From a virus: a stretch of 52,653 nt of DNA. Shown one piece after another: positions 1 through 52,653 of the stretch. How positions within the stretch are numbered: position 1 is the stretch's first letter; every line of letters begins with the position of its first letter. Under the pieces are notes generated by a model that saw only the letters and a program-made list of their open reading frames with translations, made no database searches and was not told where the DNA came from. Position numbers and translations under genes: made by a program. The stretch lies in the UHGV virus genome UHGV-0083175. One strand, written 5' to 3'.

Positions 1-49
1 TTTTGTTTACCTGCGGGTATTCTTTTGTTGTGTTTACTAAGGAGTAGTT

Positions 50-331
50 ATGGAAGAATTAAGAATATTTCTCAATTCTCTTTCGTCAGATGAACAGCGT
101 ATGTTTGCATGTGAGTGTGGTACTAGCATCGGTTATCTAAGAAAAGCATTGAGTAAAGGTCAAGTGTTAGGGGCATCGTTATGTGTCCTTATTGAGCGAG
201 CCAGTAATGGTGAAGTTACACGTCAGCAACTACGGCCTTTTGATTGGATGAACATTTGGCCTGAGCTGGAAGATACCCAAACGTTAACACAACCACTTTC
301 CAGGAGCTTGATTCATGAAAATCAAGCATGA
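50..331 (+). CDS. YdaS/Cro-like HTH DNA-binding protein
   Basis: 93-aa ORF behind an AAGGAG RBS. The C..IERA..GEV....LRP pattern is recalled from the Rac YdaS family. Its end overlaps the next gene. Confidence 0.65.
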   Translation: MEELRIFLNSLSSDEQRMFACECGTSIGYLRKALSKGQVLGASLCVLIERASNGEVTRQQLRPFDWMNIWPELEDTQTLTQPLSRSLIHENQA

Positions 332-752
332 ACATATCCGCATGGCAATGAATGCGTGGCTGCTTTATCCGAGGGTAGGGCGCAAAAAAATCGCTGATGA
401 TATAGCGACAGCATATTTTGAGCTTGAAATGACTTATCCACCAATGCATGACACCTCTACGACAGAGGGTATTGGATTGAACATACAAAATATTTTTCGC
501 TGGCTTGAAAAGGATACGCCTGATGCTGTTGAAAAAATTCAGGCACTAATTCCGGCTATCCTGACTGTTCTTCCGCGTGAACTGCGTTATCACCTCAGTA
601 TTTTTGACACTGTTGAGCGCCGTGCATTACTGGCGGCGCAGGAAGCGTTGAGCACGGCAATTGATGCACATGATGATGCAGTCCAGGCCGTTTACCGGAA
701 AGCGTATTTCAGCGACAGCGGGTCATCCGGCGAATCTGTTGTGGTGCATTGA
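315..752 (+). CDS. ydaT: YdaT-like (CII-type) regulatory protein
   Basis: The MKIKHEHI... N-terminus and ...RRALLAAQEALSTAIDAHDDAVQAVYRKA.. C-terminus match the recalled Rac prophage YdaT. Confidence 0.8.
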   Translation: MKIKHEHIRMAMNAWLLYPRVGRKKIADDIATAYFELEMTYPPMHDTSTTEGIGLNIQNIFRWLEKDTPDAVEKIQALIPAILTVLPRELRYHLSIFDTVERRALLAAQEALSTAIDAHDDAVQAVYRKAYFSDSGSSGESVVVH

Positions 753-838
753 TATTTATGCCAGACCCCTGCTGATTCTGTTGATTGGGGAATCACAGAA
801 TATCACCAGAGGATGGTTCGTCACAAGATGAGGCAATT

Positions 839-1849
839 ATGGCCGCATTACCATACATGCAACTGTACATAGCTGATTACCTGGCTGACACCATGCATTT
901 GTCCGCAGAGGAGCACGGCGCGTATTTGTTGTTGATGTTCAATTACTGGCAAACAGGGAAACCAATACCTAAAAACAGGCTGGCAAAAATTTCCCGTCTG
1001 ACTAACGAGCGATGGGCTGATGTGGAACCATCCTTGCGGGAGTTTTTTTGCGATAACGGCGATGAATGGGTGCATCTTCGGATTGAGGAAGATCTGGCAT
1101 CAGTCAGGGAAAAATTAACCAAAAAATCAGCCGCCGGAAAAGCATCTGTTCAGGCCAGAAGAAGCAGAAAGGAAGCATATGTTCAAACAAAACAAGAGAG
1201 AGATTTAACAGGCGTTCAAACAAATGTTGGTGTTGTGTTTGAACATGACGCAAACACAAAAGCAACTAATAAAGATACAGATCTAAAAGAATTAAACCCC
1301 ACACATAACGTGCATGAACGCGAGAGTATTCCGACCAGTGAGTCGCATGGTGCGCCGTTGCAGACAGCCGAACCTGAATACCTGGACGGCCTGAGCGAAC
1401 CCATCGGGAAATTTTCGATGACTACTGTCTGGCAGCCGTCGCCGGATTTTCGACAACGGGCAGCAGTGTGGGGTATGGCTCTGCCTGAGCCGGAATTTAC
1501 ACCTGCTGAGCTTGCCGCATTCCGGGATTACTGGATGGCGGAGGGGAAGGTTTTCACGCAGGTTCAGTGGGAGCAGAAATTTGCCCGTCACGTGCAGCAC
1601 GTCAGGGCACAGGTAAAACCAGTCAGCAAGGGGGTAAGCCATGCAGCATCAGGTGGCACGGCATCACGGGCAGTTCAGGAAATCCGGGCAGCACGCGAAC
1701 AGTGGGAACGTGACAACGGATTTATCAGCAACGGAAACGGCCTGGAAGCTGTGGGAGCTTATGGGGGAGGTGTATTCGAACCGCTGGACTCAGAAGAACG
1801 GGGCCGCACCTTCGAAGCTCTGGATTGCCCAGATTGGTGCGATGACTGA
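839..1849 (+). CDS. DUF1376/YdaU-like replication initiation (O-like) protein
   Basis: The ATG at 839 gives MAALPYMQLYIADYLADTMHLSAEEHGAYLLLMF, a DUF1376 signature. The track ORF starts at an upstream TTG (785). Confidence 0.7.
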   Translation: MAALPYMQLYIADYLADTMHLSAEEHGAYLLLMFNYWQTGKPIPKNRLAKISRLTNERWADVEPSLREFFCDNGDEWVHLRIEEDLASVREKLTKKSAAGKASVQARRSRKEAYVQTKQERDLTGVQTNVGVVFEHDANTKATNKDTDLKELNPTHNVHERESIPTSESHGAPLQTAEPEYLDGLSEPIGKFSMTTVWQPSPDFRQRAAVWGMALPEPEFTPAELAAFRDYWMAEGKVFTQVQWEQKFARHVQHVRAQVKPVSKGVSHAASGGTASRAVQEIRAAREQWERDNGFISNGNGLEAVGAYGGGVFEPLDSEERGRTFEALDCPDWCDD

Positions 1850-2303
1850 ACAGCAAATCCGTCTGGTCTGCCGTCAGTGCATGGACCGCTGCCGGGCGGG
1901 TGAAACGTGGCCCCCGGACCTGGCTGAGTTTGTTGCGCTGATTTCGGAGAGTGGGGCAAATCCATTTGGTCTTACGGTGGATGCAGTGATGGAAGAGTAC
2001 CGGCGCTGGCGCAATGAATCCTGGCGATACGACGGGAGTGATAAATACCCGTGGCCACAGCCTGTGCTGTACCACATCTGCCTCGAAATGCGTACCAGAG
2101 GGATTGAGCGCCAGATGACGCAGGGTGAGTTAAAACGACTTGCGGAACGGCAACTGACGAAATGGGCAAAGCATGTTGGTAACGGGATGAGTGTTCCGCC
2201 AGTGCGACGACAACTGGAAGGGGCGAAACACCCGCAAGGGCCAACGCCAATTGAACGGCTGAAACAGGAATACGAACGCCGGAAGGCAGCTGGTTTTATT
2301 TGA
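1641..2303 (+). CDS. Replication protein P-like (helicase loader)
   Basis: Central and C-terminal similarity to recalled lambda P (..PPDLAEFVALI.., YPW....Y). The start is uncertain: alternative ATGs lie at 1761 and 1842, and 1842 overlaps the upstream stop as ATGA. Confidence 0.6.
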   Translation: MQHQVARHHGQFRKSGQHANSGNVTTDLSATETAWKLWELMGEVYSNRWTQKNGAAPSKLWIAQIGAMTEQQIRLVCRQCMDRCRAGETWPPDLAEFVALISESGANPFGLTVDAVMEEYRRWRNESWRYDGSDKYPWPQPVLYHICLEMRTRGIERQMTQGELKRLAERQLTKWAKHVGNGMSVPPVRRQLEGAKHPQGPTPIERLKQEYERRKAAGFI

Positions 2304-2336
2304 ATCTGAGAAACGATTTTGTCGGAGGAAATTTTA

Positions 2337-3053
2337 ATGGAAACCGTATTTGACGCACTGAAAGCACTGAAAAGAGCCTCTTCACAGGTAGTGGCGGCCC
2401 GCCTTGGAATCAGCCGTGAAGATGCGGTCAACGAACTGTGGAAACTGAAGCGCCGCGGTGAAGCGGATAACAAGGGTTCGATGTGGTGGCTGATTCAGGC
2501 TGGTGAAAGTGAACCGGTGTCACCGGTACCGAAAGTGACAGCGCAAATGCTGATTAAGGCGATTGAACAACATGGCCCACAAACGGCAGATGAGCTGGCA
2601 CTGATGTTCGGGATTACCTCCCGCCGGGCGAATTCATCGCTGGCCATGGCAATCAGCAAAGGGCGTCTGATTCGCGTGAATCAGGGCGGTAAATTTCGTT
2701 ACTGCATACCGGGCGCTGATTTACCGGCAGAGCCGGAAGCTGCATCCGTAGCGGAAACAGATGGTAAAGCCTTTCCTCAGCCAGCAGGTGTTGCGTTACC
2801 AGTCCGGGAAACGACGACACAGGAAGAAATGAAAACAGAAATCGTGGAAGACATTGTGAAGTTACAGCCATCGGTCACCGAAACGAAAGCAGATGACCTG
2901 ATTCTACCATCGCTGCATGTGGCTAACCGCGAGCTGCGCCGGGCAAAAGGTCAGGTTCAGAAGTGGGAGCGTGTCTGCGCCGCGCTGCGGGAACTGAACA
3001 AACACAGGGATATTCTCCGGGATATTACCGCCACCAGAGAGCTGCTGCGGTGA
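2337..3053 (+). CDS. Hypothetical phage protein with N-terminal winged-helix-like region
   Basis: ATG at 2337 preceded by GGAGG. The N-terminus has a wHTH-like pattern (..[24 protein letters not shown]). Confidence 0.55.
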
Positions 3054-3367
3054 GTGGCTGGAAGAAGTGGCGCTGGGCGGAAATTATGATACTCCGGCAG
3101 TGTGCGGGAACGATGACAGTCGAAAGCATCGGCAGTCTGATTGGCCGTAGTGGGGCTGCCGTCAGGACGAAAGCGCGGGAACTGGGTATCTGCATGATGT
3201 TACGGGGTGATTATCACCAGTCAGCCAAATGTTCACAGCGTGATATTGAGCTGGCGCGGCAACTGCATCAGCGTGGCGTACCCCGACGGGAAATTGCCGA
3301 AAAGTTTGGGATGAAGTTGGGCGCAGTGAATAACTACGTTTATTTCGACAGGAGGGTTCAGGCGTGA
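3050..3367 (+). CDS. Hypothetical HTH protein
   Basis: GTG at 3050 overlaps the upstream TGA. Two HTH-like segments are present (..[19 protein letters not shown].., ..[18 protein letters not shown]). Confidence 0.5.
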
Positions 3368-3705
3368 GGGTGAGAATTTATATCGCCGGTCCGATGACGG
3401 GATATGAAAATTTCAACCGTGAGGCGTTTCACAAGGCGGAAGAAGCACTGAAACAGGAAGGGCATACCGTATTAAATCCCGCAGTACTTCCGGACGGGCT
3501 GACTCAGCCACATTACATGGATATTTGCATGGCAATGATTCGTTGTGTGGATGCGGTTTATATGCTGAAAGGCTGGCAGCGGTCGGCAGGCGCTAAGGCA
3601 GAGCTGCACTGGCGGAGAAACTGGGGCATGCAGTTATTTTCCAGGAGGCAACCAGTGAGCGAAATTAATTACCAGGAACTACGGCAGGTGAAAGAGAAAG
3701 CATAA
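3364..3705 (+). CDS. DUF4406 (nucleoside 2-deoxyribosyltransferase-like) protein, probable 3' frameshift
   Basis: [23 protein letters not shown] is a DUF4406 signature. The family-typical C-terminus LAEKLGHAVIFQE lies in the +1 frame from about 3609. Confidence 0.65.
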   Translation: MRVRIYIAGPMTGYENFNREAFHKAEEALKQEGHTVLNPAVLPDGLTQPHYMDICMAMIRCVDAVYMLKGWQRSAGAKAELHWRRNWGMQLFSRRQPVSEINYQELRQVKEKA

Positions 3706-3815
3706 TCCAGAACTGAATAATTAAAATCAGCACTGTAAATAAAATTTAATCCTTAACCGGAGGGATTCCTGCACCCTCAGAACATCAGGAGACCGCCCGG
3801 CAGGGCGGTAGTGAA

Positions 3816-3998
3816 ATGCGAAAGTTCAAAATAATTATTGAAACGGGAATCGCCGGTGGAGATTCCGAGGATGAATTCGAAGTGAATGATGATGCGACGC
3901 CTGATGAAATTCATAACGAAGCAAAAGAAATTTTCTTTAACTACTGCAATTACTCATATCACGAAATAAAAGACGAAGAGGAAGAACAAAATGGCTGA
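3816..3998 (+). CDS. Hypothetical small acidic protein
   Basis: 60-aa ORF, D/E-rich, sitting in an AT-rich inserted segment. Confidence 0.45.
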   Translation: MRKFKIIIETGIAGGDSEDEFEVNDDATPDEIHNEAKEIFFNYCNYSYHEIKDEEEEQNG

Positions 3999-4167
3999 TT
4001 TTGGTTCAACTAAATACAACGTCAGTTTTGAAGAATGGCATGAACTGTTAATGGACTATGCAGAGTTACGTGGTGGAAGTGCCGCCGATGCTGAAGCATG
4101 GCGTGATGACTATGAAGCAGGAAAAACTCCGGTCGAAGCATATTGTGATGAGTGGGGCTATGAATGA
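3991..4167 (+). CDS. Hypothetical 58-aa protein (below the ORF-track cutoff)
   Basis: The ATG at 3991 overlaps the upstream stop, and its TGA overlaps the ATG at 4164 (ATGA). Translation: MADFGSTKYNVSFEEWHELLMDYAELRGG... Confidence 0.45.
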   Translation: MADFGSTKYNVSFEEWHELLMDYAELRGGSAADAEAWRDDYEAGKTPVEAYCDEWGYE

Positions 4168-4679
4168 GCGAGATTAATTATCAGGAAGGGCATGAAACGG
4201 CAGGGCAGGCAAAACCAGTGGCATGGCGATATCGCTACGTGAAGAAAGACGTTACAGACTTTCAGGGGAAGCTGTGGGTTGGTGACTGGAAATATGTACC
4301 GACAAAAGAGGATTGCAACGACAGACCGAACTATGAAATTCAGGCCTTATTCATCGGCCCGCCAGTCCCGGTGACATCAGAAGGACTGGTTAAAGCTGTG
4401 CGCTTTTATGAACAGGTAAAGCGTGAGAATCCGCCAGTCGAAACAGGAGCATGGAAGGATGCTGTTGACTGGGTGCTCAGAGAGGCCTGCTGTGCTGCCA
4501 TTCTGGGTAAAGCCGACAATCCACCAGCATCCGGCAATCAGGTTAGCGAATTAGCAATGTGGGTTAAACGGCTGGTCAGCCAACTGAAAAAAGCGAAGCC
4601 GGACTGCAAATTACCGGATAAGGCGATGGACTACCTGAAGCGAAACGGACTGATAAACGAGGAGAATATTTTACGATGA
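4164..4679 (+). CDS. Hypothetical phage protein
   Basis: 171-aa ORF, translationally coupled on both sides. Confidence 0.6.
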   Translation: MSEINYQEGHETAGQAKPVAWRYRYVKKDVTDFQGKLWVGDWKYVPTKEDCNDRPNYEIQALFIGPPVPVTSEGLVKAVRFYEQVKRENPPVETGAWKDAVDWVLREACCAAILGKADNPPASGNQVSELAMWVKRLVSQLKKAKPDCKLPDKAMDYLKRNGLINEENILR

Positions 4680-4759
4680 CCTGGCCTGAAGCGTTCATAA
4701 CGGTAGGAATTGCAATGGCGGTGGCGCTGGTGGTGTATTCGATTTGCCGCTGGGGATAA
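4676..4759 (+). CDS. Putative 27-aa single-TM peptide
   Basis: The ATG overlaps the upstream TGA. Translation: MTWPEAFITVGIAMAVALVVYSICRWG. Confidence 0.3.
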   Translation: MTWPEAFITVGIAMAVALVVYSICRWG

Positions 4760-4854
4760 AAACGGTTTGCGGGGAAAGAAGAGTTAAGTAGAATTGCTGC
4801 GGGTGCTTGAGGCTGTCTGCCTCGGGCATGCCGACGTAAGGCAGACAGAGAAAA

Positions 4855-4921
4855 GCCCCAGTTAACATTATGCGTCTTGCAGGACGCTTAACATTAATCT
4901 GAGGCCATATCTATGACTTGC
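4855..4921 (-). ncRNA. sok: Sok-like antisense RNA (predicted)
   Basis: Minus-strand promoter TTGCCT-N17-TAATCT (plus coordinates 4956-4928), antisense to the mok start region. The 3' end is only approximate. Confidence 0.45.
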
Positions 4922-5125
4922 ACACTTAGATTAGCCTCTTATGCGCCGAAAGGCAAGGAGCAGCAGGCTATGAAGCAGCAAAAGGCGATGCTAATCGCCC
5001 TGATCGTCATCTGTATTACCGTCGTTGTAACGGTACTGGTAACGAGGAAAGACCTCTGCGAGGTACGAATCCGAACCGGCCAGACGGAGGTCGCTGTCTT
5101 CACAGCTTACGAATCTGAGAAGTAA
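4913..5125 (+). CDS. mok: Mok-like overlapping reading frame (modulator of killing)
   Basis: 70-aa ORF in the same frame as hok and extending it at the 5' end, as in hok/mok/sok loci. Confidence 0.55.
   Translation: MTCTLRLASYAPKGKEQQAMKQQKAMLIALIVICITVVVTVLVTRKDLCEVRIRTGQTEVAVFTAYESEK
4970..5125 (+). CDS. hok: Hok/Gef family type I toxin
   Basis: MKQQKAMLIALIVICITVVVTVLVTRKDLCEVRIRTGQTEVAVFTAYESEK matches the recalled Hok/Gef family. Confidence 0.9.
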   Translation: MKQQKAMLIALIVICITVVVTVLVTRKDLCEVRIRTGQTEVAVFTAYESEK

Positions 5126-5193
5126 GAGACCCGGCGAGGGAGAAATCCCTCGCCACCTCTGATGTGTCAGGCATCCTCAACGCACCCGCACTT

Positions 5194-5220
5194 AACCCGC
5201 TTCTGCGGGTTTTGTTTTTT
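5194..5220 (+). terminator. Intrinsic terminator of the hok mRNA
   Basis: ACCCGC-ttct-GCGGGT hairpin followed by a T-run. Confidence 0.7.
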
Positions 5221-5273
5221 CCTGGCATTCTGGTTTACAATTCGCACGCCGGCCTGAACAACTGGCACCTGCT

Positions 5274-5564
5274 GTGTCACCGGAGAACCCGATGGCGCAA
5301 CGTATAAAATCCCACAATTCTGAAGCCGTCCCGGCCATTAAGCGGGGGCGGCATTCGCACGTATTTAAAACCGACTGGTACCAGCATCCCCCATGCACTG
5401 AAGAACAGGCCGAATGGCTGATTCAGTGTTACCGCAGGCGCGGATACGAGGTTAAGAAAGCCATCAGCCTCGATTATCGTCACTGGATAATCTCTGTCAG
5501 GCTCCCTTATTCCGAACATCCACCGCGTCCGTCCCGCACATTCCAGCAACGTATCTGGAGGTAA
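5274..5564 (+). CDS. Hypothetical protein (same position as rem in Qin)
   Basis: 96-aa ORF (GTG 5274, alternative ATG 5292) lying between hok and the DUF968 gene, as in the Qin prophage order. Confidence 0.5.
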   Translation: MSPENPMAQRIKSHNSEAVPAIKRGRHSHVFKTDWYQHPPCTEEQAEWLIQCYRRRGYEVKKAISLDYRHWIISVRLPYSEHPPRPSRTFQQRIWR

Positions 5565-5565
5565 C

Positions 5566-6615
5566 GTGCGGGTATTACTTCGACCTGTTCTGGTGCCGGA
5601 ACTTGGCCTGGTGGTCCTTAAGCCTGGACGCGAATCACGGCCTGTTTTTCATTGCGGCAGGGTGCTGGTGGAGCCGGAACCGAAAAACATGCGCGGTCTG
5701 CCGTCCGGAGTCGTTCCTGCCGTTCGCCAGCCGCTGGCAGAGGATAAAACATTACTGCCATTTTTCAGCGATGAGCGGGTTATTCGTGCAGCAGGTGGTG
5801 CAGGTGCACTGTCTGACTGGTTATTACGTCACGTGAAATCCTGCCAGTGGCCACACGGCGATTATCATCACAGCGAAACCGTCATTCACCGTTATGGTAC
5901 CGGCGCGATGGTGTTGTGCTGGCACTGTGACAACCAGCTGCGCGACCAGACATCAGAATCACTCGATCAACTTGCTCAGCAGAATCTGGTTGCCTGGATG
6001 ATTGACGTCATCCGTCACGCAATAAGCGGTACGCAGGAGAGGGAGTTATCGCTGGCCGAATTATCCTGGTGGGCGGCCTGCAATCAGGTGGTGGATGCAC
6101 TACCTGAGGCAGTAGCGCGTTGTTCGCTGGGATTACCAGCGGAAAAAATCCGCTCCGTATACCGTGAGAGTGACATCGTACCGGGAGAACAGACAGCCAT
6201 CAGCATACTGAAGCAGCGCACAAAAAATATTGCGCTGCCACTTCACGTCCACCAGCAACAAAATCCACCACAGAAAAAAACGGTTGTCAGTATCGCCGTT
6301 GATCCGGAGTCTCCTGAATCGTTCATGAGGCGGCCTAAACGTCGCCGTTGGGTTAATGAGAAATACACGCGCTGGGTAAAGACACAGCCGTGTGCGTGTT
6401 GTGGTAAGCCAGCTGACGATCCGCATCACCTGATTGGTCATGGTCAGGGGGGAATGGGAACAAAGGCCCACGATATTTTCACGCTACCGTTGTGCCGGGA
6501 GCACCACAACGAACTTCATGCAGACCCGCAGGAGTTTGAGAAAAAGTACGGCTCTCAGATTGAGTTAATTTTTCGTTTTCTTGATCACGCCTTTGCGACT
6601 GGCGTGCTCGGGTAA
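5566..6615 (+). CDS. DUF968 (YdfU-like) protein
   Basis: GTG start after GGAGG. The C-terminus, C.CCG....DPHHL......GMG.K..D....PLC..HH.ELH, is the DUF968 Zn/HNH-like signature. Same 349-aa length as recalled for YdfU. Confidence 0.8.
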   Translation: MRVLLRPVLVPELGLVVLKPGRESRPVFHCGRVLVEPEPKNMRGLPSGVVPAVRQPLAEDKTLLPFFSDERVIRAAGGAGALSDWLLRHVKSCQWPHGDYHHSETVIHRYGTGAMVLCWHCDNQLRDQTSESLDQLAQQNLVAWMIDVIRHAISGTQERELSLAELSWWAACNQVVDALPEAVARCSLGLPAEKIRSVYRESDIVPGEQTAISILKQRTKNIALPLHVHQQQNPPQKKTVVSIAVDPESPESFMRRPKRRRWVNEKYTRWVKTQPCACCGKPADDPHHLIGHGQGGMGTKAHDIFTLPLCREHHNELHADPQEFEKKYGSQIELIFRFLDHAFATGVLG

Positions 6616-6627
6616 AAGAGGTGACTG

Positions 6628-6990
6628 ATGCTCATAGATTTGGTTTTACCTTACCCGCCGACGGTGAACACTTACTGGCGACGCCGTGGCAGCACATATT
6701 TTGTATCAAAAGCCGGGGAGCGTTATCGCCGGGCAGTGGCGCTTATTGTTCGCCAGCAGCGGCTGAAATTAAGACTGTCCGGACGGCTGGCAATAAAAAT
6801 TATTGCAGAGCCACCGGATAAGCGTCGTCGTGACCTGGACAATTTTCTGAAAGCGCCGCTGGATGCGCTGACGCATGCAGGAATGTTAATGGACGATGAG
6901 CAGTTTGATGAAATCAATATTGTACGTGGCAAGCCAGTATCTGGTGGACGGCTGGAGATAAGAATTACAGAGGTGGGTGTGCATGAATAA
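6628..6990 (+). CDS. rusA: Holliday junction resolvase RusA
   Basis: ..PPDKRRRDLDNFLKAPLDALTHAGMLMDDEQ..GGRLEIRITE matches the recalled E. coli RusA. Confidence 0.9.
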   Translation: MLIDLVLPYPPTVNTYWRRRGSTYFVSKAGERYRRAVALIVRQQRLKLRLSGRLAIKIIAEPPDKRRRDLDNFLKAPLDALTHAGMLMDDEQFDEINIVRGKPVSGGRLEIRITEVGVHE

Positions 6991-7648
6991 CCAGTATTTA
7001 CAGTTTGTTCGTGAGCAACTCATGATTGCCACTGCGGATCTTAGTGGGTCGACAAAAGGCCAGCTGGAAGTCTGGCAGGAAAATGCCCTGTTCGATACAG
7101 GGCGTTACAGACGCAAAAAAATTCGTTACCGCGATGAGGTAACCGGAAAAATGATCACGCGGGATAATCCCCCGATCCCGGGTAAACAATCACTGGCGAA
7201 AGGCTCATCAATTGCCCTGGTCAGTCCGGTTGAGTTTTCGACATCATCATGGCGACGCGCCGTTCTGTCTCTTGAAGAACATCATAAAGCCTGGCTGCTG
7301 TGGTGTTACAGCGGTAGCATTTGCTGGGAGCATCAGATCGCGATAACGCAGTGGGCGTGGACTGAATTTAATGCTCAATCCGGTACCAGAAAAATTGCAG
7401 GAAAAACTCTGGTGCGCCTGAAGACGTTGATCTGGTTGGCGGCGCAGGCGGTAAAAGCTGAGCTTTTTGGTGGGGAAGGTTACGAATACCAGGAACTGGC
7501 GTTACTGGTGGGAGTAACAACCAAAAACTGGTCCAAGACATTTACTGGTCACTGGGTTGCAATGAAACACATTTTTCATCGGCTGGATAGTGAAGCTTTA
7601 TTGTTGGTGGAGGGAACTCGTTCAAAACAAAAGGCGGCATTTTCATAG
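6983..7648 (+). CDS. Late-gene antiterminator Q (Qin/QuuQ type)
   Basis: It sits directly downstream of rusA and upstream of a promoter plus short terminated leader. The ATG at 6983 follows GAGGTGG. Confidence 0.75.
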   Translation: MNNQYLQFVREQLMIATADLSGSTKGQLEVWQENALFDTGRYRRKKIRYRDEVTGKMITRDNPPIPGKQSLAKGSSIALVSPVEFSTSSWRRAVLSLEEHHKAWLLWCYSGSICWEHQIAITQWAWTEFNAQSGTRKIAGKTLVRLKTLIWLAAQAVKAELFGGEGYEYQELALLVGVTTKNWSKTFTGHWVAMKHIFHRLDSEALLLVEGTRSKQKAAFS

Positions 7649-7655
7649 CAAAGTA

Positions 7656-7684
7656 TTGCAAAAGTAGACAAAAAGGCATATATT
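7656..7684 (+). promoter_or_regulatory. Late promoter PR' (predicted)
   Basis: TTGCAA (7656-7661) - 17 nt - TATATT (7679-7684), immediately after Q. A -10-like GATATT in the early transcribed region may be the pause element. Confidence 0.5.
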
Positions 7685-7734
7685 TCGTGTAAATCTGATA
7701 TTTTGCCGTTATTATACGTGATGGCAAAGCCACT

Positions 7735-7760
7735 AAAACCCGTGACCGAGCGGGTTTTTT
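7735..7760 (+). terminator. tR' intrinsic terminator
   Basis: aaaACCCG-tgaccgag-CGGGTtttttt, about 70 nt downstream of the predicted PR' start site. Confidence 0.75.
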
Positions 7761-7833
7761 ACCCCCCAAAAAATGGCATAGACATTAAACGTGATGACGA
7801 TTGTGCCAATACTTTCTCCATCAATGACGCCCC

Positions 7834-7862
7834 TTGACTGCATGGAATCCAATTTGTTATGT
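7834..7862 (+). promoter_or_regulatory. Predicted sigma70 promoter of the membrane-protein moron
   Basis: TTGACT - 17 nt - TTATGT. Confidence 0.4.
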
Positions 7863-7901
7863 AATGTGTGTTGATATTTTTGAGTTGTTAATGGTGTTAC
7901 T

Positions 7902-8615
7902 ATGGATGACAGTGCTCTGCTCAGAAACTCTTCACTTTTTGTCGCTTATATGGGCTGTCTCGGATGGGGGAGCGCTTATTTCTATGGATGGGGTACTTCA
8001 TTTTACTATGGCTTTCCATGGTGGGTTGTCGGGGCTGGTGTCGATGATGTAGCACGAAGTTTGTTTTATGCTGTGACAGTTATTGTTATATTCCTTATTG
8101 GATGGGGAGTTGGTATTGTTTTCTTTTTGGGCATAAAACAAAAGCGCAATATACAAAATTTGAGTTTTATCCGGCTTTTTCTCGCGATATTGCTGCTTTT
8201 TATTCCACCTGTTCTGGAGTTTTCTGTAATTCATCAGCATGTTGAGCCAGATGTACTGATTTTCTGCGTTCTTGCTGCCTTTGCAATCACGCTTTTTGTC
8301 AGGTCTGGAAGAAGACTTGTTTCAGTCAAATGTTTTTCGGAAATGTCTGTTATTCGCCATCACCGAATTGAGTTCATGATGGCTGGGTTTATGATTTATT
8401 TCTGGGCATTCTCTCTTATTGCCGGTTGGTACAAACCACAGTTTAAGAGGGAATATCAGGCGGTCCACTATGAGAATGTATGGTATTACATTATTGCGCG
8501 CTATGATGATCGTCTGGTGTTATCGAAATCATACAGGAGTGGGGGTAAGAAATTCGTTATATTTAATAGCGGAAATATTAATGATTTTGAAATTAATACT
8601 GTCAGAGTACGTTAA
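7902..8615 (+). CDS. Multi-pass inner-membrane protein of unknown function (moron)
   Basis: 237-aa ORF with about 5-6 hydrophobic segments rich in W/Y/F/G. It is visibly AT-rich and occupies the slot downstream of tR' where stx sits in Stx phages. Confidence 0.65.
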   Translation: MDDSALLRNSSLFVAYMGCLGWGSAYFYGWGTSFYYGFPWWVVGAGVDDVARSLFYAVTVIVIFLIGWGVGIVFFLGIKQKRNIQNLSFIRLFLAILLLFIPPVLEFSVIHQHVEPDVLIFCVLAAFAITLFVRSGRRLVSVKCFSEMSVIRHHRIEFMMAGFMIYFWAFSLIAGWYKPQFKREYQAVHYENVWYYIIARYDDRLVLSKSYRSGGKKFVIFNSGNINDFEINTVRVR

Positions 8616-8788
8616 AATTTCCTGAGTAATAAAGATTTTACTGCCCGGCATTGAGCGGTTTTTTTATGCCAGAAAAATGGTGCAGTACATAAAATGTGCA
8701 GGTGGTTATTAATACCGGTCTTTCAGCTTGCTGGCTTTTTTGACAAGAGTTACTGGTGTGTCACGTTAACCGGAAAAGGGAAAAAGAC

Positions 8789-8986
8789 ATGCTGAAACAG
8801 CAGGATATGACAGAAACCGCCAGAGTGGTGTTTAATGAATTAAGCGTCACCGAACCGGCGACAGTCGGGGAGATTGCACAGAATACGTACCTTTCACGCG
8901 AACGCTGTCAGTTAATACTGACCCAGCTTGTTATGGCGGGTCTGGCAGATTATCAGTTCGGTTGTTACAGACGCCTTCAGTCCTGA
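8789..8986 (+). CDS. Small hypothetical protein, wHTH-like
   Basis: MLKQQDMTETARVVFNELSVTEPATVGEIAQNTYLSRERCQLILTQLVMAGL. The track ORF starts further upstream, at 8756. Confidence 0.45.
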   Translation: MLKQQDMTETARVVFNELSVTEPATVGEIAQNTYLSRERCQLILTQLVMAGLADYQFGCYRRLQS

Positions 8987-8996
8987 AGGCTTTTTT
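8973..8996 (+). terminator. Intrinsic terminator
   Basis: GCCTTCAG/CTGAAGGC stem followed by TTTTTT. It spans the stop codon. Confidence 0.65.
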
Positions 8997-9136
8997 ATTT
9001 GTGGTAAATGGGCGGCTGGTGGGTGTTAGGGGCACTCACCAGCCATCTGCTCATGCGTTGGGGTCACAAGCAAACCTCAGGCCCACTGCTTTGCGCAAAA
9101 GCAGAATGAGCCTATCAGAGACAGGCTTAATGATCC

Positions 9137-10195
9137 ATGCTTAATACTGTAAAAATATCCAGTTGTGAGTTAATCAACGCCGACTGCCTGGAATTTATCC
9201 GGTCGTTACCCGAAAATTCTGTTGACCTGATAGTCACGGACCCGCCGTACTTTAAAGTGAAGCCTGAGGGCTGGGATAACCAGTGGAAGGGCGACGATGA
9301 TTACCTGAAGTGGCTGGACCAGTGTCTGGCGCAGTTCTGGCGGGTGCTGAAACCTGCCGGAAGTCTTTACCTGTTCTGTGGCCATCGCCTGGCATCTGAT
9401 ATCGAAATCATGATGCGTGAACGCTTCAGTGTACTGAACCATATTATCTGGGCAAAGCCGTCCGGACGCTGGAACGGGTGCAACAAGGAAAGCCTGAGGG
9501 CGTATTTCCCCGCCACAGAGCGCATTCTGTTCGCGGAACATTATCAGGGGCCGTATCGTCCGAAAGATGCCGGGTATGAGGCGAAGGGCAGGGCACTGAA
9601 ACAGCATGTGATGGCTCCGCTGATTGCTTACTTTCGTGATGCGCGTGCTGCCCTGGGGATAACGGCAAAACAGATAGTGGATGCCACAGGAAAGAAAAAC
9701 ATGGTGTCGCACTGGTTCAGTGCCAGTCAGTGGCAGCTACCGAACGAAAGCGATTATCTGAAATTACAGGCGCTGTTTGCCCGGGTGGCAGAAGAGAAGC
9801 ATCAGCGCGGTGAACTGGAAAAGCCCCACCACCAGCTGCTGGAGACGTATACTTCACTGAACCGGCAGTATGCGGAACTGCAGAGTGAATATAAGCATCT
9901 GCGGCGGTATTTTGGCGTGACGGCGCAGGTGCCGTACACGGATGTGTGGACGCATAAACCGGTGCAGTACTATCCCGGGAAACATCCGTGCGAAAAACCG
10001 GCAGAAATGCTGCAGCAGATAATCAGCGCGAGCAGTCGTCCGGGGGACCTGGTTGCAGATTTTTTCATGGGGTCGGGTTCGACAGTCAAAGCCGCGATGG
10101 CGCTGGGGCGTCGTGCAACAGGCGTTGAGCTGGAGACTGAACGTTTTGAGCAGACGGTCAGGGAAGTTCAGGATTTAGCCAGTCAGAACGGATGA
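9137..10195 (+). CDS. Orphan DNA N6-adenine (beta-class) methyltransferase
   Basis: DPPY motif IV near the N-terminus (..LIVTDPPYF) and motif I FFMGSGST near the C-terminus. No restriction enzyme gene is adjacent. Confidence 0.85.
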   Translation: MLNTVKISSCELINADCLEFIRSLPENSVDLIVTDPPYFKVKPEGWDNQWKGDDDYLKWLDQCLAQFWRVLKPAGSLYLFCGHRLASDIEIMMRERFSVLNHIIWAKPSGRWNGCNKESLRAYFPATERILFAEHYQGPYRPKDAGYEAKGRALKQHVMAPLIAYFRDARAALGITAKQIVDATGKKNMVSHWFSASQWQLPNESDYLKLQALFARVAEEKHQRGELEKPHHQLLETYTSLNRQYAELQSEYKHLRRYFGVTAQVPYTDVWTHKPVQYYPGKHPCEKPAEMLQQIISASSRPGDLVADFFMGSGSTVKAAMALGRRATGVELETERFEQTVREVQDLASQNG

Positions 10196-10235
10196 TATTG
10201 CAGGATTAGTTACGTACCGTTATTATCCTGCGCCC

Positions 10236-10310
10236 GGCCCTTTAGCTCAGTGGTGAGAGCGAGCGACTCATAATCGCCAGGTCGCTGGTTCAAATCCAGC
10301 AAGGCCACCA
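10236..10310 (+). tRNA. tRNA with anticodon CAT (Ile2/Met type), irregular acceptor stem
   Basis: Cloverleaf read by eye: TAGCTCAGTGGT D-arm, CTCATAA anticodon loop, GGTTCAAATCC T-arm, encoded CCA. The 3' acceptor strand is AAGGCC against a 5' strand of GGCCCTT. Confidence 0.7.
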
Positions 10311-10319
10311 TATCACATA

Positions 10320-10396
10320 CCGCCATTAGCTCATCGGGATAGAGCGCCAGCCTTCGAAGCTGGCTGCGCGGGGTTCGAGTCCTCGATGGCGGTCCA
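10320..10396 (+). tRNA. tRNA-Arg (anticodon TCG)
   Basis: Acceptor stem CCGCCAT/ATGGCGG, anticodon loop CTTCGAA, T-arm GGTTCGAGTCC, encoded CCA. Confidence 0.85.
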
Positions 10397-10674
10397 TTAT
10401 CTGCATTATGCGTTGTTGGTTCTGATGAGTGAATCATTGTCTTTTGAGCAACAGGCTATCATATAAGATAGCCTCAGACTTCCTTGTTTATTCTCGCCGG
10501 ATGCTTCGTAGATATTTGCAGGCATCTGTATGCAGGGGTATTATTGCGGCATATATCATCCGGAAAAATAAAAACTACATGCTGATCCGGAGATGATAGT
10601 TACAAGTCCTCCCGGATCCCGCATATTTACTATATTTTATAGATAATTGTTCTTGTTAATATGGAGATGGATAA

Positions 10675-11103
10675 ATGTATTGCCGTGCTGTACCGGTTCT
10701 TGTTTTGATATTAGCCAGTCTGACAACTGGCTGCACAAAAGATGTATCGACAAATAATTATGATGCTTCTCTGTATCACTCAGATAAATTAATAAAGTCG
10801 CAAAATTTGAGCTCATCGGAACGTACCCCTGATGCCAGTGAAGAAATCCGGCTGTATGCCATTCAGGTCAGGAAAGCCATAGAAGAACAGTTAAAGGATG
10901 CGAGTAAGTATTCAGGAAAAGAGTGTTCACTGAGAATGTATATGGCCCCGAATGGTCTTCTGCTACAGGTTAAAAGAGAAAGCGGTGATCCCGATTTATG
11001 TCGTGAAGCGATGAATGCAGTAAAGAATGCTGATATACCATCACCACCGTCTTCAGGAGTATATAAAGCATTTAGAAATGGCGTGCTGGATTTTAAACTC
11101 TGA
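10675..11103 (+). CDS. Lipoprotein carrying a TolA C-terminal (domain III)-like domain
   Basis: Lipobox LTTGC at residues 16-20. The C-terminus ..YAIQVRKAIEEQL.DASKYSGKECSLRMYMAPNGLLLQVKRESGDPDLCREAMNAV...IPSPPS..VYKAFRNGVLDFK parallels recalled E. coli TolA domain III. Confidence 0.85.
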   Translation: MYCRAVPVLVLILASLTTGCTKDVSTNNYDASLYHSDKLIKSQNLSSSERTPDASEEIRLYAIQVRKAIEEQLKDASKYSGKECSLRMYMAPNGLLLQVKRESGDPDLCREAMNAVKNADIPSPPSSGVYKAFRNGVLDFKL

Positions 11104-11238
11104 CAGGGGGAGAAGATTTTCTCCTGTCCTGATGATTTTGGGGCGCTGGAAAGATATTGTGCTGTGAAGTGTTAAATCCCTCACAATTCAGTAAGTTGAC
11201 AGTTGCCTGTCAGACTGAGCATTTGTTAAAAAAATTTC

Positions 11239-11416
11239 GCATGGTGAATCCCCCTGTGCGGAGGGGCGACTGGTGAACGGTATGATCTCTTTGATGATCG
11301 TAAGCGAGAATACGCGGGTTTGGTGTCACCGGGCTGAACTCACCGGGAGGCACCCGGCACCATGCTCATGGTGATACAGAAATGCGGCTTCAGCCCCTCT
11401 CCGGAGGGGCTTTCTT
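11239..11416 (+). ncRNA. Structured RNA module, copy A (unknown family)
   Basis: Closing helix GCATGGTG/CACCATGC, internal hairpins CCCCCT..AGGGG and CCGGG-aggca-CCCGG, and terminator GCCCCTC-tccg-GAGGGGC followed by Ts. Confidence 0.5.
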
Positions 11417-11422
11417 ATGGAC

Positions 11423-11491
11423 AAAAAAAGCCCGCGCTGGGAGACGCGGGCGGCAAGGAATAAACAATAAAACGTGAAGTAATACTTCAAC
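11423..11491 (-). ncRNA. Candidate sRNA, copy 1
   Basis: Minus-strand promoter TTGCGC-N18-TATTAT (plus coordinates 11527-11498), conserved body ACTTCACGTTTTATTGTTTATTCCTTGCC, and terminator GCCCGCG..CGCGGGC followed by T7. Confidence 0.45.
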
Positions 11492-11570
11492 TGGCGAATA
11501 ATACCCGACAGTAATCACTCTGCGCAATAGCGCGGCCTTTTTCGAATTGCGGGCTGTAGTCTCCCTTCTG

Positions 11571-11735
11571 CCGGGTGGCCTGGTTGCAGATTTCTTCATG
11601 GGGTAGGGTTCGGCAGTTAAAGCAGCGATGGCGCTGGGGCGTCGTGCAACTGGCGTTGAGCTGGATACCGGGCGTTTTGAACAGACTGCGCAGGAAATCA
11701 GGGATGTATTTAGCGGGAGCGGTTTGCAGAAGTAA
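11571..11735 (+). pseudogene. 3' remnant of a second N6-adenine methyltransferase gene
   Basis: Nucleotide-level paralogue of 10040-10195. It reads PGGLVADFFMG*GSAVKAAMALGRRATGVEL.., with an in-frame TAG. Confidence 0.8.
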
Positions 11736-11798
11736 TCTCCCAAAATGCCATTTTTGGAATATACTGGTATTAAGTCTTTTTGCTCAGGTTAATTCAAA

Positions 11799-12524
11799 AT
11801 GGATGTTGCCTGCTCTGTGGTCCTGATTCGCTATCCGATAGATATTTTTCTTGAAAAAGAAAAAGTTTCACTCGATGCCGGAAGTGTTATGCTTGTTGCC
11901 AGAAATATAAGAGGGCTTTTCTGTGCTTATGCCGACAGAGTGAAAATGGCAGATATAAGTAACAGCGTCGTCAATCAGTATCTGGAAAGGGAGTGTGAAC
12001 TGACGGAGTATACACCGACAAAAATGCCTCTTTATTTGATGTCTGATATTTACAATACGGAACTGGCGGAGGCTTTAATAACCCAGCATAGTGAATCCAG
12101 TGATACTTTGAAGGATTTCTCTGTTATAACCGCATTTTCATGTATCTCCTTATTTGCAACAGACAGGCGTCTGCCATTATTTTTGTCCGGTGCTGTAAAT
12201 AATATCAGCTGTAAAGTAAGGGCTATAATTCAGACCGACATATCGGCAGGCTGGATGCTAGGTGTGATTGCATTACAATTGCATATGAGCGAAAGCTTGT
12301 TGAAGCGAAAACTTAAGGATGAAGGTTATAGCTTTAGTCGGTTGTTGCTGGAGGAGCGAATGCGTGTTGCTGTTAATCTTGTATGTTTCCAGCGAGAGTG
12401 TGGACAAGCGATAGCGGAAAAATGTGGTTACTCAAGTAAGTCCTATTTCATTTCTGTATTTCACCAGTATTATGGTGCACCACCTGAGAGCTATGCATAT
12501 TTGCAGAAAGCAGACGTTATCTGA
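11799..12524 (+). CDS. AraC/XylS-family transcriptional regulator (moron)
   Basis: C-terminal double-HTH pattern: W.L..IA..LHMSESLLKRKLKDEGYSFSRLLLEERM..A..L......I..IAEKCGYSSKSYFISVFHQYYG.PP..Y. Confidence 0.85.
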   Translation: MDVACSVVLIRYPIDIFLEKEKVSLDAGSVMLVARNIRGLFCAYADRVKMADISNSVVNQYLERECELTEYTPTKMPLYLMSDIYNTELAEALITQHSESSDTLKDFSVITAFSCISLFATDRRLPLFLSGAVNNISCKVRAIIQTDISAGWMLGVIALQLHMSESLLKRKLKDEGYSFSRLLLEERMRVAVNLVCFQRECGQAIAEKCGYSSKSYFISVFHQYYGAPPESYAYLQKADVI

Positions 12525-12613
12525 TGTTTTTTCATCAGGCATATATTGATTGACTGTATTAGATATAGTCTGAATGTGTTCAGCATAAAAAGTTATAATC
12601 ATTTGGTGTTTGC

Positions 12614-12892
12614 GTGAATATTGATGAGAAAATCAGATGTAGCCAACTGTTACAGCGTATTGAAGCCGTCAATGTGGAACGAACAAAGGTCTTCAGTCGT
12701 CTGACAGTTTTATTTTGTACCCCTGATCGACGTTCAGGTCAGGAGATGGTTCTTCTGGATGTAGATGCACTTCGGAACGTCTGTGAGGAGTTCACCGCGG
12801 CTAATTCGGAGTTACTGAGTCTTGTTCAGGAGTACAACAGAATTGCAGGTAGTAACGGTTTTGATGAAATCAAAATTATATCCCGTGGATAA
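12614..12892 (+). CDS. Hypothetical protein
   Basis: 92-aa ORF (GTG start) downstream of the AraC-type gene, within the same AT-rich block. Confidence 0.45.
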   Translation: MNIDEKIRCSQLLQRIEAVNVERTKVFSRLTVLFCTPDRRSGQEMVLLDVDALRNVCEEFTAANSELLSLVQEYNRIAGSNGFDEIKIISRG

Positions 12893-13210
12893 AACATATC
12901 CTGTATATTTATGTTGTTACATACAGGCGCTTTTAGTATCTGCCGCACGGCAGTTGTACTTTAGAATAAGATGCTTTTGTGACTGGTGGTGTTGTATCTG
13001 GGGTTAGCCAGGAGGCAGGTTCAGAGAGTCCGGTGGTAATTATGTGTATGCAGTGGTTGTTGCTGTACCGTGGGCAAGTTCTGGAACTGGCTTCGTCCAT
13101 TGTAGATGATTGTTAGCTGGATATCAGTTACCTCATGGAAATGTTAAATGACTCACAATTCGGTTGATGGACTATTGTCTGATCGATGGAAGTCTTGTAA
13201 AAACGAGCCA

Positions 13211-13375
13211 GCATAGTGAATCCCCCTGTGCGGAGGGGCGTCTGACATGGTCTCCATAGCGATGGTCACAATACGCAGATTCAGTAGTCAGGCTGAATCT
13301 ACCGGGAGGCACCCGGCACTATGCTGCTTATGGTGTATACATAGCGATCGGCCCCTCTCCGGAGGGGCTTTTTTT
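13211..13375 (+). ncRNA. Structured RNA module, copy B
   Basis: Closing helix GCATAGTG/CACTATGC, a compensatory change relative to copy A. It has the same hairpins and terminator. Confidence 0.5.
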
Positions 13376-13469
13376 GTGCGGGAAAAGGCTGTGTTGTTAA
13401 GTGTTAAATTCCTCACAGTTCAGATGGTTGATGCTTGCCTGTCTGAGGGGGAGTTGTTAAAAAAGTTCT

Positions 13470-13634
13470 GCATGGTGAATCCCCCTGAGCGGAGGGGCAT
13501 ATCAGCGCAGGTGTTTCTACTCTATCCTTTCTGTGCGGGTTCAGGTGCTGATACTGAACTCACCGGGAGGCACCCGGCATCATGCATATGGTTAACAGAC
13601 ACGTAGCGAAGCCCCTCTCCGGAGGGGCTTTTTT
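13470..13634 (+). ncRNA. Structured RNA module, copy C
   Basis: Closing helix GCATGGTG/CATCATGC (one G-U pair), variable hairpin TATCAGC/GCTGATA, same terminator. Confidence 0.5.
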
Positions 13635-13729
13635 ATGCAGGGAAAAGGCTGTGTTGTGAAATGTTAAATTCCTCACAATTCATGAGGTTGATGATTGTCT
13701 GATTGATGAGGAGTTTGTTAAAAAAAACG

Positions 13730-13883
13730 GCATGGTGAATCCCCCTGTGCGGAGGGGTGATATCGTATCATTTCATGTGTGGCCGACTGATATCACGGAC
13801 ATTTGTTCACCGGGAGGCACCCGGCACCTGCAGTATACAGAGATTAGGCATACATCCAGGCTCCTCATCGCAGGAGCCTTTTT
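13730..13883 (+). ncRNA. Structured RNA module, copy D
   Basis: 5' GCATGGTG and 3' CACC-TGC (1-nt gap), variable hairpin GTGATATC/GATATCAC, and a different terminator GGCTCCT..AGGAGCC followed by T5. Confidence 0.45.
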
Positions 13884-13889
13884 ACATGT

Positions 13890-13967
13890 AAAAAAAACCG
13901 CTCCCGGGAAGAGCGGTTGGCAAGGAAGCAAGGAATAAATAACAAAACGTGAAGTAATTTATTCAGC
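13890..13967 (-). ncRNA. Candidate sRNA, copy 2
   Basis: Minus-strand TTGCGC-N18-TATTAT (plus coordinates 14003-13974), body ACTTCACGTTTTGTTATTTATTCCTTGC.., and terminator ACCGCTC..GAGCGGT followed by T8. The stem covaries with copy 1. Confidence 0.45.
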
Positions 13968-14115
13968 ACCCTAATAATACCTTAGAGTAATCACCTTGCG
14001 CAACTGTAAGGGCGTATTTCTTTTTTGCGGGCTGTTTTTCTGTGTGACTTTTGTGTTTCCGGAGGTCAGTCCGTGCCTTCTCTGACTCAGAACATTATCC
14101 CGGCCGGGAGGATTC

Positions 14116-16053
14116 ATGGCATTTAAACACTACGATGTGGTCAGGGCGGCATCGCCGTCAGACCTTGCTGAACGACTGACACAAAAACTGAAGGAGGGCT
14201 GGCAGCCATTTGGCAGTCCGGTGGTCATCACGCCTTATACCCTGATGCAGGCCATTGCGGCGGAAGGTGATGTCACCACACCAGTGGCGGTGACCGGTAA
14301 TGAGGGTAAGGCGGTGGCTGTCAGTGCCACCAGCGACCCGGAGTATTACTTTGTTGTGGTTCTGGCAGGGCAGTCAAATGGCATGTCGTATGGTGAAGGT
14401 CTTCCGCTGCCGGAGACATATGACCGTCCGGACCCGCGTATTAAGCAGCTGGCGCGCCGCAGTACGGTGACACCGGGCGGTGTCGCCTGTAAATATAACG
14501 ACATCATTCCGGCGGACCATTGTCTGCATGATGTGCAGGACATGAGCCGTCTTAACCATCCGAAAGCGGACCTGTCAAAGGGGCAGTACGGAACCGTGGG
14601 GCAGGGGCTGCATATCGCCAAAAAACTGCTGCCGTTTATACCGGCGAATGCGGGTATTCTGCTGGTTCCGTGCTGTCGTGGTGGTTCAGCGTTCACCACC
14701 GGAGCTGATGGCACATACAGTGACGCGAGTGGTGCCTCGGAGAATTCAGCGCGCTGGGGTGTGGACAAGCCGCTGTATAAGGACCTTATCGGTCGAACAA
14801 AAGCAGCACTGAAGAAGAACCCGAAAAATGTGCTGTTTGCCGTGGTGTGGATGCAGGGGGAATTTGATTTTGACGGCACGCCCGGAAATCACGCAGCACA
14901 GTTTGGTGCGCTGGTTGATAAATTCCGTGCAGACCTGACGGATATGGCAGGTCAGTGCGTTGGTGGCTCTGCTGGCGGTGTTCCCTGGATATGCGGGGAC
15001 ACGACGTATTTCTGGAAGCAGAAGAACGAATCCACCTGCCAGATGGTGTACGGCAGCTATAAAAACAAAACGGAAAAGAATATCCATTTCGTACCGTTCA
15101 TGACGGATGAGAACGGGGTGAATGTGCCGACGAACAAACCGGAAGAAGACCCGGACATTCCGGGTATCGGGTATTACGGTTCGAAATGGCGTGACAGCTC
15201 AGCCACCTGGACGTCACAGGACAGGGCGAGCCATTTCAGCACCTGGGCACGCCGGGGGATTATTTCCGACCGTCTGGCAACGGCGATTCTGATTCATGCA
15301 GGACGAACCACAGTAAAAGTCGATGCTCCATCTTCTGAAACTGGCGCACCGACGCCATCACCGTCAGAAAATGAAGCGGTAAGCACAACAACACTGCTGT
15401 CTTACCGTGCCAGTGAGTCTGAAGGGAGGCTGACCGAACAGGGCTGGAGTGCTGGCGGAGGTAAAGCGGAAATTGTTGCTGATGAAGGTGCAACAGGTGG
15501 TACCGCGATGAAGCTGAGCAAGGAGACAGGAGTGGGGTCATGGTATCTGGAGCATGATGCCGGTACTGGCGCTGAACTGCTGAAAAATGGCGGTTTAATC
15601 AGCTGCCGCTTTAAGGCATCCGGTGAACTGGTAGCAAATCAGTATGTCATTGCACTTTACTGGCCGGTTTCCTCTCTGCCGCAGGGTGTCACCCTGACAG
15701 GGGATGCAGGGAATAATCTGCTGGCAGCGTTTTACATCCAGACAGATGCAAAAGACCTGAATGTGATGTACCACAATGCGAAGGTGGCGACAAATAACCT
15801 GAAACTGGGAAGCTTTGGCGCATTTGATAACGAATGGCATACGCTGGCTTTCCGCTTTGCCGGGAATAACAGCCTTCAGGTGACGCCGGTTATTGATGGT
15901 CAGGATGGCACACCGTTCACGCTGACGCAGTCACCGGTCAGTGCATTTTCGGCGGATAAGTTGCATGTGACAGACATTACCAAAAGTGCGACTTACCCGG
16001 TACTGATAGACAGCATTGCGGTGGTAGTGAATAACGCGGACGCCGCGGCATGA
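14116..16053 (+). CDS. nanS-p: NanS-p type prophage sialate 9-O-acetylesterase
   Basis: N-terminal DUF1737-like MAFKHYDVVRAASPSDLAERL.., an SASA/SGNH block VVLAGQSNGMSYG, 645 aa, and the typical position upstream of the lysis genes. Confidence 0.85.
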   Translation: MAFKHYDVVRAASPSDLAERLTQKLKEGWQPFGSPVVITPYTLMQAIAAEGDVTTPVAVTGNEGKAVAVSATSDPEYYFVVVLAGQSNGMSYGEGLPLPETYDRPDPRIKQLARRSTVTPGGVACKYNDIIPADHCLHDVQDMSRLNHPKADLSKGQYGTVGQGLHIAKKLLPFIPANAGILLVPCCRGGSAFTTGADGTYSDASGASENSARWGVDKPLYKDLIGRTKAALKKNPKNVLFAVVWMQGEFDFDGTPGNHAAQFGALVDKFRADLTDMAGQCVGGSAGGVPWICGDTTYFWKQKNESTCQMVYGSYKNKTEKNIHFVPFMTDENGVNVPTNKPEEDPDIPGIGYYGSKWRDSSATWTSQDRASHFSTWARRGIISDRLATAILIHAGRTTVKVDAPSSETGAPTPSPSENEAVSTTTLLSYRASESEGRLTEQGWSAGGGKAEIVADEGATGGTAMKLSKETGVGSWYLEHDAGTGAELLKNGGLISCRFKASGELVANQYVIALYWPVSSLPQGVTLTGDAGNNLLAAFYIQTDAKDLNVMYHNAKVATNNLKLGSFGAFDNEWHTLAFRFAGNNSLQVTPVIDGQDGTPFTLTQSPVSAFSADKLHVTDITKSATYPVLIDSIAVVVNNADAAA

Positions 16054-16188
16054 TAAAAAAAGCCGCCAGTTACCGGAATGGACTGGCGGTGGTAATACCT
16101 ATGGAGAAAAAATAAAGGAACGATACTTTCGTACTCTGTTTTTTTAAATGAAAACAGTTCTTATTGTCAACAATAACGGTAAGAAATT

Positions 16189-16368
16189 ATGACTTTTATT
16201 CATCAGGTGATGCTGTACTTCTGTACGGCAGTCTGTGTGCTGTATCTCCTTTCGGGCGGATACCGGGCCATGCGTGACTTCTGGCGCAGACAGATTGACA
16301 AAAGGGCCGCTGAGAAAATCAGCGCCAGTCAGTCAGCCGGAAGCAAACCCGAAGAGCCGCTCATTTAG
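16189..16368 (+). CDS. Small membrane protein (59 aa, DUF826-like; below the track cutoff)
   Basis: MTFIHQVMLYFCTAVCVLYLLSGGYRAMRDFWRRQIDKRAAEK... has one TM segment. It occupies a position conserved upstream of the holin in related prophages (recalled). Confidence 0.55.
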   Translation: MTFIHQVMLYFCTAVCVLYLLSGGYRAMRDFWRRQIDKRAAEKISASQSAGSKPEEPLI

Positions 16369-16408
16369 CGGCAACTTTCTTAATCACACCTTTCGACGAG
16401 AAAATCCC

Positions 16409-16654
16409 ATGTCAGAAATTACATCCCTGGTCACTGCTGAAGCAGTGAAGGACGTCCTGCGCTCTGAAGAAGTCCTGAGCGCACTGAAACAGAAACTTCG
16501 CCATAACCTGGAAGCGCGTCTTGATGCAGAAGTGGATGCCATTCTGGATGAACTGCTGGGCGCACCGGCAGTTCCGGAGCCGGAAGGTATCGCGGGTGAG
16601 GGGAGTGCTTCAGATGGCGGTGACCCCACACCTGACAGCGACATGATGATGTAA
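16409..16654 (+). CDS. Hypothetical acidic protein
   Basis: The ATG at 16409 gives [30 protein letters not shown]... (81 aa). The track ORF is extended upstream to 16235. Confidence 0.55.
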
Positions 16655-16730
16655 GCATGCGCAAGGGACCATCGGTGTGTGCCGGTGGTCTTTATATTGT
16701 TGTGAGCTTCCGGATTGCGGGAGACGGGGT

Positions 16731-16946
16731 ATGTACCAGATGGAAAAAATCACAACAGGTGTGTCATACACCACGTCAGCGGTGGGAACGGGCTACTGGT
16801 TCCTGCAGTTGCTGGACAGGGTTTCCCCGTCTCAGTGGGCGGCAATAGGCGTGCTGGGGAGTCTGCTGTTTGGGCTGCTGACATATCTGACGAACCTGTA
16901 TTTCAAAATTAAAGAAGACCGGCGTAAGGCGGCGCGGGGAGAGTAG
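16731..16946 (+). CDS. S: S21-type class II holin (pinholin), dual-start
   Basis: [71 protein letters not shown] matches the recalled phage 21/Stx-phage S. Met1 and Met4 form the dual-start motif. Confidence 0.9.
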
Positions 16947-16949
16947 ACG

Positions 16950-17741
16950 ATGAATAAACAATACGAACTGGTTGTTAAAGGGATAAATATTTACCCGGAT
17001 AAGATTACTGTTACTGTGGCGCTGGAAACTGGTGGGTATACGTCACTGTTGTTGCCAAATGTGGTGATTGATCTTGATCGTGTTGAAGGTGCCCCGCTGG
17101 AGTTTTACGAAGCTGAGGCGAAAAAGAAGGCGAAGCAGTTTTTCATGGATATTGCTGCCGGGTTATGTGAAGGGAACGAACCGTTGCCGGAAAAGCGCCT
17201 CTGTTCAGAAGAGCGGTATACCATACAAATTAACAATGCATATAACACGATACAGTCAGAAAAAGATGATATCGAATCACGCATTGAAAAACTGGAGAAC
17301 AGCGTCGTTGAACTGAATAAAAAACTGTCGGTGCAGATCCCTTCCGAAGGTGAAAAAAAACGCCGTGATGAGCAGTTCGCGGCGTTTTACGATTATTGCC
17401 GGAAAGTGATGAGCAGAAATCTCGCAGAGTGTTTCCGTATTCAAAAAAACAGAGAGCGCTCTGCAAATAGTGAGATTCTGGATAATTTTTTAAAGGGGAC
17501 GCATCTCGCCAGTGATTGTTTCATTGCTCATTCTTTTGGTGGCTTTCATGAGGCCATCAAACATGATGTTGAGAGAAGTCCAGGTATCCTCTGTTCCATT
17601 CCCGTAAGCATCGAAATAGACACAAATACGATAACCGGTGAACTCGTTACCGCCGGAGTCGGTATATTCCGTCATGAGGGGAACGATGCCAAAGGTTCCT
17701 TTACAAAAATCGGGCCGTTCTTTCTGAAGGTAGAGCGATAG
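16950..17741 (+). CDS. Hypothetical protein (inserted cassette, gene A)
   Basis: 263-aa ORF starting 3 nt after the holin stop, with a coiled-coil-like middle. The last ~84 codons are antisense to gene B and may be fortuitous. Confidence 0.45.
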   Translation: MNKQYELVVKGINIYPDKITVTVALETGGYTSLLLPNVVIDLDRVEGAPLEFYEAEAKKKAKQFFMDIAAGLCEGNEPLPEKRLCSEERYTIQINNAYNTIQSEKDDIESRIEKLENSVVELNKKLSVQIPSEGEKKRRDEQFAAFYDYCRKVMSRNLAECFRIQKNRERSANSEILDNFLKGTHLASDCFIAHSFGGFHEAIKHDVERSPGILCSIPVSIEIDTNTITGELVTAGVGIFRHEGNDAKGSFTKIGPFFLKVER

Positions 17742-18122
17742 TTTGTTAAGTACCCATCCGACAGCTCGCTCATTTTGGTTTATTTTCGTATCGCGAAACA
17801 AAAATTCGAAGCGGCCAGATGACGCATGGGTGCAACCAAATACCGGGGCGTATTCATCAACCTTTGGTGTTCCTGAAAACATGCAGTCCGTGCTCTCGAA
17901 TGCAGATGAATTGCTGTTGATCCACTTAACAAAAGAAAAAAAGGTCTGAATCGCTTGTCTGTCTGAATATTCAACAAAATCCTCAAGGTGTGTCTCGATC
18001 AGTTCCGGGTGTTTACGAAAGTCATAATATTGACCGGGACGATATTTATGAGTGGTTGTTTTATCCCATGGTTGTGCTCTGCGTCCCTGTAAACGGAGGT
18101 CTGCCGCTGGATAGATAAGCAT
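17490..18122 (-). CDS. Hypothetical protein (inserted cassette, gene B)
   Basis: 210-aa ORF. The ATG at 18122 follows a GGAGA RBS. The sequence looks globular and no family was recognised. It is oriented against the late operon. Confidence 0.6.
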   Translation of the reverse strand: MLIYPAADLRLQGRRAQPWDKTTTHKYRPGQYYDFRKHPELIETHLEDFVEYSDRQAIQTFFSFVKWINSNSSAFESTDCMFSGTPKVDEYAPVFGCTHASSGRFEFLFRDTKINQNERAVGWVLNKLSLYLQKERPDFCKGTFGIVPLMTEYTDSGGNEFTGYRICVYFDAYGNGTEDTWTSLNIMFDGLMKATKRMSNETITGEMRPL

Positions 18123-18252
18123 AAGTAATCTCCTGGTGGAATGTAATCCACGATCATCCGGGGAAATTAAGAACCCGCCAGTGCCCACCACTGGTGGGGT
18201 GAAGGCTTAACATATCCAGGGATTCGGAACCGATAAATCCTGATAAATATCC

Positions 18253-18786
18253 ATGAACACCAAAATAAAATACGGCCTGTCGGCTGCCGTTCTGGCGCTG
18301 ATTGCCGCAGGGGCGCCTGCGCCTGATATTCTCGACCAGTTTCTGGATGAAAAAGAAGGTAACCACACCACGGCATACCGTGATGGTGCGGGTATCTGGA
18401 CCATTTGTCGTGGTGCCACCAGGGTGGATGGCAAACCTGTCGTCCCGGGCATGAAGTTGTCGAAGAAAAAATGCGACCAGGTTAACGCCATTGAGCGTGA
18501 TAAGGCGCTGGCATGGGTGGAGAAAAACATCCGGGTGCCACTGACCGAACCCCAGAAAGCGGGGATCGCGTCATTCTGCCCGTATAACATTGGCCCCGGT
18601 AAGTGTTTCCCGTCGACGTTTTATAAACGAATTAATGCAGGCGATCGCAGGGGAGCGTGTGAAGCGATTCGCTGGTGGATTAAGGACGGTGGCAGGGACT
18701 GCCGTATCCGCTCAAATAATTGTTATGGTCAGGTATCCCGTCGTGACCAGGAGAGCGCGCTGGCGTGCTGGGGTATCGACAGATAA
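18253..18786 (+). CDS. R: SAR endolysin (R21-type lysozyme)
   Basis: An N-terminal signal-anchor-release segment KYGLSAAVLALIAAGA, followed by a lysozyme core (EG....AY.D..GIWTICRG). 177 aa. Confidence 0.9.
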   Translation: MNTKIKYGLSAAVLALIAAGAPAPDILDQFLDEKEGNHTTAYRDGAGIWTICRGATRVDGKPVVPGMKLSKKKCDQVNAIERDKALAWVEKNIRVPLTEPQKAGIASFCPYNIGPGKCFPSTFYKRINAGDRRGACEAIRWWIKDGGRDCRIRSNNCYGQVSRRDQESALACWGIDR

Positions 18787-18876
18787 GCAGAATATTTTGC
18801 TGAAAAATGAGGTTTGCTTACATGGACGGATAACACGAAATCCTGCGAACTGGCAAAATGTAAGTGAATAAAAGTA

Positions 18877-18909
18877 AAAACCCCGTTTGTTGGCAGCAAG
18901 CGGGGTTTT
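18877..18909. terminator. Bidirectional-looking intrinsic terminator inside the lysis cassette
   Basis: aaaaCCCCG-15 nt-CGGGGtttt, flanked by an A-run upstream and a T-run downstream. Confidence 0.55.
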
Positions 18910-19006
18910 GTGTTTCTGACCTTGGATAAGGCAAGGGAGAAATTATGGGTAGGGAGGTGCTTTCCCTGTGAGGAAGTATAAAAGATTCTTTCTGAGGTTG
19001 TCCATT

Positions 19007-19120
19007 ATGAAAGGCATTGAAGTGGAGACGCCAGCCAGTCTGGATTTAACAAGAGCGGCAGCTTTTGCCATTCGTATTGTGGCCATTGCTGTTCTGGTCT
19101 GGGCAATCCGTTGGTGGTGA
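19007..19120 (+). CDS. Putative 37-aa membrane peptide upstream of Rz
   Basis: [37 protein letters not shown], with GAGG 9 nt upstream. Its stop is 1 nt before the Rz ATG. Confidence 0.35.
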
Positions 19121-19121
19121 T

Positions 19122-19589
19122 ATGAACCGTGTTCTGTGTGTGGTGATTATTGTCCTGCTGGTAGCCTGTGGTGTGCTTAGTCTGGGGCTGAATCATTACT
19201 GCGATAACGCCATCACCTATAAAGCGCAGCGCGATAAAAAAGCCAGAGAGCTGGAGCTGGCAAACGCAACCATTACTGACATGCAGCAGCGCCAGCGTGA
19301 TGTTGCAGCGCTCGATGCCAGATACTCGAGGGAATTAGCCGATGCGAGAGCTGAAAATGAAACTCTGCGTGCTGACGTTGCCGCTGGTCACCGCAGCCTG
19401 CGGATCAACGCCACCTGTCCAGGTCCCGTGCGTGAAGCCACCGGCACCTCCGGTGTGGATAATGCAACCGGGCCCCGACTGGCAGACACCGCTGAACGGG
19501 ATTATTTCATCCTCAGAGAACGGTTGATGACAATGCAGAAGCAGCTGGAAGGGGCGCAGGAATATATCCGCACTCAGTGTATTAACTAG
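19122..19589 (+). CDS. Rz: i-spanin Rz
   Basis: N-terminal TM segment [19 protein letters not shown] and a coiled-coil periplasmic domain. It contains the embedded Rz1. Confidence 0.85.
19342..19527 (+). CDS. Rz1: o-spanin Rz1 (embedded lipoprotein)
   Basis: +1-frame ORF inside Rz with lipobox LVTAAC and a proline-rich mature region. Confidence 0.8.
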
Positions 19590-19612
19590 TATTTTTGTTA
19601 TCCGGAGGATGC

Positions 19613-19837
19613 ATGAAGAAATTACTGGTAACCGTAAAGCCTTTTCAGGGAACAATTCCGTTCCGTATTTTGCAGCGTGGTCGTGTTCTTGTTGAAGGTT
19701 CGTTCAGTGGTAAATGTACGCAATTACACTCCCGGACCTTTCAGGTGAATGCCACGAATGAAGAGCTAACCGTTGAGTGTACGATGAATGCCGCTAAATG
19801 CCGTATGGTATCGGCTGCATTACAGCCAGTGTGTTGA
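19613..19837 (+). CDS. Hypothetical protein
   Basis: The ATG at 19613 follows GGAGG; 74 aa. Confidence 0.45.
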   Translation: MKKLLVTVKPFQGTIPFRILQRGRVLVEGSFSGKCTQLHSRTFQVNATNEELTVECTMNAAKCRMVSAALQPVC

Positions 19838-20175
19838 GCGACCTTATTATCCATGCGCGGTATTGTCGCCGTATTCCCGTATTAACAGAGACCGCAGCCC
19901 GACAGGGAGACTCCTCTGCGCGAGTGTGCGGGGATAATCAAAAACGATACACACCGGGGTTTACCGCGTTAACGGAGCGCGGCGTTGTCCTCTCATGGTC
20001 GCTGGTCCGGTGCGATGGTGGAAGAAACCTGACGATGTGTTACCTCACAAGACCTGTTATGTCATGTGTCTGATTTGTGATTTAAGTCGGATAATTGTCG
20101 TTGCCATTAAGCAGAGGATTGATGGCCGACAGGGTGGCATTGTTAGAATAAGACTTATTCTTATCTGTGCCGGGA

Positions 20176-20508
20176 ATGAAAATGAAAAGAAATCTTCCGT
20201 TAATTATTTTGTTGTCTTCTCTGGTTATGGGCTGTACGCAACATAAAACAGATATGCCCCGACAGTTGGTTAAGGCATTACCACAATATCCGGCCTATGC
20301 AGCGGCAAATTATATAAAGGGACGGGTTGATGTGAAGTTTGATATTGGTGCTGATGGTACTGTCACCCGAATTGAGTTTATCCGTTCAGAGCCGCACCAT
20401 CTGTTTGATGAGCAGGTTGTAAAGGCGATGGCAAAATGGCGATTTGAGAAGGACAGGCCGCGTAAAGGCGTGAAGAAAACGTTTATCTTTAGTCCTTCTG
20501 CACCCTGA
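20176..20508 (+). CDS. Lipoprotein carrying a TonB C-terminal-like domain
   Basis: Lipobox LVMGC. The stretch ..LPQYPAYAAANYIKGRVDVKFDIGADGTVTRIEFIRSEPHHLFDEQVVKAMAKWRFE parallels the recalled TonB_C motif P.YP..A.....G.V.V.F.V...G.V.....S.P...F...A..A...W.F. Confidence 0.8.
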   Translation: MKMKRNLPLIILLSSLVMGCTQHKTDMPRQLVKALPQYPAYAAANYIKGRVDVKFDIGADGTVTRIEFIRSEPHHLFDEQVVKAMAKWRFEKDRPRKGVKKTFIFSPSAP

Positions 20509-20639
20509 TTATTTCATCAGAAATTAATTATCACTCTGTTGTTATTCTGTACATCCCGGCTGGGTAAGTCTTGTTCCGCCGGGTATGAAGATGAAATATT
20601 GTTGGAGGACAGTGGGTACCTGCTCCTGTAACCGAACGT

Positions 20640-20840
20640 TCATTTCTCGTTATTTGTCATGCTGGCCGGACGCAGATGCGTTGCATCTGTTGCCAGCCTT
20701 CTCCTGCAGGCTTCAATAACCCACGCTGAAAAGTTACCGGACCCTTTATGCTCAAGGGCGATGTTGATCTGTTCAATCATGTGATTGGGGAAACGGATAT
20801 TGCGGGTTGTGGTTCTGCGGGTCCGGTTTTTCGATGACAT
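20640..20840 (-). CDS. YlcI/YnfO-family (DUF3950) small RHH-like protein
   Basis: MSSKNRTRRTTTRNIRFPNHMIEQINIALEHKGSGNFSAWVIEACRRRL matches recalled DLP12 YlcI. Confidence 0.8.
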   Translation of the reverse strand: MSSKNRTRRTTTRNIRFPNHMIEQINIALEHKGSGNFSAWVIEACRRRLATDATHLRPASMTNNEK

Positions 20841-20881
20841 ATTTATTTCCTTTACTGATTGCCATATGACGGGGATTTTAC

Positions 20882-21247
20882 ATGGCTGAGCTTCGTACAC
20901 TCCAGAGCAGAATCAAAACACTGAATACCCGACGGGTGAATATTCTGAAGGGTGAACAGCGTCGTGTCAGTGGCAGTGCACGTGTTTCCCTCAAGCGTCA
21001 TATCTGGCTCAGGGATGCCGGGCAGTGCTGTCTCTGTGGTCGTGTGGTTGACCTCTGTGACAGTGAACTCGATCACCGAATTGCACTTCAGTTCGGTGGT
21101 GGTAATGAGGAGACGAATCTCTGGACGCTCTGTACCGAATGCCATCGACAAAAGTCTGCTCGTGAAGCGGCGGGTGGTATGCCGGACCCGACGCTGCCGG
21201 AGGTGTCCGGAGGTAGTGGCAGAGCGGACGACATCATCGGACTGTAA
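20882..21247 (+). CDS. HNH endonuclease (packaging-associated)
   Basis: C.LCG.......ELDH.......G...NL..LC..CH..K pattern, located immediately upstream of cos and terS. Confidence 0.85.
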   Translation: MAELRTLQSRIKTLNTRRVNILKGEQRRVSGSARVSLKRHIWLRDAGQCCLCGRVVDLCDSELDHRIALQFGGGNEETNLWTLCTECHRQKSAREAAGGMPDPTLPEVSGGSGRADDIIGL

Positions 21248-21249
21248 CC

Positions 21250-21320
21250 CGACCGGGGGGGGGGAATCATTCGGGGTAAAAAACGATCGCTCCGGACACC
21301 CCCCCCCCTCTCACCCAGAG
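21250..21320. other. Helper cos region (predicted cosN)
   Basis: G10 (21255-21264) ... CGATCGCTCCGGACACC ... C10 (21299-21308), between the HNH and terS genes. A homologous copy lies at 30051-30115. Confidence 0.5.
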
Positions 21321-21342
21321 AAAAAATTCCCGTTTCAGGTCA

Positions 21343-21462
21343 GTTAACATGTTAACTGGCTTCACGGGCATTTTTGCAGTTTTTATCTTTATTATTCAGT
21401 TTGTTGCGCGGAAAAAATGTTAACAGGCTTTTTCAGCAAATGTTAACCAGGCAGCAGTTAAC
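21343..21462. repeat. Five ATGTTAAC/GTTAACAT repeats (cosB-like TerS-binding sites, predicted)
   Basis: GTTAAC at 21343, 21351, 21419, 21442 and 21457, lying between cos and terS. Confidence 0.55.
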
Positions 21463-21538
21463 ATTTGCGGCATGAGACGCCGGGAAAAATGGGCTGAACC
21501 ATACCCGGCTGAGTGCATTCTGGACCCGGGAGGAGGCT

Positions 21539-22102
21539 GTGCTGACAACGCAAAAACGAAAATTTGCGCTGGCGCTCATGTCCGGGAAAAACAAAACAGC
21601 GTCAGCCATTGCCGCCGGTTATTCGGCGAAGACAGCCAGGGTTAAAGGCTCGCAGCTGGCAAAAGATCCGGAGGTGCTCGCGTTTATAGCCCGTAAGCAG
21701 TGCGAGACGGTAGAGGTGGATGAGGTTCCTGTTTACCGGCAGAAAAAATCAGAGCAGGAGGATAAACCCCGTCGCCGTGAGGCGGCTGCAATACCACAGC
21801 CGGACGAAACAAATCCGGAGATGCCTCTGCCCGTGGTGATATCTCCTGGTATTGAGTATATGGATGACGGTCTTCCCGATCCGGTGAAAGCGATGGGGCG
21901 TCTTCTGGTGGAGAACATTAATACCGACCCCAGGCTGGCGCTGGATGTGGCTTATAAGCTGGCACAGTTCACGCACCACAAAAAAGGGGATGCCGGTAAA
22001 AAATCGGCAAAAGGTGACGCGGCGAAAAAAGCGGCTAACCGTTTTGCGGTGCCACCACCCCCCCGACTGGTGGTGAATAATGATAATGAGGGCAGCGGAT
22101 GA
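21539..22102 (+). CDS. terS: Terminase small subunit (P27 family)
   Basis: N-terminal HTH QKRKFALALMSGKNKTASAIAAGYSAKTARVKGSQLAKDPEV. Its stop overlaps the terL start. Confidence 0.85.
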   Translation: MLTTQKRKFALALMSGKNKTASAIAAGYSAKTARVKGSQLAKDPEVLAFIARKQCETVEVDEVPVYRQKKSEQEDKPRRREAAAIPQPDETNPEMPLPVVISPGIEYMDDGLPDPVKAMGRLLVENINTDPRLALDVAYKLAQFTHHKKGDAGKKSAKGDAAKKAANRFAVPPPPRLVVNNDNEGSG

Positions 22103-22380
22103 TACCTGTGTGGAGCACGGCCTGCCCGGACTGGGCAGAGCGCCTGAAAAAGGGGCTGTCGATTATTCCGGCTCCGATTTACCCGGACCAGGCCGCACAT
22201 GCCCTGGCGATTTTTAAACAACTGCGGATTGTGGATGCACCGGGCAGCCCGACGTTCGGGGAGTCCTGTGCACCGTGGGTGTTTGATCTGGTGGCTGCCC
22301 TGTTTGGCTCCTACGATGCGCAGACCGGTGTACGCCATATAAAGGAAGTGTTCATTCTGATACCGAAAAATAATAGATAA
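22099..22380 (+). pseudogene. terL: Terminase large subunit, 5' fragment (interrupted by the island)
   Basis: The TerL N-terminus ends ..IKEVFILIPKNNR*. The reading frame breaks inside the P-loop at the island junction. Confidence 0.85.
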
Positions 22381-22381
22381 T

Positions 22382-22415
22382 AAAAAAACAAATAAAGTGT
22401 TTATTTGTTTTTTTC
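22382..22415. terminator. AT-rich hairpin terminator at the island left junction
   Basis: AACAAATAAA-gtg-TTTATTTGTT flanked by A- and T-runs. Confidence 0.45.
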
Positions 22416-22543
22416 TACGTTTTATCAAATAGTTATGGTTATCTTTGCTCTATGTTTTTATGTGTTGCTAACGGCAGATTTTAACGCTTTGTTGTTGACA
22501 TGGACTAACCGATGAACCATAAACTTTATCTGTAGGGGCATTT

Positions 22544-23779
22544 ATGCTAATCAAACCGTTAAGCCATGTTGAAGTAAAGAACGCAAAACCAAAGGATAAA
22601 GATTACTCGCTTCATGATGGATTTGGGTTGTTGTTATATGTTTCAAGAAAAGGCTGTAAAACATGGCGTTTCAGGTATCAGCACCCCGACACCAAAAAAA
22701 GACAAACGCTTACCATTGGTCGTTATCCAGATTATTCAATAGCTGAGGCAAGAGAGGAAAGGGATAAAGCAAGGAAATTACTTTCAAGAGGTGTGGATCC
22801 TAATGAGTCTAAGCGCAAGGCAAAATCTGAACGAATTATGCTGAGGTCACAGACCTTTGAAAAAATAACAAATAACTGGTTTGAATTGTATTTAAAGGGA
22901 AGCAGAAGGGAAAATACAGTAAAAACAGTTAGCAGAGTTATTAAAGTTTATATTATTCCTGATTTTGGGGGTTGGACGATTTATGATATACGTGCTGATA
23001 ATGTATTGTCAGTTATTAGAAAATATGACGAAACGCCTGCACAGCAACGAAAAATAGTACAGGTTATGCGTCTTGTTATGGATTATGCCGTGAATGCTGG
23101 AATTGTTCAGTTTAATCCGTTGTCTCGTATTCATAAAGCGCTTCCACCTATGGAAGAGAAAAGCTTTAAGGCGCTGCCCATAGAAAGATTACCCGCTTTT
23201 CTTAATTGGCTTGAGTCAGAAAGTTGTCATCCATCAATAACATATGGTCTTCTTTTTATGATGCTGACAATGACCAGACCTAACGAGGCATTAGGTGCCA
23301 AATGGTCAGAACTGGACGTTGACAGAAAACTATGGACCATTCCAGCAGAGAGGATGAAGGGGAAAAGAGAACACATTATTCCTTTATCTTTACAGGCTGT
23401 TGAAGTGATAATGCGAATGAGAAAAATAAAACAAAGTGAGTATGTTTTTTTTGGTGCTCATTCAGTTGCAAAGGCAATAACGAGAGATGCTATTGTCAGT
23501 AGGGTTAATAAAAGCGAGTTTGCAAAGGAAATGACAGTACACGGATTCAGGTCAATGTGGAGCACATTACTCAATGAAGAGGGATTTAACCCCGATGTTA
23601 TAGAGGCTGCACTTGCACATAAGAGCGGAAATACTGTAAGGGATATTTATAACAGGACGTCATATATTGAACAGCGGGTAATAATGATGCAATGGATAGG
23701 TGATTTTGTCGATTCTGCAAGACGTGGGGTTATTGTTAGGACGCATGGTAAACGCGGTTTAAAATTGGTAAATGAATAA
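22544..23779 (+). CDS. int: Tyrosine integrase (P4-type, N-terminal DUF4102 arm-binding domain)
   Basis: ..KDKDYSLHDGFGLLLYVSRKGCKTWRFRY... N-terminus. The catalytic region has ..HGFRS.. and ..LAH.....VR..Y. Confidence 0.9.
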   Translation: MLIKPLSHVEVKNAKPKDKDYSLHDGFGLLLYVSRKGCKTWRFRYQHPDTKKRQTLTIGRYPDYSIAEAREERDKARKLLSRGVDPNESKRKAKSERIMLRSQTFEKITNNWFELYLKGSRRENTVKTVSRVIKVYIIPDFGGWTIYDIRADNVLSVIRKYDETPAQQRKIVQVMRLVMDYAVNAGIVQFNPLSRIHKALPPMEEKSFKALPIERLPAFLNWLESESCHPSITYGLLFMMLTMTRPNEALGAKWSELDVDRKLWTIPAERMKGKREHIIPLSLQAVEVIMRMRKIKQSEYVFFGAHSVAKAITRDAIVSRVNKSEFAKEMTVHGFRSMWSTLLNEEGFNPDVIEAALAHKSGNTVRDIYNRTSYIEQRVIMMQWIGDFVDSARRGVIVRTHGKRGLKLVNE

Positions 23780-23791
23780 GGTGTACAATAT

Positions 23792-23998
23792 ATGAATGAT
23801 ATAAATAATAGTCAGATTTTGTTGCGTGATGATGTGATGAAAAAATTGCGATACAACAACGCGGCTGCTTTTCATATGTTTTTTAACAGAACGCCGGACT
23901 TTCCAAAGCCCTTCAAGATAGGCCGTCGCAATGCCTGGTATGAAGAGGATGTGCAAAATTGGCTTGATGAACAGCGAAGAAAAGCCCTTGAGGAGTGA
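23792..23998 (+). CDS. alpA: AlpA-family regulator/excisionase
   Basis: 68 aa, located just downstream of int. The pattern ..FPKPFKIGRRNAWYEEDVQNWL is AlpA-like. Confidence 0.75.
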   Translation: MNDINNSQILLRDDVMKKLRYNNAAAFHMFFNRTPDFPKPFKIGRRNAWYEEDVQNWLDEQRRKALEE

Positions 23999-24056
23999 AC
24001 GTAAAAGAACAGGCGTCCTTAAAGGTCGCCTGTTATGTAGTAGTGGAATATTACAA

Positions 24057-24419
24057 TCATGTTTTTTTTGATGCTATGTAAGCAAGAATGCACGGTTCCT
24101 TTGCCAGTTGTGACCCTTTCGATCTGGCTGTTTTCGCACTGTATCCAGCAAGAATAGCGCACTGTGTCTGATTCAGCCCTTTCATCATGTAATCAGCAAA
24201 TTTCTTTTTTTGCTTCGTCAGCTTGTTTGTTTGGTCGTTTTTATCATCGTTTGCGGTAAAAACATTAGATGTGGTCTTAAGCTGATGTTTACAGGCTTCA
24301 ATTACCCACGATGAGAAGTTGGAGTGCGCTTTATCTCTTTCTATGCGTTTTTCAATATCAGCTAATAAGTCAGGCGGGAAGCGGATCCCCTTAAGTATCG
24401 CTTTGCGTGTTTTGTCCAT
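24057..24419 (-). CDS. Fusion of a YlcI-like RHH domain and a TerS-type N-terminal HTH
   Basis: N-terminus ..GIRFPPDLLADIEKRIERDKAHSNFSSWVIEACKHQL (compare 20640-20840). C-terminus KQKKKFADYMMKGLNQTQCAILAGYSAKTARSKGSQLAKEP (compare the terS N-terminus). Confidence 0.7.
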   Translation of the reverse strand: MDKTRKAILKGIRFPPDLLADIEKRIERDKAHSNFSSWVIEACKHQLKTTSNVFTANDDKNDQTNKLTKQKKKFADYMMKGLNQTQCAILAGYSAKTARSKGSQLAKEPCILAYIASKKT

Positions 24420-24439
24420 TCATGGCCCCAAAATAAGTA

Positions 24440-24535
24440 GTGTTAACTTGTTACTATTTAACAGTTTTTGAGGGTGTGTTAAACAAAAAACTGGTTTGTG
24501 TTTAACGAAAATCGCTTCGTGTTAAACACGTTGCC
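24440..24535. promoter_or_regulatory. GTTAAC / TGTTAAACA repeat cluster (operator-like)
   Basis: GTTAAC at 24442, followed by three TGTTAAAC(A)/GTTTAACA copies upstream of the RHH-HTH gene. Confidence 0.45.
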
Positions 24536-24593
24536 TAGTTAGTGGGGACAGATGACGAGTTGATCAAACCTGCCGGATAACAGGCAAAGAAAA

Positions 24594-24620
24594 GGCCACC
24601 TGTCACGGTGGCCCTTCGAC
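24594..24620 (-). terminator. Intrinsic terminator of the leftward regulatory operon
   Basis: Read on the minus strand: GGCCACCG-tgaca-GGTGGCC followed by TTTTCTTT. Confidence 0.5.
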
Positions 24621-24692
24621 ACAAATTTCGCGTTATCCCCAACGCATGAGCATCGCCGACAATGCCACATTTACGGCTGGTGGACAAGGCTA

Positions 24693-24920
24693 TCAGCCAG
24701 GCGGTCGGTTTTTAGTGGCTTTTAACCGCCGTGGGTATTTCTCGACAAAATCTTCAAGGGCAAATTTTTCTGGTGGCATTAAGCGCGGCGCTGGTGGTGG
24801 TATTTTTGTTCTGGTTAGTTCTTCCTCAACTCTGGCGCAGGCTTCTGACTGCCTTTGCCGGATGATTTCATCATCTTGCGTTTGCGTGTCTTGTATTGGT
24901 GATAGTGTGTTGTTGGTCAT
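24693..24920 (-). CDS. Hypothetical protein
   Basis: 75-aa ORF downstream of the RHH gene on the minus strand. Confidence 0.4.
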   Translation of the reverse strand: MTNNTLSPIQDTQTQDDEIIRQRQSEACARVEEELTRTKIPPPAPRLMPPEKFALEDFVEKYPRRLKATKNRPPG

Positions 24921-24977
24921 GATACTGCCCTGTAAAGCAATGCGCCGTAGTACCTCACACCACGGCGCTGATAGTGA

Positions 24978-25157
24978 TTATTCTGATTCTTTGGCCTTGC
25001 GGCGCTGGCGGCGTTTGATCTCGCCTTTTGCTGCCGTAACTAGAAATCCGGCGGTACTTTCGCCAGGTTCTTTAAGTTGCTCAATATCGGTCATTACCTC
25101 ATGCGGGATTCTGACCGTTGTCATTTGTGATTTTGCGTTCTTTGCACCTGTTGCCAT
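24978..25157 (-). CDS. Small RHH (CopG/Arc-like) regulator
   Basis: The ATG at 25157 follows GGAGA. MATGAKNAKSQMTTVRIPHEVMTDIEQLK.. has the RHH beta-strand pattern. The track ORF is over-extended. Confidence 0.6.
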   Translation of the reverse strand: MATGAKNAKSQMTTVRIPHEVMTDIEQLKEPGESTAGFLVTAAKGEIKRRQRRKAKESE

Positions 25158-25177
25158 TTCTGGTTCTCCTGATAATC

Positions 25178-25270
25178 GGTGTATTTCAGTATACGCAAAA
25201 AAAAAGATAAAAAAAGTCTTGCGGTGTATTTCACCTGAATGTAGATTTAAAAATGAAGGTGAAATACACC
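25178..25270. promoter_or_regulatory. Divergent promoter/operator region of the island
   Basis: Perfect 13-bp inverted repeat GGTGTATTTCACC (25223-25235) / GGTGAAATACACC (25258-25270), plus a half-site at 25178-25188. A TTGCGG-N17-TAGATT promoter overlaps it. Confidence 0.5.
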
Positions 25271-25343
25271 TAAAACAACAACGCCCCGCAGTGATGGGAA
25301 CACATACGGGGCGTCTAACCAACAACGTAAACGAGGAGCCGTT

Positions 25344-25541
25344 ATGGTTGCCGTAAATCATATACCACACCTTGTACACACACAAACGGCCTTTGTGTGG
25401 CGTTTTCTGGCACTGAGTGCCGGAGAATCTCAAATCATCCACGTAACCGCCTGGACGGAACGCGAAGCGCGTAACCGTTGCCCGTCCGGTTGTGTTGCTG
25501 TATTTGCCGCCCGTATTCGTCAGGAGGTGCGCCATGATTAA
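25344..25541 (+). CDS. Icd-like (cell division inhibitor family) small protein
   Basis: ..FVWRFLALSAGES..IHVTAWTEREARNRCP.GCVAVFAARIR resembles recalled Icd-like proteins of P4/PICI elements. Confidence 0.5.
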   Translation: MVAVNHIPHLVHTQTAFVWRFLALSAGESQIIHVTAWTEREARNRCPSGCVAVFAARIRQEVRHD

Positions 25542-25746
25542 TCTGTCACTTACTGACCTTAACCGCATTCAGTTTCGTGAGAAATTCACAGGGCAGCTAC
25601 TGGTCAATGTGGATAAAGGTCGCGTGGTGTGTAATTACCACTTACCAGATGAAGCAATTGTCGCCACAAGGGAATCATTACAGGAAATCACAAAACGTGC
25701 CGGAATGATTAACACGAATATTCAGGGGATGCTTTATGCACAATAA
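25534..25746 (+). CDS. Hypothetical protein
   Basis: ATG after GGAGGTG, overlapping the upstream stop; 70 aa. Confidence 0.45.
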   Translation: MINLSLTDLNRIQFREKFTGQLLVNVDKGRVVCNYHLPDEAIVATRESLQEITKRAGMINTNIQGMLYAQ

Positions 25747-25975
25747 AACCACACCGGACGCAGCCGCCGAAGCCATCAAAACGCTGATGCACGCGCTGAT
25801 TGATATTTCTGTTATCGCGGACAGGGCACATAAGCACGCCACCAGCGAAACAGAATATGCCGGTGCTTTCGTTCCTCACTCACTGGCTGTCATGCAATTT
25901 AGTGCTGATACGGCGCTGAATGAGGCCAAAGCTATCCTGATTGCTGATTGTGAAAATGGGGGGGGTTATGCGTGA
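25736..25975 (+). CDS. Hypothetical protein
   Basis: 79-aa ORF in a coupled gene string. Confidence 0.45.
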   Translation: MHNKTTPDAAAEAIKTLMHALIDISVIADRAHKHATSETEYAGAFVPHSLAVMQFSADTALNEAKAILIADCENGGGYA

Positions 25976-26201
25976 TGATCGTTTTAATTCCCTGAAACAG
26001 GAATTTTCCGGCGTTCCTGATGATGCGGCTGATGCGCTTTCGTCAATGCCAGAACTTATTAGAGCGGCTTTTTTCTTACTTTCCACGAGAGAATATAAAT
26101 CAACGGGGCTTGATGTACTGAATATCGCCGCCGATTATGCGGAATATGTGGCAGAGGCGCGTTATAGAAGAAAATTTCCTGAGGATGTAAGCCATGCGTG
26201 A
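25968..26201 (+). CDS. Hypothetical protein
   Basis: The ATG at 25968 overlaps the upstream stop; 77 aa. Confidence 0.45.
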   Translation: MRDDRFNSLKQEFSGVPDDAADALSSMPELIRAAFFLLSTREYKSTGLDVLNIAADYAEYVAEARYRRKFPEDVSHA

Positions 26202-26427
26202 TATTTACCACCAAACAATAGACCGCGCATTTCTTGCACTTTCTCACAGTGAAAACATGATGGAAATATTGCGCATATGGCTTGAAACACTTGGCGACAA
26301 TGAACGCGACAAACAAAAATCAAGAATTGCCACGGCATTAATAACGCTTCTTGAGCCTGTAATAATGGAACTGCAAGAAATAGATCTATTGCACGACAGA
26401 TATAAAGAACAGCACATCGGAGAATAA
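26194..26427 (+). CDS. Hypothetical protein
   Basis: 77-aa ORF in a coupled gene string. Confidence 0.45.
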   Translation: MRDIYHQTIDRAFLALSHSENMMEILRIWLETLGDNERDKQKSRIATALITLLEPVIMELQEIDLLHDRYKEQHIGE

Positions 26428-26432
26428 AAATA

Positions 26433-26732
26433 ATGAAACTTAAATATTCTGGCTTAACTGCCAGTGGCAACACTCACCCTAAATTTACGCGCGGTGATAT
26501 TTACCGCGACCAGTACGGCGGCACGGTAATGATTAAGGGCGTGGCGGGACGGTGCGTAACTTACCGCCGTGAAGGTTACGAATATGATTGCGTGATGCCT
26601 GTTTATCAGTTCCGGCGTGATTTTTCTCTGGTACAGACCGCGCCGCATAACGTGCCCACCAGCAACGCCAGGGCACGGGCAAACATCCAGAAGCTGAAAA
26701 CCATGATTAACGGATTCAGGGGTAAAAAATGA
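26433..26732 (+). CDS. Hypothetical protein
   Basis: 99-aa ORF whose stop overlaps the start of the rep gene. Confidence 0.5.
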   Translation: MKLKYSGLTASGNTHPKFTRGDIYRDQYGGTVMIKGVAGRCVTYRREGYEYDCVMPVYQFRRDFSLVQTAPHNVPTSNARARANIQKLKTMINGFRGKK

Positions 26733-28126
26733 AACTGGCACCGAATGTAAAACTGTTACCGAAAGATAAACACACCGAAGCGGTTATTTTTGCGGGTGAT
26801 AATGCTCACTCATTTGCAGAGCACTACATCATTGCACAGGCCAAAAAAGCAGGCGATCCAGTCCCTCCCGTTTACCTGGGGCGTTATCAGTTAAGCGAAC
26901 TGGATAACTTGCAGATTGTTGATAAAGGTCGGTTCAGGGCGAAAGTGATACGTGCCGGAAATATTGACGAAGTGCAGTTGTTAACCATCGCCACGAAACT
27001 GGCAATCGCAGGAGTCCAGGAAGCGCGCCTGTTTTCTGAAAATTTCGAATTGCTGGAGGAATGGAGCGACCAGCTTACACGGCTTAGGGAGACATGGGAA
27101 CGCGGGGAAAGCCTGAGCCACCAGCGAAAAACAAAGCTACCGATGAGCGTTGGATCTGCCGGATACGACACGCAATTAGATTACGTGGTAAAGGGGATTA
27201 TTCCGGCATCGTCGCTATGCAGCATATACGGGGCGAGCGGTTCATATAAATCGTTCCTTGCGGGTTCGTGGGCGTGTCACGTTTCCACGGGCCGCCAGTG
27301 GGGAGGCCGCAGGGTTGCACATGGTGCAGTTCTCTATGTGGTTGGTGAAGGCGGTATTGGTGTTCCGCGTCGTGTAAAAGCCTGGGAGGTTGTGCACGGT
27401 GAGCAGGTGAAAAATCTGTATCTGGTAAACCGTCCCATCTTTCCGGCTGTCCCGCTTGATGTTGATGAAATGGTTATCGCTGCCCGCCAGGTGGAACGGG
27501 AAACCGGTAAACCTGTACGCATGATTATTCTGGATACGCTGGCGCGTTGCTTTGGCGGCAATGATGAAAATGACTCCCGCGACATGGGGGCATTTATCCG
27601 TGGTTGTGACGAGCTTAAACGGCGCACAGGGGCCACTGTGCTGGTGGTTCACCATTCCGGCAAGGATGAAACAAAGGGGGCGCGTGGTTCCAGTGCATTT
27701 CGTGCTTCGCTGGATGCTGAATACCGGATACGCAGGGAGGACGCAGGAAGCGAAGCGCTGGTTATCTCATGCACCAAAATGAAGGACGCGGAGGAACTCA
27801 AAGAGGCTGCCTATGATTTGCGGGTGGTGGAGCTTTTTACCGACGCTGACGGGGAGTTAATCACGTCGCTGGTGGTGGTGGATAAGTCGCGCCCTCCCGT
27901 TGAACTGGAGCGCATCGAAGAGGCAGGCAACAAGACGGAAAACCATACCGCGCTATGGGGGTGTATCCGTTCACGCACACAGAACGGCGACAAGTGCACG
28001 ATCCCGCTGTTACGTGATGACATGAAAAAACTGGGGTACGAAATAAAGCACTTCCGGCGCTGGCTGGGCAAGCTGGAAAAAGACGGCGTTATCTATGTTG
28101 ACGGCGATGATGTAGGGCCACTGTAA
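26729..28126 (+). CDS. Replication protein, RepA/AAA_25-type (RecA-like) helicase, Pri-Rep-like
   Basis: Walker A-like YGASGSYKSF, Walker B-like RMIILDTLARCFGG.DEND, and ..VLVVHHSGKD..KGARGSSA. Iterons follow immediately. Confidence 0.8.
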   Translation: MKLAPNVKLLPKDKHTEAVIFAGDNAHSFAEHYIIAQAKKAGDPVPPVYLGRYQLSELDNLQIVDKGRFRAKVIRAGNIDEVQLLTIATKLAIAGVQEARLFSENFELLEEWSDQLTRLRETWERGESLSHQRKTKLPMSVGSAGYDTQLDYVVKGIIPASSLCSIYGASGSYKSFLAGSWACHVSTGRQWGGRRVAHGAVLYVVGEGGIGVPRRVKAWEVVHGEQVKNLYLVNRPIFPAVPLDVDEMVIAARQVERETGKPVRMIILDTLARCFGGNDENDSRDMGAFIRGCDELKRRTGATVLVVHHSGKDETKGARGSSAFRASLDAEYRIRREDAGSEALVISCTKMKDAEELKEAAYDLRVVELFTDADGELITSLVVVDKSRPPVELERIEEAGNKTENHTALWGCIRSRTQNGDKCTIPLLRDDMKKLGYEIKHFRRWLGKLEKDGVIYVDGDDVGPL

Positions 28127-28328
28127 AAAGTGGGGGGCAAAAGTGGTGGGCATGGGGAATTTAACAAAATTTAAACACGACCCCCCACTTTTTGACCTGT
28201 ATACATCCCAAAAAGTGGGGAGCAAAAAAATACTTATGAAACAGCATGATAAAAATTACAAATCCCACGCCTTTAACGAGATGGGGAATTGTGAAAAGTG
28301 GGGAGTAAAAGTGGGTATAGGTGGGGAG
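28127..28328. repeat. Island replication origin iterons (AAAGTGGGG repeats)
   Basis: At least 6 copies of AAAGTGG(G/T)GG(A)G in both orientations (28127, 28140, 28181 inverted, 28211, 28294, 28308), flanking an AT-rich spacer at 28224-28262. Confidence 0.6.
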
Positions 28329-28580
28329 ATGACACAAAAACGCAGAGACAGAACACAGCCAAAATATAAAGCGTTAGACATGACAGAGCACGCTTTAAAG
28401 GTGGCAATCAGAACGATAGACCGCCACGCGGGGGAAGGATACGCGAAGGAACATCCCGACCTGATAAGCGCATTCATGACCACAGCGGCGGCAAACTTTG
28501 CCACGCTGACAGAACGGGAGATTGCCGAAGCGGAACAGGTAACAACCATCAACGTTAAAACCGGAGAGTTGGAATCATGA
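28329..28580 (+). CDS. Hypothetical protein
   Basis: The likely start is the ATG at 28329, after the iterons. The track ORF start (28143) would read through the origin. Confidence 0.4.
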   Translation: MTQKRRDRTQPKYKALDMTEHALKVAIRTIDRHAGEGYAKEHPDLISAFMTTAAANFATLTEREIAEAEQVTTINVKTGELES

Positions 28581-28882
28581 GCGAACCAAAATTTGGTGAA
28601 AAACTTTACAAGCACAACGGACGGATCACGATTCTGCAAATAAGCGCAGCTACACCAGGCTGGTGGGTTGAAACAGACGAAGGATCCTCACCCGTGGCAT
28701 CATGGGCGCTTTGTGCGCTTAGTTACCCTGACCGCGATGTGTATCAGGATATTCTGCCTGTGATATCCACTGACAAAGGCATGAAACCCGTAGACATCAA
28801 AAACATGGGTTTTCAGTGCGTAATGCTCACTGAAAAAATGATGGAAGAGATGAAAAAGAACAACGCCGGATCGCTTCACTGA
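28577..28882 (+). CDS. Hypothetical protein
   Basis: 101-aa ORF, coupled to the upstream gene. Confidence 0.5.
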   Translation: MSEPKFGEKLYKHNGRITILQISAATPGWWVETDEGSSPVASWALCALSYPDRDVYQDILPVISTDKGMKPVDIKNMGFQCVMLTEKMMEEMKKNNAGSLH

Positions 28883-28891
28883 GGTGGCAAT

Positions 28892-29290
28892 ATGACAGCA
28901 CAAATTGCAGCTTACGGGCGGCTGGTGGACGACCCGCAGGTAAAACAGACCAGCAAGGGCACACCGATGACGCTGGCGCGTATGGCGGTATCTTTGCCAT
29001 GCAGCCAGGCACAGGACGGACAGGCGACGTTATGGTTATCGGTCATCGCATTTGGCAAACAGGCCGACTTCCTGGCTAAACATCAAAAAGGAGATGTTGC
29101 CAGCGTATCCGGCACGATGCAGGTAAGCCAGTGGACAGGCCAGAACGGCGAAACGCGGCAGGGCTGGCAGGTTATCGCAGACAGCGTAATCAGTGCCCGA
29201 GGCGGGAACAGACGCAAAACCACAGGCACACAGGGTAATCAGCCACCAGCGGGAGGCGATGACCCTTACGGTGATGGTATTCCGTTCTGA
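28892..29290 (+). CDS. ssb: Single-stranded DNA-binding protein
   Basis: OB-fold pattern (..GRLVDDPQVKQTSKGTPMTLARMAV...W..V.AFGKQA..L...KGD...V.G......W), a Gly/Pro-rich tail and an acidic tip DGIPF. Confidence 0.85.
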   Translation: MTAQIAAYGRLVDDPQVKQTSKGTPMTLARMAVSLPCSQAQDGQATLWLSVIAFGKQADFLAKHQKGDVASVSGTMQVSQWTGQNGETRQGWQVIADSVISARGGNRRKTTGTQGNQPPAGGDDPYGDGIPF

Positions 29291-29300
29291 GGGGGTGAGG

Positions 29301-29573
29301 ATGGTACATGACCGCATAGCGGAGGAACTCGAGGCGAAAGGATTTTACCGGAGGGCGGCGGCGCGATGGGGTGAAGTCATGCAGCTGGTGGAGACAGACA
29401 AGGAACGGTATCAGGTTACGATGCGACGGCTGGAATGTTCCAGGAAGGCACAGAAGCCACCGGAGCCGCCGGATAACTTCGGAGACCTGAGAAAGGCAGT
29501 CGATCGCACTTATGCTGAAATGGGTATAGATGGTGCAGGCGATGAAGTATGGCGTAATTACCCAGACAGCTAA
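29301..29573 (+). CDS. PerC/Pch-family transcriptional activator-like protein
   Basis: MVHDRIAEELEAKGFYRRAAARWGEVM.. resembles the recalled PerC family core (LE..G.YRRAA.RW.EV). Confidence 0.6.
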   Translation: MVHDRIAEELEAKGFYRRAAARWGEVMQLVETDKERYQVTMRRLECSRKAQKPPEPPDNFGDLRKAVDRTYAEMGIDGAGDEVWRNYPDS

Positions 29574-29578
29574 GCACA

Positions 29579-29602
29579 TAGCCGGAGCAATCCGGCTTTT
29601 TT
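29579..29602 (+). terminator. Intrinsic terminator
   Basis: AGCCGGA-gcaa-TCCGGCT followed by T7. Confidence 0.75.
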
Positions 29603-29691
29603 TCGATCTCACATATCTTTAAAAATGGTTGATTGATTATAATCTATCGAAAATAATGATTATGAGATGATAAGCATCAGGAGGAAACAAA

Positions 29692-29886
29692 GTGGAACAG
29701 ATAAAGCAAAGCGCTACCGTGATGATTGATCACGAGATCCTAAACGAGCTTAAAAAACTTCAATTCGATGTTATTCGCCGGATGAATGAAGCTGGTATAT
29801 ACGGCAGAGCCGCCACGCCAACAGTAGGCCATCTTGCTCGCGTGCTGTTACGCGAACGCCTGGGCATTGCAACAGGTGAGGAATAA
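29692..29886 (+). CDS. Hypothetical small protein (RHH-like N-terminus)
   Basis: GTG start 8 nt after AGGAGG; 64 aa. Confidence 0.45.
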   Translation: MEQIKQSATVMIDHEILNELKKLQFDVIRRMNEAGIYGRAATPTVGHLARVLLRERLGIATGEE

Positions 29887-29888
29887 CA

Positions 29889-30050
29889 ATGGTTATCACA
29901 GAACGCGAGGCAAGCATCATTAAAGCCATTGGCGAGGAAACAAGAGACACGATAGCGCCATTAATGGAAAAGATCGCAGAGCTTGAGACACGAATAAACA
30001 AGCTGAGTGATGAAGTTGAAGGCCTGATCTCGTTACTCGGTGAGCAATGA
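29889..30050 (+). CDS. 53-aa protein resembling the N-terminus of the helper repeat protein (below the track cutoff)
   Basis: MVITEREASIIKAIGEE.. compared with the helper protein at 36907, MNERELSIIRALGEE... It has a coiled-coil tail. Confidence 0.45.
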   Translation: MVITEREASIIKAIGEETRDTIAPLMEKIAELETRINKLSDEVEGLISLLGEQ

Positions 30051-30115
30051 CAGGGGGGGGGGAGTGTTCCGGCCGGAAAGTCGATCGCCCTGGACACCGC
30101 CCCCCGTCTCATTCG
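30051..30115. other. Island cos-like site
   Basis: G10 (30053-30062) ... CGATCGCCCTGGACACC-G-CCCCCC-GTCTCA, homologous to helper 21255-21312. Confidence 0.5.
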
Positions 30116-30138
30116 TAGAAAATTTTGCTTTTCAAAAA

Positions 30139-30412
30139 AGTTACACGAAAAGTTACACCCCCTCAAAACGAGGTTTTTGCATGGCATTAACGACCAAAAA
30201 AAAGCGGTTTGCTGATGCGTTATCAAGGGGCGCAAATCCCACGGAAGCCGCTATACATGCGGGATACAGCGAAAAGACCGCAAGGGTTAAAGGCTGGCAG
30301 CTATCCAACGATCCTGAGGTGAAAAAGTATCTTAAGGTTGTCACTCCTGATGTAACTTTTCAGGTTACAAAACCGAAAAAAGTTACAAAGAAAGTTACCG
30401 AAAAAGTTACAC
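30139..30412. repeat. (A/G)GTTAC(A/C) repeat array spanning the terS-like 5' region
   Basis: Copies at 30139, 30151, ~30351 (inverted), 30363, 30381, 30393 and 30405. The last three are spaced 12 bp apart. Confidence 0.55.
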
Positions 30413-30669
30413 CGGAACGGGCATCAATCAGCACCATAGAACGGATGGACAACGGCTTGCCCGACCCTATCAAAGCTATGGGCAGGATACTGGCTGACAA
30501 CATAGACACAGATCCAAAACTGGCTTTAGATGCCGCGTTTAAGCTGGCCCAGTTCACCCACCGCAAGATCGGCAGCATTGGGAAAAAAGAGGTTAAAAAA
30601 CTCAATGCCGCGAATGTCTCCTCAAATCGGTTCCCCATCCCTAAGCCACCAACAGGCTTAAAACACTGA
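30181..30669 (+). CDS. Island-encoded terminase small subunit paralogue
   Basis: The HTH KKKRFADALSRGANPTEAAIHAGYSEKTARVKGWQL and C-terminus MDNGLPDPIKAMGRILADNIDTDPKLALDAAFKLAQFTH closely parallel the helper TerS. Confidence 0.8.
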   Translation: MALTTKKKRFADALSRGANPTEAAIHAGYSEKTARVKGWQLSNDPEVKKYLKVVTPDVTFQVTKPKKVTKKVTEKVTPERASISTIERMDNGLPDPIKAMGRILADNIDTDPKLALDAAFKLAQFTHRKIGSIGKKEVKKLNAANVSSNRFPIPKPPTGLKH

Positions 30670-30680
30670 GGTAGCGAACT

Positions 30681-30842
30681 ATGAACGAATACATCACAGA
30701 CCCTATTGATGTACTCACGGAAATCATGAACGACAAGCAGCAGCCAACCGAAATACGGTTACAGGCTGCCGCTGTTCTGATGCCATATTTTCACGAAACT
30801 CTAACCCCATGTTACCAGGAGGAAGAAGATGATGATTTCTAA
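30681..30842 (+). CDS. 53-aa hypothetical protein (below the track cutoff)
   Basis: MNEYITDPIDVLTEIMNDKQQPTEIRLQAAAVLMPYFHE.. with an acidic tail. It overlaps the next start. Confidence 0.45.
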   Translation: MNEYITDPIDVLTEIMNDKQQPTEIRLQAAAVLMPYFHETLTPCYQEEEDDDF

Positions 30843-31755
30843 AAACATGAAAGGCGTGTCGGCAGTTCGCGCCGCCAGCGTGCTTACATCGTGTAAATTC
30901 AGCCATGCAGACGCAATTGAAATGACGAAAAAAAATGATCCGGCAGTATCGAAATTTCTTGAAAAATCCATTGTTGCCGGAATGACTACGGATAATATGC
31001 CGTCGCTGGTGGCAGAGCCGATAGTAAGAGAGCTTGGCGAGTATATTTTTTCGCAGTCTGTACCAGGCAAGCTAATCAGCAGCGCGCTGAATCTTCCGTT
31101 TGGCGCAAAATTGCAGTCAATATCAGGCAAGGGTAGTAAATGGCTTAAAGAAGCCGAAGAAATCCCTGTCAAAGAGGGAGAAGTAAACGAAAGTGCGCTA
31201 AAACTGTGCAAACTTGGCGCTATTGTGATGCTGAATAACGAGCTAATCAAATTTAGCACCCCTGGTACCAATTCAGCGATCAGAGACTTGATCACATCGG
31301 AATCGGTGAAAGAAATAGATAAAAAATTTCTTTCCAGTGACCAGGAGTTGGCGGGCGTATCCCCTGAGGGCGTGCTTAATGGTGCTGATGAGGCCGAAAA
31401 CTTCATAGAGCTTTTCAAAAAGCACATAGCGAACGGTAACACGCTTGCCACGTCGTCGCTAATCTTGCCCGTAGAAAACGCCTTACAGCTTACTGATGCT
31501 GAGTTCTGGCAGATAGAGCTTTTGAGAATACCGGTAATTGTGAGCGAACAGGCGGATCGCATGATGCTGATAGACGCTCAAAAGCTGATTATTAACGTTG
31601 AAGCCACGGTTATAACCCCAACTGATGAGGCGGTAATAAAAACCGAATCAGGGACGGTTAGCCTTTTCCAGAATGACGCTACAGCGTTCAGGGCAATCAC
31701 CTATTGCGGATGGCAAAAACTCGATAAGGCCGTCACCGTTCTGGCGCAATCTTGA
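30829..31755 (+). CDS. HK97-fold major capsid protein paralogue (no protease/scaffold part)
   Basis: Several blocks align by eye to the C-terminal half of 33397-35334, for example ..LCKLGAIVMLNNELIKFSTPGTNSAIRDLI.. against ..AKVSAIAVLTEELIRFSSPAADALVRNAL... Confidence 0.7.
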   Translation: MMISKNMKGVSAVRAASVLTSCKFSHADAIEMTKKNDPAVSKFLEKSIVAGMTTDNMPSLVAEPIVRELGEYIFSQSVPGKLISSALNLPFGAKLQSISGKGSKWLKEAEEIPVKEGEVNESALKLCKLGAIVMLNNELIKFSTPGTNSAIRDLITSESVKEIDKKFLSSDQELAGVSPEGVLNGADEAENFIELFKKHIANGNTLATSSLILPVENALQLTDAEFWQIELLRIPVIVSEQADRMMLIDAQKLIINVEATVITPTDEAVIKTESGTVSLFQNDATAFRAITYCGWQKLDKAVTVLAQS

Positions 31756-31932
31756 TGTAGTGCGCCGCATTACTGGTTATGTGAATGCGGCGCATAGGGC
31801 CTACGAAAAACAAAATTAGTTTACGTTATCTTATGTAACCATATTTAACGGAGAAGACTAAAACGCGGACTATTTAGTGTCAGTGCGTGAGCCTAACAGC
31901 ATAATAAACAAGATATTAAGATAGCTTTACGC

Positions 31933-33333
31933 ATACCCAAAAAAAACAGCAAGTCCACGCTGGCTGCCGGGATCATGATGACGGCGCTGTTACTGAACTG
32001 GCGGCAGGCGGCGGGCTACACCATTCTGGCCCCGACCGTGGAGGTGGCGGCTAATGCCTTCAATCCTGCCAGGGATATGGTACGACGGGACGATGATCTG
32101 GATGACCTCTGTCAGGTGCAGACACATATCCGGACCATCACCCATCGGGTGACGGACACCACCCTGAAGGTGGTGGCAGCCGATCCGAATACGGTGTCCG
32201 GTATCAAGTCCGTGGGGACACTGATTGATGAACTGTGGCTGTTTGGCAAGCAGTACAAAGCGGAGGACATGTTACGTGAAGCCATAGGTGGCCTTGCCTC
32301 CCGCCCGGAAGGGTTTGTGGTGTATACGACCACCCAGTCGAATGAACCGCCCGCCGGGGTGTTCAGACAGAAACTGCAGTACGCCCGGGATGTGCGCGAC
32401 GGCAAAATTCATGATCCGCACTTTCTGCCGGTGATATTTGAGCATCCGCCGGAGATGGTGGAGCGCGGTGAGCACCTGCTGATGGAAAACCTCGCCATGG
32501 TCAATCCGAATCTCGGTTATTCGGTGGATGAGGCCTTTCTGTACCGGGAGTATCGTAAAGCCCGGGAAGCCGGTGAAGATACATTCCGGGGGTTCATGTC
32601 AAAACACGCCAATGTGGAAATTGGTCTTGCCCTGCGTTCTGACCGCTGGGCGGGTGCGGATTTCTGGGAGCAGCAGGGCAGGCGCGTCAGCCTGGACGAT
32701 ATTCTGCAGCGCGCTGATGTGGTGACGGTGGGGATTGACGGCGGGGGCCTGGATGATCTGCTGGGAATGTACGTGATTGGCCGTGACAGGGAAACCCGCG
32801 AATGGCTGGGCTGGGGCCATGCCTGGGCGCATGAAACCGCGGTGGTCAGACGGAAGAGTGAGGCATCCCGTTTTCAGGATTTTGTGGCCTGTGGAGACAT
32901 GACGATTGTCCGTCGGGTCGGGGATGACACGGCGGAAGTGGCGGAGTATGTGCGTCGTATTCATGAGGCTGAGTTACTGGATCATATCGGTATTGACCCG
33001 TCAGGTGTGGGGCAGATTCTGGATTCACTGGCGGAAGCCGGGATCCCCGACGGAATTGTTGTGGGGATAAGCCAGGGCTGGAAGCTGGGCGGGGCCATCA
33101 AAACCACCGAGCGCAAACTGGCTGAGGGAGTGCTGGTGCATGGTGGTCAGCCACTGATGGCCTGGTGCGTTGGCAATGCCCGGGTGGAGCCTAAAGGTAA
33201 CGCCATCCTTATTACCAAACAGGCCAGCGGACGGGGGAAAATTGACCCGCTGATGGCGCTGTTCAATGCGGTATCCCTGATATCCCTGAATCCGGAGCCC
33301 AAAAAGAAAGAATATGCGGTTTTTTTCATATAA
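31933..33333 (+). pseudogene. terL: Terminase large subunit, 3' fragment
   Basis: The frame is open from 31933 (IPKKNSKSTLAAGIMMTALLLNW...). The track ORF begins at the internal ATG 31975. It continues 22099-22380. Confidence 0.85.
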
Positions 33334-33396
33334 CCCTGTTCACCCTGTAACCATCATGGACCGCTGCGGCGGTTTTTTTATTTTCAGGAGGCTGAT

Positions 33397-35334
33397 GTGA
33401 CTCTTAAACGGGCCTGCTCCCTGCTGACGGTGAAATCCTTCAGTGAGGATGAGCGGGTGATCACCGGGATTGCGTCAACGCCTTCTCCGGATCGGGATGG
33501 TGACATCCTGGAGCCGGAGGGCGCGGAGTTTGGCAGTGCGATCCCGTTTCTCTGGCAGCATGACCATTCCCGCCCGGTGGGGCAGTGTACGGTGCGCCGG
33601 GTCAGCGAAGGGCTGGAAATCACGGCAACACTGGTGAAGCCCGTGCCGGATATGCCGTCGCAACTGGCTGCCCGGCTGGATGAGGTCTGGGCGGCCATTA
33701 AGACCGGGCTGGTCAGGGGGCTGTCCGTGGGCTTCCGTCCCCATGAATACACCTTTCTGGACGGAGGTGGACTGCATTTTCTGCGCTGGGAGCTGATGGA
33801 GGTGTCTGCCGTTACCGTGCCCGCGAATGCGGAATGCACCATCCGGACCATTAAATCTTACGACCGCCCGTTTTCTGCCGCGTCCGGCAACCGGAAACCG
33901 GTGGTGAAAATCGCATCTTCTGCCGGCGCTGCGGCACAGTCAACAACCGTTTTTCATAAGGAAAAGACCATAATGAATATTGGCGAACAGATTAAAAGTT
34001 TTGAAAACAAGCGTGCAGCGCTGGCAGCCTCCCTTGAGGAGGTCATGACCAAAGCCGCAGAGGAAGGGCGCACGCTGGATGTGGAGGAGGAGGAGCATTA
34101 CGACAACACCGCAGCGGAAATCCGTCAGGTGGATGCGCACCTGAAGCGCCTGCGTGAACTGGAAGCCGGTAAGGCCGCCACGGCGCAGCCAGTGAAACAG
34201 GCCGGTAACGGGAATGTGGCCGCGGTGGCTTCTGCGCCGGTGATCCGTGTGGAGCAGAAACTGGATAAGGGGATTGGTTTCGCACGTTTTGCCAAATCGC
34301 TGGCTGCGGCTAAAGGTGTCCGCTCTGAAGCCCTGGAAGTGGCCCGTCGTCAGTATCCGGATGACAGTCGTCTGCATCATGTCCTGAAATCGGCAGTGGG
34401 CGCGGGGACCACCACGGATCCGCAGTGGGCAGGCAGCCTGTCTGAATATCAGGAATACGCACAGGACTTTATTGATTACCTGCGTCCTCAGACCATTATC
34501 GGGCGATTTGGTCAGGGCGGGATCCCTGCACTTCGTCAGGTGCCGTTCAATATCCGTGTGCACGCCCAGGTGTCCGGCGGTGCTGCCGGCTGGGTGGGTG
34601 AGGGTAAGGCAAAACCCCTGACGAAGTTTGATTTTGAATCCATCACCTTCAGTCATGCGAAGGTGTCGGCCATTGCGGTACTGACGGAAGAATTGATCCG
34701 TTTTTCCAGTCCGGCTGCTGATGCACTGGTCCGTAATGCGCTGGCGGAAGCGGTGGTGGCGCGTCTGGATACAGACTTTGTGGACCCGAAAAAAGCGGCG
34801 GTGGCAGATGTCTCCCCGGCGTCCATCACCCATGATGTGAAGGGCACGGCATCAAGCGGTAACCCGGATGCGGATGCAGAGGCTGCGTTTGGACAGTTTG
34901 TGGCAGCAAACCTGCAGCCCACCGGTGCGGTCTGGCTGATGTCCAGCACAAATGCCCTGGCACTGTCCATGCGTAAAAATGCGCTGGGTCAGAAAGAATA
35001 CCCGGACATGACCCTGCTGGGTGGCTCCTTCCAGGGGCTGCCGGTGATTGTCTCTCAGTACGTGGGTGACCAGCTGGTGCTGGTGAATGCCCCGGATATT
35101 TATCTGGCGGATGACGGCGGCGTGGCAGTGGATATGTCCCGCGAGGCATCACTGGAAATGCAGTCTGAGCCGACCGGCGACAGTACCACGCCGTCGCCGG
35201 TGGAGCTGGTTTCCATGTTCCAGACAGGCAGCGTGGCCATCCGTGCGGAGCGCTGGATCAACTGGCGTCGTCGCCGTACCGCGGCGGTGGCGGTGATCAC
35301 CGGAGTGAACTATGGCAGTGCGTCCGGCGGCTGA
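33397..35334 (+). CDS. Prohead protease - major capsid protein fusion (HK97 type)
   Basis: The N-terminus is an HK97-family protease (..GIASTPSPDRDGDILEP.GA.F....P.LWQHD...PVG), followed by a coiled-coil linker and a C-terminal HK97-like capsid domain. Confidence 0.85.
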   Translation: MTLKRACSLLTVKSFSEDERVITGIASTPSPDRDGDILEPEGAEFGSAIPFLWQHDHSRPVGQCTVRRVSEGLEITATLVKPVPDMPSQLAARLDEVWAAIKTGLVRGLSVGFRPHEYTFLDGGGLHFLRWELMEVSAVTVPANAECTIRTIKSYDRPFSAASGNRKPVVKIASSAGAAAQSTTVFHKEKTIMNIGEQIKSFENKRAALAASLEEVMTKAAEEGRTLDVEEEEHYDNTAAEIRQVDAHLKRLRELEAGKAATAQPVKQAGNGNVAAVASAPVIRVEQKLDKGIGFARFAKSLAAAKGVRSEALEVARRQYPDDSRLHHVLKSAVGAGTTTDPQWAGSLSEYQEYAQDFIDYLRPQTIIGRFGQGGIPALRQVPFNIRVHAQVSGGAAGWVGEGKAKPLTKFDFESITFSHAKVSAIAVLTEELIRFSSPAADALVRNALAEAVVARLDTDFVDPKKAAVADVSPASITHDVKGTASSGNPDADAEAAFGQFVAANLQPTGAVWLMSSTNALALSMRKNALGQKEYPDMTLLGGSFQGLPVIVSQYVGDQLVLVNAPDIYLADDGGVAVDMSREASLEMQSEPTGDSTTPSPVELVSMFQTGSVAIRAERWINWRRRRTAAVAVITGVNYGSASGG

Positions 35335-35378
35335 GTCTGATAAGGAGGACGGGAGGCGTGTGCCTCCCGTAACAGGTT

Positions 35379-35600
35379 ATGGCAAAGATCCGATATCTGC
35401 AGGGCACGCATGATGCCCGGGCCGGGGATATCCGTGATGTGGCACAGCCGTGTGCGGAGGTGCTGGTTCGCCTGGGAAAGGCGGAGTACATCACGGTGCG
35501 ACGTCCGGCAGGTCAGAAAAAGAAACGTGATGCGGAGCATGGCGAATGTGGAACCTTTTACGGCGAACCCGAAAAAACCAGAAATCAGGACGTGACGTAA
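35379..35600 (+). CDS. Hypothetical small head-module protein
   Basis: 73-aa ORF whose 3' end overlaps the portal gene start. Confidence 0.4.
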   Translation: MAKIRYLQGTHDARAGDIRDVAQPCAEVLVRLGKAEYITVRRPAGQKKKRDAEHGECGTFYGEPEKTRNQDVT

Positions 35601-36910
35601 GAGAGGCGGGCTGGACCAGCCTGTTTCAGGCGGTGGCTGAGCCCTTTTCCGGCGCCTGGCAGCAGGGCGTGAAAGCCGATCCTGAAGCCGTCCTCTCCTT
35701 TCATGCGGTGTTTGCATGTATTTCGCTGATATCCCAGGATATCGCCAAAATGCGGCTGCGTCTTATGCAGACGGATGCGCAGGGGATACGCAGGGAAACG
35801 CGCCGGGGGGATATTGCCCGCCTCTGTCGTCGTCCCAACGCCCAGCAGAACCGCATCCAGTTTTTTGAACTGTGGCTGAACGCCAAACTGCGTCACGGCA
35901 ATACGGTGGTGCTGAAAATCCGTAATGCCCGGGGGCAGATCAAAGAACTGCGTATTCTGGACTGGAACCGGGTTGAACCTCTGGTGGCGGATGACGGCGA
36001 GGTGTTCTACCGCATCACGCCGGACCGGAACTGCGGGATCACTGAGGCGGTGACGGTGCCTGCCCGGGAAGTGATCCACGACCGGTTTAACTGTTTTTTT
36101 CATCCGCTTATAGGGTTGCCGCCGGTGTATGCCGCCGGGCTGGCGGCCACGCAGGGGCATCATATTCAGGAAAATTCGACGTCTTTTTTCAGAAATGGCG
36201 GCAGGCCGTCCGGGGTGATTGAGATCCCCGGCAGTATTACGGAAGAAAATGCGAAAAAACTGAAGAGCAACTGGGACAGCGGGTATACAGGCGAAAATGC
36301 GGGGAAAACGGCCATTCTGAGCAACGGGGCAAAATACAACCCCACGACGTTTTCACCGGTGGATTCGCAGACGGTGGAACAACTGAAGATGACCGCTGAA
36401 ATTGTCTGTTCGGTGTTCCGTGTCCCGGCCTACAAGATTGGCGTGGGACAACCGCCTTCCAGTGACAACGTGGAGGCGCTGGAGCAGCAGTATTATTCTC
36501 AGTGCCTGCAGACGCTGATTGAGTCCATTGAACTGTTACTGGATGAGGCGCTGGAAACGGGGGAAAACGAGAGTACGGAATTTGATGTCACCACGCTGCT
36601 GAGAATGGACAGTGAGCGGCGCATGAAAACGCTGGGGGATGCGGTGAAAAATACGCTTCTCACGCCCAATGAGGCCCGTAAACGGGAGAACCTGCCGCCC
36701 CTGGCCGGCGGTGATGCACTGTATCTTCAGCAGCAGAACTACAGTCTGGAAGCGTTGTCCCGCCGTGATGCCCGTGAAGATCCGTTCGCGTCGTCCGGTA
36801 AAACAGCTTCCGTGCCTCAGGCGGTCGTTGCCTCTGACGGTAATAAGGCAATCACTGAAACAGAGCATGATGCGGTGAAGGCGATGTTCAGGGGGATTCT
36901 GAAAAAATGA
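35546..36910 (+). CDS. Portal protein (HK97 family)
   Basis: ..VLSFHAVFACISLISQDIAKMRLRL.. and downstream portal-typical blocks; 454 aa. Confidence 0.85.
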   Translation: MWNLLRRTRKNQKSGRDVREAGWTSLFQAVAEPFSGAWQQGVKADPEAVLSFHAVFACISLISQDIAKMRLRLMQTDAQGIRRETRRGDIARLCRRPNAQQNRIQFFELWLNAKLRHGNTVVLKIRNARGQIKELRILDWNRVEPLVADDGEVFYRITPDRNCGITEAVTVPAREVIHDRFNCFFHPLIGLPPVYAAGLAATQGHHIQENSTSFFRNGGRPSGVIEIPGSITEENAKKLKSNWDSGYTGENAGKTAILSNGAKYNPTTFSPVDSQTVEQLKMTAEIVCSVFRVPAYKIGVGQPPSSDNVEALEQQYYSQCLQTLIESIELLLDEALETGENESTEFDVTTLLRMDSERRMKTLGDAVKNTLLTPNEARKRENLPPLAGGDALYLQQQNYSLEALSRRDAREDPFASSGKTASVPQAVVASDGNKAITETEHDAVKAMFRGILKK

Positions 36911-38292
36911 ATGAACGTGAACTGTCCATTATCCGTGCGCTGGGTGAAGAATTTTCCGCAGTGCTGGCGGATTTACAGCGCACATTTGAGGGGAAAATAG
37001 CCGCGCAGGCACAAACGTTTGAAGAAAAACTGGCTTCCCTGTCTGTGGTATTACAGAAGTGCGTGACGGGCGATGATGTGCGTCCGATGCTTGAGCAGAT
37101 GGTGAAGGAGGCGGTAAGCCATATCCCTGTTCCGCGCGACGGTCGTGACTATGATCCGGAAGTACTGCAGAAGGCGGTGAATGATGCTGTCGGGAAAATA
37201 CCGGTACCGGCGAACGGTAAAAGTATTACTCCCGATAGTGTGCGTCCGATGATTGAGCAGATGGTGAAGGAGGCTGTAAGCCATATTCCTGTTCCGCGCG
37301 ACGGTCGTGACTATGATCCCGATGTTCTGCAGAAGGCGGTGAATGATGCGGTCGCAAATATTCCGCAGCCGGCGGACGGTAAAAGTCTCACCCCGGATGA
37401 TGTGCGTCCGATGCTTGAACAGATGGTGAAAGAGGCAGTGAGCCATATTCCTGTTCCGCGTGATGGTCGTGACTACGATCCGGAAGTACTGCAGAAGGCG
37501 GTGAATGATGCAGTCGCAAATATTCCGCAGCCGGCGGACGGTAAAAGTCTCACCCCGGATGATGTGTGTCCGATGCTTGAGCAGATGGTGAAGGAGGCAG
37601 TGAGCCATATTCCTGTTCCGCGTGATGGTCGTGACTACGATCCGGAAGTACTGCAGAAGGCGGTGAATGATGCAGTCGCAAATATTCCGCAGCCGGCAGA
37701 CGGTAAAAGTATCACCCCGGATGATGTGCGTCCGATGCTTGAGCAGATGGTGAAGGAGGCGGTAAGCCATATTCCTGTTCCGCGTGATGGTCGTGACTAT
37801 GATCCGGATGTTCTGCAGAAGGCGGTGAATGATGCGGTGAGTGCCCTGCCGGCTCCGCAGGACGGGCGTGATGCCACTGCACTGGAAATACTCCCTGCCA
37901 TTGACGATCAAAAATCCTTTCCCCGGGGCACGTATGCCACACACCAGGGCGGACTCTGGCGGGCGTATGAAAAAACGCACGGGATGCGGGGATGGGAATG
38001 CCTGGTTGACGGGGTGGCGGATATTGACGTCAGCATGACGGGTGAACGGTTGTTCTCTGTGGTGGTCCGGCAGAGCAGTGGCCAGCGTACGGAAAAAACA
38101 TTTTCCCTGCCGGTGATGCTCTACCGCGGTGTGTTCAGAGCCGGTGAAACCTACCACCCCGGCGATACGGTGACGTGGGGGGGCTCGCTGTGGCACTGCA
38201 ACAGTATGACCGGTGATAAACCCGGAGAAGCTCATTCATCAGGCTGGGCCCTGGCTGCAAAACGTGGGCGGGATGCAGGAGGCGGAAAATGA
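36907..38292 (+). CDS. Repeat-containing virion protein (possible head decoration/fibre) with a C-terminal carbohydrate-binding-like motif
   Basis: Five 54-aa repeats. The C-terminus YHPGDTVTWGGSLWHCNSMTGDKPGE...GW resembles a CBM5/12-type motif. Confidence 0.65.
   Translation: MNERELSIIRALGEEFSAVLADLQRTFEGKIAAQAQTFEEKLASLSVVLQKCVTGDDVRPMLEQMVKEAVSHIPVPRDGRDYDPEVLQKAVNDAVGKIPVPANGKSITPDSVRPMIEQMVKEAVSHIPVPRDGRDYDPDVLQKAVNDAVANIPQPADGKSLTPDDVRPMLEQMVKEAVSHIPVPRDGRDYDPEVLQKAVNDAVANIPQPADGKSLTPDDVCPMLEQMVKEAVSHIPVPRDGRDYDPEVLQKAVNDAVANIPQPADGKSITPDDVRPMLEQMVKEAVSHIPVPRDGRDYDPDVLQKAVNDAVSALPAPQDGRDATALEILPAIDDQKSFPRGTYATHQGGLWRAYEKTHGMRGWECLVDGVADIDVSMTGERLFSVVVRQSSGQRTEKTFSLPVMLYRGVFRAGETYHPGDTVTWGGSLWHCNSMTGDKPGEAHSSGWALAAKRGRDAGGGK
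37078..37887 (+). repeat. 5 x 162-bp in-frame tandem repeat
   Basis: Units start at 37078, 37240, 37402, 37564 and 37726. Each encodes VRPMLEQMVKEAVSHIPVPRDGRDYDPEVLQKAVNDAVANIPQPADGKSLTPDD. Confidence 0.9.
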
Positions 38293-38615
38293 CGGCATTA
38301 CTGACACTGGAAGAGATCAAGGCACATCTGCGTGTCGACCATGACGCGGATGATGACATGCTGATGGAGAAGGTTCGTCAGGCTACCGCCGTGCTGCTGG
38401 CCTACATTCAGGGCAGCCGGGATAAAGTGATTCGTGAGGACGGTGAACTGATCCCGGGCGAGGCATTAACCCGGATGAAGGGGGCTGCCATGCGACTGAC
38501 CGGGATGCTGTACCGGAATCCGGATCTTGCGGAGCGGGAAGAACTGCTTCAGGGGGAGCTGCCGTTTTCTGTTTCCGTGCTGATTTACGATTTGCGTTGT
38601 CCGACGGTGTTATGA
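38289..38615 (+). CDS. Head-tail connector (gp6-like)
   Basis: MTALLTLEEIKAHLRVDHDADDDML.. is typical of the gp6-like family. Confidence 0.75.
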   Translation: MTALLTLEEIKAHLRVDHDADDDMLMEKVRQATAVLLAYIQGSRDKVIREDGELIPGEALTRMKGAAMRLTGMLYRNPDLAEREELLQGELPFSVSVLIYDLRCPTVL

Positions 38616-38624
38616 GGAGGGGGA

Positions 38625-38975
38625 ATGGCAATATCTGCAGGTCGTCTGACACAGATGATAAGTGTTCTGAACCCGGTGTTAACCCGTAATGCTGCCGGAG
38701 AAATGACGGAAGAATGGGTGTCATGCGGGAAAATTCATGCGGATATCCGTGGCAGGAGCAGCCGGGAGCGGATGCAGTCCGGTGCGGAAATGGCGCAGGC
38801 GGAAATCCGCATCTGGGTGCGCGGTCAGTCCGGTCGGGAAATCACGGCAGCGTCACGACTTCATGTGCTGAGTGGTCCCTGGCGTGACCGGATCCTGAAC
38901 GTTGTCGGGCTGCCCGTGCCGGATGCGACCGGCGGACGTCTGGAAATTCTCTGTCGGCTGGGAGGGGAAAAATGA
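38625..38975 (+). CDS. Head closure / head-tail adaptor protein
   Basis: Position, size and ..AGRL...I......TRNAAGE..E.W.....HA.I.. pattern. Confidence 0.7.
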   Translation: MAISAGRLTQMISVLNPVLTRNAAGEMTEEWVSCGKIHADIRGRSSRERMQSGAEMAQAEIRIWVRGQSGREITAASRLHVLSGPWRDRILNVVGLPVPDATGGRLEILCRLGGEK

Positions 38976-39418
38976 TCGAAACCCTGCTGGATTTTTCGGG
39001 GCTGGAGGACATCAGCCGCGATTTGCAGCTTCTGAGTGGTACGGAAAACAACCGGGTGCTGCGTGAGGCAACCCGTGCGGGTGCGAATGTGCTGAAAGAA
39101 GAAGTGGTGTCACGGGCACCGGTGCGCAGGGGAAAACTGCGCCGCAATGTGGTGGTCCTTTCCCGGCGCTCCCGCGATGGCGGGATGGAATCCGGTGTCC
39201 ATATCCGTGGTGTTAATCCGGACACCGGTAACAGCGATAACACCATGAAGGCGGATAACCCGCGCAATGCTTTCTACTGGCGGTTTGTGGAAATGGGGAC
39301 CGTGAATATGCCACCGCACCCGTTTGTGCGCCCGGCGTTTGATGTGCGCAGTGAACAGGCAGCGCAGGTGGCGATTGCGCGGATGAACCGGGCCATTGAT
39401 GAGGTACTGAGACGATGA
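38972..39418 (+). CDS. HK97 gp10-family tail-head joining protein
   Basis: Position plus ..NRVLREATRAGANVLKEEV..RAP...G.L... Confidence 0.7.
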   Translation: MIETLLDFSGLEDISRDLQLLSGTENNRVLREATRAGANVLKEEVVSRAPVRRGKLRRNVVVLSRRSRDGGMESGVHIRGVNPDTGNSDNTMKADNPRNAFYWRFVEMGTVNMPPHPFVRPAFDVRSEQAAQVAIARMNRAIDEVLRR

Positions 39419-39759
39419 CGGAGGCGGATTTGTATCCTCATCTGGCGCATCTTGCCGGCGGGCAGGTGTACCCGTATGTGGTCCCCCTGCTGGATGGCAG
39501 GCCGTCGGTGGCGCTTCCGTGGGTGGTTTTCAGCCTGATTTCATCGGTGTCTGCGGACGTGATGGGCGGGCAGGCGGAGTCCTCAGTGGCGGTGCAGATA
39601 GACGTTTATGCCGGGACTGTGACGCAGGCGCGTCAGATACGTCAGGACGCCCGTGAAGCCATAATGCTGCTGGCCCCGGGATCCGTCAGTGAAATGCAGG
39701 ACTATATTCCGGAAAACCGCTGTTACCGTGCAACCCTGGAGTTTCAGGTCACGGTGTGA
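39415..39759 (+). CDS. Tail completion protein (DUF3168-like)
   Basis: Position and size within an HK97-type connector set. Confidence 0.55.
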   Translation: MTEADLYPHLAHLAGGQVYPYVVPLLDGRPSVALPWVVFSLISSVSADVMGGQAESSVAVQIDVYAGTVTQARQIRQDAREAIMLLAPGSVSEMQDYIPENRCYRATLEFQVTV

Positions 39760-39787
39760 CTTTTTCTTTTTTCTACAAAACCCATAC

Positions 39788-39808
39788 CCCGCCGCGTGCG
39801 GGTTTTTT
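39788..39808 (+). terminator. Short GC hairpin + T6 upstream of the major tail gene
   Basis: CCCGC-cgcgt-GCGGG followed by TTTTTT. Confidence 0.45.
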
Positions 39809-39824
39809 ATTATCAGGAGGCAGA

Positions 39825-40541
39825 ATGTCTGCTTTGTATGAACGCTCACAGCTGACGCAGGTGATGATTTCATCTGCCCCGGCGACTGCTGAAACTATGG
39901 ATAAGGCGGAATATCTGCGCCTGGACTGCACCATCAAGGAAGTCCAGTTCACCGCCGGTCAGAAACAGGATATTGATGTGACCACGCTCTGCTCCACAGA
40001 GCAGGAGAACATCAACGGTCTGGGGGCGTCGTCCGAGATTTCCATGTCGGGTAATTTTTATCTGAATCAGGCCCAGAACGCCCTGCGTGATGCCTATGAC
40101 AATGACGCGTTGTATGCGTTTAAGGTGCTGTTTCCGTCCGGTAAGGGCTTTAAATTCCTGGCGGAAGTGCGTCAGCACACCTGGTCATCCGGTACCAACG
40201 GCGTGGTGGCTGCAACGTTCTCACTGCGTCTGAAAGGCAAACCGGTGTCCTTTGTGGTACCGCTGGCGTTTGTGAAAAATCTGGATAAGACACTTACCGT
40301 GAATACCGGTGTGCTGCTGACAATGTCAGTCAGTGCCAACGGGGGAACGCCGCCGTATAAATACGCCTGGAAGAAGGATGGTCAGCCGGTTGACGGGCAG
40401 ACGACAGACACCTTCAGTAAGCCAGGTGCGCAGTCCGCCGATGCGGGGAAATATACCTGCGTGGTGACTGATTCGGCAGAGAAAGCACAGAGTGTGACGT
40501 CTGTTGAATGCACCGTGACAGTGAGCGCAGCCGCCGGATAA
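39825..40541 (+). CDS. Major tail protein with C-terminal Ig-like domain
   Basis: ATG after CAGGAGG. The C-terminus ..GGTPPYKYAWKKDG.PV......T..........AG.Y.C.VTD is an Ig (I-set) pattern. Confidence 0.8.
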   Translation: MSALYERSQLTQVMISSAPATAETMDKAEYLRLDCTIKEVQFTAGQKQDIDVTTLCSTEQENINGLGASSEISMSGNFYLNQAQNALRDAYDNDALYAFKVLFPSGKGFKFLAEVRQHTWSSGTNGVVAATFSLRLKGKPVSFVVPLAFVKNLDKTLTVNTGVLLTMSVSANGGTPPYKYAWKKDGQPVDGQTTDTFSKPGAQSADAGKYTCVVTDSAEKAQSVTSVECTVTVSAAAG

Positions 40542-40555
40542 GGGGATGGGTCATC

Positions 40556-40930
40556 ATGAAAAAGGATCTGAAAACGCTGGCGCTGGCCAGACTGTCAGGG
40601 TTTCGTCATAAAACGGTGAAGGTGCCGGAATGGGGTAATGTCAGCGTGGTGCTGCGGGAGCCTTCGGCAGAGGCCTGGTATCTGTGGCAGGACGTGCTCA
40701 ATGGTGATGGAGAGGATGATGATACCCTGTCGGTGGTGGCGAAAACCCGCCGTAACCTGGAAGCGGATGTGACGCTGTTCTGCGATGTCCTGTGTGATAC
40801 GGATCTGCAACGGGTGTTCACTCCGGACGACCGTGAGCAGGTGCTGGCCGTCTATGGTCCGGTACATGCCCGCTTGCTGCGTCAGGCACTGGAACTGATC
40901 GCTGATGCAGAGTCGGTCAGAAAAAAGTAG
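40556..40930 (+). CDS. Tail assembly chaperone G
   Basis: It lies directly upstream of the tape measure gene and ends at the slippery A AAA AAG followed by TAG. Confidence 0.75.
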   Translation: MKKDLKTLALARLSGFRHKTVKVPEWGNVSVVLREPSAEAWYLWQDVLNGDGEDDDTLSVVAKTRRNLEADVTLFCDVLCDTDLQRVFTPDDREQVLAVYGPVHARLLRQALELIADAESVRKK

Positions 40931-41235
40931 CCCGCCCGGAAATTCGCTTTCTGATGCGACTTGCGCTCCGTCTGGGGCGCACCTTATCCGAACTGCGGCA
41001 CAGCCTGAGTGCGAGCGAGGCGATGATGTGGATGGAGTTCGACAGGATATCCCCGCTGGGTGATGAGCGCGGGGATATCCGTAATGCACAGATCGTGAAA
41101 GCGCTTTTCGGGGCACAGGGGATGAATGTTGCACTGAAGGACGCCATGCTCTGCTGGGGCGAGGATGAGGATAAGCCGGAGGTGGATCCGTTTGCGGCGC
41201 TGGAACACGCGCTGAGCTTTGCAGCACAGTCATGA
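40556..41235 (+). CDS. Tail assembly chaperone GT (-1 frameshift product)
   Basis: The -1 frame after 40927 reads KKVARPEIRFLMRLALRLGRTLSEL... (gpT/DUF4035-like). Confidence 0.65.
40921..40927 (+). promoter_or_regulatory. Programmed -1 frameshift slippery site (G/GT)
   Basis: A_AAA_AAG in the zero frame, one codon before the stop. The -1 frame runs on into ORF 40954-41235. Confidence 0.7.
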
Positions 41236-41282
41236 ATGATGAGAACCGCTGAGGCGGTTTTTTTACGCCCGGAGAAAGGTGA

Positions 41283-44200
41283 ATGGCGACGTTACGTGAA
41301 CTGATTATCAAAATTTCGGCAAATTCACAGTCATTCCAGTCGGAGATCCAGCGGGCGTCCCGTATGGGCAGTGAATATTACCGGACCCTGCAGAATGGCG
41401 GACGTCAGGCTGCTGCGGCAGCCAGGGAGCAGCGCCGGGCTCTGGCTGAGCTGAACAGCCAGTTGACGGAAATCCGCGCTTCGGCTGTCGGAATGACCGG
41501 TGCGTTTGCCGGTGCCTTTGCCACCGGACACCTGATTTCGCTGGCGGATGAATGGAGCTCCGTGAATGCCCGTCTGAAACAGGCGTCGCAGTCATCGGAT
41601 GAATTTTCGTCATCACAGAAAGTGCTGATGGACATCAGCCAGCGGACAGGCACCGCATTTTCGGATAATGCGGCCCTGTTTGCCCGTTCGGCTGCCTCGA
41701 TGCGTGAATATGGTTACAGTGCTGATGATGTGCTGAAGGTGACGGAGGCCATTTCGACAGGGCTGAAAATTTCCGGTGCCAGTGCGGCAGAGGCGGGTTC
41801 GGTGATCACCCAGTTCAGCCAGGCGCTGGCACAGGGGGTGTTGCGCGGCGAGGAATTTAATTCGGTCAATGAAAGTGGGGACCGGATCATTCGCGCACTG
41901 GCTGCAGGCATGGGCGTGGCCCGTAAGGATCTGAAGGCGATGGCGGACGATGGTCAACTGACGGCGGATAAAGTCGTTCCCGCGTTAATCAGCCAGCTGG
42001 GGATATTGCGTGATGAATATGCAGCCATGCCGGAAACGGTGTCTGACGGGATCACGAAGGTGGAAAACGCCTTTATGGCCTGGGTGGGCGGCGCGAATGA
42101 GGCCAGCGGAGCGACGAAAACGCTCTCCGGCGCACTGAACGGTGTGGCCGGAAATATTGATACCGTGGCAACAGCTGCGGGTGTGCTGGTTGCTGTCGGG
42201 GTGGCCCGGTACTTTGGTAATCTGGCTTCCGGAGCGATGTCTGCCACGGCAGGACTTGTGACCGCTGCACGTAATGAAGTGGCACTGGCTGAGGCCCAGT
42301 TAAGGGGAACGCAGATTGCCACGGCGCGGGCAAGGGCAGCCGTGTACCGGGCTCAGCAGGCTGTGGCGGCAGCCCGCGGGACTGAGATGCAGATTGCGGC
42401 AGAGGCCCGTCTGGCGGTCACACAGGAACGCCTGAACAGAAATATTGCTGCCAGAACCGCCGCCCAGAATGCGCTGAACAGTACAACGGCGGTGGGCTCA
42501 CGTCTGATGAGCGGTGCGCTGGGACTGGTTGGAGGCGTACCCGGACTGGTGATGCTGGGAGCTGCCGCATGGTACACGCTGTACCAGAATCAGGAACAGG
42601 CCAGGGAGTCTGCGCACCAGTATGCACTGACGATTGATGAAATCGCGCATAAAACGCCATCAATGTCTCTGCCTGAAGCCTCAGATAATGAAGGGCGAAC
42701 ACGGGAGGCGCTGACAGAGCAGAACCGGCTGATTGATGAGCAGGCCAGCCGGGTGAAATCCCTGCAGGAAAAAATCGCCGGGTATCAGTATGTGCTGGCT
42801 AATCCGGGCTGGACGACCGGTAACGGCTTCATGATAAACCATCTGACATCGGTGAAAACTGTAACGGAAGGGCTTGCTCAGGCAACAGAGCAGTTTGCTG
42901 TTGAGCAGTCCCGTCTGGCACAGATGCAGGAAAAAGCGCAGTCCATTCAGGATGTGCTTGCCGGACTGGAAGAGCGCCGTGTTGTGTTAATTCGTCAGCA
43001 GGCGGCAGAGCAGAATAAAGCGTATCAGTCACTGCTGATCATGAACGGTCAGCATACGGAATTCAACCGCCTGCTGGGGCTGGGTAATGAACTGCTGCAA
43101 CAGCGTCAGGGACTGGCGAGTGTACCGCTGCGACTGCCACAGGCCACTCTGGATGATAAACAGCAGGGCGCCCTGAATAACACAGAGCGTCAACTTGCCC
43201 TGTCCCGGCTGAAAGGGGAAGAAAAAGAGCGTGCCCGGCTGGGGTATGCGGCGGATGACCTTGGTCTGGTGGGGGATACGTATCAGGAGGCGAGGCAGCG
43301 TTACATCCGTAATTCGATGGAAGCCTGGCGCAATAATGAGGCGAGTAAACCCAAATCCCGGGCCGGAAAATCAGGGGCGGAAAAAGCGGAAGACAGTTTT
43401 TCCCGTCTGCTGAAGCAGCAGAAGGAACAACTGGCACTGGCCGGGAAGAATACAGAACTGGCAAAACTGAAATACCAGACCTCGCAGGGCGAGCTGAAAA
43501 CCCTGACGGAGATACAGAAGCAGGAGCTGCTGCGCAATGCTGCCCTGATTGACCAGAAGAAAATCCGGGAGCAGTTACGGGCCCGGGAGGAGGCTCTGAA
43601 AAATGATAATGCAGACGAAAGGGCATCAAATGACGCTGAGCTGCTGGGGTACGGGCAGGGTGAGCGGGTCCGTGAACGGATGCGGGAGCTGCAGCAGATT
43701 CGTGACGGCTACCGCCAGAAGGATGCGGACCTGCAGTCTCAGTATCAGACAGGGGATATCAGTGAGGATTTTTACAGACAGGCGCTGGCGCAGAATGCGC
43801 AGTATCTGAGTGAACGACTGAAAGACCAGGAGGCTTTTTATGCCGAATCGGATGCGCAGCGTGCTGACTGGCAGAAAGGGCTGCAGGAAGGGCTAAGTAA
43901 CTGGGTGGACAGCGCATCAGATTACGCTTCACAGGCAGCACAGCTTGCGACAGACGGTATCTCAGGGATGGTGAATAACATCACGGAGATGCTGAACGGA
44001 AATAAAGTGGAATGGCGCAGCTGGGCTGCATCAATCCTGCAGGAAATATCAAAAGTTCTTATGAATGCGGCCATTGTCAACGGCATTAAGATGGCGGCAA
44101 ACAGTATGTCCGGTGCAGGAGGATTTTTCGGCAGTATAGGCAACTGGCTGGGTGGCGCGGTGGCAAATGCAAAAGGCGGCGTTTATACCTCGGCAAACCT

Positions 44201-44525
44201 GAGTGCATACAGTAACAGTATTGTGGACACGCCCACGTACTTTGCCTTTGCAAAAGGGGCAGGGCTGATGGGGGAGGCCGGACCTGAAGCCATCATGCCC
44301 CTGACCCGGGCAGCGGATGGTTCACTCGGCGTGCGTGCGGTGGGCCGCATGAACGGCAGTGCGGGTCTGGTGTATTCCCCGGTGTACCACATCGCCATTC
44401 AGAATGACGGCGCTAACGGGCAGATAGGGCCGGAAGCGGCGGGCACCCTTGTGCAACTGATAGACCAGAGGGTACAGGCGGTGATGTTATCCATGCGTCG
44501 TGACGGAGGAATGCTGAGTGGATGA
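41283..44525 (+). CDS. Tape measure protein
   Basis: 1080 aa, long alpha-helical A/Q/L-rich sequence, in the position after G/GT. Confidence 0.9.
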   Translation: MATLRELIIKISANSQSFQSEIQRASRMGSEYYRTLQNGGRQAAAAAREQRRALAELNSQLTEIRASAVGMTGAFAGAFATGHLISLADEWSSVNARLKQASQSSDEFSSSQKVLMDISQRTGTAFSDNAALFARSAASMREYGYSADDVLKVTEAISTGLKISGASAAEAGSVITQFSQALAQGVLRGEEFNSVNESGDRIIRALAAGMGVARKDLKAMADDGQLTADKVVPALISQLGILRDEYAAMPETVSDGITKVENAFMAWVGGANEASGATKTLSGALNGVAGNIDTVATAAGVLVAVGVARYFGNLASGAMSATAGLVTAARNEVALAEAQLRGTQIATARARAAVYRAQQAVAAARGTEMQIAAEARLAVTQERLNRNIAARTAAQNALNSTTAVGSRLMSGALGLVGGVPGLVMLGAAAWYTLYQNQEQARESAHQYALTIDEIAHKTPSMSLPEASDNEGRTREALTEQNRLIDEQASRVKSLQEKIAGYQYVLANPGWTTGNGFMINHLTSVKTVTEGLAQATEQFAVEQSRLAQMQEKAQSIQDVLAGLEERRVVLIRQQAAEQNKAYQSLLIMNGQHTEFNRLLGLGNELLQQRQGLASVPLRLPQATLDDKQQGALNNTERQLALSRLKGEEKERARLGYAADDLGLVGDTYQEARQRYIRNSMEAWRNNEASKPKSRAGKSGAEKAEDSFSRLLKQQKEQLALAGKNTELAKLKYQTSQGELKTLTEIQKQELLRNAALIDQKKIREQLRAREEALKNDNADERASNDAELLGYGQGERVRERMRELQQIRDGYRQKDADLQSQYQTGDISEDFYRQALAQNAQYLSERLKDQEAFYAESDAQRADWQKGLQEGLSNWVDSASDYASQAAQLATDGISGMVNNITEMLNGNKVEWRSWAASILQEISKVLMNAAIVNGIKMAANSMSGAGGFFGSIGNWLGGAVANAKGGVYTSANLSAYSNSIVDTPTYFAFAKGAGLMGEAGPEAIMPLTRAADGSLGVRAVGRMNGSAGLVYSPVYHIAIQNDGANGQIGPEAAGTLVQLIDQRVQAVMLSMRRDGGMLSG

Positions 44526-44859
44526 GATTAAGACCCTTCACTGGTGTCCCCGGGAAGGGATGCAGGTGACGGAGAAACCGTCGGTGGTGACGGTGAAGTT
44601 TGGCGACGGTTATCAGCAACGTCGTCCGGCAGGACTGAATGCGCAACTGAAGACCTTTCAGGTGGTTTTTCGGGTGACAACGGATGCTGAGCGGGAGGCA
44701 CTGTCCGCGTTTCTGTCATGGCATGGTGGTTACCGGGCTTTTTTGTGGAAGCCCCCGAAACATAACCGGACGGTCAGGGTGGTGTGCCGGGAGTGGAGTA
44801 TTACGGATAACGCCCGGTACAGTGATTTCAGTTGTACGATAGAGCAGGTAGTTGGATGA
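44518..44859 (+). CDS. M: Minor tail protein M
   Basis: Size, position and lambda gpM-like sequence (..VKFGDGYQQR...GLN.....). Confidence 0.8.
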   Translation: MDEIKTLHWCPREGMQVTEKPSVVTVKFGDGYQQRRPAGLNAQLKTFQVVFRVTTDAEREALSAFLSWHGGYRAFLWKPPKHNRTVRVVCREWSITDNARYSDFSCTIEQVVG

Positions 44860-44944
44860 GAATTATCCTATAAATCACTCTTTATTGTTTAGTTGTTAAT
44901 TATTTTTAATCTGTCTTGTCAGAAAGTGCGAAATCGATCTTGTA

Positions 44945-44964
44945 TTTACATTTTGTTACATAAT
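44945..44964 (+). promoter_or_regulatory. OmpR-box-like site upstream of the porin gene
   Basis: TTTACATTTTGTTACATAAT compared with the recalled ompC C1 box TTTACATTTTGAAACATCTA. A second ACATCTAAA element lies at about 45013. Confidence 0.4.
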
Positions 44965-45057
44965 ATAAATTGAACTAAGAATTTGTATTAAAATATTTTA
45001 ATTTTTGTTCATGACATCTAAATGCATGAATAGTTCAGTTTAAATAAGGATTAAATC

Positions 45058-46212
45058 ATGAAAAAAATGACAGTGGCACTTTCTGCTGTAGCAGTGGCAG
45101 TGATGTTTGCTGCGGGGGCGCAGGCAGCAGAAGTTTATAATAAAGATGGTAATAAACTGGATCTTTACGGGCGTGCAACCGCTCTGCATTACTTCTCGGA
45201 TGATAAAGGTAATGACGGAGACCAGACTTATGCTCGTCTCGGCTTTAAAGGCGAAACGCAGATTAATGATCAACTGACCGGATTTGGTCAGTGGGAATAC
45301 CAGTTCTCTGGTAACAAAACGGAATCTGAAGGTTCCGCGGGAAATAAAACCCGTCTGGCATTTGCAGGTCTGAGATTTGCAGATGTTGGTACCATTGATT
45401 ACGGACGTAACTATGGTATTGCTTACGATGTCGGATCATATACTGACGTACTGCCTGAGTTTGGTGGTGATGGCTGGACGCAGACCGATAACTTTATGAC
45501 GGCCCGAACTTCCGGTGTCCTGACTTACCGTAATACAGACTTCTTCGGACTGGTTGATGGTCTGAATTTTGCGGCGCAGTATCAGGGCAAAAATGAGCGT
45601 GATGACCTTCAGAAGGCTAATGGCGACGGGTATGGTTTCTCGGCCAGCTATGAGTTTGATGGTTTTGGTTTTGTCGCTGCGTATACCAAGTCAGATCGTA
45701 CTGATAAGCAGGTTCAGGGGTTGAATGGTACTGCAGATGTTCTTGATCCTGCATCAGGTAAAAAGGTTGGAGAAAAAGCAGTTGACTCAGGTAGTGTGGC
45801 AAAAGGTAAACATGCTGAATTCTGGGGAACTGGTCTTAAATATGATGCCAATAACCTGTATCTGGCAGCAGTGTATTCTGAAACCCAGAATATGACGACC
45901 TTTGGTGATCAAGGTGTTGCGGATAAAGCTCAGAATATCGAAGCCGTTGTTCAGTATCAGTTTGATTTTGGTCTGCGCCCGTCCCTTGCCTACCTTCAGT
46001 CCCGCGGACAGGATGTTATGGTTGGTGGTGTGAACCATGGCGATCAGGATCTGGTTAAATATATTGATGTCGGTGCGACTTATTACTTTAACAAGAATAT
46101 GTCCACCTATGTTGATTATAAAATTAACCTGATTGATGAAAGTGAATTTACCCGGAAAGCCGGTGTTGCGACAGATAATATCGTTGCTGTGGGTATGACT
46201 TATCAGTTCTGA
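45058..46212 (+). CDS. General (OmpC/OmpF/NmpC-family) porin, moron in the tail operon
   Basis: Signal peptide ..[20 protein letters not shown], then ..GFGQWEYQF.., ..DYGRNYG.., and C-terminal ..VAVGMTYQF. Confidence 0.9.
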
Positions 46213-46385
46213 TTATTGCTGATAAGTTAATAAATACGGGCCGTCTGCCCTTACAGGCGGCCTGTATCAATGAAAACACAGTTTTCATTGGTCACTGCGA
46301 TCAGCAATTGCCATCTGGCATGTGCTGATTTAACTTTCTGTTATTACCTTTATTGGTTTTATTTTAAATTGGACTTTTATTGTTC

Positions 46386-46409
46386 GGGGCGCGTCTGCGC
46401 CCCTTTTTT
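46386..46409 (+). terminator. Strong intrinsic terminator after the porin cassette
   Basis: GGGGCGC-gtct-GCGCCCC followed by T6, 12 nt before the gpL start. Confidence 0.8.
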
Positions 46410-46421
46410 ATGGGCGGATAT

Positions 46422-47120
46422 ATGCAGGATATTCACGAAGAAAGCCTGAACGAGTCGGTTAAGTCAGAGCAGTCACCGCGGGTGGTGCTCTGGGAAATCG
46501 ACCTGACGGTGCAGGGCGGTGAGCGGTATTTTTTCTGCAATGAGCTGAATGAAAAAGGGGAGCCAGTGACCTGGCAGGGGCGTGAATATCAGGCGTACCC
46601 GATTGAGGGCAGCGGCTTTGAGATGAACGGAAAGGGCAGCAGTGCCCGCCCGTCGCTGACAGTGTCCAATCTTTTCGGGCTGGTCACCGGGATGGCGGAG
46701 GATTTGCAGAGCCTGGTGGGTGCCACGGTGGTCCGTCGCCGGGTGTATGCGCGTTTTCTGGATGCGGTGAATTTTGTGGCAGGCAATCCTGAGGCAGACC
46801 CGGAGCAGGAGCTGACGGACCGGTGGGTGGTGGAGCAGTTATCAGAGCTGACGGCCATGACGGCCTCGTTTGTGCTGGCGACACCGACGGAGACGGACGG
46901 TGCGCTGTTTCCCGGTCGCATCATGCTGGCGAACACCTGTATGTGGGATTACCGGGGCGATGAGTGCGGGTATAACGGTCCGGCAGTGGCGGATGAGTTC
47001 GACAACCCCACCACGGATATCCGGAAGGACAGATGCAGTAAATGCATGCGCGGGTGTGAGATGCGCGGCATGGCGGTCAATTTTGGCGGTTTCCTTTCCA
47101 TCAATAAACTTTCGCAGTAA
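46422..47120 (+). CDS. L: Minor tail protein L
   Basis: MQDIHEESLNESVKSEQSPRVVLWEIDL.. and the C-terminal Cys cluster match recalled lambda gpL. Confidence 0.9.
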   Translation: MQDIHEESLNESVKSEQSPRVVLWEIDLTVQGGERYFFCNELNEKGEPVTWQGREYQAYPIEGSGFEMNGKGSSARPSLTVSNLFGLVTGMAEDLQSLVGATVVRRRVYARFLDAVNFVAGNPEADPEQELTDRWVVEQLSELTAMTASFVLATPTETDGALFPGRIMLANTCMWDYRGDECGYNGPAVADEFDNPTTDIRKDRCSKCMRGCEMRGMAVNFGGFLSINKLSQ

Positions 47121-47130
47121 ATCCTGTTTT

Positions 47131-47874
47131 ATGACACAGACTGAATCAGCGATTCTGGCGCATGCCCGGCGGTGTGCGCCAGCGGAGTCGTGCGGCTTCG
47201 TGATAAGCACCCCGGAGGGCGAACGGTACCAGCCCTGCGTGAATATCTCCGCAGAGCCGGAGGCGTATTTTCGTATTACACCGGAAGACTGGCTGCAGGC
47301 ACAGATGCAGGGGGAGATTGTGGCGCTGGTCCACAGTCATCCCGGTGGTCTGCCCTGGCTGAGCGAGGCGGACCGGCGGCTGCAGATAAAGAGTGCCCTG
47401 CCCTGGTGGCTGGTCTGCCGGGGTGAAATTCACCGGTTCCGCTGTGTGCCGCACCTGACCGGACGGCGCTTTGAACACGGTGTGACGGACTGTTACACCC
47501 TGTTCCGGGATGCATACCATCTGGCGGGGATAACGCTGCCGGATTTTGTGCGTGAGGATGACTGGTGGCGCAACGGCCAGAACCTGTACCTGGACAACCT
47601 GGCGGACAACGGCTTTTACCGGGTGTCTCCGTCCTGTGCACAGGCGGGCGATATCCTGCTGTGCTGCTTTGGCGCATCGGTGCCGAATCATGCCGCCATT
47701 TACTGTGGCAACGGTGAACTGCTTCACCATATACCTGAACAACTGAGTAAACGGGAGAGGTATTCTGAAAAATGGCAACGACGAACGCATTCTGTCTGGC
47801 GTCACCGCCACTGGTCCGCATCTGCCTTCACGGGGATTTACAACGATTTGGTCGCCGCATCAGCCTGTATGTGA
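47131..47874 (+). CDS. K: Tail tip assembly protein K (MPN/JAB + NlpC/P60)
   Basis: ..ESCGFV......Y.PC.N......F.I.P.... HSHP.. followed by an NlpC/P60-like C-terminus. Confidence 0.9.
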   Translation: MTQTESAILAHARRCAPAESCGFVISTPEGERYQPCVNISAEPEAYFRITPEDWLQAQMQGEIVALVHSHPGGLPWLSEADRRLQIKSALPWWLVCRGEIHRFRCVPHLTGRRFEHGVTDCYTLFRDAYHLAGITLPDFVREDDWWRNGQNLYLDNLADNGFYRVSPSCAQAGDILLCCFGASVPNHAAIYCGNGELLHHIPEQLSKRERYSEKWQRRTHSVWRHRHWSASAFTGIYNDLVAASACM

Positions 47875-48452
47875 ACACGGCAGCGGAGGCCATCCGTGCC
47901 CTGTCGCTGCAGGTGCCGGGATTCCGCGGTCAGATGAACGAAGGCTGGTATCAGATACGTATTGCCGGTGAGGATACCGCACCGGAGGCGGTGTACGCCC
48001 GTCTTCACGAACAACTGGGTGAGGGAGCGGTCATCCACATTGTGCCGCGACTGGCCGGAGCCGGGGGAAATGGTGTTTTTCAGGTGGTGCTGGGGGCAGC
48101 AGCCATCGTGGGCTCTTTCTTCACCGCCGGTGCAACGATGGCGTTGTGGGGCGCAGCCCTGAGTGCCGGAGGGCTGACTGCCACCACGATGCTGTTCTCA
48201 CTGGGTGCCAGCATGATACTGGGTGGTGTGGCTCAGATGCTGGCCCCGAAGGCAAAGACGCCGGAGTATAAAAGTACGGATAACGGTAAACAGAACACGT
48301 ATTTTTCGTCACTGGACAACATGATTGCCCAGGGTAACCCGATGCCGGTGCCTTACGGTGAAATGCTGGTTGGTTCACGACGGATATCCCAGGATATCAG
48401 CACCCGTGATGAGGGCGGAGACGGGAAAGTGGTGGTTATCGGGCGGGGATAA
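47772..48452 (+). CDS. I: Tail tip assembly protein I
   Basis: Near-collinear with recalled lambda gpI (..RICLHGDLQRFGRRI...GVFQVVLGAAAIVGSFFTAGAT..DNGKQNTYFSSLDNM). Confidence 0.9.
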   Translation: MATTNAFCLASPPLVRICLHGDLQRFGRRISLYVNTAAEAIRALSLQVPGFRGQMNEGWYQIRIAGEDTAPEAVYARLHEQLGEGAVIHIVPRLAGAGGNGVFQVVLGAAAIVGSFFTAGATMALWGAALSAGGLTATTMLFSLGASMILGGVAQMLAPKAKTPEYKSTDNGKQNTYFSSLDNMIAQGNPMPVPYGEMLVGSRRISQDISTRDEGGDGKVVVIGRG

Positions 48453-48456
48453 AAAT

Positions 48457-48550
48457 AAAAAAAATCCCGCAGAGTTAGCGGAGCTGCGGGAAATAACGAT
48501 GAAGATTAACGTTATGGAGTTATTTTTTTGGGCAGAAGAACAGTAACGCA
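48457..48550 (-). ncRNA. Candidate sRNA, I-J unit 1
   Basis: Minus-strand -10 AATAAT (plus coordinates 48556-48561). The body contains ACGTTAATCTTCATCG. Terminator TCCCGCAG..CTGCGGGA followed by T8. Confidence 0.4.
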
Positions 48551-48647
48551 GCGTCATTATTGCGGCTACAGGCAATTGCCGGAAGTGTGAATAAACTCAG
48601 AATTTTTATTCCGTTGTGGTGATGCCCGGGCTGGCCAGTGACGGGAT

Positions 48648-48745
48648 AAAAAAATCCCGCAGAGTCCGGAGACTGCGGGACAGAACCGATGAAGATTAAC
48701 GTTCAAGGAGTTTTGTTTTTATTGACCCGAAAAAACTGTAACGCC
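48648..48745 (-). ncRNA. Candidate sRNA, I-J unit 2
   Basis: Minus-strand -10 TATCAT (plus coordinates 48751-48756), the same ACGTTAATCTTCATCG core, and a TCCCGCAG..CTGCGGGA terminator followed by T7. Confidence 0.4.
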
Positions 48746-48881
48746 CCGGAATGATATCTGCCACGGGAACGTACAGAAAATGTGAAGAAATTCAGACTTT
48801 TTCTGTCGCAGGTTTACAGAACGGATGACCGCCAGGGTACCAGTGGCGTAAATGAGCAGGATGTTGTGGTGTGGCTGAAGC

Positions 48882-48985
48882 AAAAAAATCTCCCGTAATA
48901 TCGCCGGATACTGACGGGAGACGAATAGTCACCTTAAGGAGGTCTGATAATTATTGCTTTTATTGAGCAAAAAAACTGTAACGCT
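48882..48985 (-). ncRNA. Candidate sRNA, I-J unit 3
   Basis: Minus-strand -10 TATAAT (plus coordinates 48991-48996). The body contains ACCTCCTTAAGG. Terminator TCTCCCGT..ACGGGAGA followed by T7. Confidence 0.4.
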
Positions 48986-49056
48986 GCGTCATTATAGTGG
49001 CTACAGGCAATTGCCGGAAATGTGAAGAATTTCAGAAATTTTATTCCGTCATGACA

Positions 49057-49087
49057 CAGGCACCCTCCGGGGTGCCTGTCGTTTTCT
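49057..49087 (+). terminator. Hairpin terminator upstream of J
   Basis: CAGGCACC-ctccgg-GGTGCCTG followed by tcgttttct. Confidence 0.5.
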
Positions 49088-49129
49088 GGCATAAACAGAT
49101 TCAGACATCAGACAGGAGAGGGGGACAGA

Positions 49130-52100
49130 GTGGGTAAAGGGGGCGGCAAGGGGCACACACCGCGTGAGGCGAAGGACAATCTCAAATCCACGCAGATGAT
49201 GAGCGTGATTGATGCCATCGGTGAGGGACCGGTGGAAGGCCCGGTGAAGGGACTGCAGAGTATTCTGGTGAACAAAACCCCGCTGACGGACACGGACGGT
49301 AATCCCGTGATACACGGTGTGACCGCCGTCTGGCGTGCCGGGGAGCAGGAGCAGACACCGCCGGAAGGCTTTGAGTCCTCCGGGGCAGAAACCGCACTGG
49401 GCGTGGAGGTGACGAAGGCAAAGCCGGTGACGCGCACCATCACGTCAGCGAACATTGACCGTCTGCGGGTCACCTTCGGGGTGCAGTCACTGGTGGAGAC
49501 CACCTCAAAGGGTGACCGTAATCCCTCTTCTGTCCGGCTGCTGATTCAGCTTGAGCGTAACGGGCACTGGGTGACGGAGAAGGATATCACCATTAACGGC
49601 AAAACCACCTCGCAGTACCTGATGTCGGTGATTCTGAATAATCTCCCTGAGCGCCCCTTTAACATCCGGATGGTCAGGGAGACGGCGGACAGCACCACGG
49701 ACCAGCTGCAGAACAGAACGCTGTGGTCGTCATACACCGAAATCATCGATGTGAAACAGTGCTACCCGAACACGGCGATTGTGGGGCTGCAGGTGGATGC
49801 GGAGCAGTTTGGTGGCCAGCAGCTGACGGTGAACTACCATATCCGTGGTCGCATCATTCAGGTGCCGTCAAACTATGACCCGGAAAAACGCACCTACAGC
49901 GGTATCTGGGACGGCAGTCTGAAACCGGCATACAGCAATAACCCGGCCTGGTGCCTGTGGGACATGCTGACCCACCCGCGCTACGGCATGGGAAAACGCC
50001 TGGGGGCCGCGGATGTGGACAAGTGGGCACTGTATGCCATCGGGCAGTACTGCGACCAGACGGTCCCGGATGGTTTCGGGGGCACAGAGCCGCGGATGAC
50101 TTTCAATGCGTACCTGTCACAGCAGCGTAAGGTCTGGGATGTTCTGGGGGATTTCTGCTCGGCGATGCGCTGTATGCCGGTATGGAACGGCCAGACGCTG
50201 ACGTTCGTTCAGGACCGTCCGTCGGATGTGGTGTGGCCGTACACCAACAGCGATGTGGTGGTGGATGATAACGGCGTGGGGTTCCGCTACAGCTTCAGTG
50301 CCCTGAAGGACCGGCACACGGCGGTGGAGGTGAATTACACCGACCCGCAGAACGGCTGGCAGACTTCCACGGAACTGGTGGAAGACCCGGACGCCATCCT
50401 GCGCTACGGGCGCAATCTGCTGAAGATGGATGCGTTTGGCTGTACCAGCCGCGGTCAGGCCCACCGTGCCGGACTGTGGGTGATAAAGACAGAACTGCTG
50501 GAAACGCAGACGGTGGATTTCATGCTCGGGTCACAGGGGCTGCGGCACACGCCCGGTGACATCATTGAAATCTGTGATAACGACTACGCTGGGACCCTGA
50601 CCGGCGGACGTATCCTGTCCATGGATGCCGCCAGCCGTACCCTGACGCTGGACCGTGAGGTGACCCTGCCGGAGACAGGGACATCGACGGTGAACCTGAT
50701 TAACGGCAGCGGTAAGCCGGTGCGCGTGGACATCACCGCACACCCCGCCCCGGACCGGATACAGGTCAGCGTCCTGCCGGATGGCGTGGAGACATACGGT
50801 GTGTGGGGACTCTCCCTGCCGTCACTGCGTCGTCGCCTGTTCCGCTGTGTTTCCATCCGGGAAAACACGGACGGCACCTTTGCCATCACGGCGGTGCAGC
50901 ATGTGCCGGAAAAAGAAGCCATCGTGGATAACGGGGCCACCTTTGAGCCGCTCTCCGGTTCACTGAACAGCGTCATCCCGCCGGCTGTGCAGCACCTCAC
51001 GGTGGAGGTGAGTGCCTCAGACGGCCAGTATCTGGCGCTGGCGAAATGGGACACGCCGCGGGTGGTGAAGGGCGTGCGCTTCAGTCTGCGCCTGACCAGT
51101 GGCAGTGGTGAAAACAGCCGCCTGGTGACCAGCGCTATCACTGCCGACACGGAGCACCGTTTCAGTGGCCTGCCGCCCGGGGAATACACCCTGACGGTCA
51201 GGGCGATAAACAGCTACGGCCAGCAGGGCGAACCTGCCACCACCACGTTCCGGATTAACGCACCGGCAGCACCGGCCAGCATTGAACTGACGCCGGGGTA
51301 TTATCAGATAACGGCGGTCCCGCATCTTACGGTGTATGACCCGACGGTACAATTTGAATTCTGGTTTTCGGAGGCAAAAATCGCAGACACATCTCAGGTG
51401 GAAACCTCTGCCCGTTATCTGGGGACAGGCAGCCAGTGGAGTGTCTCCGGCCCGCACATTAAGCCGGGGAAGGATTTCTGGTTTTATGTGCGCAGCGTCA
51501 ACCTGGTGGGGAAATCTGCGTTTGTGGAAGCCAGTGGCCGGGCCAGCAATGATGCAGAAGGGTATCTGGGGCTGTTTCGGGAAAAGATAGGAAAACTGCA
51601 TCTGGCACAGGGGATGTGGGAGCTGATTGATAACAGCCAGCTTGATGATGAGATGGCGGAGATGAAGACCACCATCACCGAAACCCGCAATGAAATCACG
51701 CAGACGGTCAGTAAAACCCTGGAAGACCAGAGTGCCACCATACAGCAGATACAGCGGGTGCAGACAGGCACAAATCACGACCTGGCTGCGCTGTACATGC
51801 TGAAGGTGCAGAAAACGAAAAACGGCATTCCGTATGTTGCCGGTATTGGTGCGGGGATTGAGGATGCTGATGGCCAGCCCCTGAGCAATATTCTGCTGCA
51901 GGCGGACCGTATCGCGATGATTAACCCGGAGAACGGCAACACCACGCCGCTGTTTGTGGCGCAGGGGAATCAGCTGTTCATGAACGATGTGTTCCTGAAG
52001 CGACTGTTTGCAGTGAGCATCACCTCGTCCGGCAATCCCCCGACGTTCTCCCTGACGCCGGAGGGCAGGCTGACGGCCCGCAATGCGGACATCAGCGGAC

Positions 52101-52603
52101 ATATCAGTGCGAACTCGGGCACGCTCAATAATGTGACCATTAACCAGAACTGCCGGATACTTGGAAAACTGTCTGCCAACCAGATTGAAGGCGATATTGT
52201 TAAAACCGTGGGGAAGGCTTTCCCGCGGGACTCCCGCGCACCGGAGCGGTGGCCATCGGGGACCATTACCGTCAGGATTTATGACGATCAGCCTTTTGAC
52301 CGGCAAATTGTGATCCCGGCAGTGGCTTTCAGCGGCGCTAAACATGAGAGAGAGCATAACGATATTTATTCATCATGCCGGCTGATGGTGAAATGTAACG
52401 GCAGGGTGCTTTTTGAAAGGACGGCGCTGGCTGAGTCTCAGGTGTATTCAGGGGTGATTGATATGCCTGCAGGAAGGGGGCATATGACGCTGGAGTTTTC
52501 TGTGTCTGCCTGGCTGGTGAATGGATGGTACCCGACAGCGAGTATCAGCGATCTGCTGGTTGTCGTGATGAAGAAGTCCACGGCGGGTATCAGTATTTCG
52601 TGA
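49130..52603 (+). CDS. J: Host specificity / central tail fibre protein J
   Basis: GTG start. [22 protein letters not shown]... and long blocks collinear with recalled lambda J; 1157 aa. Confidence 0.95.
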
Positions 52604-52653
52604 TCATGAGGAGCCGGATTGCCGGAAGGAGACAAAAACCGTACATTATGCGC

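Follow-up and report, generated by a model that had tools for sequence, protein, structure and literature searches.

We describe an 800-bp moron-like cassette in the lysis genes of a lambdoid prophage of the Shiga-toxin (Stx) type, the virus genome UHGV-0083175 (a stretch of 52,653 nucleotides, hereafter the window). In the slot between the S21-type holin gene and the lysozyme gene R (the S-R slot), a resident late gene comprising an N-terminal domain, a coiled coil and a C-terminal domain has very probably had its 3' end replaced by this leftward unit, which carries gene B, the source of a 210-aa protein of an uncharacterised family. A second reading frame, X, lies antisense to the distal part of B and is probably a selected coding frame. 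We regard a composite of resident gene and inserted cassette with second frame X as the best explanation of the region as a whole, and hold it with moderate confidence.

Organization of the region between holin and lysozyme

Re-reading of the sequence confirmed all coordinates of the preliminary description. The holin gene ends in a TAG stop at 16944-16946 (the equivalent PGAP coding sequence corresponds to 16731-16946 and is labelled 'class II holin family protein'), and ORF A (16950-17741, + strand, 263 aa) opens with an ATG 3 nt past that stop. ORF B runs on the - strand from 18122 to 17490 (210 aa), and a gap of 130 nt (18123-18252) separates its start from that of R at 18253, the lysozyme product of which has a hydrophobic, Gly/Ala-rich N-terminus. 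The 252-nt overlap reported for the two ORFs is real (17490-17741) and keeps an exact antisense codon register. Coordinates of the features discussed below are collected in Table 1.

Two parts of the initial interpretation have to be revised. It had started from the premise that holin and R genes of the S21 type abut, which is wrong as a generality: in the Qin prophage of K-12 the order is essQ-ydfR-rrrQ, and a gene also occupies the slot in BP-4795, Stx2 phage 86, PhiR12_1 and O157:H7 EC4115. It had further proposed a two-gene cassette of 1.3 kb, whereas A turns out to be resident and the inserted unit extends only over the 800 bp from 17447 to 18246. The underlying idea of foreign DNA wedged into the lysis cassette nevertheless survives, as does that of B as a real gene that opposes the late operon in orientation and has a ribosome-binding site (RBS) of its own and room for a promoter.

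Table 1. Features of the S-R region, with positions in the window.
Feature	Position	Strand	Basis or remark
S21-type class II holin	16731..16946	+	left neighbour, outside the insertion; Pfam PF04971, E 1.5e-32
YdfR/DUF1327-family late gene, truncated (resident part of gene A)	16950..17446	+	PF07041 match; homology ends at 17446
Moron-like cassette (hairpin, gene B with nested X, RBS, leader/promoter block)	17447..18246	-	absent from EC4115 and G8
Terminator-like hairpin and T7 run	17442..17464 (hairpin 17464..17449)	-	pattern scan; 26 nt past the B stop
X frame, ~90 aa	17469..17741	+	antisense to B codons 128-210; forms here the C-terminal ~90 aa of ORF A
Gene B, 210-aa soluble protein, uncharacterised family	17490..18122	-	homologues, selection, AF2 model
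Shine-Dalgarno AGGAG of B	18130..18134	-	direct reading; 7 nt before the ATG at 18122
Shared leftward leader/promoter block (putative), 77 nt	18176..18252	-	near-identical upstream of three unrelated leftward genes
R21-type (SAR) lysozyme R	18253..18786	+	right neighbour; PF00959, E 7.3e-25

Gene A is a truncated resident gene

Gene A matches Pfam PF07041 (DUF1327) over aa 1-96 with 116.3 bits (cut-off 25, E 7.5e-34) and K-12 YdfR with 38% identity (BLASTP, E 3e-20), so the earlier statement that neither protein matches a known family stands for B and fails for A. The protein is composed of a DUF1327 N-terminal domain (aa 1 to ~90) and a coiled-coil module (aa ~90-166), and the native C-terminal domain is missing. 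In the full-length relatives of EC4115 and G8 homology to gene A stops at nt 17446 (aa 166), the PHROG profiles phrog_2091 and phrog_1085 cover aa 1-171 only, and PGAP flags the gene as 'incomplete; missing C-terminus'; compared with its subfamily of ~185-296-aa proteins, gene A has no complete native C-terminus. Its position, on the late strand between a class II holin gene and a lysozyme gene, fits the DUF1327/YdfR family. By these sequence comparisons gene A is not cargo; it is a late gene resident in the S-R slot and belongs to the widely conserved YdfR/DUF1327 family.

Residues 1-72 of the K-12 YdfR protein bind the N-terminal half of RNase E, which contains the catalytic domain, and the protein co-purifies with RNA and may bind it (PMC13232886). 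A literature search on DUF1327 returned a single genome paper, and one on PhiR12 returned nothing.

Limits and distribution of the inserted cassette

Homology of EC4115 and G8 to the window extends up to 17446 and resumes at 18247, the stretch 17447-18246 being absent from both. At an identity of at least 99% this stretch is present in 133 of 5426 complete E. coli genomes, and it occurs in 8 of 50,697 phage records. Most carriers of the B block are STEC or bovine-associated strains (O26, O111, O145, O103, O91, O113 and O22), and phages of the Stx1a and Stx2a types have B in their lysis cassette; relatives with the same holin and R but without B exist. The GC content of the cassette (0.451) differs from that of the flanking holin (0.542) and R (0.547) genes, as expected of a moron, which is a weak criterion here because the resident part of A (16950-17446) is also AT-rich (0.435). 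A search of the literature for cargo hot spots at S-R junctions yielded no account covering this cassette.

The gene is mobile, being found in other phage contexts as well, and B lies antisense to the late genes in all four slots in which it occurs: 1) the S-R slot, 2) the interval between Q and the holin gene (loci L008 and L061), 3) the interval between the tail genes I and J (15 IMG/VR loci, the metagenome contigs L010 and L011 and one Yersinia prophage) and 4) a position beside the tape-measure gene (L057 and L058). Its presence at the I-J and Q-holin sites means that B is not tied to the lysis genes or to YdfR. A B homologue of Salmonella, situated among the Q-holin cargo, adjoins Kiwa, which is the sole contextual hint of function. 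More distant members of the family (L017-L019) lie in surroundings rich in hypothetical genes that gave no clue apart from a TIR-domain gene near L019, and relatives are also present on Pseudomonas and Hafnia chromosomes.

Gene B and its protein family

Judged by the sequence evidence, B is a real gene. Its homologues align over the full length at 53-65% identity, and the family comprises 251 representatives (50%-identity clusters) at E <= 1e-3, of which 183 reach E < 1e-10; nearly all family proteins are ~200-210 aa long. Ten polar residues are nearly invariant (R15, E47, D48, N69, S73, E76, D79, R104, R110 and N115), and pN is 0.2-0.35 against a pS of ~0.8, i.e., dN is well under the saturated dS. 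The AF2 model predicts a soluble alpha/beta fold with high confidence (pLDDT 94.7, pTM 0.91). The highest 19-residue Kyte-Doolittle mean is 0.46, thus no transmembrane segment is indicated; a protein of the holin, antiholin or spanin type, which would be expected to have a transmembrane segment or a lipoprotein signal, was rejected on these grounds and on that of the soluble model. An extended 233-aa form starting from the GTG at 18191 was likewise discarded, since all homologues begin at the Met aligned with the ATG at 18122.

Searches for a known relative were consistently negative. B has no match in Pfam, PHROGs, PADLOC or NCBIfam, and 93 family members have none in Pfam and PHROGs. PADLOC-DB 2.0 yields no family at E <= 1 for A or B, and only three scattered hits at E ~0.008 for the 93 members. 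A profile search of PDB sequences returned only septin noise (E ~0.6-0.8), Foldseek comparison of the model with BFVD returned only uncharacterised jumbo-phage proteins at TM < 0.5, and patterns derived from the alignment found no relative in the genome contigs searched. The family thus combines a confident predicted fold with the lack of a Pfam, PHROG or defence-database entry or a structural neighbour in these searches, which makes B a target for function discovery.

Most RefSeq E. coli genomes that carry this conserved gene leave it unannotated, including the reference STEC O26:H11 strain 11368, and PGAP usually places nothing on the minus strand. In some genomes B is frameshifted at an A7 run, which lies at 17936-17942 in the window.

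Expression signals around gene B

The leader block upstream of B contains a -35-like TTTATC (18237..18232) and a -10-like TATGTT (18214..18209) separated by a 17-nt spacer, as well as a palindrome, CCCACCAGTGGTGGG, at 18198..18184; on the + strand the block carries the translation-initiation region of R. The unrelated leftward genes that it precedes are B, gp06 of phage 86 and the 'DUF1823' gene of PhiR12_1, a pattern that points to a cargo-swapping slot at the lambdoid S-R junction. The block is also found 5' of B in L061, where R is not adjacent, and conserved sub-blocks lie upstream of the homologues in the I-J context. We treat its promoter function as putative because no promoter passes a sigma-70 consensus scan, in which the best candidate, located in the leader block, agrees at 7 of 12 positions. 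The predicted fold of the leader RNA is not unusual (z -1.27), and a search of 16500-18500 against Rfam found no family. Beyond the other end of B, the terminator-like hairpin has a folding energy of -7.1 kcal/mol and is no stabler than shuffled sequence (z -0.32); this weak fold makes it suggestive only.

A conserved reading frame antisense to gene B

The part of ORF A that overlaps B had been viewed either as a chance open frame or as a result of the insertion of B; the latter view is upheld, whereas in place of the former we find that the tail is an antisense frame conserved as part of the B cassette. X is open for 82-88 codons in nine of ten divergent homologues, and in nearly all of them it ends at the same B codon. 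When the openness of X was assessed by codon permutation, P ranged from 0.0003 to 0.18 per sequence, with values of 0.0003-0.05 in eight sequences that are not fully independent. In seven of the eight other phage contexts, the flanks of which are otherwise unrelated, X has its own Shine-Dalgarno sequence and ATG, placed 3-14 codons outside the B stop. In the window the frame lacks a start codon of its own, be it ATG, GTG or TTG, and X is readable only as a fusion with A.

Substitution patterns in B point in the same direction. In codons 128-210, which overlap X, pS is 0.45-0.65 compared with 0.75-0.95 in codons 1-127, and dS falls far more than dN in the overlapping part. Identity in the antisense frame reaches 0.41-0.66 where 0.26-0.34 is expected (shuffle test, P <= 0.001 in 12 of 12 phage-clade pairs), and the N-terminal control region of B gives no excess in 11 of the same 12 pairs. 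The Salmonella homologues L004 and L008 show little or no X signal, distant members of the B family are without X, and among the 16 closely related IMG/VR loci that could be read, 3 have a broken A-X ORF.

X could alternatively be something other than a protein, namely an RNA element (a 3' structure of the B mRNA, an antisense regulator or a protection of the late transcript) or a segment acquired by more recent recombination, the 263-aa A ORF then being a read-through accident. The start codon that is absent from the window, the broken A-X ORFs and the patchy occurrence of X in Salmonella and in distant homologues would all agree with this. So would the somewhat higher amino-acid identity of B in its C-terminal part and the exact antisense register, in which long shadow ORFs are common because only TTA, CTA and TCA codons create antisense stops. 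Set against these points are the Shine-Dalgarno sequences and ATGs outside the B stop amid unrelated flanks, a drop in dS much larger than that in dN, the near-constant end of the frame, the lack of an Rfam family and locus L061, where B is destroyed and X intact. On balance we find a non-protein explanation somewhat unlikely and favour X as a coding frame.

Proposed origin and mode of action

The ancestral S-R slot would have held a YdfR/DUF1327 late gene with N-terminal domain, coiled coil and C-terminal domain, the 3' end of which was displaced by the cassette. Read leftward, the latter would bring the leader/promoter block abutting the R start, the AGGAG RBS, gene B and the small hairpin with its T-run. 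The recombination joint presumably removed the start of X and fused the frame to the truncated YdfR-family gene, giving the 263-aa 'gene A'.

In the lysogen, where the late operon is silent, B would be expressed from a weak promoter of its own. Once the prophage is induced, Q-antiterminated transcripts starting at pR' would pass through S, A-X, the antisense strand of B and R; convergent transcription and antisense RNA would then lower the output of B, and the A-X fusion would be translated. The outcome would be a reciprocal switch, with B made in lysogeny and X in lysis. Expression of B that is on in the lysogen and off in the lytic cycle is a tentative proposal, somewhat short of probable. 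As to function, our best guess is that B is a factor benefiting the lysogen, of an anti-phage or exclusion type, and that X modulates or neutralises it in the phage's own lytic cycle; a defence function proper is doubtful. Bolder still is the idea that B and X, one on each strand of a shared 250 bp, form an unrecognised two-product module. The lysogen would express B as an effector of a new family (in defence, exclusion or host manipulation); X, made solely from the Q-antiterminated late transcript, would be the phage's antidote or off-switch and, together with convergent transcription, would flip the module between lysogeny and lysis. We consider this quite unlikely; if it were true, such a module inside the lysis cassette of Stx phages could influence lysis and toxin release.

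Several other readings of B have to be weighed against a lysogen-benefit factor. Three phage GenBank records treat the 263-aa + strand ORF A as the sole real gene, which would make B spurious; LC567819 and its relatives annotate only a 263-aa or a 161-aa + strand ORF, and the usual absence of a PGAP annotation on the minus strand agrees with them. The depth of a family of fixed length, the confidence of the AF2 model and the strong purifying selection seen in pN/pS refute this reading, B also occurs without A elsewhere, and the family profiles of gene A stop at aa 171, which leaves it next to no probability. It is very unlikely, too, that A and B are both ordinary conserved lysis accessory genes of the phage group. 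The description is apt for A, as YdfR/DUF1327 is a common S-R resident in Qin, BP-4795, phage 86, PhiR12_1 and many E. coli prophages, but it fails for B, given its rarity in the E. coli genomes and phage records counted above, its lack in relatives with the same holin and R and its non-lysis positions in other phages. Finally, B may serve the phage and not the lysogen, as an anti-defence protein, as a modulator of lysis timing or RNA metabolism acting with the YdfR-family protein, or as a host-fitness or virulence factor of STEC. Such roles would suit its position within the lysis cassette and beside a gene of the YdfR family, whose K-12 representative binds RNase E's catalytic domain (PMC13232886), its concentration in STEC and bovine-associated strains and its lack of a defence-family match. 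However, the same gene recurs in the I-J interval and among Q-holin cargo, its constant orientation against late transcription is unusual for a gene needed late, and it has relatives in Pseudomonas and Hafnia chromosomes, so that we judge this last reading unlikely and keep the lysogen-benefit factor as our preferred, if tentative, interpretation.

Comparison with known systems

Gene A occupies the same slot as YdfR of Qin, between the S21-type holin gene essQ and the lysozyme gene rrrQ, and shares a homologous N-terminal domain with it. It differs in adding the coiled-coil module, which it has in common with the proteins of PhiR12_1, EC4115 and L061, and in the loss of the C-terminal domain of the family, in place of which it ends in ~97 cassette-encoded residues, the last ~90 being the X frame.

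The concept of morons goes back to Juhala and Hendrix, with bor and lom of lambda as the classic cases. Like lambdoid morons, the cassette is small and autonomous, separates genes that lie side by side in relatives, has a composition unlike that of its flanks, brings its own RBS and a terminator-like hairpin and takes several positions among phages; B is oriented against the late operon, as is bor. Unlike in lambdoid morons, the promoter of the cassette and its expression in the lysogen are putative. The cassette departs further from the classic cases in that 1) B is a predicted cytoplasmic protein without a known family and not an outer-membrane lipoprotein, 2) a second conserved frame lies on the opposite strand and 3) the leader block precedes three different cargo genes.

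The arrangement proposed for B and X would be analogous to sieB/esc/sas of P22 in having an accessory prophage gene with a second product inside its coding sequence and an antisense relation that links the lysogenic and lytic states. According to Ranade and Poteete (1993), sieB reportedly contains a nested self-immunity product, esc, under a switch formed by the antisense RNA sas. The two systems share no sequence similarity, which makes this an analogy and not membership, and esc is read in frame from a start inside the gene and on its strand, whereas X runs on the strand opposite B. SieB itself is a prophage exclusion protein of P22 (PMC10883804). The BstA prophage system, which carries the self-immunity element aba (PMC8585504), would offer a similar parallel as a single-gene system with its self-immunity determinant within the DNA of the gene; aba, however, is a DNA element rather than an ORF, BstA differs from B and is larger, and B matches no PADLOC model.

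With the experimentally supported antisense overlapping genes of EHEC, B/X shares a long, non-trivial antisense overlap missed by annotation pipelines in an E. coli pathogen. Those genes are supported by RNA-seq and Ribo-seq and have little phylogenetic depth (PMC9927249, PMC5960689, PMC6294744), whereas X is supported by comparison across phages at 53-65% identity. Its comparative signals, i.e., starts in unrelated flanks, synonymous suppression seen only in the overlap and a control within B itself, are unusually clean for bacteria, and they therefore make antisense dual coding in bacteria directly testable.

Results

The late region of the window reads SASA esterase, DUF1378, DUF826, S21-type holin (S), the A/B block, R21-type lysozyme (R) and Rz/Rz1, and is that of an Stx-type lambdoid prophage. 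The ORF positions in the preliminary description are all exact on reading of the sequence (see the table). The start of gene B is separated from the start of R (18253) by 130 nt, the GC content of the block (0.435, 0.451) is lower than that of its neighbours (0.542, 0.547), and the 3' ends of genes A and B overlap by 252 nt in exact antisense codon register. The closest relatives carry ant, a phage antirepressor gene, between R and Rz; it is absent from the window, where this interval has only ~300 nt.

Positions of features in the window and in comparison loci (L-numbers)
Feature	Position	Strand	Remark
Holin stop	16944-16946		read from sequence
ORF A	16950-17741	+	263 aa
ORF B	18122-17490	-	210 aa; AGGAG 7 nt upstream of ATG
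Inserted unit	17447-18246		800 bp
77-nt block	18176-18252		window copy
77-nt block	L015:2883-3010
77-nt block	L014:2468-2578
77-nt block	L061:~5790-5860		E. coli prophage
A7 run	17936-17942		inside B
R-Rz interval	18787-19120		ant absent
ant	L001:5462-6157		close relative
B, unannotated	L001:3891-4523		100% identical to window B
B, unannotated	NC_013361.1:2196659-2197344		intact
Wrecked B with X	L061:5922-7043		X of 104 aa
Coiled coil-X fusion	L012:1751-2236	+	Stx2a phage Stx2_14040; ORF of 161 aa
B homologue, Q-holin slot	L008:8001-13257		Salmonella P22-like prophage; 219 aa; Kiwa (KwaA/KwaB) ~3 kb off
GC hairpin, then T6-7	L011:~500-560	late	also in L045, L053, L056, L062
Distant B-family member and TIR-domain gene	L019:3451-4473, 10001-10639		~5.5 kb apart

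It is wrong to assume that S and R abut in cassettes of this type, since the slot between them is occupied in many relatives: by YdfR (114 aa) in BP-4795, by a 268-aa YdfR-family protein and a leftward 104-aa gene in Stx2 phage 86, by a 169-aa DUF1327 protein and a leftward 86-aa gene in PhiR12_1, and by a 185-aa protein in O157:H7 EC4115. K-12 YdfR (Qin prophage), the sole source of functional data for the YdfR/DUF1327 family, sits between essQ and rrrQ; its residues 1-72 mediate binding to the catalytic half of RNase E, and RNA co-purifies with the protein (PMC13232886). Gene A is 38% identical to this protein at its N-terminus and matches Pfam DUF1327 over aa 1-96 (116 bits), and PHROG families of unknown function match it over aa 1-171 only. 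Its DUF1327 N-domain (aa 1-~90) is followed by a coiled-coil module (aa ~90-166) common to the proteins of PhiR12_1, EC4115 and the relative G8 and to a 181-aa protein of L061, and full-length relatives have a further, C-terminal domain of ~125 aa after the coiled coil. PGAP labels A a pseudogene ('incomplete; missing C-terminus').

Homology between the window and these full-length relatives is lost after '...SRNLAECF' (nt 17446) and restarts at 18247, i.e., 6 nt before the R start, and on this comparison the inserted unit is the stretch in between. Read leftward, it consists of a 77-nt block, the B leader and RBS, B itself, and a small hairpin with a T7 run 26 nt past the B stop. The 77-nt block lies directly upstream of the R start and is found nearly identical before three leftward genes that are unrelated to one another (B, gp06 of Stx2 phage 86 and the 'DUF1823' gene of PhiR12_1); in L061 it precedes a B pseudogene with no adjacent R gene. 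It therefore belongs to the leftward unit. Besides a palindrome, the block has a weak sigma-70-like pair of elements, TTTATC-17 nt-TATGTT (7/12), and it looks like a shared leader or promoter module with swappable cargo. We infer both a promoter and a terminator for the B unit, neither of which is convincing by itself. Phages with B in the slot between tail genes I and J have an intrinsic-terminator-like element within the tail operon: on the late strand, a strong GC hairpin with a T6-7 run after it separates the B promoter region from the J start codon.

The B block is present at at least 99% identity in 133 of 5426 complete E. coli genomes (200 places), with serotypes including O26:H11, O111:H8, O145, O103, O91:H21, O113:H21 and O22:H8, and the 8 phage records with B, out of 50,697, are without exception from Stx1a or Stx2a phages. 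RefSeq/PGAP leaves the intact 210-aa gene unannotated in most carrier genomes, even where it is identical to that of the window, and GenBank phage records annotate only a + strand ORF of 263 or 161 aa at this locus. B is intact in 19 of 21 near-identical IMG/VR loci. Its A7 run is longer or shorter by one in the near-identical genomes L002 and L003, which cuts B short, and 113-aa truncations recur (L040, L041 and the 21-member database cluster P0022); phase variation, decay and sequencing error are all possible sources of the differences in run length.

In other slots there are homologues of B with 50-65% identity, which run opposite to the neighbouring late genes in every case: between Q and holin in the Salmonella prophage L008 and, with a different lysis cassette (holin_8/GH108), in L061; between tail genes I and J (15 IMG/VR loci, metagenome contigs L010 and L011, and a Yersinia prophage); beside the tape-measure gene (L057, L058); and in a prophage remnant near sodC. 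This multi-slot occurrence is the behaviour of a moron. The Kiwa genes of L008, like the B homologue there, are oriented against the late genes. On the hypothetical-rich contig L019, a CAP12/PCTIR TIR-domain gene ~5.5 kb from a distant family member (25% identity) hints weakly at a defence-island setting.

The word-indexed search for B homologues returned six clusters only, full-length and 53-65% identical, and the exhaustive profile search returned 251 representatives at E<=1e-3, of which 183 reach E<1e-10. Almost all have a single domain and a length of 195-235 aa, and 'hypothetical proteins' of Pseudomonas and Hafnia are among them. Among phage-borne homologues pN is 0.2-0.35 versus a saturated pS of ~0.8. 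In the AlphaFold model (93-sequence alignment; pLDDT 94.7, pTM 0.91), B is a soluble protein of the alpha/beta type, in which a four-stranded antiparallel sheet is accompanied by three long helices and an ordered extension at the N-terminus. No hydrophobic segment is present in B; Pfam, PHROGs, PADLOC, NCBIfam and PDB sequences give no match to it, and BFVD structures nothing above TM 0.5. The family has 19 nearly invariant positions, and many of these are charged (R15, E47, D48, E76, D79, R104, R110); the conserved acids and arginines suggest that B is an enzyme or has a nucleotide or nucleic acid as its ligand, although no search or model result favoured a particular activity. The earlier view of A and B as an inserted pair is supported in part: B is a real gene that is mobile, uncharacterised and mostly left unannotated, and A is an ordinary resident of a known family, truncated, and not cargo.

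The tail of A was initially expected to be a shadow ORF because only the B codons TTA, CTA and TCA give antisense stops in this register; four lines of evidence from the overlap say otherwise. The + strand frame antisense to the last 83 codons of B, designated X, is open for 82-88 codons from the B stop in nine of ten divergent homologues, with the same B end codon, and for eight sequences the P value from permuting Leu/Ser codons gene by gene is 0.0003-0.05. In the I-J-context phages and L061, X (89-104 aa) has an ATG 3-14 codons outside the B stop, preceded at 4-8 nt by AGGAG, GAGG or GGAGG, and the intergenic surroundings of these starts are mutually unrelated. The pS of B is 0.45-0.65 in codons 128-210 versus 0.75-0.95 in codons 1-127, with pN hardly different. 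When synonymous codons are shuffled, antisense-frame identity is 0.41-0.66 observed versus 0.26-0.34 expected (P<=0.001 in 12 of 12 phage-clade pairs), with no excess for codons 1-127 in 11 of the same pairs, the homologues in the X tests being not fully independent. Judged from these comparisons, the antisense frame is conserved beyond the needs of the B protein.

A constraint at the RNA level, not on a protein, may nevertheless lie behind this conservation; the Salmonella sequences carry little X signal, and the A-X ORF is broken in 3 of 16 near-identical loci. In L061, B has been wrecked by a deletion and a frameshift, and X is intact with a strong AGGAGG RBS; there the late strand encodes the 181-aa protein, whose N-domain differs from that of A and resembles window ORF 19595-19837, and then X. 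Since every X-like protein with an examined locus in a set of 5.8 billion proteins lies opposite a B gene, and distant B-family members have no X-type frame, X looks overprinted, with its origin in the enterobacterial phage clade. In the window X lacks an ATG, GTG or TTG start. A recombination joint at 17446/17447 has connected it, in frame, to the truncated gene of the YdfR family, so that gene A consists of a DUF1327 domain, the coiled coil, a short linker and X. The same joint occurs in Stx2_14040, where ~48 nt of unrelated sequence replace window positions 16955-17308 and the ORF has the same fusion without the DUF1327 domain, opposite an identical B. As part of the B cassette, the convergent A/B overlap is conserved.

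Discussion

In a lysogen Q would be lacking and the late operon silent, and B would be made from the leftward unit's own weak promoter. Upon induction, antiterminated transcription from pR' would cross the cassette antisense to B, reading through the hairpin, which would act leftward only, and B would be depressed by polymerase collision and RNA pairing. The late mRNA would be translated into A-X in the window and into free X in other phages. A role of B in benefiting the lysogen, by exclusion or defence, is suggested by its orientation, its cargo-slot behaviour and one Kiwa neighbour, and we regard it as possible but rather unlikely.

We consider the cassette a moron that carries a nested frame in antisense and whose leader is shared and swappable; it is a well-defined experimental target more than a solved mechanism. 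X might be an antagonist or off-switch of B, a reading by analogy and not a finding, for which sieB/esc of phage P22 is the model. SieB is described in PMC10883804, and BstA/aba (PMC8585504) offers a second analogue for X as an off-switch.

Follow-up and report, generated by a model that had tools for sequence, protein, structure and literature searches.

[quoted passage not shown] The question is raised by a gene in UHGV virus genome UHGV-0083175, which was analysed as a single stretch of 52,653 nucleotides (the window). A sequence-only reading of this DNA had described the product as a TonB mimic that could block TonB-dependent phages and group B colicins, and had paired it with a TolA mimic encoded in the same prophage.

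The open reading frame list and the sequence place the gene on the + strand at 20182..20508 (108 aa) with its stop codon at 20506-20508, in agreement with the end given before. An in-frame ATG at 20176, formerly taken as the start, would add Met-Lys to the protein. The ATG located 6 nt downstream, at 20182, is probably the translation start, since the codon at 20176 is ATA both in clade B (the sister clade of phage 21) and in 14 of 80 near-identical viral contigs of clade A, to which the window belongs, a GGGA Shine-Dalgarno sequence lies 6-7 nt upstream of ATG 20182, and the RefSeq entry WP_000828070.1 ('TonB family protein') begins at this codon. With a GC content of 44%, the gene is poorer in GC than the late genes on either side of it (about 54%).

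Read directly from the sequence, positions 20182..20235 (+ strand) encode a lipoprotein signal peptide, MKRNLPLIILLSSLVMG, followed by cysteine. Its layout, MKR-NLPLIILLSSL-VMG-C, shows the charged n-region, hydrophobic core and lipobox of a lipoprotein; the lipobox LVMGC and the peptide LPQYPAYAAANYIKGRVDVKFDIGADGTVTRIEFIRSEPHHLFDEQVVKAMAKWRFE are found exactly as they had been quoted. Compared with the lipobox pattern [LVI][ASTVI][GAS]C, the Met at position -2 is unusual. The cysteine that would be lipidated, Cys18, is encoded at 20233-20235 and followed by Thr at +2. A pattern search recovered the lipobox cysteine in 26 of 28 family members, in which the +2 residue is S, T, A or V and never Asp, with C being scored at +2 where the pattern caught an upstream Cys. 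Lipidation of Cys18 and sorting to the outer membrane are predicted, the latter because Thr occupies the +2 position (E. coli +2 rule). The tether from the lipidated cysteine to the TonB C-terminal domain (TonB_C) comprises about 7-8 residues.

This domain is encoded at 20257..20493 (+ strand), and its residues 26-104 correspond to P153-K231 of E. coli TonB. Pfam, a gapless alignment with TonB and the superposition of a model all agree with the initial description of a lipoprotein made of a TonB C-terminal domain. The protein matched Pfam PF03544 (TonB_C) with E=5.5e-15 and 56 bits against a cutoff of 24.6, and TIGR01352 with 56.5 bits against 27.1; TonB_C and TonB_2 were the only families returned by the Pfam search. 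Residues 153-231 of E. coli TonB, taken from PDB TonB chains, aligned without gaps. An MSA-based AlphaFold (AF2) model reached a pLDDT of 85 overall and above 95 in the TonB_C domain; the final run used 24 sequences and replaced a poor single-sequence run (pLDDT 52). The top Foldseek matches in the PDB were all TonB C-terminal domains (1u07, 2gsk_B, 2grx_C and 8rd6), with rmsd values of 1.0 Å for 2gsk_B (TMt 0.92), 1.1 Å for 2grx_C and 1.3 Å for 1u07, within an overall range of 1.0-1.4 Å and at 37-42% identity over the aligned parts. Structure prediction, which had been suggested as a check, thus returned the TonB_C fold, with its helices and three-stranded sheet. A search of the BFVD viral structures gave no match at E<=0.001, the fold being essentially absent from that viral set.

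The YP motif claimed for the protein is present as Y36 P37. Together with G59 these residues are the equivalents of Y163, P164 and G186 in E. coli TonB, and among 28 relatives the YP and core glycine positions hold Y in 27, P in 27 and G in 28 sequences. The domain includes the last strand, equivalent to TonB β3, the strand which pairs with TonB boxes. A cysteine scan by Postle identified seven functionally important TonB residues that were proposed to discriminate transporters and colicins (PMC3005593). All seven are kept in the phage-borne protein (Y163, F180, G186, F202, W213, Y215 as Phe, and F230), which supports its reading as a TonB mimic, and they are near-invariant across the 28 family members. 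TonB R166, a residue that we take to touch FhuA in the complex 2GRX, is replaced by Tyr in 25 of the 28 members. Hypervariability across the family marks the segment matching TonB 157-162, the 'Q160 region' turned towards TonB boxes, and for this reason the binding specificity may differ from that of TonB, or the target may be other than the TonB box. Past the equivalent of F230 the tail has 5 residues, compared to 9 in TonB.

As had been stated, the N-terminal anchor and the Pro-rich spacer of TonB are both absent, since 108 residues leave no space for them. No His occurs in the N-terminus, MKRNLPLIILLSSLVMGC, which has the form of a lipoprotein signal peptide, whereas functional TonB requires H20 in its N-terminal anchor (PMC3005593). 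The models of full-length TonB, NF008081-NF008084, scored 60-73 bits, far below their cutoffs of 265-448, and were matched only at model positions of about 152-240. The TonB_C lipoprotein thus shares domain family and fold with E. coli TonB (P02929, C-terminal domain about 150-239) but has a cleavable lipoprotein signal peptide in place of the signal anchor, the His20-type coupling to ExbB/ExbD and the Pro-rich spacer.

The lysis cassette is closed immediately upstream by the Rz i-spanin gene (19125..19589, + strand; Pfam Phage_lysis, E=5e-50) and the Rz1 o-spanin gene embedded in it (19342-19527, + strand; Pfam Rz1, PF06085, E=3e-20). With both genes located upstream, the spanin pair is complete without the TonB_C gene, which lies 590 nt past Rz as a low-GC insert with Rz/Rz1 on one side and terminase genes on the other. 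Rz was found less than 1.5 kb upstream in 67 of 73 viral contigs, the slot after the lysis genes is likewise occupied in phages of E. coli, Klebsiella and Sodalis, and in phage 21 and Perceval the gene adjoins bor. The best explanation for this arrangement is a 'moron', a self-contained accessory gene, of lambdoid prophages. Among 5426 complete E. coli genomes, the clade of the window is present in 415 (~8%) and the 71%-identical clade of phage 21 and Perceval in 1225 (~23%); the gene is common in the prophages of STEC and AIEC strains. IMG/VR contains 189 contigs with the gene, of which the best 80 loci are all near-identical clade-A copies. The two clades share 72% nucleotide identity, and dN/dS was about 0.1 (0.10-0.12; 0.12 against the phage 21 copy) with dS saturated, which indicates that the gene is under purifying selection and functional, not decaying. 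In a lysogen, the transcript of the Perceval copy (71% identical) was 8-fold over the prophage background. Perceval also carries sitABCD, for iron uptake, and a porin as expressed morons.

Sequence comparison assigns the protein to a family of lipoproteins of about 110 aa, which is new here. In Klebsiella, Raoultella, Pantoea and Erwinia, the members are encoded on the chromosome in stable, non-prophage contexts. In a tree, the protein forms a clade with other lipoproteins, apart from the C-terminal domains of enterobacterial TonB, indicating that it is neither a phage invention nor a fresh tonB fragment. Databases already label it 'TonB family protein', with the legacy labels 'TonB fragment' and 'partial tonB-like', and they contain several frameshifted or truncated copies. 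Literature searches on TonB-like prophage proteins, TonB fragments and TonB-like lipoproteins found no functional study.

Conservation across clade-A contigs singled out a candidate promoter/operator at 20141..20165 (+ strand). It consists of an extended -10 element, TGtTAGAAT (20141-20149), an overlapping palindrome, AGAATAAGACTTATTCT (20145-20161), and a 13/19 match to the Fur-box consensus (20147-20165), a score equalled by ~4-6% of background windows. The element is invariant in the upstream variants from 80 clade-A viral contigs while the adjoining bases vary; clade B keeps it partly, with the 3' half deleted. Its distance to the ATG is the same as that of the 15-17/19 Fur boxes of the chromosomal relatives. 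At 13 of 22 non-E. coli loci, a Fur-box match of >=15/19 lay no more than about 50 nt from the start codon, compared with one other match of this quality in about 260 kb. Such strong boxes precede the chromosomal members in Raoultella, Klebsiella, Pantoea and Erwinia as well as one Sodalis prophage copy, which ties the family to iron-starvation physiology and makes a role other than exclusion possible. The Fur box of the E. coli phage copies is degenerate in the clade of the window and deleted in the phage 21 clade. The element at 20141..20165 is a candidate for the gene's own promoter and Fur-bound operator; conservation is the sole basis of the promoter proposal, because a generic sigma-70 scan of 19300-21000 found no promoter on the + strand. 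In the same interval, a single terminator-like site is located upstream of the gene, at 19649-19664, and none downstream, where the hairpin near 20556-20586 lacks a T-tract. An Rfam search returned nothing in or near the gene.

The TolA mimic described as a companion is real: a 142-aa lipoprotein with the lipobox LTTGC and a TolA domain (Pfam PF06519, E=4.6e-22) is encoded at 10675..11103 on the + strand. Similar to the TonB_C lipoprotein, it combines a lipobox and a short linker with the C-terminal domain of a transducer, here TolA domain III, and its gene occupies a moron slot and is low in GC (41%). It differs in its domain, in having a slot of its own and in its independent distribution. 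The slot lies downstream of the Q/tRNA region, where related prophages have Stx genes; the relative L002 carries Stx2 there. In the tail-tip protein J encoded in the window, the last 300 aa match long-tailed Stx phages. Co-occurrence was judged from a joined-segment search and from phage records, among the matches listed. At least 23 E. coli genomes have both genes within a single prophage, yet the two are not physically linked in most genomes and all four combinations of presence and absence occur. All 15 phage records that have the TonB-like gene lack the TolA-like gene, and the sole phage record with the TolA-like gene had no TonB-like gene. The proposed 'coordinated envelope gating' by the two proteins is weakened by this independent distribution. 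A literature search on TolA-like prophage proteins found no functional study, and PADLOC gave no defence-system match for either protein.

The explanation that we favour, with a probability of roughly 0.45, is that a moron-encoded lipoprotein presents a TonB tip at the outer membrane and competes there with TonB. The protein would be exported, lipidated at Cys18 and placed on the periplasmic face of the outer membrane, where the short tether would keep its TonB domain beside the periplasmic rims of TonB-dependent transporters. It would then occupy the TonB boxes of these transporters, or of incoming group B colicins, and do so without delivering energy, because the recognition residues and β3 are kept and the anchor and the coupling to ExbB/ExbD are absent. 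In a lysogen, such a TonB competitor would reduce the irreversible adsorption or entry of TonB-dependent phages of the T1/φ80 type and the entry of colicins B, D, Ia and M; siderophore uptake would suffer to some degree. A decoy that blocks TonB-dependent phages and colicins is plausible. The sequence-only reading had invoked a precedent, and PMC9841981 reports, citing Howard et al. 2001, that TonB-dependent iron import is inhibited when the periplasmic domain of TonB is overexpressed. Like the TonB_C lipoprotein, the fragments of Howard et al. (2001) are uncoupled from the motor and periplasmic, and they serve as a mechanistic model; they are, however, soluble, overexpressed and artificial, whereas the phage protein is the product of a natural, selected gene with a predicted lipid anchor and its own regulation. 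Since the family apparently was once under Fur control, its product would have been made when the transporters are derepressed, and the weakened or deleted Fur box of the E. coli phage copies would fit standing expression in lysogens.

Small lipoproteins are known from other phages; two of them, Cor (φ80/N15/HK022) and Llp (T5), close the TonB-dependent transporter FhuA to superinfecting phages, as has been proposed or shown. Cor and Llp target one receptor, whereas the TonB-box step, at which a TonB-domain decoy would interfere, is shared, so that many transporters could be affected. Pfam detected no sequence or fold relation of Cor or Llp to the TonB_C lipoprotein, which in contrast to them has chromosomal relatives. 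The λ Bor/Iss protein is likewise an outer-membrane lipoprotein encoded by a moron of the lysis-to-cos region and expressed in lysogens, but its family is unrelated, its gene lies on the opposite strand, and its function is serum resistance.

The chromosomal relatives bear on a different account, in which the protein is a non-inhibitory envelope factor of iron starvation, that is, a Fur-regulated accessory of TonB-dependent uptake which phages carry as a fitness gene like sitABCD. It might, for example, shield or hold TonB boxes that are exposed, arrange the transporters, or tether them to peptidoglycan. The strong Fur boxes, including that of the Sodalis prophage copy, the stable chromosomal contexts and the co-carriage of sitABCD and a porin by Perceval all agree with such a role. 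Moreover, the co-induction with iron uptake that is to be expected of the Fur-box relatives is odd for a pure inhibitor, and a helper or modulator fits equally well. Against this, a TonB domain without a motor has no obvious route to promote energy-dependent transport, the only experimental precedent cited for free TonB domains (PMC9841981) is inhibition, and the Fur box is mostly or wholly lost in the E. coli phage copies. We consider this account unlikely.

A trap for TonB itself would likewise lower TonB-dependent entry. The aromatic residues F202, W213, Y215 and F230, which cross-link TonB dimers in vivo, are kept by the family, but PMC3005593 argues against an occurrence in vivo of the dimers seen in crystals, and we regard such a trap as quite improbable. 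Still less probable is a lipoprotein which, in the manner of Bor/Iss, would serve host interaction or virulence through serum or complement resistance or adhesion and have no TonB function. Its location in the bor region, next to bor itself in phage 21 and Perceval, and its frequency in STEC and AIEC prophages would suit this role; the protein has no sequence or fold relation to Bor, its domain would face the periplasm if Lol sorting is as usual, and relatives with Fur boxes are found in the plant-associated genera Pantoea and Erwinia.

Two further readings follow existing annotations and have hardly any chance of being correct. The PHROG label 'Rz-like spanin' (phrog_1267, E=1.9e-42) would make the protein a lysis accessory or spanin, in line with a lipoprotein gene so close to Rz, but this identity was rejected, given the complete Rz/Rz1 pair upstream, a globular TonB_C domain in place of a short Pro-rich o-spanin, chromosomal relatives with no lysis genes nearby and a homologue expressed in the lysogenic state; the label looks like annotation transfer by position. 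A dead remnant of a captured tonB 3' end, as suggested by the legacy labels and the frameshifted or truncated database copies, was rejected as well, because tonB has no counterpart to the signal peptide and lipobox of this protein, the two clades, 72% identical in nucleotides, give a dN/dS of about 0.1, the tree places the protein in a separate lipoprotein clade and a homologue is transcribed in a lysogen.

A gene carried by ~8% plus ~23% of the complete E. coli genomes, and found among others in prophages of STEC and AIEC strains, has no published functional test that we could find. Should the TonB_C lipoprotein prove to compete with TonB, a pathway known both as a drug target and as a determinant of virulence would have a natural inhibitor. 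Exclusion would then be broad in spectrum, at the step of energy coupling and not at a single receptor, which would matter for phage therapy and for the use of colicins or microcins against E. coli. If it does not inhibit TonB, the role of a motor-less TonB tip at the outer membrane is the question that the family poses. A wider and more tentative idea, which we hold to be somewhat unlikely, is that the Enterobacterales possess a hitherto undescribed class of outer-membrane-anchored 'transducer decoys', which under Fur control would gate the energy-coupling step common to outer-membrane import, and that lambdoid phages captured and de-repressed them, giving lysogens a broad tolerance towards TonB-dependent phages, colicins and microcins. 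If this were true, one small protein would shield many receptors, unlike Cor and Llp. The chromosomal relatives with their Fur boxes, in turn, suggest that the iron-starvation response of Klebsiella, Raoultella, Pantoea and Erwinia includes a member not recognised so far.

The open reading frame that ends at position 20508 on the plus strand encodes the peptide described in the sequence-only reading, and its LVMGC lipobox matches exactly. It contains two in-frame ATG codons, at 20176 and 20182, of which the earlier reading had taken the first. We favour ATG 20182, a correction of 6 nt that gives a protein of 108 aa (20182-20508), because the codon at 20176 is ATA in the sister clade of phage 21 and Perceval (clade B) and in 14 of 80 near-identical IMG/VR contigs, because a GGGA/AGGA Shine-Dalgarno sequence lies 6-7 nt 5' of ATG 20182, and because RefSeq entry WP_000828070.1 uses this start. 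Residue numbers refer to the 108-aa form; the earlier numbering was higher by two. The N-terminus, MKRNLPLIILLSSLVMG followed by Cys, reads as a lipoprotein signal peptide. Since the +2 residue is Thr, the sorting rule of E. coli predicts that the lipidated protein is carried by the Lol system to the outer membrane. Between the Cys and P26, where the alignment with TonB begins, lie only 7 residues.

The assignment to the TonB C-terminal domain was confirmed by profile, motif and fold. The protein scored 56 bits with Pfam TonB_C (E = 5.5e-15; gathering score 24.6) and 56.5 bits with TIGR01352 (tonB_Cterm; cutoff 27.1), whereas the full-length TonB equivalog models yielded 60-73 bits against cutoffs of 265-448, the match being restricted to the last ~80 model positions. 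In a phmmer search against PDB sequences, residues 26-104 aligned without gaps to the 79 residues P153-K231 of E. coli TonB. A single-sequence AlphaFold model was poor (pLDDT 52), whereas a family alignment of 24 sequences raised the pLDDT to 85 and to >95 across the domain. The best PDB matches of this model were all TonB C-terminal domains: 2gsk_B, TonB bound to BtuB (rmsd 1.0 Å, TMt 0.92), 2grx_C, TonB bound to FhuA (rmsd 1.1 Å), 1u07 and 8rd6; TolA domain III ranked far lower (E ~0.1-1). As noted before, the TonB anchor and the Pro-rich spacer are absent. The protein cannot be a working TonB because the signal anchor, the His20-type residue and the Pro-rich rod are all missing; it is best described as a TonB tip on a short tether, predicted to sit at the outer membrane.

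Postle and colleagues scanned TonB residues 150-239 by Cys substitution and found Y163, F180, G186, F202, W213, Y215 and F230 to be functionally important; the seven were proposed as TonB's means to discriminate transporters and colicins, and the authors noted that several, although conserved within the enterics, show poor conservation overall (PMC3005593). The TonB_C lipoprotein possesses all seven (Y36, F53, G59, F75, W86, F88 and F103, with F88 a Tyr-to-Phe change relative to Y215), and they are invariant or conservatively replaced across 28 family members. In the last strand, equivalent to TonB β3, the alternation of hydrophobic residues is retained; when TonB is bound to FhuA, β3 pairs with the TonB box by β-augmentation (PMC11658791). 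The family departs from TonB at R166, replaced by Tyr in 25 of 28 members, in the equivalent of residues 157-162 (the 'Q160 region'), which is its most variable part, and in the tail beyond the F230 equivalent, with 5 residues in the TonB_C lipoprotein against 9 in TonB. At the Q160 position the window's protein has Leu. Q160L is a classical tonB suppressor of TonB-box mutations (PMC11658791); we draw no meaning from this Leu because family members differ at this position.

With the recognition residues and the β3 edge retained and the link to ExbB/ExbD missing, the outer-membrane-tied domain should be capable of occupying TonB boxes without transducing energy. An overexpressed periplasmic TonB domain inhibits TonB-dependent iron import, according to the account of Howard et al. 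2001 in PMC9841981. A lysogen would gain tolerance to TonB-dependent phages, such as T1, whose irreversible adsorption requires TonB and energy (PMC11658791), and to group B colicins, which have TonB boxes of their own (PMC11658791); the price would be the loss of part of its siderophore uptake. We give this decoy mechanism, which the sequence-only reading had already proposed in part, a tentative probability of about 0.45, and regard that earlier interpretation as partly supported.

Profile searches recovered lipoproteins of the same architecture (~104-133 aa) from Klebsiella, Raoultella, Salmonella (one record), Pantoea, Erwinia, Sodalis and Pseudescherichia. Together with the phage proteins they formed one clade in a neighbour-joining tree of the domain, apart from the enterobacterial TonB C-terminal domains, which indicates that the phage gene is not a recent fragment of host tonB. 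In Raoultella, Klebsiella and Pantoea the gene stands singly in an ordinary stretch of chromosome, either beside the lac operon and a DUF1440 gene or surrounded by metabolic genes, with no lysis or packaging genes nearby. The DUF1440 protein of the Raoultella locus (L003, 8731-9294) is 61% identical to one of Klebsiella phage ST13-OXA48phi12.4 (L010, 2277-2903), a phage that encodes a TonB_C lipoprotein as well, a hint that the neighbourhood has been exchanged with phages.

When scored against the 19-bp Fur-box consensus, 13 of 22 loci of relatives had a match of at least 15/19, in some up to 17/19, located 16-50 nt 5' of the start codon; the copy in a Sodalis prophage reached 17/19. The sole other site of at least 15/19 in ~260 kb of loci was a Fur-box pair (16/19) in the Sodalis sp. 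RH21 prophage (L022, 7665-7690), ~1.3 kb 3' of its TonB_C gene and directly 5' of the small terminase (DUF1441) gene. In the window, TGTTAGAATAAGACTTATTCTTATC (20141-20165) was invariant among the upstream variants recovered from 80 contigs of the window's own clade (clade A), while neighbouring positions vary. It holds an extended -10-like TGtTAGAAT and a 17-nt palindrome and is a candidate promoter and operator, although a generic promoter scan around the gene returned no site on the plus strand. On the minus strand, a near-consensus sigma-70 site (TTCACA-16-TATAAT, 11/12; 20309-20336) runs antisense within the gene and may be due to chance. The window's palindrome is placed like the Fur boxes of the relatives and fits the consensus at 13/19, a score attained by ~4-6% of background windows; clade B has lost the 3' half of the element and retains no Fur-like site. 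We infer that the family belongs, or once belonged, to the iron-starvation response and that Fur control was weakened or lost in the E. coli phage copies. Such a weakening or loss fits the standing expression of the Perceval copy ('TonB fragment', LF82_160), whose transcription in E. coli LF82 grown in LB was 8-fold over the prophage background; the same prophage expresses an NmpC-type porin and sitABCD (PMC9928086). The expression data located thus concern clade B.

The Fur boxes of the chromosomal relatives and the presence of sitABCD in Perceval speak for a non-inhibitory role in envelope physiology under iron limitation, but a TonB tip without a motor has no evident means of aiding transport, and we consider such a role unlikely. 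Less likely still, the lipoprotein would trap TonB itself by heterodimerisation, a different target with a similar phenotype.

The window is a lambdoid, Stx-phage-like E. coli prophage, in which the TonB_C gene lies 590 nt 3' of a complete spanin pair, Rz (19125-19589, plus strand; Pfam E = 5e-50) and Rz1 (19342-19527, plus strand; E = 3e-20), and is followed by a YlcI/DUF3950 gene, an HNH endonuclease gene and terminase genes. Its GC content is 44%, against ~54% in the flanking late genes. Near-identical E. coli prophages carry the homologue in the same slot between lysis cassette and packaging genes, which is also occupied in ST13-OXA48phi12.4 and a Sodalis prophage; Rz was found within 1.5 kb upstream in 67 of the 73 IMG/VR contigs with sufficient flank. 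In phage 21 and Perceval the gene adjoins bor, directly 5' of cosQ. A Bor-like role in host interaction is improbable; Bor, Cor and Llp are not homologous to the TonB_C lipoprotein. The protein matches PHROG 1267 (phrog_1267; E = 2e-42), labelled 'Rz-like spanin', whose members examined were TonB_C lipoproteins 3' of complete Rz/Rz1 pairs. It is no spanin: the label appears to be wrong, a transfer by position, because the Rz/Rz1 pair is complete and the fold globular, and these same facts make a role in lysis very improbable.

Clade A (at least 90% nucleotide identity) was present in 415 of 5426 complete E. coli genomes, always on the chromosome and annotated 'TonB family protein', and clade B (phage 21, Perceval and ev017; 71% identical) in 1225 of 5426; relatives are encoded on 189 IMG/VR contigs. 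Between the clades, nucleotide identity was 72%, dS ~1.5 (saturated) and dN/dS 0.12, or 0.10 over the domain, which means that purifying selection on the gene is strong. Frameshifts occur in some copies from cryptic prophages, but the dN/dS values and a tree clade separate from TonB make a dead fragment very hard to sustain.

The 'TolA mimic' reported earlier does exist, as a 142-aa lipoprotein (10675-11103, plus strand; lipobox LTTGC, RefSeq 'tolA') with a TolA C-terminal domain (Pfam E = 4.6e-22). Its gene, with a GC content of 41%, occupies the site of the Stx genes in related prophages, and ~108 complete E. coli genomes carry it at ≥95% identity, with ~770 others at 80-90%. The architectural parallel between the two lipoproteins is striking and lends mild support to a decoy logic. 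The two genes are nevertheless not coupled, which weakens the proposed coordination of the pair. None of 15 phage records with the TonB-like gene carried the TolA-like gene, and mEp460_ev081, the one sequenced phage with the latter, is not among them. A 9.8-kb segment across both genes was recovered over its full length in at least 23 of the best 40 E. coli matches; the matches listed also include genomes with the TolA-like gene only, the TonB-like gene only or neither. The place of the TolA-like gene is taken by a TerB gene in E2863 and by Stx2 in OkiPb01697. Given the disjoint phage records and the mixed presence and absence in E. coli, we regard the two as morons from one prophage pool that assort independently of each other. 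Between the TolA-like gene and a NanS-type esterase gene lie four copies of the STnc100 sRNA family (11210-13889; 119-172 bits), amid which stands an AraC-family regulator ORF (11799-12524); a sok antitoxin RNA was located at 4801-4975.

Elsewhere in the window, an element of ~9.6 kb (22380-31975) splits the terminase large-subunit gene into an N-terminal part (ORF 22099-22380) and a C-terminal part (31975-33333, TerL_nuclease); in related E. coli prophages terL is uninterrupted at this site. The element encodes a tyrosine integrase (22544-23779), DUF4222, a 465-aa AAA_25 protein, SSB, two Terminase_2-like ORFs and a Phage_capsid-like protein, and looks like a phage satellite, of the capsid-forming PICI-like kind, within the packaging gene of a potential helper. 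The tail module contains a full-length general porin gene (45058-46212; Porin_1, E = 6e-144); Perceval likewise has an expressed porin moron, of the NmpC type (PMC9928086).

The existence of the gene and its similarity to TonB are already on record, as 'Partial tonB-like membrane protein encoded within prophage CP-933N', 'TonB C-terminal domain protein' (phage 21) and 'TonB fragment' (Perceval). In the annotations and literature searched, of incomplete coverage, we found no lipoprotein or outer-membrane reading, no family with chromosomal Fur-box members and no functional test; earlier work on any of these may exist elsewhere. The TonB_C lipoprotein shares its domain with TonB and is set apart from it by anchor, spacer and equivalog scores; it may act in the manner of Cor or Llp, although at another step. 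It is real, widespread and under selection in prophages, and we would place it among the envelope lipoproteins of phages that alter receptor function, in this case built from a known domain.

What the first reader, a model, noticed from the sequence alone, without database searches (positions are those of the whole stretch)
22099..33333. Integrase-bearing satellite interrupts the prophage terminase large-subunit gene exactly at its Walker A codons
ORF 22099-22380 is the N-terminus of a TerL and ends ..IKEVFILIPKNNR*. Reading the frame of ORF 31975-33333 back to 31933 gives IPKKNSKSTLAAGIMMTALLLNW.., which is the continuation, so the break falls inside the P-loop (PKKNSKST). The 9.6 kb in between opens with a P4-type integrase and alpA. 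It is bounded by imperfect direct repeats ATACCGAAAAA (22360-22370) and ATACCCAAAAAA (31933-31944). A crossover inside that core would rebuild an in-frame LIPKKNSKST.

Inference: the helper cannot package DNA until the island excises, and the island is always co-resident with a helper. Targeting the most conserved terL codons could give access to many prophages. I do not recall a satellite that uses its helper's own terL P-loop as attB being described.
Basis: partly seen in the sequence, partly recalled or inferred. Interest (0 to 1): 0.92.

Follow-up and report, generated by a model that had tools for sequence, protein, structure and literature searches.

The report
Satellite embedded in helper prophage terL
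A 9.6-kb phage satellite sits inside the DNA-packaging motor gene (terL) of its own helper prophage, exactly at the ATP-binding loop. This "helper-embedded" arrangement was already described in 2023; what looks unreported is this target site and this integrase lineage.

Summary
Window 22099-22380 and 31933-33333 are the two halves of one HK97-type terL. Joining them at the 11-bp repeat gives a 553-aa protein 100% identical to an intact E. coli TerL. The break falls in the Walker A loop (LIP|KKNSKST).

The 9,562-bp insert is a Gram-negative PICI-type satellite. It carries a P4-like integrase, a weak AlpA match, a RepA-like helicase, SSB, a PerC-like activator, a cos-like block, a TerS homologue and a capsid homologue. 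All are co-oriented with terL.

The same integrase (99% identity) lies at the same nucleotide position in two terL alleles and in islands with different replication modules. It is at terL in about 27 of 32 contigs. Integrases 69% and 58% identical use the same codons in Salmonella and in a third, unidentified genome.

The novelty claim fails. Helper-embedded PICIs in prophage late genes, including two terL sites, were published with excision data (Tommasini et al. 2023, PMC10111431).

Two things do appear unreported. First, the Walker-A site is absent from that paper's att files. Second, this integrase is only 24-25% identical to theirs, and 11 of 12 sampled lineages in its group (41-100% identity to it) lie in prophage late-gene regions.

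Excision was not tested here.

The parts
20882..21247 (+). Helper prophage HNH endonuclease, part of the HNH/TerS/TerL packaging module
   Evidence: PHROG 589 HNH endonuclease, E 8e-45. RefSeq relatives are annotated as HNH endonuclease.
21250..21337 (+). Helper cos-like block between HNH and terS (G10 ... CGATCGC ... C10). It is the candidate packaging site.
   Evidence: It aligns to island 30048-30134 with local score 37. A thousand shuffles gave mean 8.6, sd 1.3, maximum 16. Function is inferred.
21539..22102 (+). Helper terminase small subunit
   Evidence: Pfam Terminase_2, E 1.5e-8. RefSeq relatives are annotated as terminase small subunit.
22099..22380 (+). terL 5' fragment: codons 1-90 of TerL, then three island-encoded codons and a stop
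   Evidence: Identical to residues 1-90 of the intact TerL of L001.
22360..22370 (+). attL core ATACCGAAAAA
   Evidence: Comparison of attB, attL and attR. Polymorphism pattern across loci.
22382..22414 (+). Perfect 15-bp AT-rich hairpin followed by a T run, just inside the island. It may act as a terminator or a protein-binding palindrome.
   Evidence: RNA fold -9.8 kcal/mol, z -3.1, 0 of 200 shuffles as stable. The consensus terminator scan did not call it because it has no G-C pairs.
22503..22526 (+). Doubled motif GACTAA-N6-GAACCA at +138/+150 from the core centre. It is a candidate arm-type site and lies between a TTGACA and a CATAAA hexamer upstream of int.
   Evidence: The same position is kept in L022, L027 and L060, and it is about +130 in L025.
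22544..23779 (+). Satellite tyrosine integrase (P4-like, 411 aa)
   Evidence: Pfam Arm-DNA-bind_3, Phage_int_M and Phage_integrase. Copies 99% identical occur in many E. coli assemblies.
23792..23998 (+). AlpA-like small regulator or excisionase (68 aa)
   Evidence: Pfam Phage_AlpA, E 6e-4, 20.1 bits against a 21-bit cut-off. Position and size are as in PICIs. Annotated HTH regulator in L002.
24057..24419 (-). Chimeric protein: a YlcI/YnfO-like (DUF3950) N-terminal part fused to a TerS N-terminal HTH domain
   Evidence: Pfam DUF3950 plus Terminase_2. It is 66% identical to the helper TerS N-terminus and 46% to the helper DUF3950 protein.
26433..26732 (+). DUF4222-family protein preceding the replicase
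   Evidence: PHROG 285, E 2e-31. Pfam DUF4222 in the equivalent genes of related loci.
26729..28126 (+). RepA-like AAA_25 helicase (satellite replication)
   Evidence: Pfam AAA_25, E 1.7e-43. PHROG 2850 over the full length.
28892..29290 (+). Single-strand DNA-binding protein
   Evidence: Pfam SSB, E 1.6e-16.
29301..29573 (+). PerC-like transcriptional activator (90 aa)
   Evidence: PHROG 994 and 10396, transcriptional activator. Pfam PerC in the equivalent genes of related loci. Start codon chosen.
30048..30134 (+). Satellite cos-like block upstream of its terS homologue
   Evidence: Aligns to helper 21250-21337.
30178..30669 (+). Satellite TerS homologue, a candidate for redirecting packaging
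   Evidence: PHROG 641 terminase small subunit, E 2e-43. It is 46% identical to the helper TerS.
30829..31755 (+). Satellite HK97-fold capsid homologue (308 aa, no protease or delta domain)
   Evidence: Pfam Phage_capsid, E 1e-6. It is 22% identical to the capsid part of the helper's protease-capsid protein, E 1e-20.
31856..31879 (+). Doubled motif GACTAA-N6-GACTAT at -82/-70 from the core centre, a candidate arm-type site
   Evidence: The right end of the terL island in L025 has GACTA at -81.
31933..31943 (+). attR core ATACCCAAAAA
31933..33333 (+). terL 3' part, from codon 89 to the stop. It begins inside the Walker A loop.
   Evidence: Translation. Pfam TerL_ATPase positions 29-164 plus TerL_nuclease. 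Identical to the intact TerL.
33397..35334 (+). Helper prohead protease-major capsid fusion protein
   Evidence: PHROG 617 major head protein, E 1e-261, and PHROG 80 protease.

Best explanation
This is a helper-embedded, PICI-type phage satellite of 9,562 bp. Its P4-like tyrosine integrase recombined its attP with an attB made of the Walker A codons of a lambdoid prophage's HK97-type terL. The core is ATACCCAAAAA, and strand exchange most likely occurs within CCCAAAAA.

Shown from sequence:
- The insertion is precise and co-oriented with terL.
- It carries no replacement terL sequence.
- It is exactly reversible.
- It recurs at the same position in different terL alleles, island variants and host genera.

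Inferred, by analogy with the published HE-PICI 11capE and from the anatomy:
- After prophage induction the composite excises and replicates.
- Helper late transcription runs from terS and the terL 5' fragment into int-alpA.
- Int plus AlpA then excise the satellite and rebuild terL.
- Only then can this copy produce TerL, so the packaging motor appears only once free satellite circles exist.
- The satellite supplies a cos-like site, a TerS homologue and a capsid homologue. With these it can divert the helper's TerL, HNH and structural proteins to package its own small genome.
For: Colinearity with an intact TerL and exact restoration by either crossover.

PICI gene set in the standard order, all main genes co-oriented with terL.

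Recurrence:
- The 99%-identical integrase sits just downstream of terS plus the terL 5' fragment in 16 of 18 displayed places. Counting similar places not shown, that is about 27 of 32 contigs.
- The junction is at the same nucleotide in two terL alleles (TTCTGATACCC... and TCCTTATCCCC...). It occurs in islands with either a RepA-like helicase or a D5-type primase.
- Among complete E. coli genomes, the only other copy of this integrase is at the same site, in strain 90-3040.
- Integrases 69% identical (Salmonella, L022) and 58% identical (L060/L025) use the same Walker A codons.

att anatomy:
- Core positions 6 and 9 appear on either side of the island in different loci, as expected for bases inside the overlap region.
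- Positions 3 and 12 always segregate with their parent.

Packaging and attP features:
- A significant cos-like block is shared by helper and satellite at equivalent positions upstream of each terS.
- The satellite TerS homologue is 46% identical to the helper's.
- The reconstructed attP has doubled GACTA motifs at -82 and +138, conserved in position among relatives. The published HE-PICI geometry is -81 and +132.

Published precedent: 11capE excised precisely, after replication of the composite, following mitomycin C (PMC10111431).
Against: - No excision product, transcript or particle was observed for this element. An exact search for the attP junction found nothing in viral or metagenome contigs.
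- The helper may be defective. Its portal reading frame is split in two (35546-36910 and 36907-38292), and RefSeq relatives annotate it as frameshifted. The 90-3040 helper has a stop in terS.
- The window's attL and attR differ at core position 6. If that base lies in the overlap region, recombination could be less efficient.
- Other copies of this terL type in a polylysogen could supply TerL in trans, which would weaken the checkpoint idea.
- The AlpA assignment is just below Pfam's cut-off.
- Virions were never obtained even for the published model element.
Confidence: 0.78

Rival explanations
1. Dead-end insertion. The satellite integrated once into a prophage that is already defective and no longer excises. 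The split terL is then a pseudogene in a decaying prophage, with no regulatory role.
For: The portal is split into two ORFs and relatives are annotated as frameshifted. terS has an internal stop in the 90-3040 helper. Tommasini et al. note that many helpers look truncated. No attP junction was found in public contigs.
Against: Both terL halves are 100% identical at the protein level to an intact allele, and int is full length. The same integrase is found at the same site in several terL alleles and island variants, and also at a secondary site. This requires repeated recent integration events. The portal split has the same length in many genomes, so it need not indicate decay.
Confidence: 0.14
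2. terL is an accidental secondary site. The integrase's real attB would be chromosomal, and the prophage copies are off-target events at a look-alike A-rich sequence.
For: The same integrase protein (P0003) is also found in an MFS transporter gene next to DeoR/PfkB genes. The core there is similar (ATCCGGAAAAA).
Against: About 27 of 32 contigs are at terL, and only one other site is seen. Integrases 69% and 58% identical keep the terL Walker-A site in other hosts. Relatives down to 41% identity lie in late-gene regions of prophages.
Confidence: 0.04
3. The element is mainly an anti-helper brake rather than a timing device. Keeping terL broken lowers helper yield, which would benefit the host or the satellite. 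Precise timing of excision would not matter.
For: Known satellites reduce helper yield, and the HE-PICI authors suggest the same. The island carries a chimeric DUF3950-TerS(N) protein and a TerS homologue that could interfere with helper packaging.
Against: The satellite has no terL of its own, so it also needs the repaired gene. The two readings are not exclusive, and sequence alone cannot separate them.
Confidence: 0.04

Closest known systems
HE-PICI 11capE (Eco567.11.E_Phage_cap_E_80) in prophage 50icd of E. coli NRG857c (Tommasini, Mageeney and Williams 2023, PMC10111431)
   Same: [quoted passage not shown]
- No replacement sequence in attP, so the late gene is broken until excision.
- Same gene order: int, alpA, a variable regulatory zone, replication genes (DUF4222, replicase, SSB), then late genes including a capsid homologue.
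- A cos-like sequence is shared with the helper.
- Arm motifs occur as doubled 12-bp-spaced half-sites about 81 bp upstream and 132-138 bp downstream of the core.
   Different: - The target is terL Walker A of an HK97-type head module, not lambda-type capsid gene E.
- The integrase is only 25% identical (87 bits). That is far below the 400-bit cut-off of that survey.
- The arm half-site is GACTAA-like, not TGTATTGC.
- This island has a full TerS homologue; 11capE lacks terS.
- No excision data exist for this element.
HE-PICIs at terL sites A:Terminase_1:132 (Klebsiella, Salmonella) and A:Terminase_1:245/246 (E. coli; example L031 in strain EC416)
   Same: These are satellites embedded in the large terminase gene of the helper, downstream of HNH and terS.
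   Different: - They insert at profile positions 132 and 245/246, with cores aatatcacga and ttaccaa. Here the position is about 29, in the P-loop, with core ATACCCAAAAA.
- The A246 integrase is 50% identical to the 11capE integrase but 24% identical to this one.
- The window's att flanks are absent from the paper's attL and attR files.
EcCICFT073 and other Gram-negative PICIs (Fillol-Salom et al. 2018, 2019, as cited in PMC10111431)
   Same: An int-alpA-replicase layout, cos-type helpers, and a TerS-family protein thought to redirect packaging. The Rpp comparison is from my own knowledge of that work.
   Different: Those islands sit in chromosomal genes and interact with the helper only in trans. 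Whether the TerS homologue here acts like Rpp was not tested. It has no match among solved structures.
Regulated gene integrity elements such as the B. subtilis skin element and 'active lysogeny' prophages (concept as discussed in PMC10111431; examples from my own knowledge)
   Same: A mobile element splits a gene, and programmed excision restores it.
   Different: Here the split gene belongs to another mobile element, the helper phage. The switch presumably serves the satellite rather than the cell.

Membership tests
Helper-embedded PICI (HE-PICI; Tommasini et al. 2023) | Integrated within and disrupting a prophage late gene, with no replacement sequence in attP | tested here: met
   terL is split at codons 89-92. 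The attL side runs into stop codons supplied by the island. An intact homologue is colinear across the junction. The flanks are a lambdoid prophage with lysis, HNH, TerS, head and tail genes.
Helper-embedded PICI (HE-PICI; Tommasini et al. 2023) | Key satellite genes (int, alpA, replicase) co-oriented with the interrupted late gene | tested here: met
   int, alpA, helicase, SSB, the terS homologue and the capsid homologue are all on the + strand, like terL.
Helper-embedded PICI (HE-PICI; Tommasini et al. 2023) | Integrase belongs to the single HE-PICI integrase clade (relatives of the 11capE integrase, at least 400 bits) | tested here: not met
   It is 25% identical (87 bits) to the 11capE integrase and 24% (109 bits) to the A246 integrase. 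Those two share 50% identity (405 bits). No full phylogeny was built.
Helper-embedded PICI (HE-PICI; Tommasini et al. 2023) | Doubled tgTGTATTGCantgTGTATTGCa motif 81 bp upstream and 132 bp downstream of the attP centre | tested here: not met
   The motif was found in the positive controls L021 and L031 but not in this island. A different doubled motif (GACTAA-N6-GACTAT and GACTAA-N6-GAACCA) occupies -82 and +138. The geometry is therefore kept but the sequence is not.
Helper-embedded PICI (HE-PICI; Tommasini et al. 2023) | Precise excision after induction that restores the late gene | not testable with these tools
   Only in-silico restoration could be shown. No attP junction was found in public contigs.
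Gram-negative PICI | Island of about 10-15 kb with int, alpA, its own replicase and a few packaging or capsid genes, and no lysis or tail genes | tested here: met
   The island is 9,562 bp. It has int, an AlpA-like gene (weak match), an AAA_25 helicase, SSB, a TerS homologue and a capsid homologue. No terL, portal, tail or lysis gene was found among its ORFs.
Gram-negative PICI | Induced and packaged by a helper phage | not testable with these tools
   This is only inferred, from the shared cos-like block and the TerS homology.
P4-like satellite | The P4 core gene set (psu, delta, sid, the alpha primase-helicase) alongside a P4-type integrase | tested here: not met
   The integrase has P4-like domains, but none of the scanned island proteins matched those functions. 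The replicase is an AAA_25 helicase, and the island has TerS and capsid homologues instead. Not every small ORF was scanned.
Capsid-forming PICI (cf-PICI) | A complete capsid and packaging module of its own (TerS, TerL, portal, protease, major capsid, connectors) | tested here: not met
   Only a TerS homologue and a capsid homologue are present. TerL, portal and protease are supplied by the flanking prophage.

The most novel reading that the evidence does not exclude
The element may represent a second lineage of P4-like integrases, no more than 26% identical to the published HE-PICI integrases and excluded from that survey by its 400-bit cut-off. This lineage has itself repeatedly switched among prophage late-gene targets.

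Twelve lineages of the group were sampled, 40-100% identical to the window's integrase. Eleven lie in prophage late-gene regions:
- HK97-type terL Walker A, three lineages in three hosts
- lambda-type gpA
- two S78 protease/capsid genes
- a PF09950 major capsid gene
- the region just downstream of a DUF2213 gene
- the 3' end of a Phage_portal_2 gene
- the region just downstream of a Phage_portal_3 gene
- a lambda-like head-tail or tail gene region

For the last several the interrupted gene itself was not mapped. The twelfth lineage (L039, 40%) lies next to cysE. Integrases at 33-37% identity lie at ssrA or tRNA genes.

The group keeps the same attP geometry (doubled arm sites near -82 and +138) but with a different half-site sequence. 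One helper can carry two such satellites, one in terL and one in the capsid gene.

If this holds, helper embedding is a general strategy of enterobacterial satellites, either recurrent or ancient, and not the peculiarity of one integrase clade. The Walker A codons would be a target chosen for conservation across terL alleles and genera.
Probability: 0.6. Interest if true: 0.55.

Novelty: new variant of a known kind. Interest (0 to 1): 0.4.

Why it matters
The arrangement ties production of the packaging motor to excision of the parasite, so neither partner can package from this terL copy before the satellite is free. That principle is already published for other late genes.

This case adds three things:
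- A target inside the TerL catalytic P-loop, reused by integrases 58-100% identical in E. coli, Salmonella and a third, unidentified genome.
- Evidence that a separate group of integrases has the same preference for prophage late genes.
- A simple experimental handle: restoration of terL can be read out by PCR.

There is also a practical consequence. Such islands make prophage terL genes look like pseudogenes, and they confuse prophage and satellite predictors.

Tried and rejected
- Exact search for the reconstructed attP junction in IMG/VR viral contigs and in JGI metagenome contigs: no match. There is therefore no sequence evidence of an excised circle.
- Integrase search in viral contigs: only relatives 31-36% identical, which are uninformative.
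- Integrase-profile scan of GTDB species representatives: only 7 loci at 33-46% identity. They helped to find where the late-gene preference ends, but they were too few for a survey.
- Rfam scan of 19000-34000 for a P4-type immunity RNA or any other RNA: nothing at E <= 0.01.
- PDB sequence search with the satellite TerS homologue, hoping for Rpp: no match.
- Search for the published HE-PICI TGTATTGC doubled motif: absent here, present in the controls.
- blastn of the island against the rest of the window: only terS coding similarity. The cos-like block needed a direct alignment.
- Text searches of the HE-PICI paper's attL and attR files for this site's flanks and for the L027 site: none found. 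One earlier query failed on term syntax.
- Considered and rejected: assembly artefact, because the same junctions occur in a complete genome and many assemblies; cf-PICI and P4-like membership, because the gene sets are missing; integration by homologous recombination through terS, because the junctions are precise att cores within terL, not terS.

Full report
**1. The observation**

ORF 22099-22380 encodes 93 aa ending ILIPKNNR*. The frame of ORF 31975-33333 reads back to 31933 as IPKKNSKSTLAAGIMMTALLLNW, and the other two frames there contain stops. The quoted repeats are at the quoted coordinates: ATACCGAAAAA at 22360-22370 and ATACCCAAAAAA at 31933-31944.

A megablast of 20500-35000 against 5,426 complete E. 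coli genomes found many records in which the two flanks are adjacent, about 4.9 kb apart. One is strain 2018-166, where terL is an uninterrupted 553-aa gene. Its sequence reads ...KEVFILIPKKNSKSTLAAGIMM..., so the window's two pieces are colinear with it.

Joining the pieces on either side of the single mismatch in the repeat gives a 1,662-nt ORF. Its product is 100% identical to that intact TerL. The mismatch is the silent third base of the Pro codon.

The intact protein aligns to the solved HK97 TerL (6z6d), with VFILIPKKNSKSTLAAG opposite AILSIARKNGKTGLIAG. I recognise this as the Walker A loop from general knowledge of terminases. In Pfam terms the break is at about position 29 of TerL_ATPase.

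**2. What the insert is**

The 9,562 bp between the cores encode, all on the terL strand:
- a 411-aa integrase with Arm-DNA-bind_3, Phage_int_M and Phage_integrase domains
- a 68-aa AlpA-like protein, a weak match just under Pfam's cut-off
- several small ORFs, then a DUF4222 protein
- an AAA_25 RepA-like helicase
- SSB
- a PerC-like activator
- a TerS homologue
- a 308-aa HK97-fold capsid homologue

On the opposite strand there is a chimera of a YlcI/YnfO-like domain and a TerS N-terminal domain.

The island has no terL, portal, protease, tail or lysis gene. The flanks supply these. They form a lambdoid prophage with O/P-like replication genes, a methyltransferase, two tRNAs, lysis genes, HNH, TerS, a protease-capsid fusion, a portal, connectors, a tape measure and a J-like fibre.

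The satellite TerS homologue is 46% identical to the helper's. The capsid homologue is 22% identical to the capsid part of the helper's protease-capsid protein.

An 87-bp non-coding block just upstream of the satellite terS homologue (30048-30134) aligns to the helper's HNH-terS spacer (21250-21337). Both contain G10, CGATCGC and a C run. The local score is 37, against 8.6 +/- 1.3 (maximum 16) for shuffles. I read this as a shared cos-type packaging signal. That reading is inference.

This is the gene content and order of a Gram-negative PICI.

**3. Site-specific and recurrent integration**

Among complete E. coli genomes, about 1,250 carry this terL type, in about 3,000 places. Only one genome, strain 90-3040, carries this integrase (99.4% DNA identity). 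There it sits at the same terL position, in an island with a D5-type primase instead of the helicase.

In the larger protein collection the integrase cluster (99% identity) occurs on dozens of contigs. Of 18 places displayed, 16 have HNH, terS and the terL 5' fragment immediately upstream. Counting similar places not shown, that is about 27 of 32 contigs.

The junction is at the same nucleotide in two terL alleles...TTCTGATACCCAAAAA... and ...TCCTTATCCCCAAGAA....

Across these loci, core positions 3 and 12 always come from the expected parent. Positions 6 (C/G) and 9 (A/G) turn up on either side. This is what a mismatch inside the strand-exchange overlap would produce, so it places the overlap within CCCAAAAA (inference).

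Five contigs have the island at one other site, in an MFS transporter gene near DeoR/PfkB genes, with the similar core ATCCGGAAAAA. This looks like off-target integration of the kind reported for HE-PICIs.

An integrase 69% identical in Salmonella lies after a terL fragment ending ...VLIPKKNKE*. One 58% identical, in a third and unidentified genome, lies after ...LLISKNN*. The matching 3' part there begins IPKKNTKST. The Walker A codons are therefore a conserved target, not an accident.

**4. Is it known?**

Yes, in kind. Tommasini, Mageeney and Williams (NAR Genom Bioinform 2023, PMC10111431) described helper-embedded PICIs. Their founding element, 11capE, lies in the capsid gene of a prophage of E. 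coli NRG857c. [quoted passage not shown]

They showed by qPCR and deep sequencing that, after mitomycin C, the composite excises and replicates and the satellite then excises precisely. Only a handful of later papers hold either term, and the two I examined for this (a companion preprint and a satellite survey) add no extension.

The interpretation itself is largely in line with published work.

**5. What is not in that paper**

The window's att flanks are absent from the paper's attL and attR files. The paper's two terL sites are elsewhere in the gene and have different cores.

Its survey kept only integrases scoring at least 400 bits against the 11capE integrase. I fetched the 11capE integrase (L021) and an A:Terminase_1:246 integrase (L031). 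They are 50% identical to each other (405 bits), but only 25% and 24% identical (87 and 109 bits) to the window's integrase.

The HE-PICI-specific doubled TGTATTGC motif is present in both controls and absent here. Instead, the reconstructed attP has GACTAA-N6-GACTAT at -82/-70 and GACTAA-N6-GAACCA at +138/+150. GGACTA keeps those positions in relatives 51-69% identical. This closely parallels the published geometry of -81 and +132 with 12-bp-spaced half-sites.

I then sampled integrases related to the window's by their genomic context:

| Identity to window integrase | Context |
|---|---|
| 59% | start of the capsid part of an S78 protease-capsid gene |
| 53% | an S78 protease/capsid-like gene |
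| 51% | downstream of lambda-like head-tail joining genes |
| 50% | a lambda-type gpA truncated after its ATPase domain |
| 48% | a PF09950 major capsid gene |
| 46-47% | just after a DUF2213 gene |
| 42% | 3' end of a Phage_portal_2 gene |
| 41% | just after a Phage_portal_3 gene |
| 40% | next to cysE (chromosomal) |
| 33-37% | next to ssrA or a tRNA gene |

With the three Walker-A lineages, that makes 11 of 12 sampled lineages at 40% identity or more in late-gene regions. For several of them I did not map the interrupted gene. One contig carries two embedded satellites in one helper, one in terL and one in the capsid gene.

This sampling is small and no joint phylogeny was built. It does suggest a second integrase group with the same preference for late genes.

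**6. Mechanism, with status of each step**

Shown by sequence:
- precise, reversible and recurrent integration at the P-loop codons
- co-orientation with terL
- satellite dependence on the helper for TerL, portal, protease and tails
- a shared cos-like block

Inferred by analogy with 11capE and from the anatomy:
- antiterminated late transcription enters int-alpA; a perfect AT-rich hairpin at 22382-22414 might block unmodified polymerase
- Int and AlpA excise the satellite, which repairs terL
- TerL is made and, together with the satellite TerS homologue, packages satellite DNA, possibly into capsids altered by the capsid homologue

Caveats:
- There are no excision data for this element.
- The portal frame is split.
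- Sibling prophages could supply TerL in trans.
- Some helpers are decayed.

**7. Verdict**

The feature is real and correctly read, and it belongs to a kind already described. I file it as working like an HE-PICI. By the published definition, however, two hallmarks are not met: membership of the 11capE integrase clade and the TGTATTGC arm motif.

It is best called a new variant of a known kind. It has a previously unlisted target, the TerL Walker A loop, and an integrase from a distinct group that may have its own history of switching among late genes.

Interest is moderate (0.4). A specialist would not be surprised by the principle. The same specialist would find the second integrase group and the conserved attP geometry worth a follow-up survey.

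Noticed in passing
L060 and L025 (one contig, ERZ15232907 NODE_13, about 131.5-153.3 kb): One helper prophage carries two embedded satellites. One (integrase P0011, 58% identical) is at the terL Walker A codons. The other (P0009, 59%) is at the start of the capsid part of the protease-capsid gene, about 1.4 kb downstream of the repaired terL end.
   Followed up: partly
window 35546-36910 and 36907-38292: The helper portal (PHROG 2271, 859 positions) is split into two ORFs that overlap by ATGA. RefSeq annotates the equivalent 2.7-kb gene as 'frameshifted' in strains 2018-166 and 90-3040. It could be a shared defect or a programmed frameshift.
   Followed up: no
window 24057-24419 (- strand): A chimeric 120-aa protein: a YlcI/YnfO-like DUF3950 domain fused to a TerS N-terminal HTH that is 66% identical to the helper's TerS N-terminus. 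In many related islands only a 43-aa TerS remnant is called at this position. It could be a packaging-interference or regulatory protein.
   Followed up: partly
L004 6051-14948 and L010 (E. coli draft assemblies): The same integrase protein (P0003) is also found at a chromosomal site inside an MFS transporter gene beside DeoR/PfkB genes. The attL core is ATCCGGAAAAA and the attR core is ATACCCAAAAA. This looks like a secondary site resembling the terL target.
   Followed up: partly
L006 (GCA_051562845.1 contig, 1-13719): The left junction is the usual terL attL. The island's right part is different: it has a CLP_protease-capsid fusion gene and runs into chromosomal clpS/clpA. This suggests a rearrangement or recombination with another island.
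   Followed up: no
window 22503-22526 and 31856-31879; also L022 5949, L025 3697 and 5966, L027 5970, L060 about 2946: Doubled GACTA-type motifs lie at about -82 and +138 from the att core. They are conserved in position among integrases 51-100% identical. The downstream copy lies between a TTGACA and a CATAAA hexamer just upstream of int, so it could also act as an operator.
   Followed up: partly
window 10235-10396 and 14116-16053: The helper carries tRNA-Met and tRNA-Arg genes and a 645-aa protein whose homologue in strain 90-3040 is annotated as a SASA-family carbohydrate esterase. This layout is typical of Stx-type lambdoid prophages. I saw no long ORF that could be stx between them, but I did not search for stx specifically.
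   Followed up: no
L002 3906-4469 (E. coli 90-3040): In the only complete genome with this embedded satellite, the helper's terS is annotated with an internal stop. About 0.87 kb of extra sequence also separates the satellite capsid gene from the terL 3' part. That helper may therefore be defective.
   Followed up: no

What the first reader, a model, noticed from the sequence alone, without database searches (positions are those of the whole stretch)
24057..24540. RHH + TerS-HTH fusion protein next to GTTAA(A)C repeats that echo the helper cosB repeats: a possible packaging decoy/repressor
The 120-aa minus-strand protein joins a YlcI/YnfO-like RHH domain to a TerS-type HTH. The RHH domain (..IRFPPDLLADIEKRIE....SNFSSWVIEACKHQL) resembles the helper gene at 20640-20840. 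The HTH (KKKFADYMMKGLNQTQCAILAGYSAKTARSKGSQLAKEP) is cut off before the oligomerisation and TerL-binding part.

Its upstream region (24440-24535) holds GTTAAC and three TGTTAAACA-type repeats. The helper has five ATGTTAAC/GTTAACAT repeats between cos and terS (21343-21462).

Hypothesis: the truncated TerS DNA-binding head autoregulates the island and can also occupy helper cosB. That would block helper packaging, while the island's own TerS uses a different repeat (AGTTACA).
Basis: inference. Interest (0 to 1): 0.7.

Follow-up and report, generated by a model that had tools for sequence, protein, structure and literature searches.

The report
Satellite repressor carrying a terminase DNA-binding head
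A phage satellite embedded in its helper prophage encodes a rare, conserved 120-aa protein that joins a ribbon-helix-helix regulator to the DNA-binding head of a small terminase. The repeats in front of the gene are the usual operators of that regulator family, not copies of the helper's packaging signal.

Summary
ORF 24057-24419(-) encodes a YlcI/DUF3950 RHH-type domain (aa 6-48), a disordered linker, and a TerS head (aa 67-119, Terminase_2 positions 1-53 of 141). The head matches the SF6 G1P DNA-binding domain (TM 0.83). All three repeat clusters are real and non-random.

Both domains are under purifying selection (dN/dS 0.11-0.28), while the linker is near neutral. The fusion is rare: two clusters among 1.84 billion representatives. 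It always sits beside alpA and int of helper-embedded PICIs.

The central inference fails. Single-domain RHH paralogues with no HTH, in related satellites, carry the same operators (GTGTTTAAACAC, GGTGCACAAACACC). The control regions of two fusion orthologues align base for base with those of HTH-less paralogues. The GTT(T/A)AACAC array is therefore an RHH-family operator that overlaps the gene's promoter, which suggests autorepression.

The target of the terminase head is unknown. Helper cosB remains possible: the heads are 66% identical, and 15 of 16 residues match across the turn and recognition helix. That part is untested.

Verdict: a new variant of a known kind, of moderate interest.

The parts
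24057..24419 (-). Fusion gene, 120 aa: RHH domain, linker and TerS-type HTH
   Evidence: ORF list. Pfam, NCBIfam and PHROG assignments. Orthologues at 44-99% identity keep both domains. dN/dS is 0.12-0.24 overall.
24276..24404 (-). N-terminal YlcI/DUF3950 (phrog_949) domain, aa 6-48, predicted ribbon-helix-helix
   Evidence: NF041551 37.6 bits. PF13132 28.3 bits. phrog_949 E 8.8e-10. AF2 gives an extended segment plus two helices. Foldseek top hits are RHH proteins but not significant.
24222..24275 (-). Disordered linker, aa 49-66
   Evidence: pLDDT below 50 for aa 47-63. dN/dS 0.45-0.99. Length and sequence vary among orthologues.
24063..24221 (-). TerS-type HTH DNA-binding head, aa 67-119, with no oligomerisation or TerL-binding part
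   Evidence: Terminase_2 profile positions 1-53 of 141. SF6 G1P DNA-binding domain by sequence and by fold, TMt 0.83. 66% identical to the helper TerS head.
24440..24530 (-). Array of five operator units, GTGTT(T/A)AACAC type, 21-22 bp apart, in the gene's orientation
   Evidence: The same array type occurs upstream of all orthologues. The same operator type occurs upstream of HTH-less RHH paralogues.
24453..24482 (-). Predicted sigma-70 promoter inside the array: -35 TTAACA, 18-nt spacer, -10 AATAGT
   Evidence: Consensus scan. This is a prediction only.
24583..24616 (-). Terminator-like hairpin (GGCCACC..GGTGGCC followed by TTTTCTTT) that insulates the fusion gene from upstream leftward transcription
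   Evidence: Inverted repeat I5, coordinates. An analogous hairpin occurs in L002 and L003.
24008..24034 (.). Hairpin between the convergent alpA-like gene and the fusion gene. On the minus strand it is followed by CTTTT.
   Evidence: Sequence.
21343..21464 (.). Helper GTTAACAT repeats (five copies, mixed orientation) between cosN and terS. This is the candidate target of the HTH.
21539..22102 (+). Helper TerS. Its N-terminal head is the closest relative of the fusion's HTH within this window.
30139..30412 (+). Satellite cosB-like AGTTACA repeats, next to the satellite cos (30046-30115) and partly inside its own terS (30181-30669)
24978..25157 (-). Stand-alone RHH paralogue (59 aa, phrog_949) of the same satellite. 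Its own GGTGAAATACACC operators lie at 25178-25270.

Best explanation
The gene encodes a satellite regulator of the YlcI/phrog_949 ribbon-helix-helix family. In place of that family's usual short basic tail, it carries the DNA-binding head of a Terminase_2-type small terminase on a flexible linker.

The RHH domain dimerises and binds the GTGTT(T/A)AACAC operators. These units are phased two helical turns apart and cover the gene's own -35 and -10 elements, so the protein represses its own synthesis. This part is inferred from homology with HTH-less paralogues and their operators.

Each dimer then displays two terminase heads. These cannot oligomerise into a TerS ring and cannot recruit TerL. 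Their most likely targets are TerS recognition repeats at cos. The helper's GTTAACAT cluster is the first candidate, because the turn and recognition helix match helper TerS at 15 of 16 positions. Binding there would occlude helper TerS and favour the satellite, whose own TerS reads AGTTACA. This second step is inference only, and I give it about 0.3. The stated confidence of 0.55 applies to the first part: an RHH-operated autoregulator that carries a terminase head as a second DNA-binding module.
For: - Architecture.
- A real gene with both domains constrained: orthologues at 44-68% identity keep both domains. dN/dS is 0.11-0.28 in the domains and 0.45-0.99 in the linker.
- The fusion HTH and helper terS are 60% identical at the DNA level, with third positions at 36%. 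The similarity is therefore old and maintained, not a recent conversion.
- Position is conserved: convergent to alpA and int, preceded by a terminator and an operator array.
- The array is of RHH type. HTH-less 60-72 aa paralogues have GTGTTTAAACAC, GGTGCACAAACACC or TTTAAACAC units upstream.
- The control regions of L007 and L008 align with those of L102/L098 and L096/L060, including the first codons.
- The predicted promoter lies inside the array.
- HTH versus helper TerS: 35/53 identical. HTH versus the satellite's own TerS: 26/49 identical.
- The satellite has its own cos and its own TerS with a conserved C-terminus, so helper and satellite compete for the same TerL.
- Precedents exist for satellite proteins that use a TerS-like DNA-binding domain (Rpp, PMC6739421) or bind helper DNA (PLE CapR, cited in PMC10111431).
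Against: - No binding data exist for either domain.
- The RHH fold rests on family membership and a model at pLDDT about 60. Fold matches are not significant.
- The window-group array matches the HTH-less operators only at the motif level, not by regional alignment.
- Fusion control regions carry extra units, and L008 has 12-bp tandem units like a TerS array. A contribution of the HTH to operator binding is therefore not excluded.
- The fusion HTHs form their own clade and are only modestly closer to helper-type than to satellite-type heads.
- The recognition helix is broadly conserved across this TerS family while cos repeats differ. Near-identity of the helix does not prove shared specificity.
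- The helper repeats are themselves TGT..ACA palindromes and could be YlcI sites rather than TerS sites.
Confidence: 0.55

Rival explanations
1. The TerS-type HTH reads the upstream GTTAA(A)C repeats for autoregulation. Because these echo the helper's GTTAACAT repeats, the same head occupies helper cosB as a packaging decoy.
For: The upstream units and the helper repeats share a GTTAACA core. The turn and recognition helix match at 15 of 16 positions. L008 has 12-bp tandem units like the satellite's own cosB. GT(T/A)AACA motifs recur around cos in a related Salmonella phage.
Against: The same operators stand upstream of paralogues that have no HTH. The control regions of two fusion orthologues are homologous to those of HTH-less paralogues. 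P0004 and P0005 have identical HTH recognition regions but different left halves in their repeat units; the differences track changes in the RHH N-arm.
Confidence: 0.15
2. The HTH targets the satellite's own cos region (AGTTACA repeats). It could hold packaging in check during lysogeny or help the satellite TerS assemble there. The helper is not the target.
For: The satellite repeats contain TTACAC, close to the (T/A)(A/T)ACAC core. The HTH is 53% identical to the satellite TerS head.
Against: The recognition helix differs more from the satellite TerS (GWQLSN versus GSQLAK) than from the helper TerS. There is no evident advantage in blocking one's own packaging signal.
Confidence: 0.1
3. Helper-DNA sensor. 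The RHH represses satellite promoters. When the helper replicates, the many new cos copies bind the HTH heads and pull the repressor off its operators, which couples satellite activation to helper replication.
For: The protein has two independent DNA-binding modules on a flexible linker. The satellite lies in cis inside the helper. HE-PICIs are known to depend on helper-driven cues (PMC10111431).
Against: Occupying the HTH should not by itself release the RHH from DNA. In the window the array is found only at the protein's own promoter, so no other regulated target is visible.
Confidence: 0.08
4. Non-functional recombination relic. This follows the PGAP annotation, which calls it two pseudogene fragments.
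For: PGAP annotates 'terminase small subunit, incomplete' and 'hypothetical protein, incomplete' at the identical locus in CP027459.
Against: The ORF is intact in 39 or more contigs. Orthologues at 44-68% identity keep both domains, with dN/dS 0.11-0.28 and saturated synonymous sites.
Confidence: 0.03

Closest known systems
Rpp of E. coli PICI EcCICFT073 (Fillol-Salom et al. 2019, PMC6739421)
   Same: A small satellite-encoded protein whose DNA-binding domain resembles the head of a phage small terminase, with no TerL-binding part. It is used to bias cos packaging towards the satellite.
   Different: Rpp has a MerR-like winged HTH resembling lambda Nu1, not the SF6 G1P-type head. There is no detectable sequence similarity. 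Rpp acts by binding phage TerS, and its islands lack terS. Here the island has its own TerS, and the second domain is an RHH with its own operators.
Stand-alone YlcI/DUF3950 (phrog_949) regulators of Gram-negative PICIs and lambdoid phages
   Same: They share a homologous N-terminal domain, the same operator type (GTGT..ACAC palindromes), the same position at the head of the leftward unit, and in two lineages a homologous control region.
   Different: They are 59-72 aa single-domain proteins ending in a basic tail. None carries an HTH. Their function has not been studied: no paper was found.
Small terminase of SF6/SPP1 (G1P) and the helper TerS (Terminase_2)
   Same: The helix-turn-helix head has the same fold and sequence family. 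It is 66% identical to the helper's head.
   Different: It lacks the oligomerisation core and the C-terminal TerL-binding region. It is not next to terL or cos, so it cannot work as a terminase subunit.
PLE CapR (Bro-network repressor of the ICP1 capsid promoter), as cited in PMC10111431
   Same: A satellite DNA-binding protein encoded in the dynamic zone after int/alpA that acts on helper DNA.
   Different: CapR has a different fold family, and no Bro-N domain is found here. CapR's helper target is shown experimentally; here the helper target is hypothetical.
SaPI Ppi and PLE Gpi (packaging interference proteins)
   Same: They would have the same biological outcome if the cos-occlusion step is true: helper packaging is reduced in favour of the satellite (for Gpi).
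   Different: Both act on terminase proteins: TerS for Ppi (my own knowledge) and TerL for Gpi. Neither acts on the DNA signal, and neither is homologous to this protein.

Membership tests
Small terminase subunit (Pfam Terminase_2, SF6 G1P-like) | N-terminal HTH DNA-binding domain | tested here: met
   PF03592 45.5 bits against a cutoff of 26.1, aa 67-119. PDB 2cmp E 1.6e-4. Foldseek TMt 0.83.
Small terminase subunit (Pfam Terminase_2, SF6 G1P-like) | Central oligomerisation core and C-terminal TerL-binding region | tested here: not met
   The match stops at profile position 53 of 141 and the protein ends at aa 120. The helper and satellite TerS proteins have a conserved C-terminal half that is absent here.
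Small terminase subunit (Pfam Terminase_2, SF6 G1P-like) | Encoded next to terL and the packaging signal | tested here: not met
   The gene lies between alpA and the replication zone, on the opposite strand, 5.6 kb from the satellite cos.
YlcI/YnfO family (DUF3950, NF041551) | Match to the family model above the curated cutoff | tested here: met
   NF041551 37.6 bits against 30. PF13132 28.3 bits against 25.
YlcI/YnfO family (DUF3950, NF041551) | Single-domain protein of about 60-70 aa | tested here: not met
   The protein is 120 aa with a second domain. Only 2 clusters among 1.84 billion representatives have this architecture.
Ribbon-helix-helix autorepressors (Arc/Mnt/CopG type) | Beta-alpha-alpha fold that forms an intertwined dimer | tested here: inconclusive
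   AF2 predicts an extended segment plus two helices at pLDDT 60-72. Top Foldseek hits are Arc, ParD2, MazE and pCXC100 ParB, but at E about 3. The PDB profile search found nothing significant. A dimer could not be modelled.
Ribbon-helix-helix autorepressors (Arc/Mnt/CopG type) | Repeated or palindromic operators overlapping the protein's own promoter | tested here: met
   Five phased units at 24440-24530 contain the predicted -35 and -10 elements. The array is conserved in orthologues and paralogues. Actual binding was not testable.
Rpp (redirecting phage packaging) | Homology to Rpp, and an island that lacks its own terS | tested here: not met
   No Rpp chain appears among PDB hits at E up to 10. 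The island encodes a full TerS.
Rpp (redirecting phage packaging) | Forms a heterocomplex with phage TerS | not testable with these tools
   This needs pull-down or two-hybrid assays.
Helper-embedded PICI (context of the gene; PMC10111431) | [quoted passage not shown] Zones in the order int/AlpA, dynamic, replication, late. | tested here: met
   terL is split at 22380/31975. The order is int, alpA, then the fusion and RHH genes, then AAA_25 helicase and SSB, then TerS and a capsid-like gene. L008 has the same terL site.
Bro-N network proteins of the PICI dynamic zone | A Bro-N or associated domain | tested here: not met
   Pfam, PHROG and NCBIfam give only DUF3950 and Terminase_2.

The most novel reading that the evidence does not exclude
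The dimeric RHH scaffold displays two helper-type terminase heads that sit on the helper's cos-proximal GTTAACAT repeats and block the helper's own small terminase. Packaging interference would then act on the DNA signal rather than on a terminase protein. That would be a mechanism class not yet described for satellites, and an example of a packaging-recognition head being reused in a regulator.
Probability: 0.25. Interest if true: 0.75.

Novelty: new variant of a known kind. Interest (0 to 1): 0.45.

Why it matters
Satellites are known to hijack packaging through proteins that bind TerS (Ppi, Rpp) or TerL (Gpi), or by carrying their own TerS.

This protein has a terminase DNA-recognition head detached from the motor-recruiting part and grafted onto an autoregulated repressor. 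If the head binds helper cos, it would be the first DNA-level packaging blocker. It would also give a simple handle on how Terminase_2-type TerS heads read cos repeats.

Three more modest results stand whatever the head's target turns out to be:
- The unstudied YlcI/DUF3950 family, which includes an ORF next to cos in lambda, gets a concrete operator consensus (GTGT-N-ACAC palindromes).
- The locus shows domain swapping in the dynamic zone of helper-embedded PICIs that goes beyond the Bro network.
- It also corrects a PGAP pseudogene call.

Tried and rejected
1. I tried to test whether the upstream array co-varies with helper cosB in diverged satellite-helper pairs.
   - L008 sits at the same terL site of an 80%-diverged helper, but the contig ends 44 nt before terS.
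   - A search with its TerL fragment gave only unrelated split terL genes.
   - The nearest phage, FSL SP-016, has almost no cos-terS spacer.
   - Result: no usable second pair.

2. I looked for more fusion orthologues with long flanks.
   - None turned up in GTDB representative genomes or in IMG/VR.
   - JGI metagenomes held only an identical copy.

3. A DNA search of the locus against phage genomes found no match. The module was therefore not recently copied from a phage cosB-terS region.

4. Recent gene conversion from helper terS is rejected. Third-position identity is 36%.

5. Membership of a known defence system: there is no PADLOC hit.

6. The literature on DUF3950/YlcI/YnfO has nothing functional. 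No paper describes this fusion.

7. Stx2 phage 1717 first looked like another embedded satellite, but its terL region carries IS629 instead.

8. The pseudogene reading is rejected.

Full report
**What is there**

The minus-strand ORF 24057-24419 is intact and encodes 120 aa.
- Pfam finds DUF3950 at aa 19-47 and the first 53 of 141 positions of Terminase_2 at aa 67-119. Both are above their curated cutoffs.
- NCBIfam places aa 6-48 in YlcI_YnfO_N.
- PHROGs places the N-terminal half in phrog_949. This is the family of the satellite's own 59-aa protein at 24978-25157. The C-terminal half falls in the small-terminase families.
- The only solved structures found by sequence are the DNA-binding domain and full-length small terminase of SF6.
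- An AF2 model gives a four-helix C-terminal domain at pLDDT about 95. It superposes on 2cmp with TM 0.83.
- The model has a disordered linker at aa 47-63, and an N-terminal extended segment plus two helices at modest confidence.
- Fold searches with the N-domain alone list Arc, ParD2, MazE and the pCXC100 ParB first, but none is significant. RHH is therefore the probable fold, not a demonstrated one.
- The protein stops exactly where a TerS would begin its oligomerisation core. The helper TerS (21539-22102) and the satellite TerS (30181-30669) share a conserved C-terminal half that is missing here.

**The repeats**

- Upstream of the gene there are five units of GTGTT(T/A)AACAC type, at -105, -84, -62, -40 and -26 from the start codon. 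All are in the gene's orientation and 21-22 bp apart, and the distal one is a perfect 13-bp palindrome.
- The helper has GTTAACAT five times between its cosN-like G10...C10 element and terS.
- The satellite has its own cos at 30046-30115, homologous to the helper's. It is followed by seven AGTTACA/GTTAC units, three of them 12 bp apart inside its terS gene.
- Total motif counts are near chance, but the clustering is not: 0 of 1000 simulations reach it.

**Is it a real gene?**

PGAP annotates the identical locus in E. coli 90-3040 as two pseudogene fragments. The evidence goes against that reading.
- A search of 5.8 billion proteins found five clusters at 99, 68, 62, 44 and 44% identity. All of them keep both domains.
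- A profile search of 1.84 billion representatives found only two clusters with the full architecture.
- None is present in GTDB representative genomes or in IMG/VR. Only an identical copy is present in JGI metagenomes.
- One of 5426 complete E. coli genomes has the locus.
- dN/dS is 0.11-0.28 in each domain and 0.45-0.99 in the linker.
- The HTH-coding part is 60% identical to helper terS at the DNA level, with third positions at 36%. The likeness to the helper head is therefore old and maintained, not a recent conversion.

**Context**

The island (int 22544-23779, alpA-like 23792-23998, and so on) is inserted in the helper's terL. The N-fragment is 22099-22380 and the rest is 31975-33333. 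The island is co-oriented with the helper late operon.
- This is the helper-embedded PICI configuration described by Tommasini, Mageeney and Williams (PMC10111431).
- The helper belongs to the long-tailed Stx-phage group: BP-4795, 2851 and YYZ-2008, with TerS 90-97% identical.
- In every locus the fusion gene lies convergent to alpA and int, in the 'dynamic zone' of that paper. It is preceded by a terminator-like hairpin and the operator array.
- The diverged orthologue in L008 sits at the same terL codon of an 80%-diverged helper.

**The turn in the argument**

I examined the single-domain paralogues of the N-terminal domain in other satellites. These are 60-72 aa proteins with no HTH.
- They have the same operators upstream of their genes:
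  - GTGTTTAAACAC three or four times in L114 and L118.
  - GGTGCACAAACACC and AGTGTATAAACACG in L102 and L098.
  - GTGTTTAAATAC, TTTAAACAC and GTGTTAAAACAC in L096 and L060.
- The control regions of the P0004 and P0005 fusion orthologues (L007, L008) align with those of L102/L098 and L096/L060 at about 74% column identity. The alignment runs operator by operator and on into the first codons.
- In those lineages the fusion is simply the satellite's canonical RHH regulator with its basic tail replaced by a terminase head.
- P0004 and P0005 have identical HTH recognition regions. Their repeat units differ in the left half, in step with changes in the RHH N-arm (TT versus QY).
- The N-domain is also a little closer to satellite RHH regulators (46-56%) than to helper YlcI (40-43%).
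- The window satellite's own stand-alone RHH has three GGTGAAATACACC operators of the same GTG...CAC design.

The array is therefore best read as an RHH-family operator. Its GTTAAC-like centre is not evidence that the HTH binds there. For the window, L002 and L003 this rests on motif identity only, because the regions do not align globally with the paralogues.

**Mechanism**

*Step 1 (inferred, fairly well supported).* The RHH domain dimerises and binds the phased operators.
- These contain the predicted -35 TTAACA and -10 AATAGT, which gives autorepression.
- A hairpin upstream isolates the gene from leftward read-through.

*Step 2 (inference only).* The two terminase heads per dimer bind TerS-type repeats at cos.

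For the helper as target:
- The heads are 35/53 identical, against 26/49 for the satellite's own TerS.
- GYSAKTAR(S/V)KGSQLAK differs from the helper at one of 16 positions.
- There is a clear selective logic: helper and satellite TerS compete for one TerL.

Against:
- The fusion HTHs form their own clade and are only modestly closer to phage-type heads.
- The recognition helix is conserved across the family while cos repeats differ.
- The helper repeats are TGT..ACA palindromes of the RHH-operator design. They might belong to helper YlcI rather than TerS.

I put cos occlusion of the helper at about 0.3. The rivals are binding to the satellite's own cos, a helper-DNA titration switch, and a contribution of the HTH to operator binding. 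The last is suggested by extra units in fusion control regions and by the 12-bp tandem units in L008.

**Comparison with known systems**

- The closest idea is Rpp, whose DNA-binding domain resembles the lambda TerS head (PMC6739421). It is a different fold family, acts by binding TerS, and occurs in islands without terS.
- PLE CapR shows that dynamic-zone satellite proteins can bind helper DNA.
- Ppi and Gpi act on terminase proteins (for Gpi).
- The protein is not a small terminase, because it lacks the core and the TerL-binding part.
- It is a member of the YlcI/YnfO family only through its N-domain.
- No paper mentions this fusion or any function for DUF3950.

**Verdict**

- The architecture, the truncation, the likely autoregulation and the separate satellite TerS specificity all hold.
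- The 'echo' that motivated the decoy model is explained by the RHH domain and no longer supports it.

This is a rare, conserved, two-headed DNA-binding regulator in a helper-embedded PICI. It is a new variant of a known kind, of moderate interest, with a testable and more novel reading still open.

Noticed in passing
window 22099-22380, 22381-31974, 31975-33333: The whole island is a helper-embedded PICI inserted in the helper's terL and co-oriented with the late operon. The att core is imperfect (ATACCGAAAAA / ATACCCAAAAA). This configuration is already described in PMC10111431. L008 shows the same terL site in an 80%-diverged helper.
   Followed up: partly
window 30046-30115 and 30139-30412: The satellite cos is homologous to helper cosN (G10...C-rich element). 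It is followed by AGTTACA repeats instead of GTTAACAT. Three units are 12 bp apart inside the satellite terS ORF. The satellite TerS is 47% identical to the helper TerS, with a conserved C-terminal half.
   Followed up: partly
window 30829-31755: A 308-aa protein with weak similarity to the C-terminal part of HK97-type major head proteins (phrog_617, phrog_10). It could redirect capsid size, as Ccm does in SaPIbov5.
   Followed up: no
window 24978-25157 and 25178-25270: A stand-alone RHH paralogue (59 aa) with three GGTGAAATACACC operators in the divergent promoter region. Across satellites, the family's operators follow a GTG(T)-N-(A)CAC palindrome design whose centre varies with the protein.
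   Followed up: partly
window 20640-20840; phage records: A YlcI/DUF3950 homologue is the last ORF before cos, on the opposite strand, in lambda-like phages (156-nt tblastn match 200-550 bp from the right end) and in Stx phages. This holds regardless of terminase type. No function has been published.
   Followed up: partly
window 21341-21466: The helper 'cosB' repeats are palindromic. CAGTTAACATGTTAACTG is a perfect 18-mer, and GCAAATGTTAAC/GTTAACATTTGC form 12-nt inverted arms. They share the TGT..ACA design of the RHH-family operators, so they might be sites for helper YlcI rather than, or as well as, TerS.
   Followed up: no
L003 5152-6262: In this metagenomic contig a capsid-like gene typical of the satellite's right end lies directly next to int. 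This suggests an excised circular form or a tandem satellite.
   Followed up: no
L001 12364-12720 (CP027459): PGAP annotates the intact 120-aa fusion ORF as two incomplete pseudogene fragments, probably because no full-length family model exists.
   Followed up: yes
L007 4550-4600; L008 120-190: Fusion control regions carry extra operator units compared with homologous HTH-less control regions: a 42-bp insertion in L007 and 12-bp tandem units in L008. This is unexplained and could reflect a contribution of the HTH.
   Followed up: partly
L110 1900-2240 (Salmonella phage FSL SP-016): cosN lies only about 25 bp before terS. The terS start codon sits inside ATGTTAAC, and GTAAACA occurs three times around cos. 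This suggests GT(T/A)AACA-type motifs are general near cos in this terminase family.
   Followed up: partly
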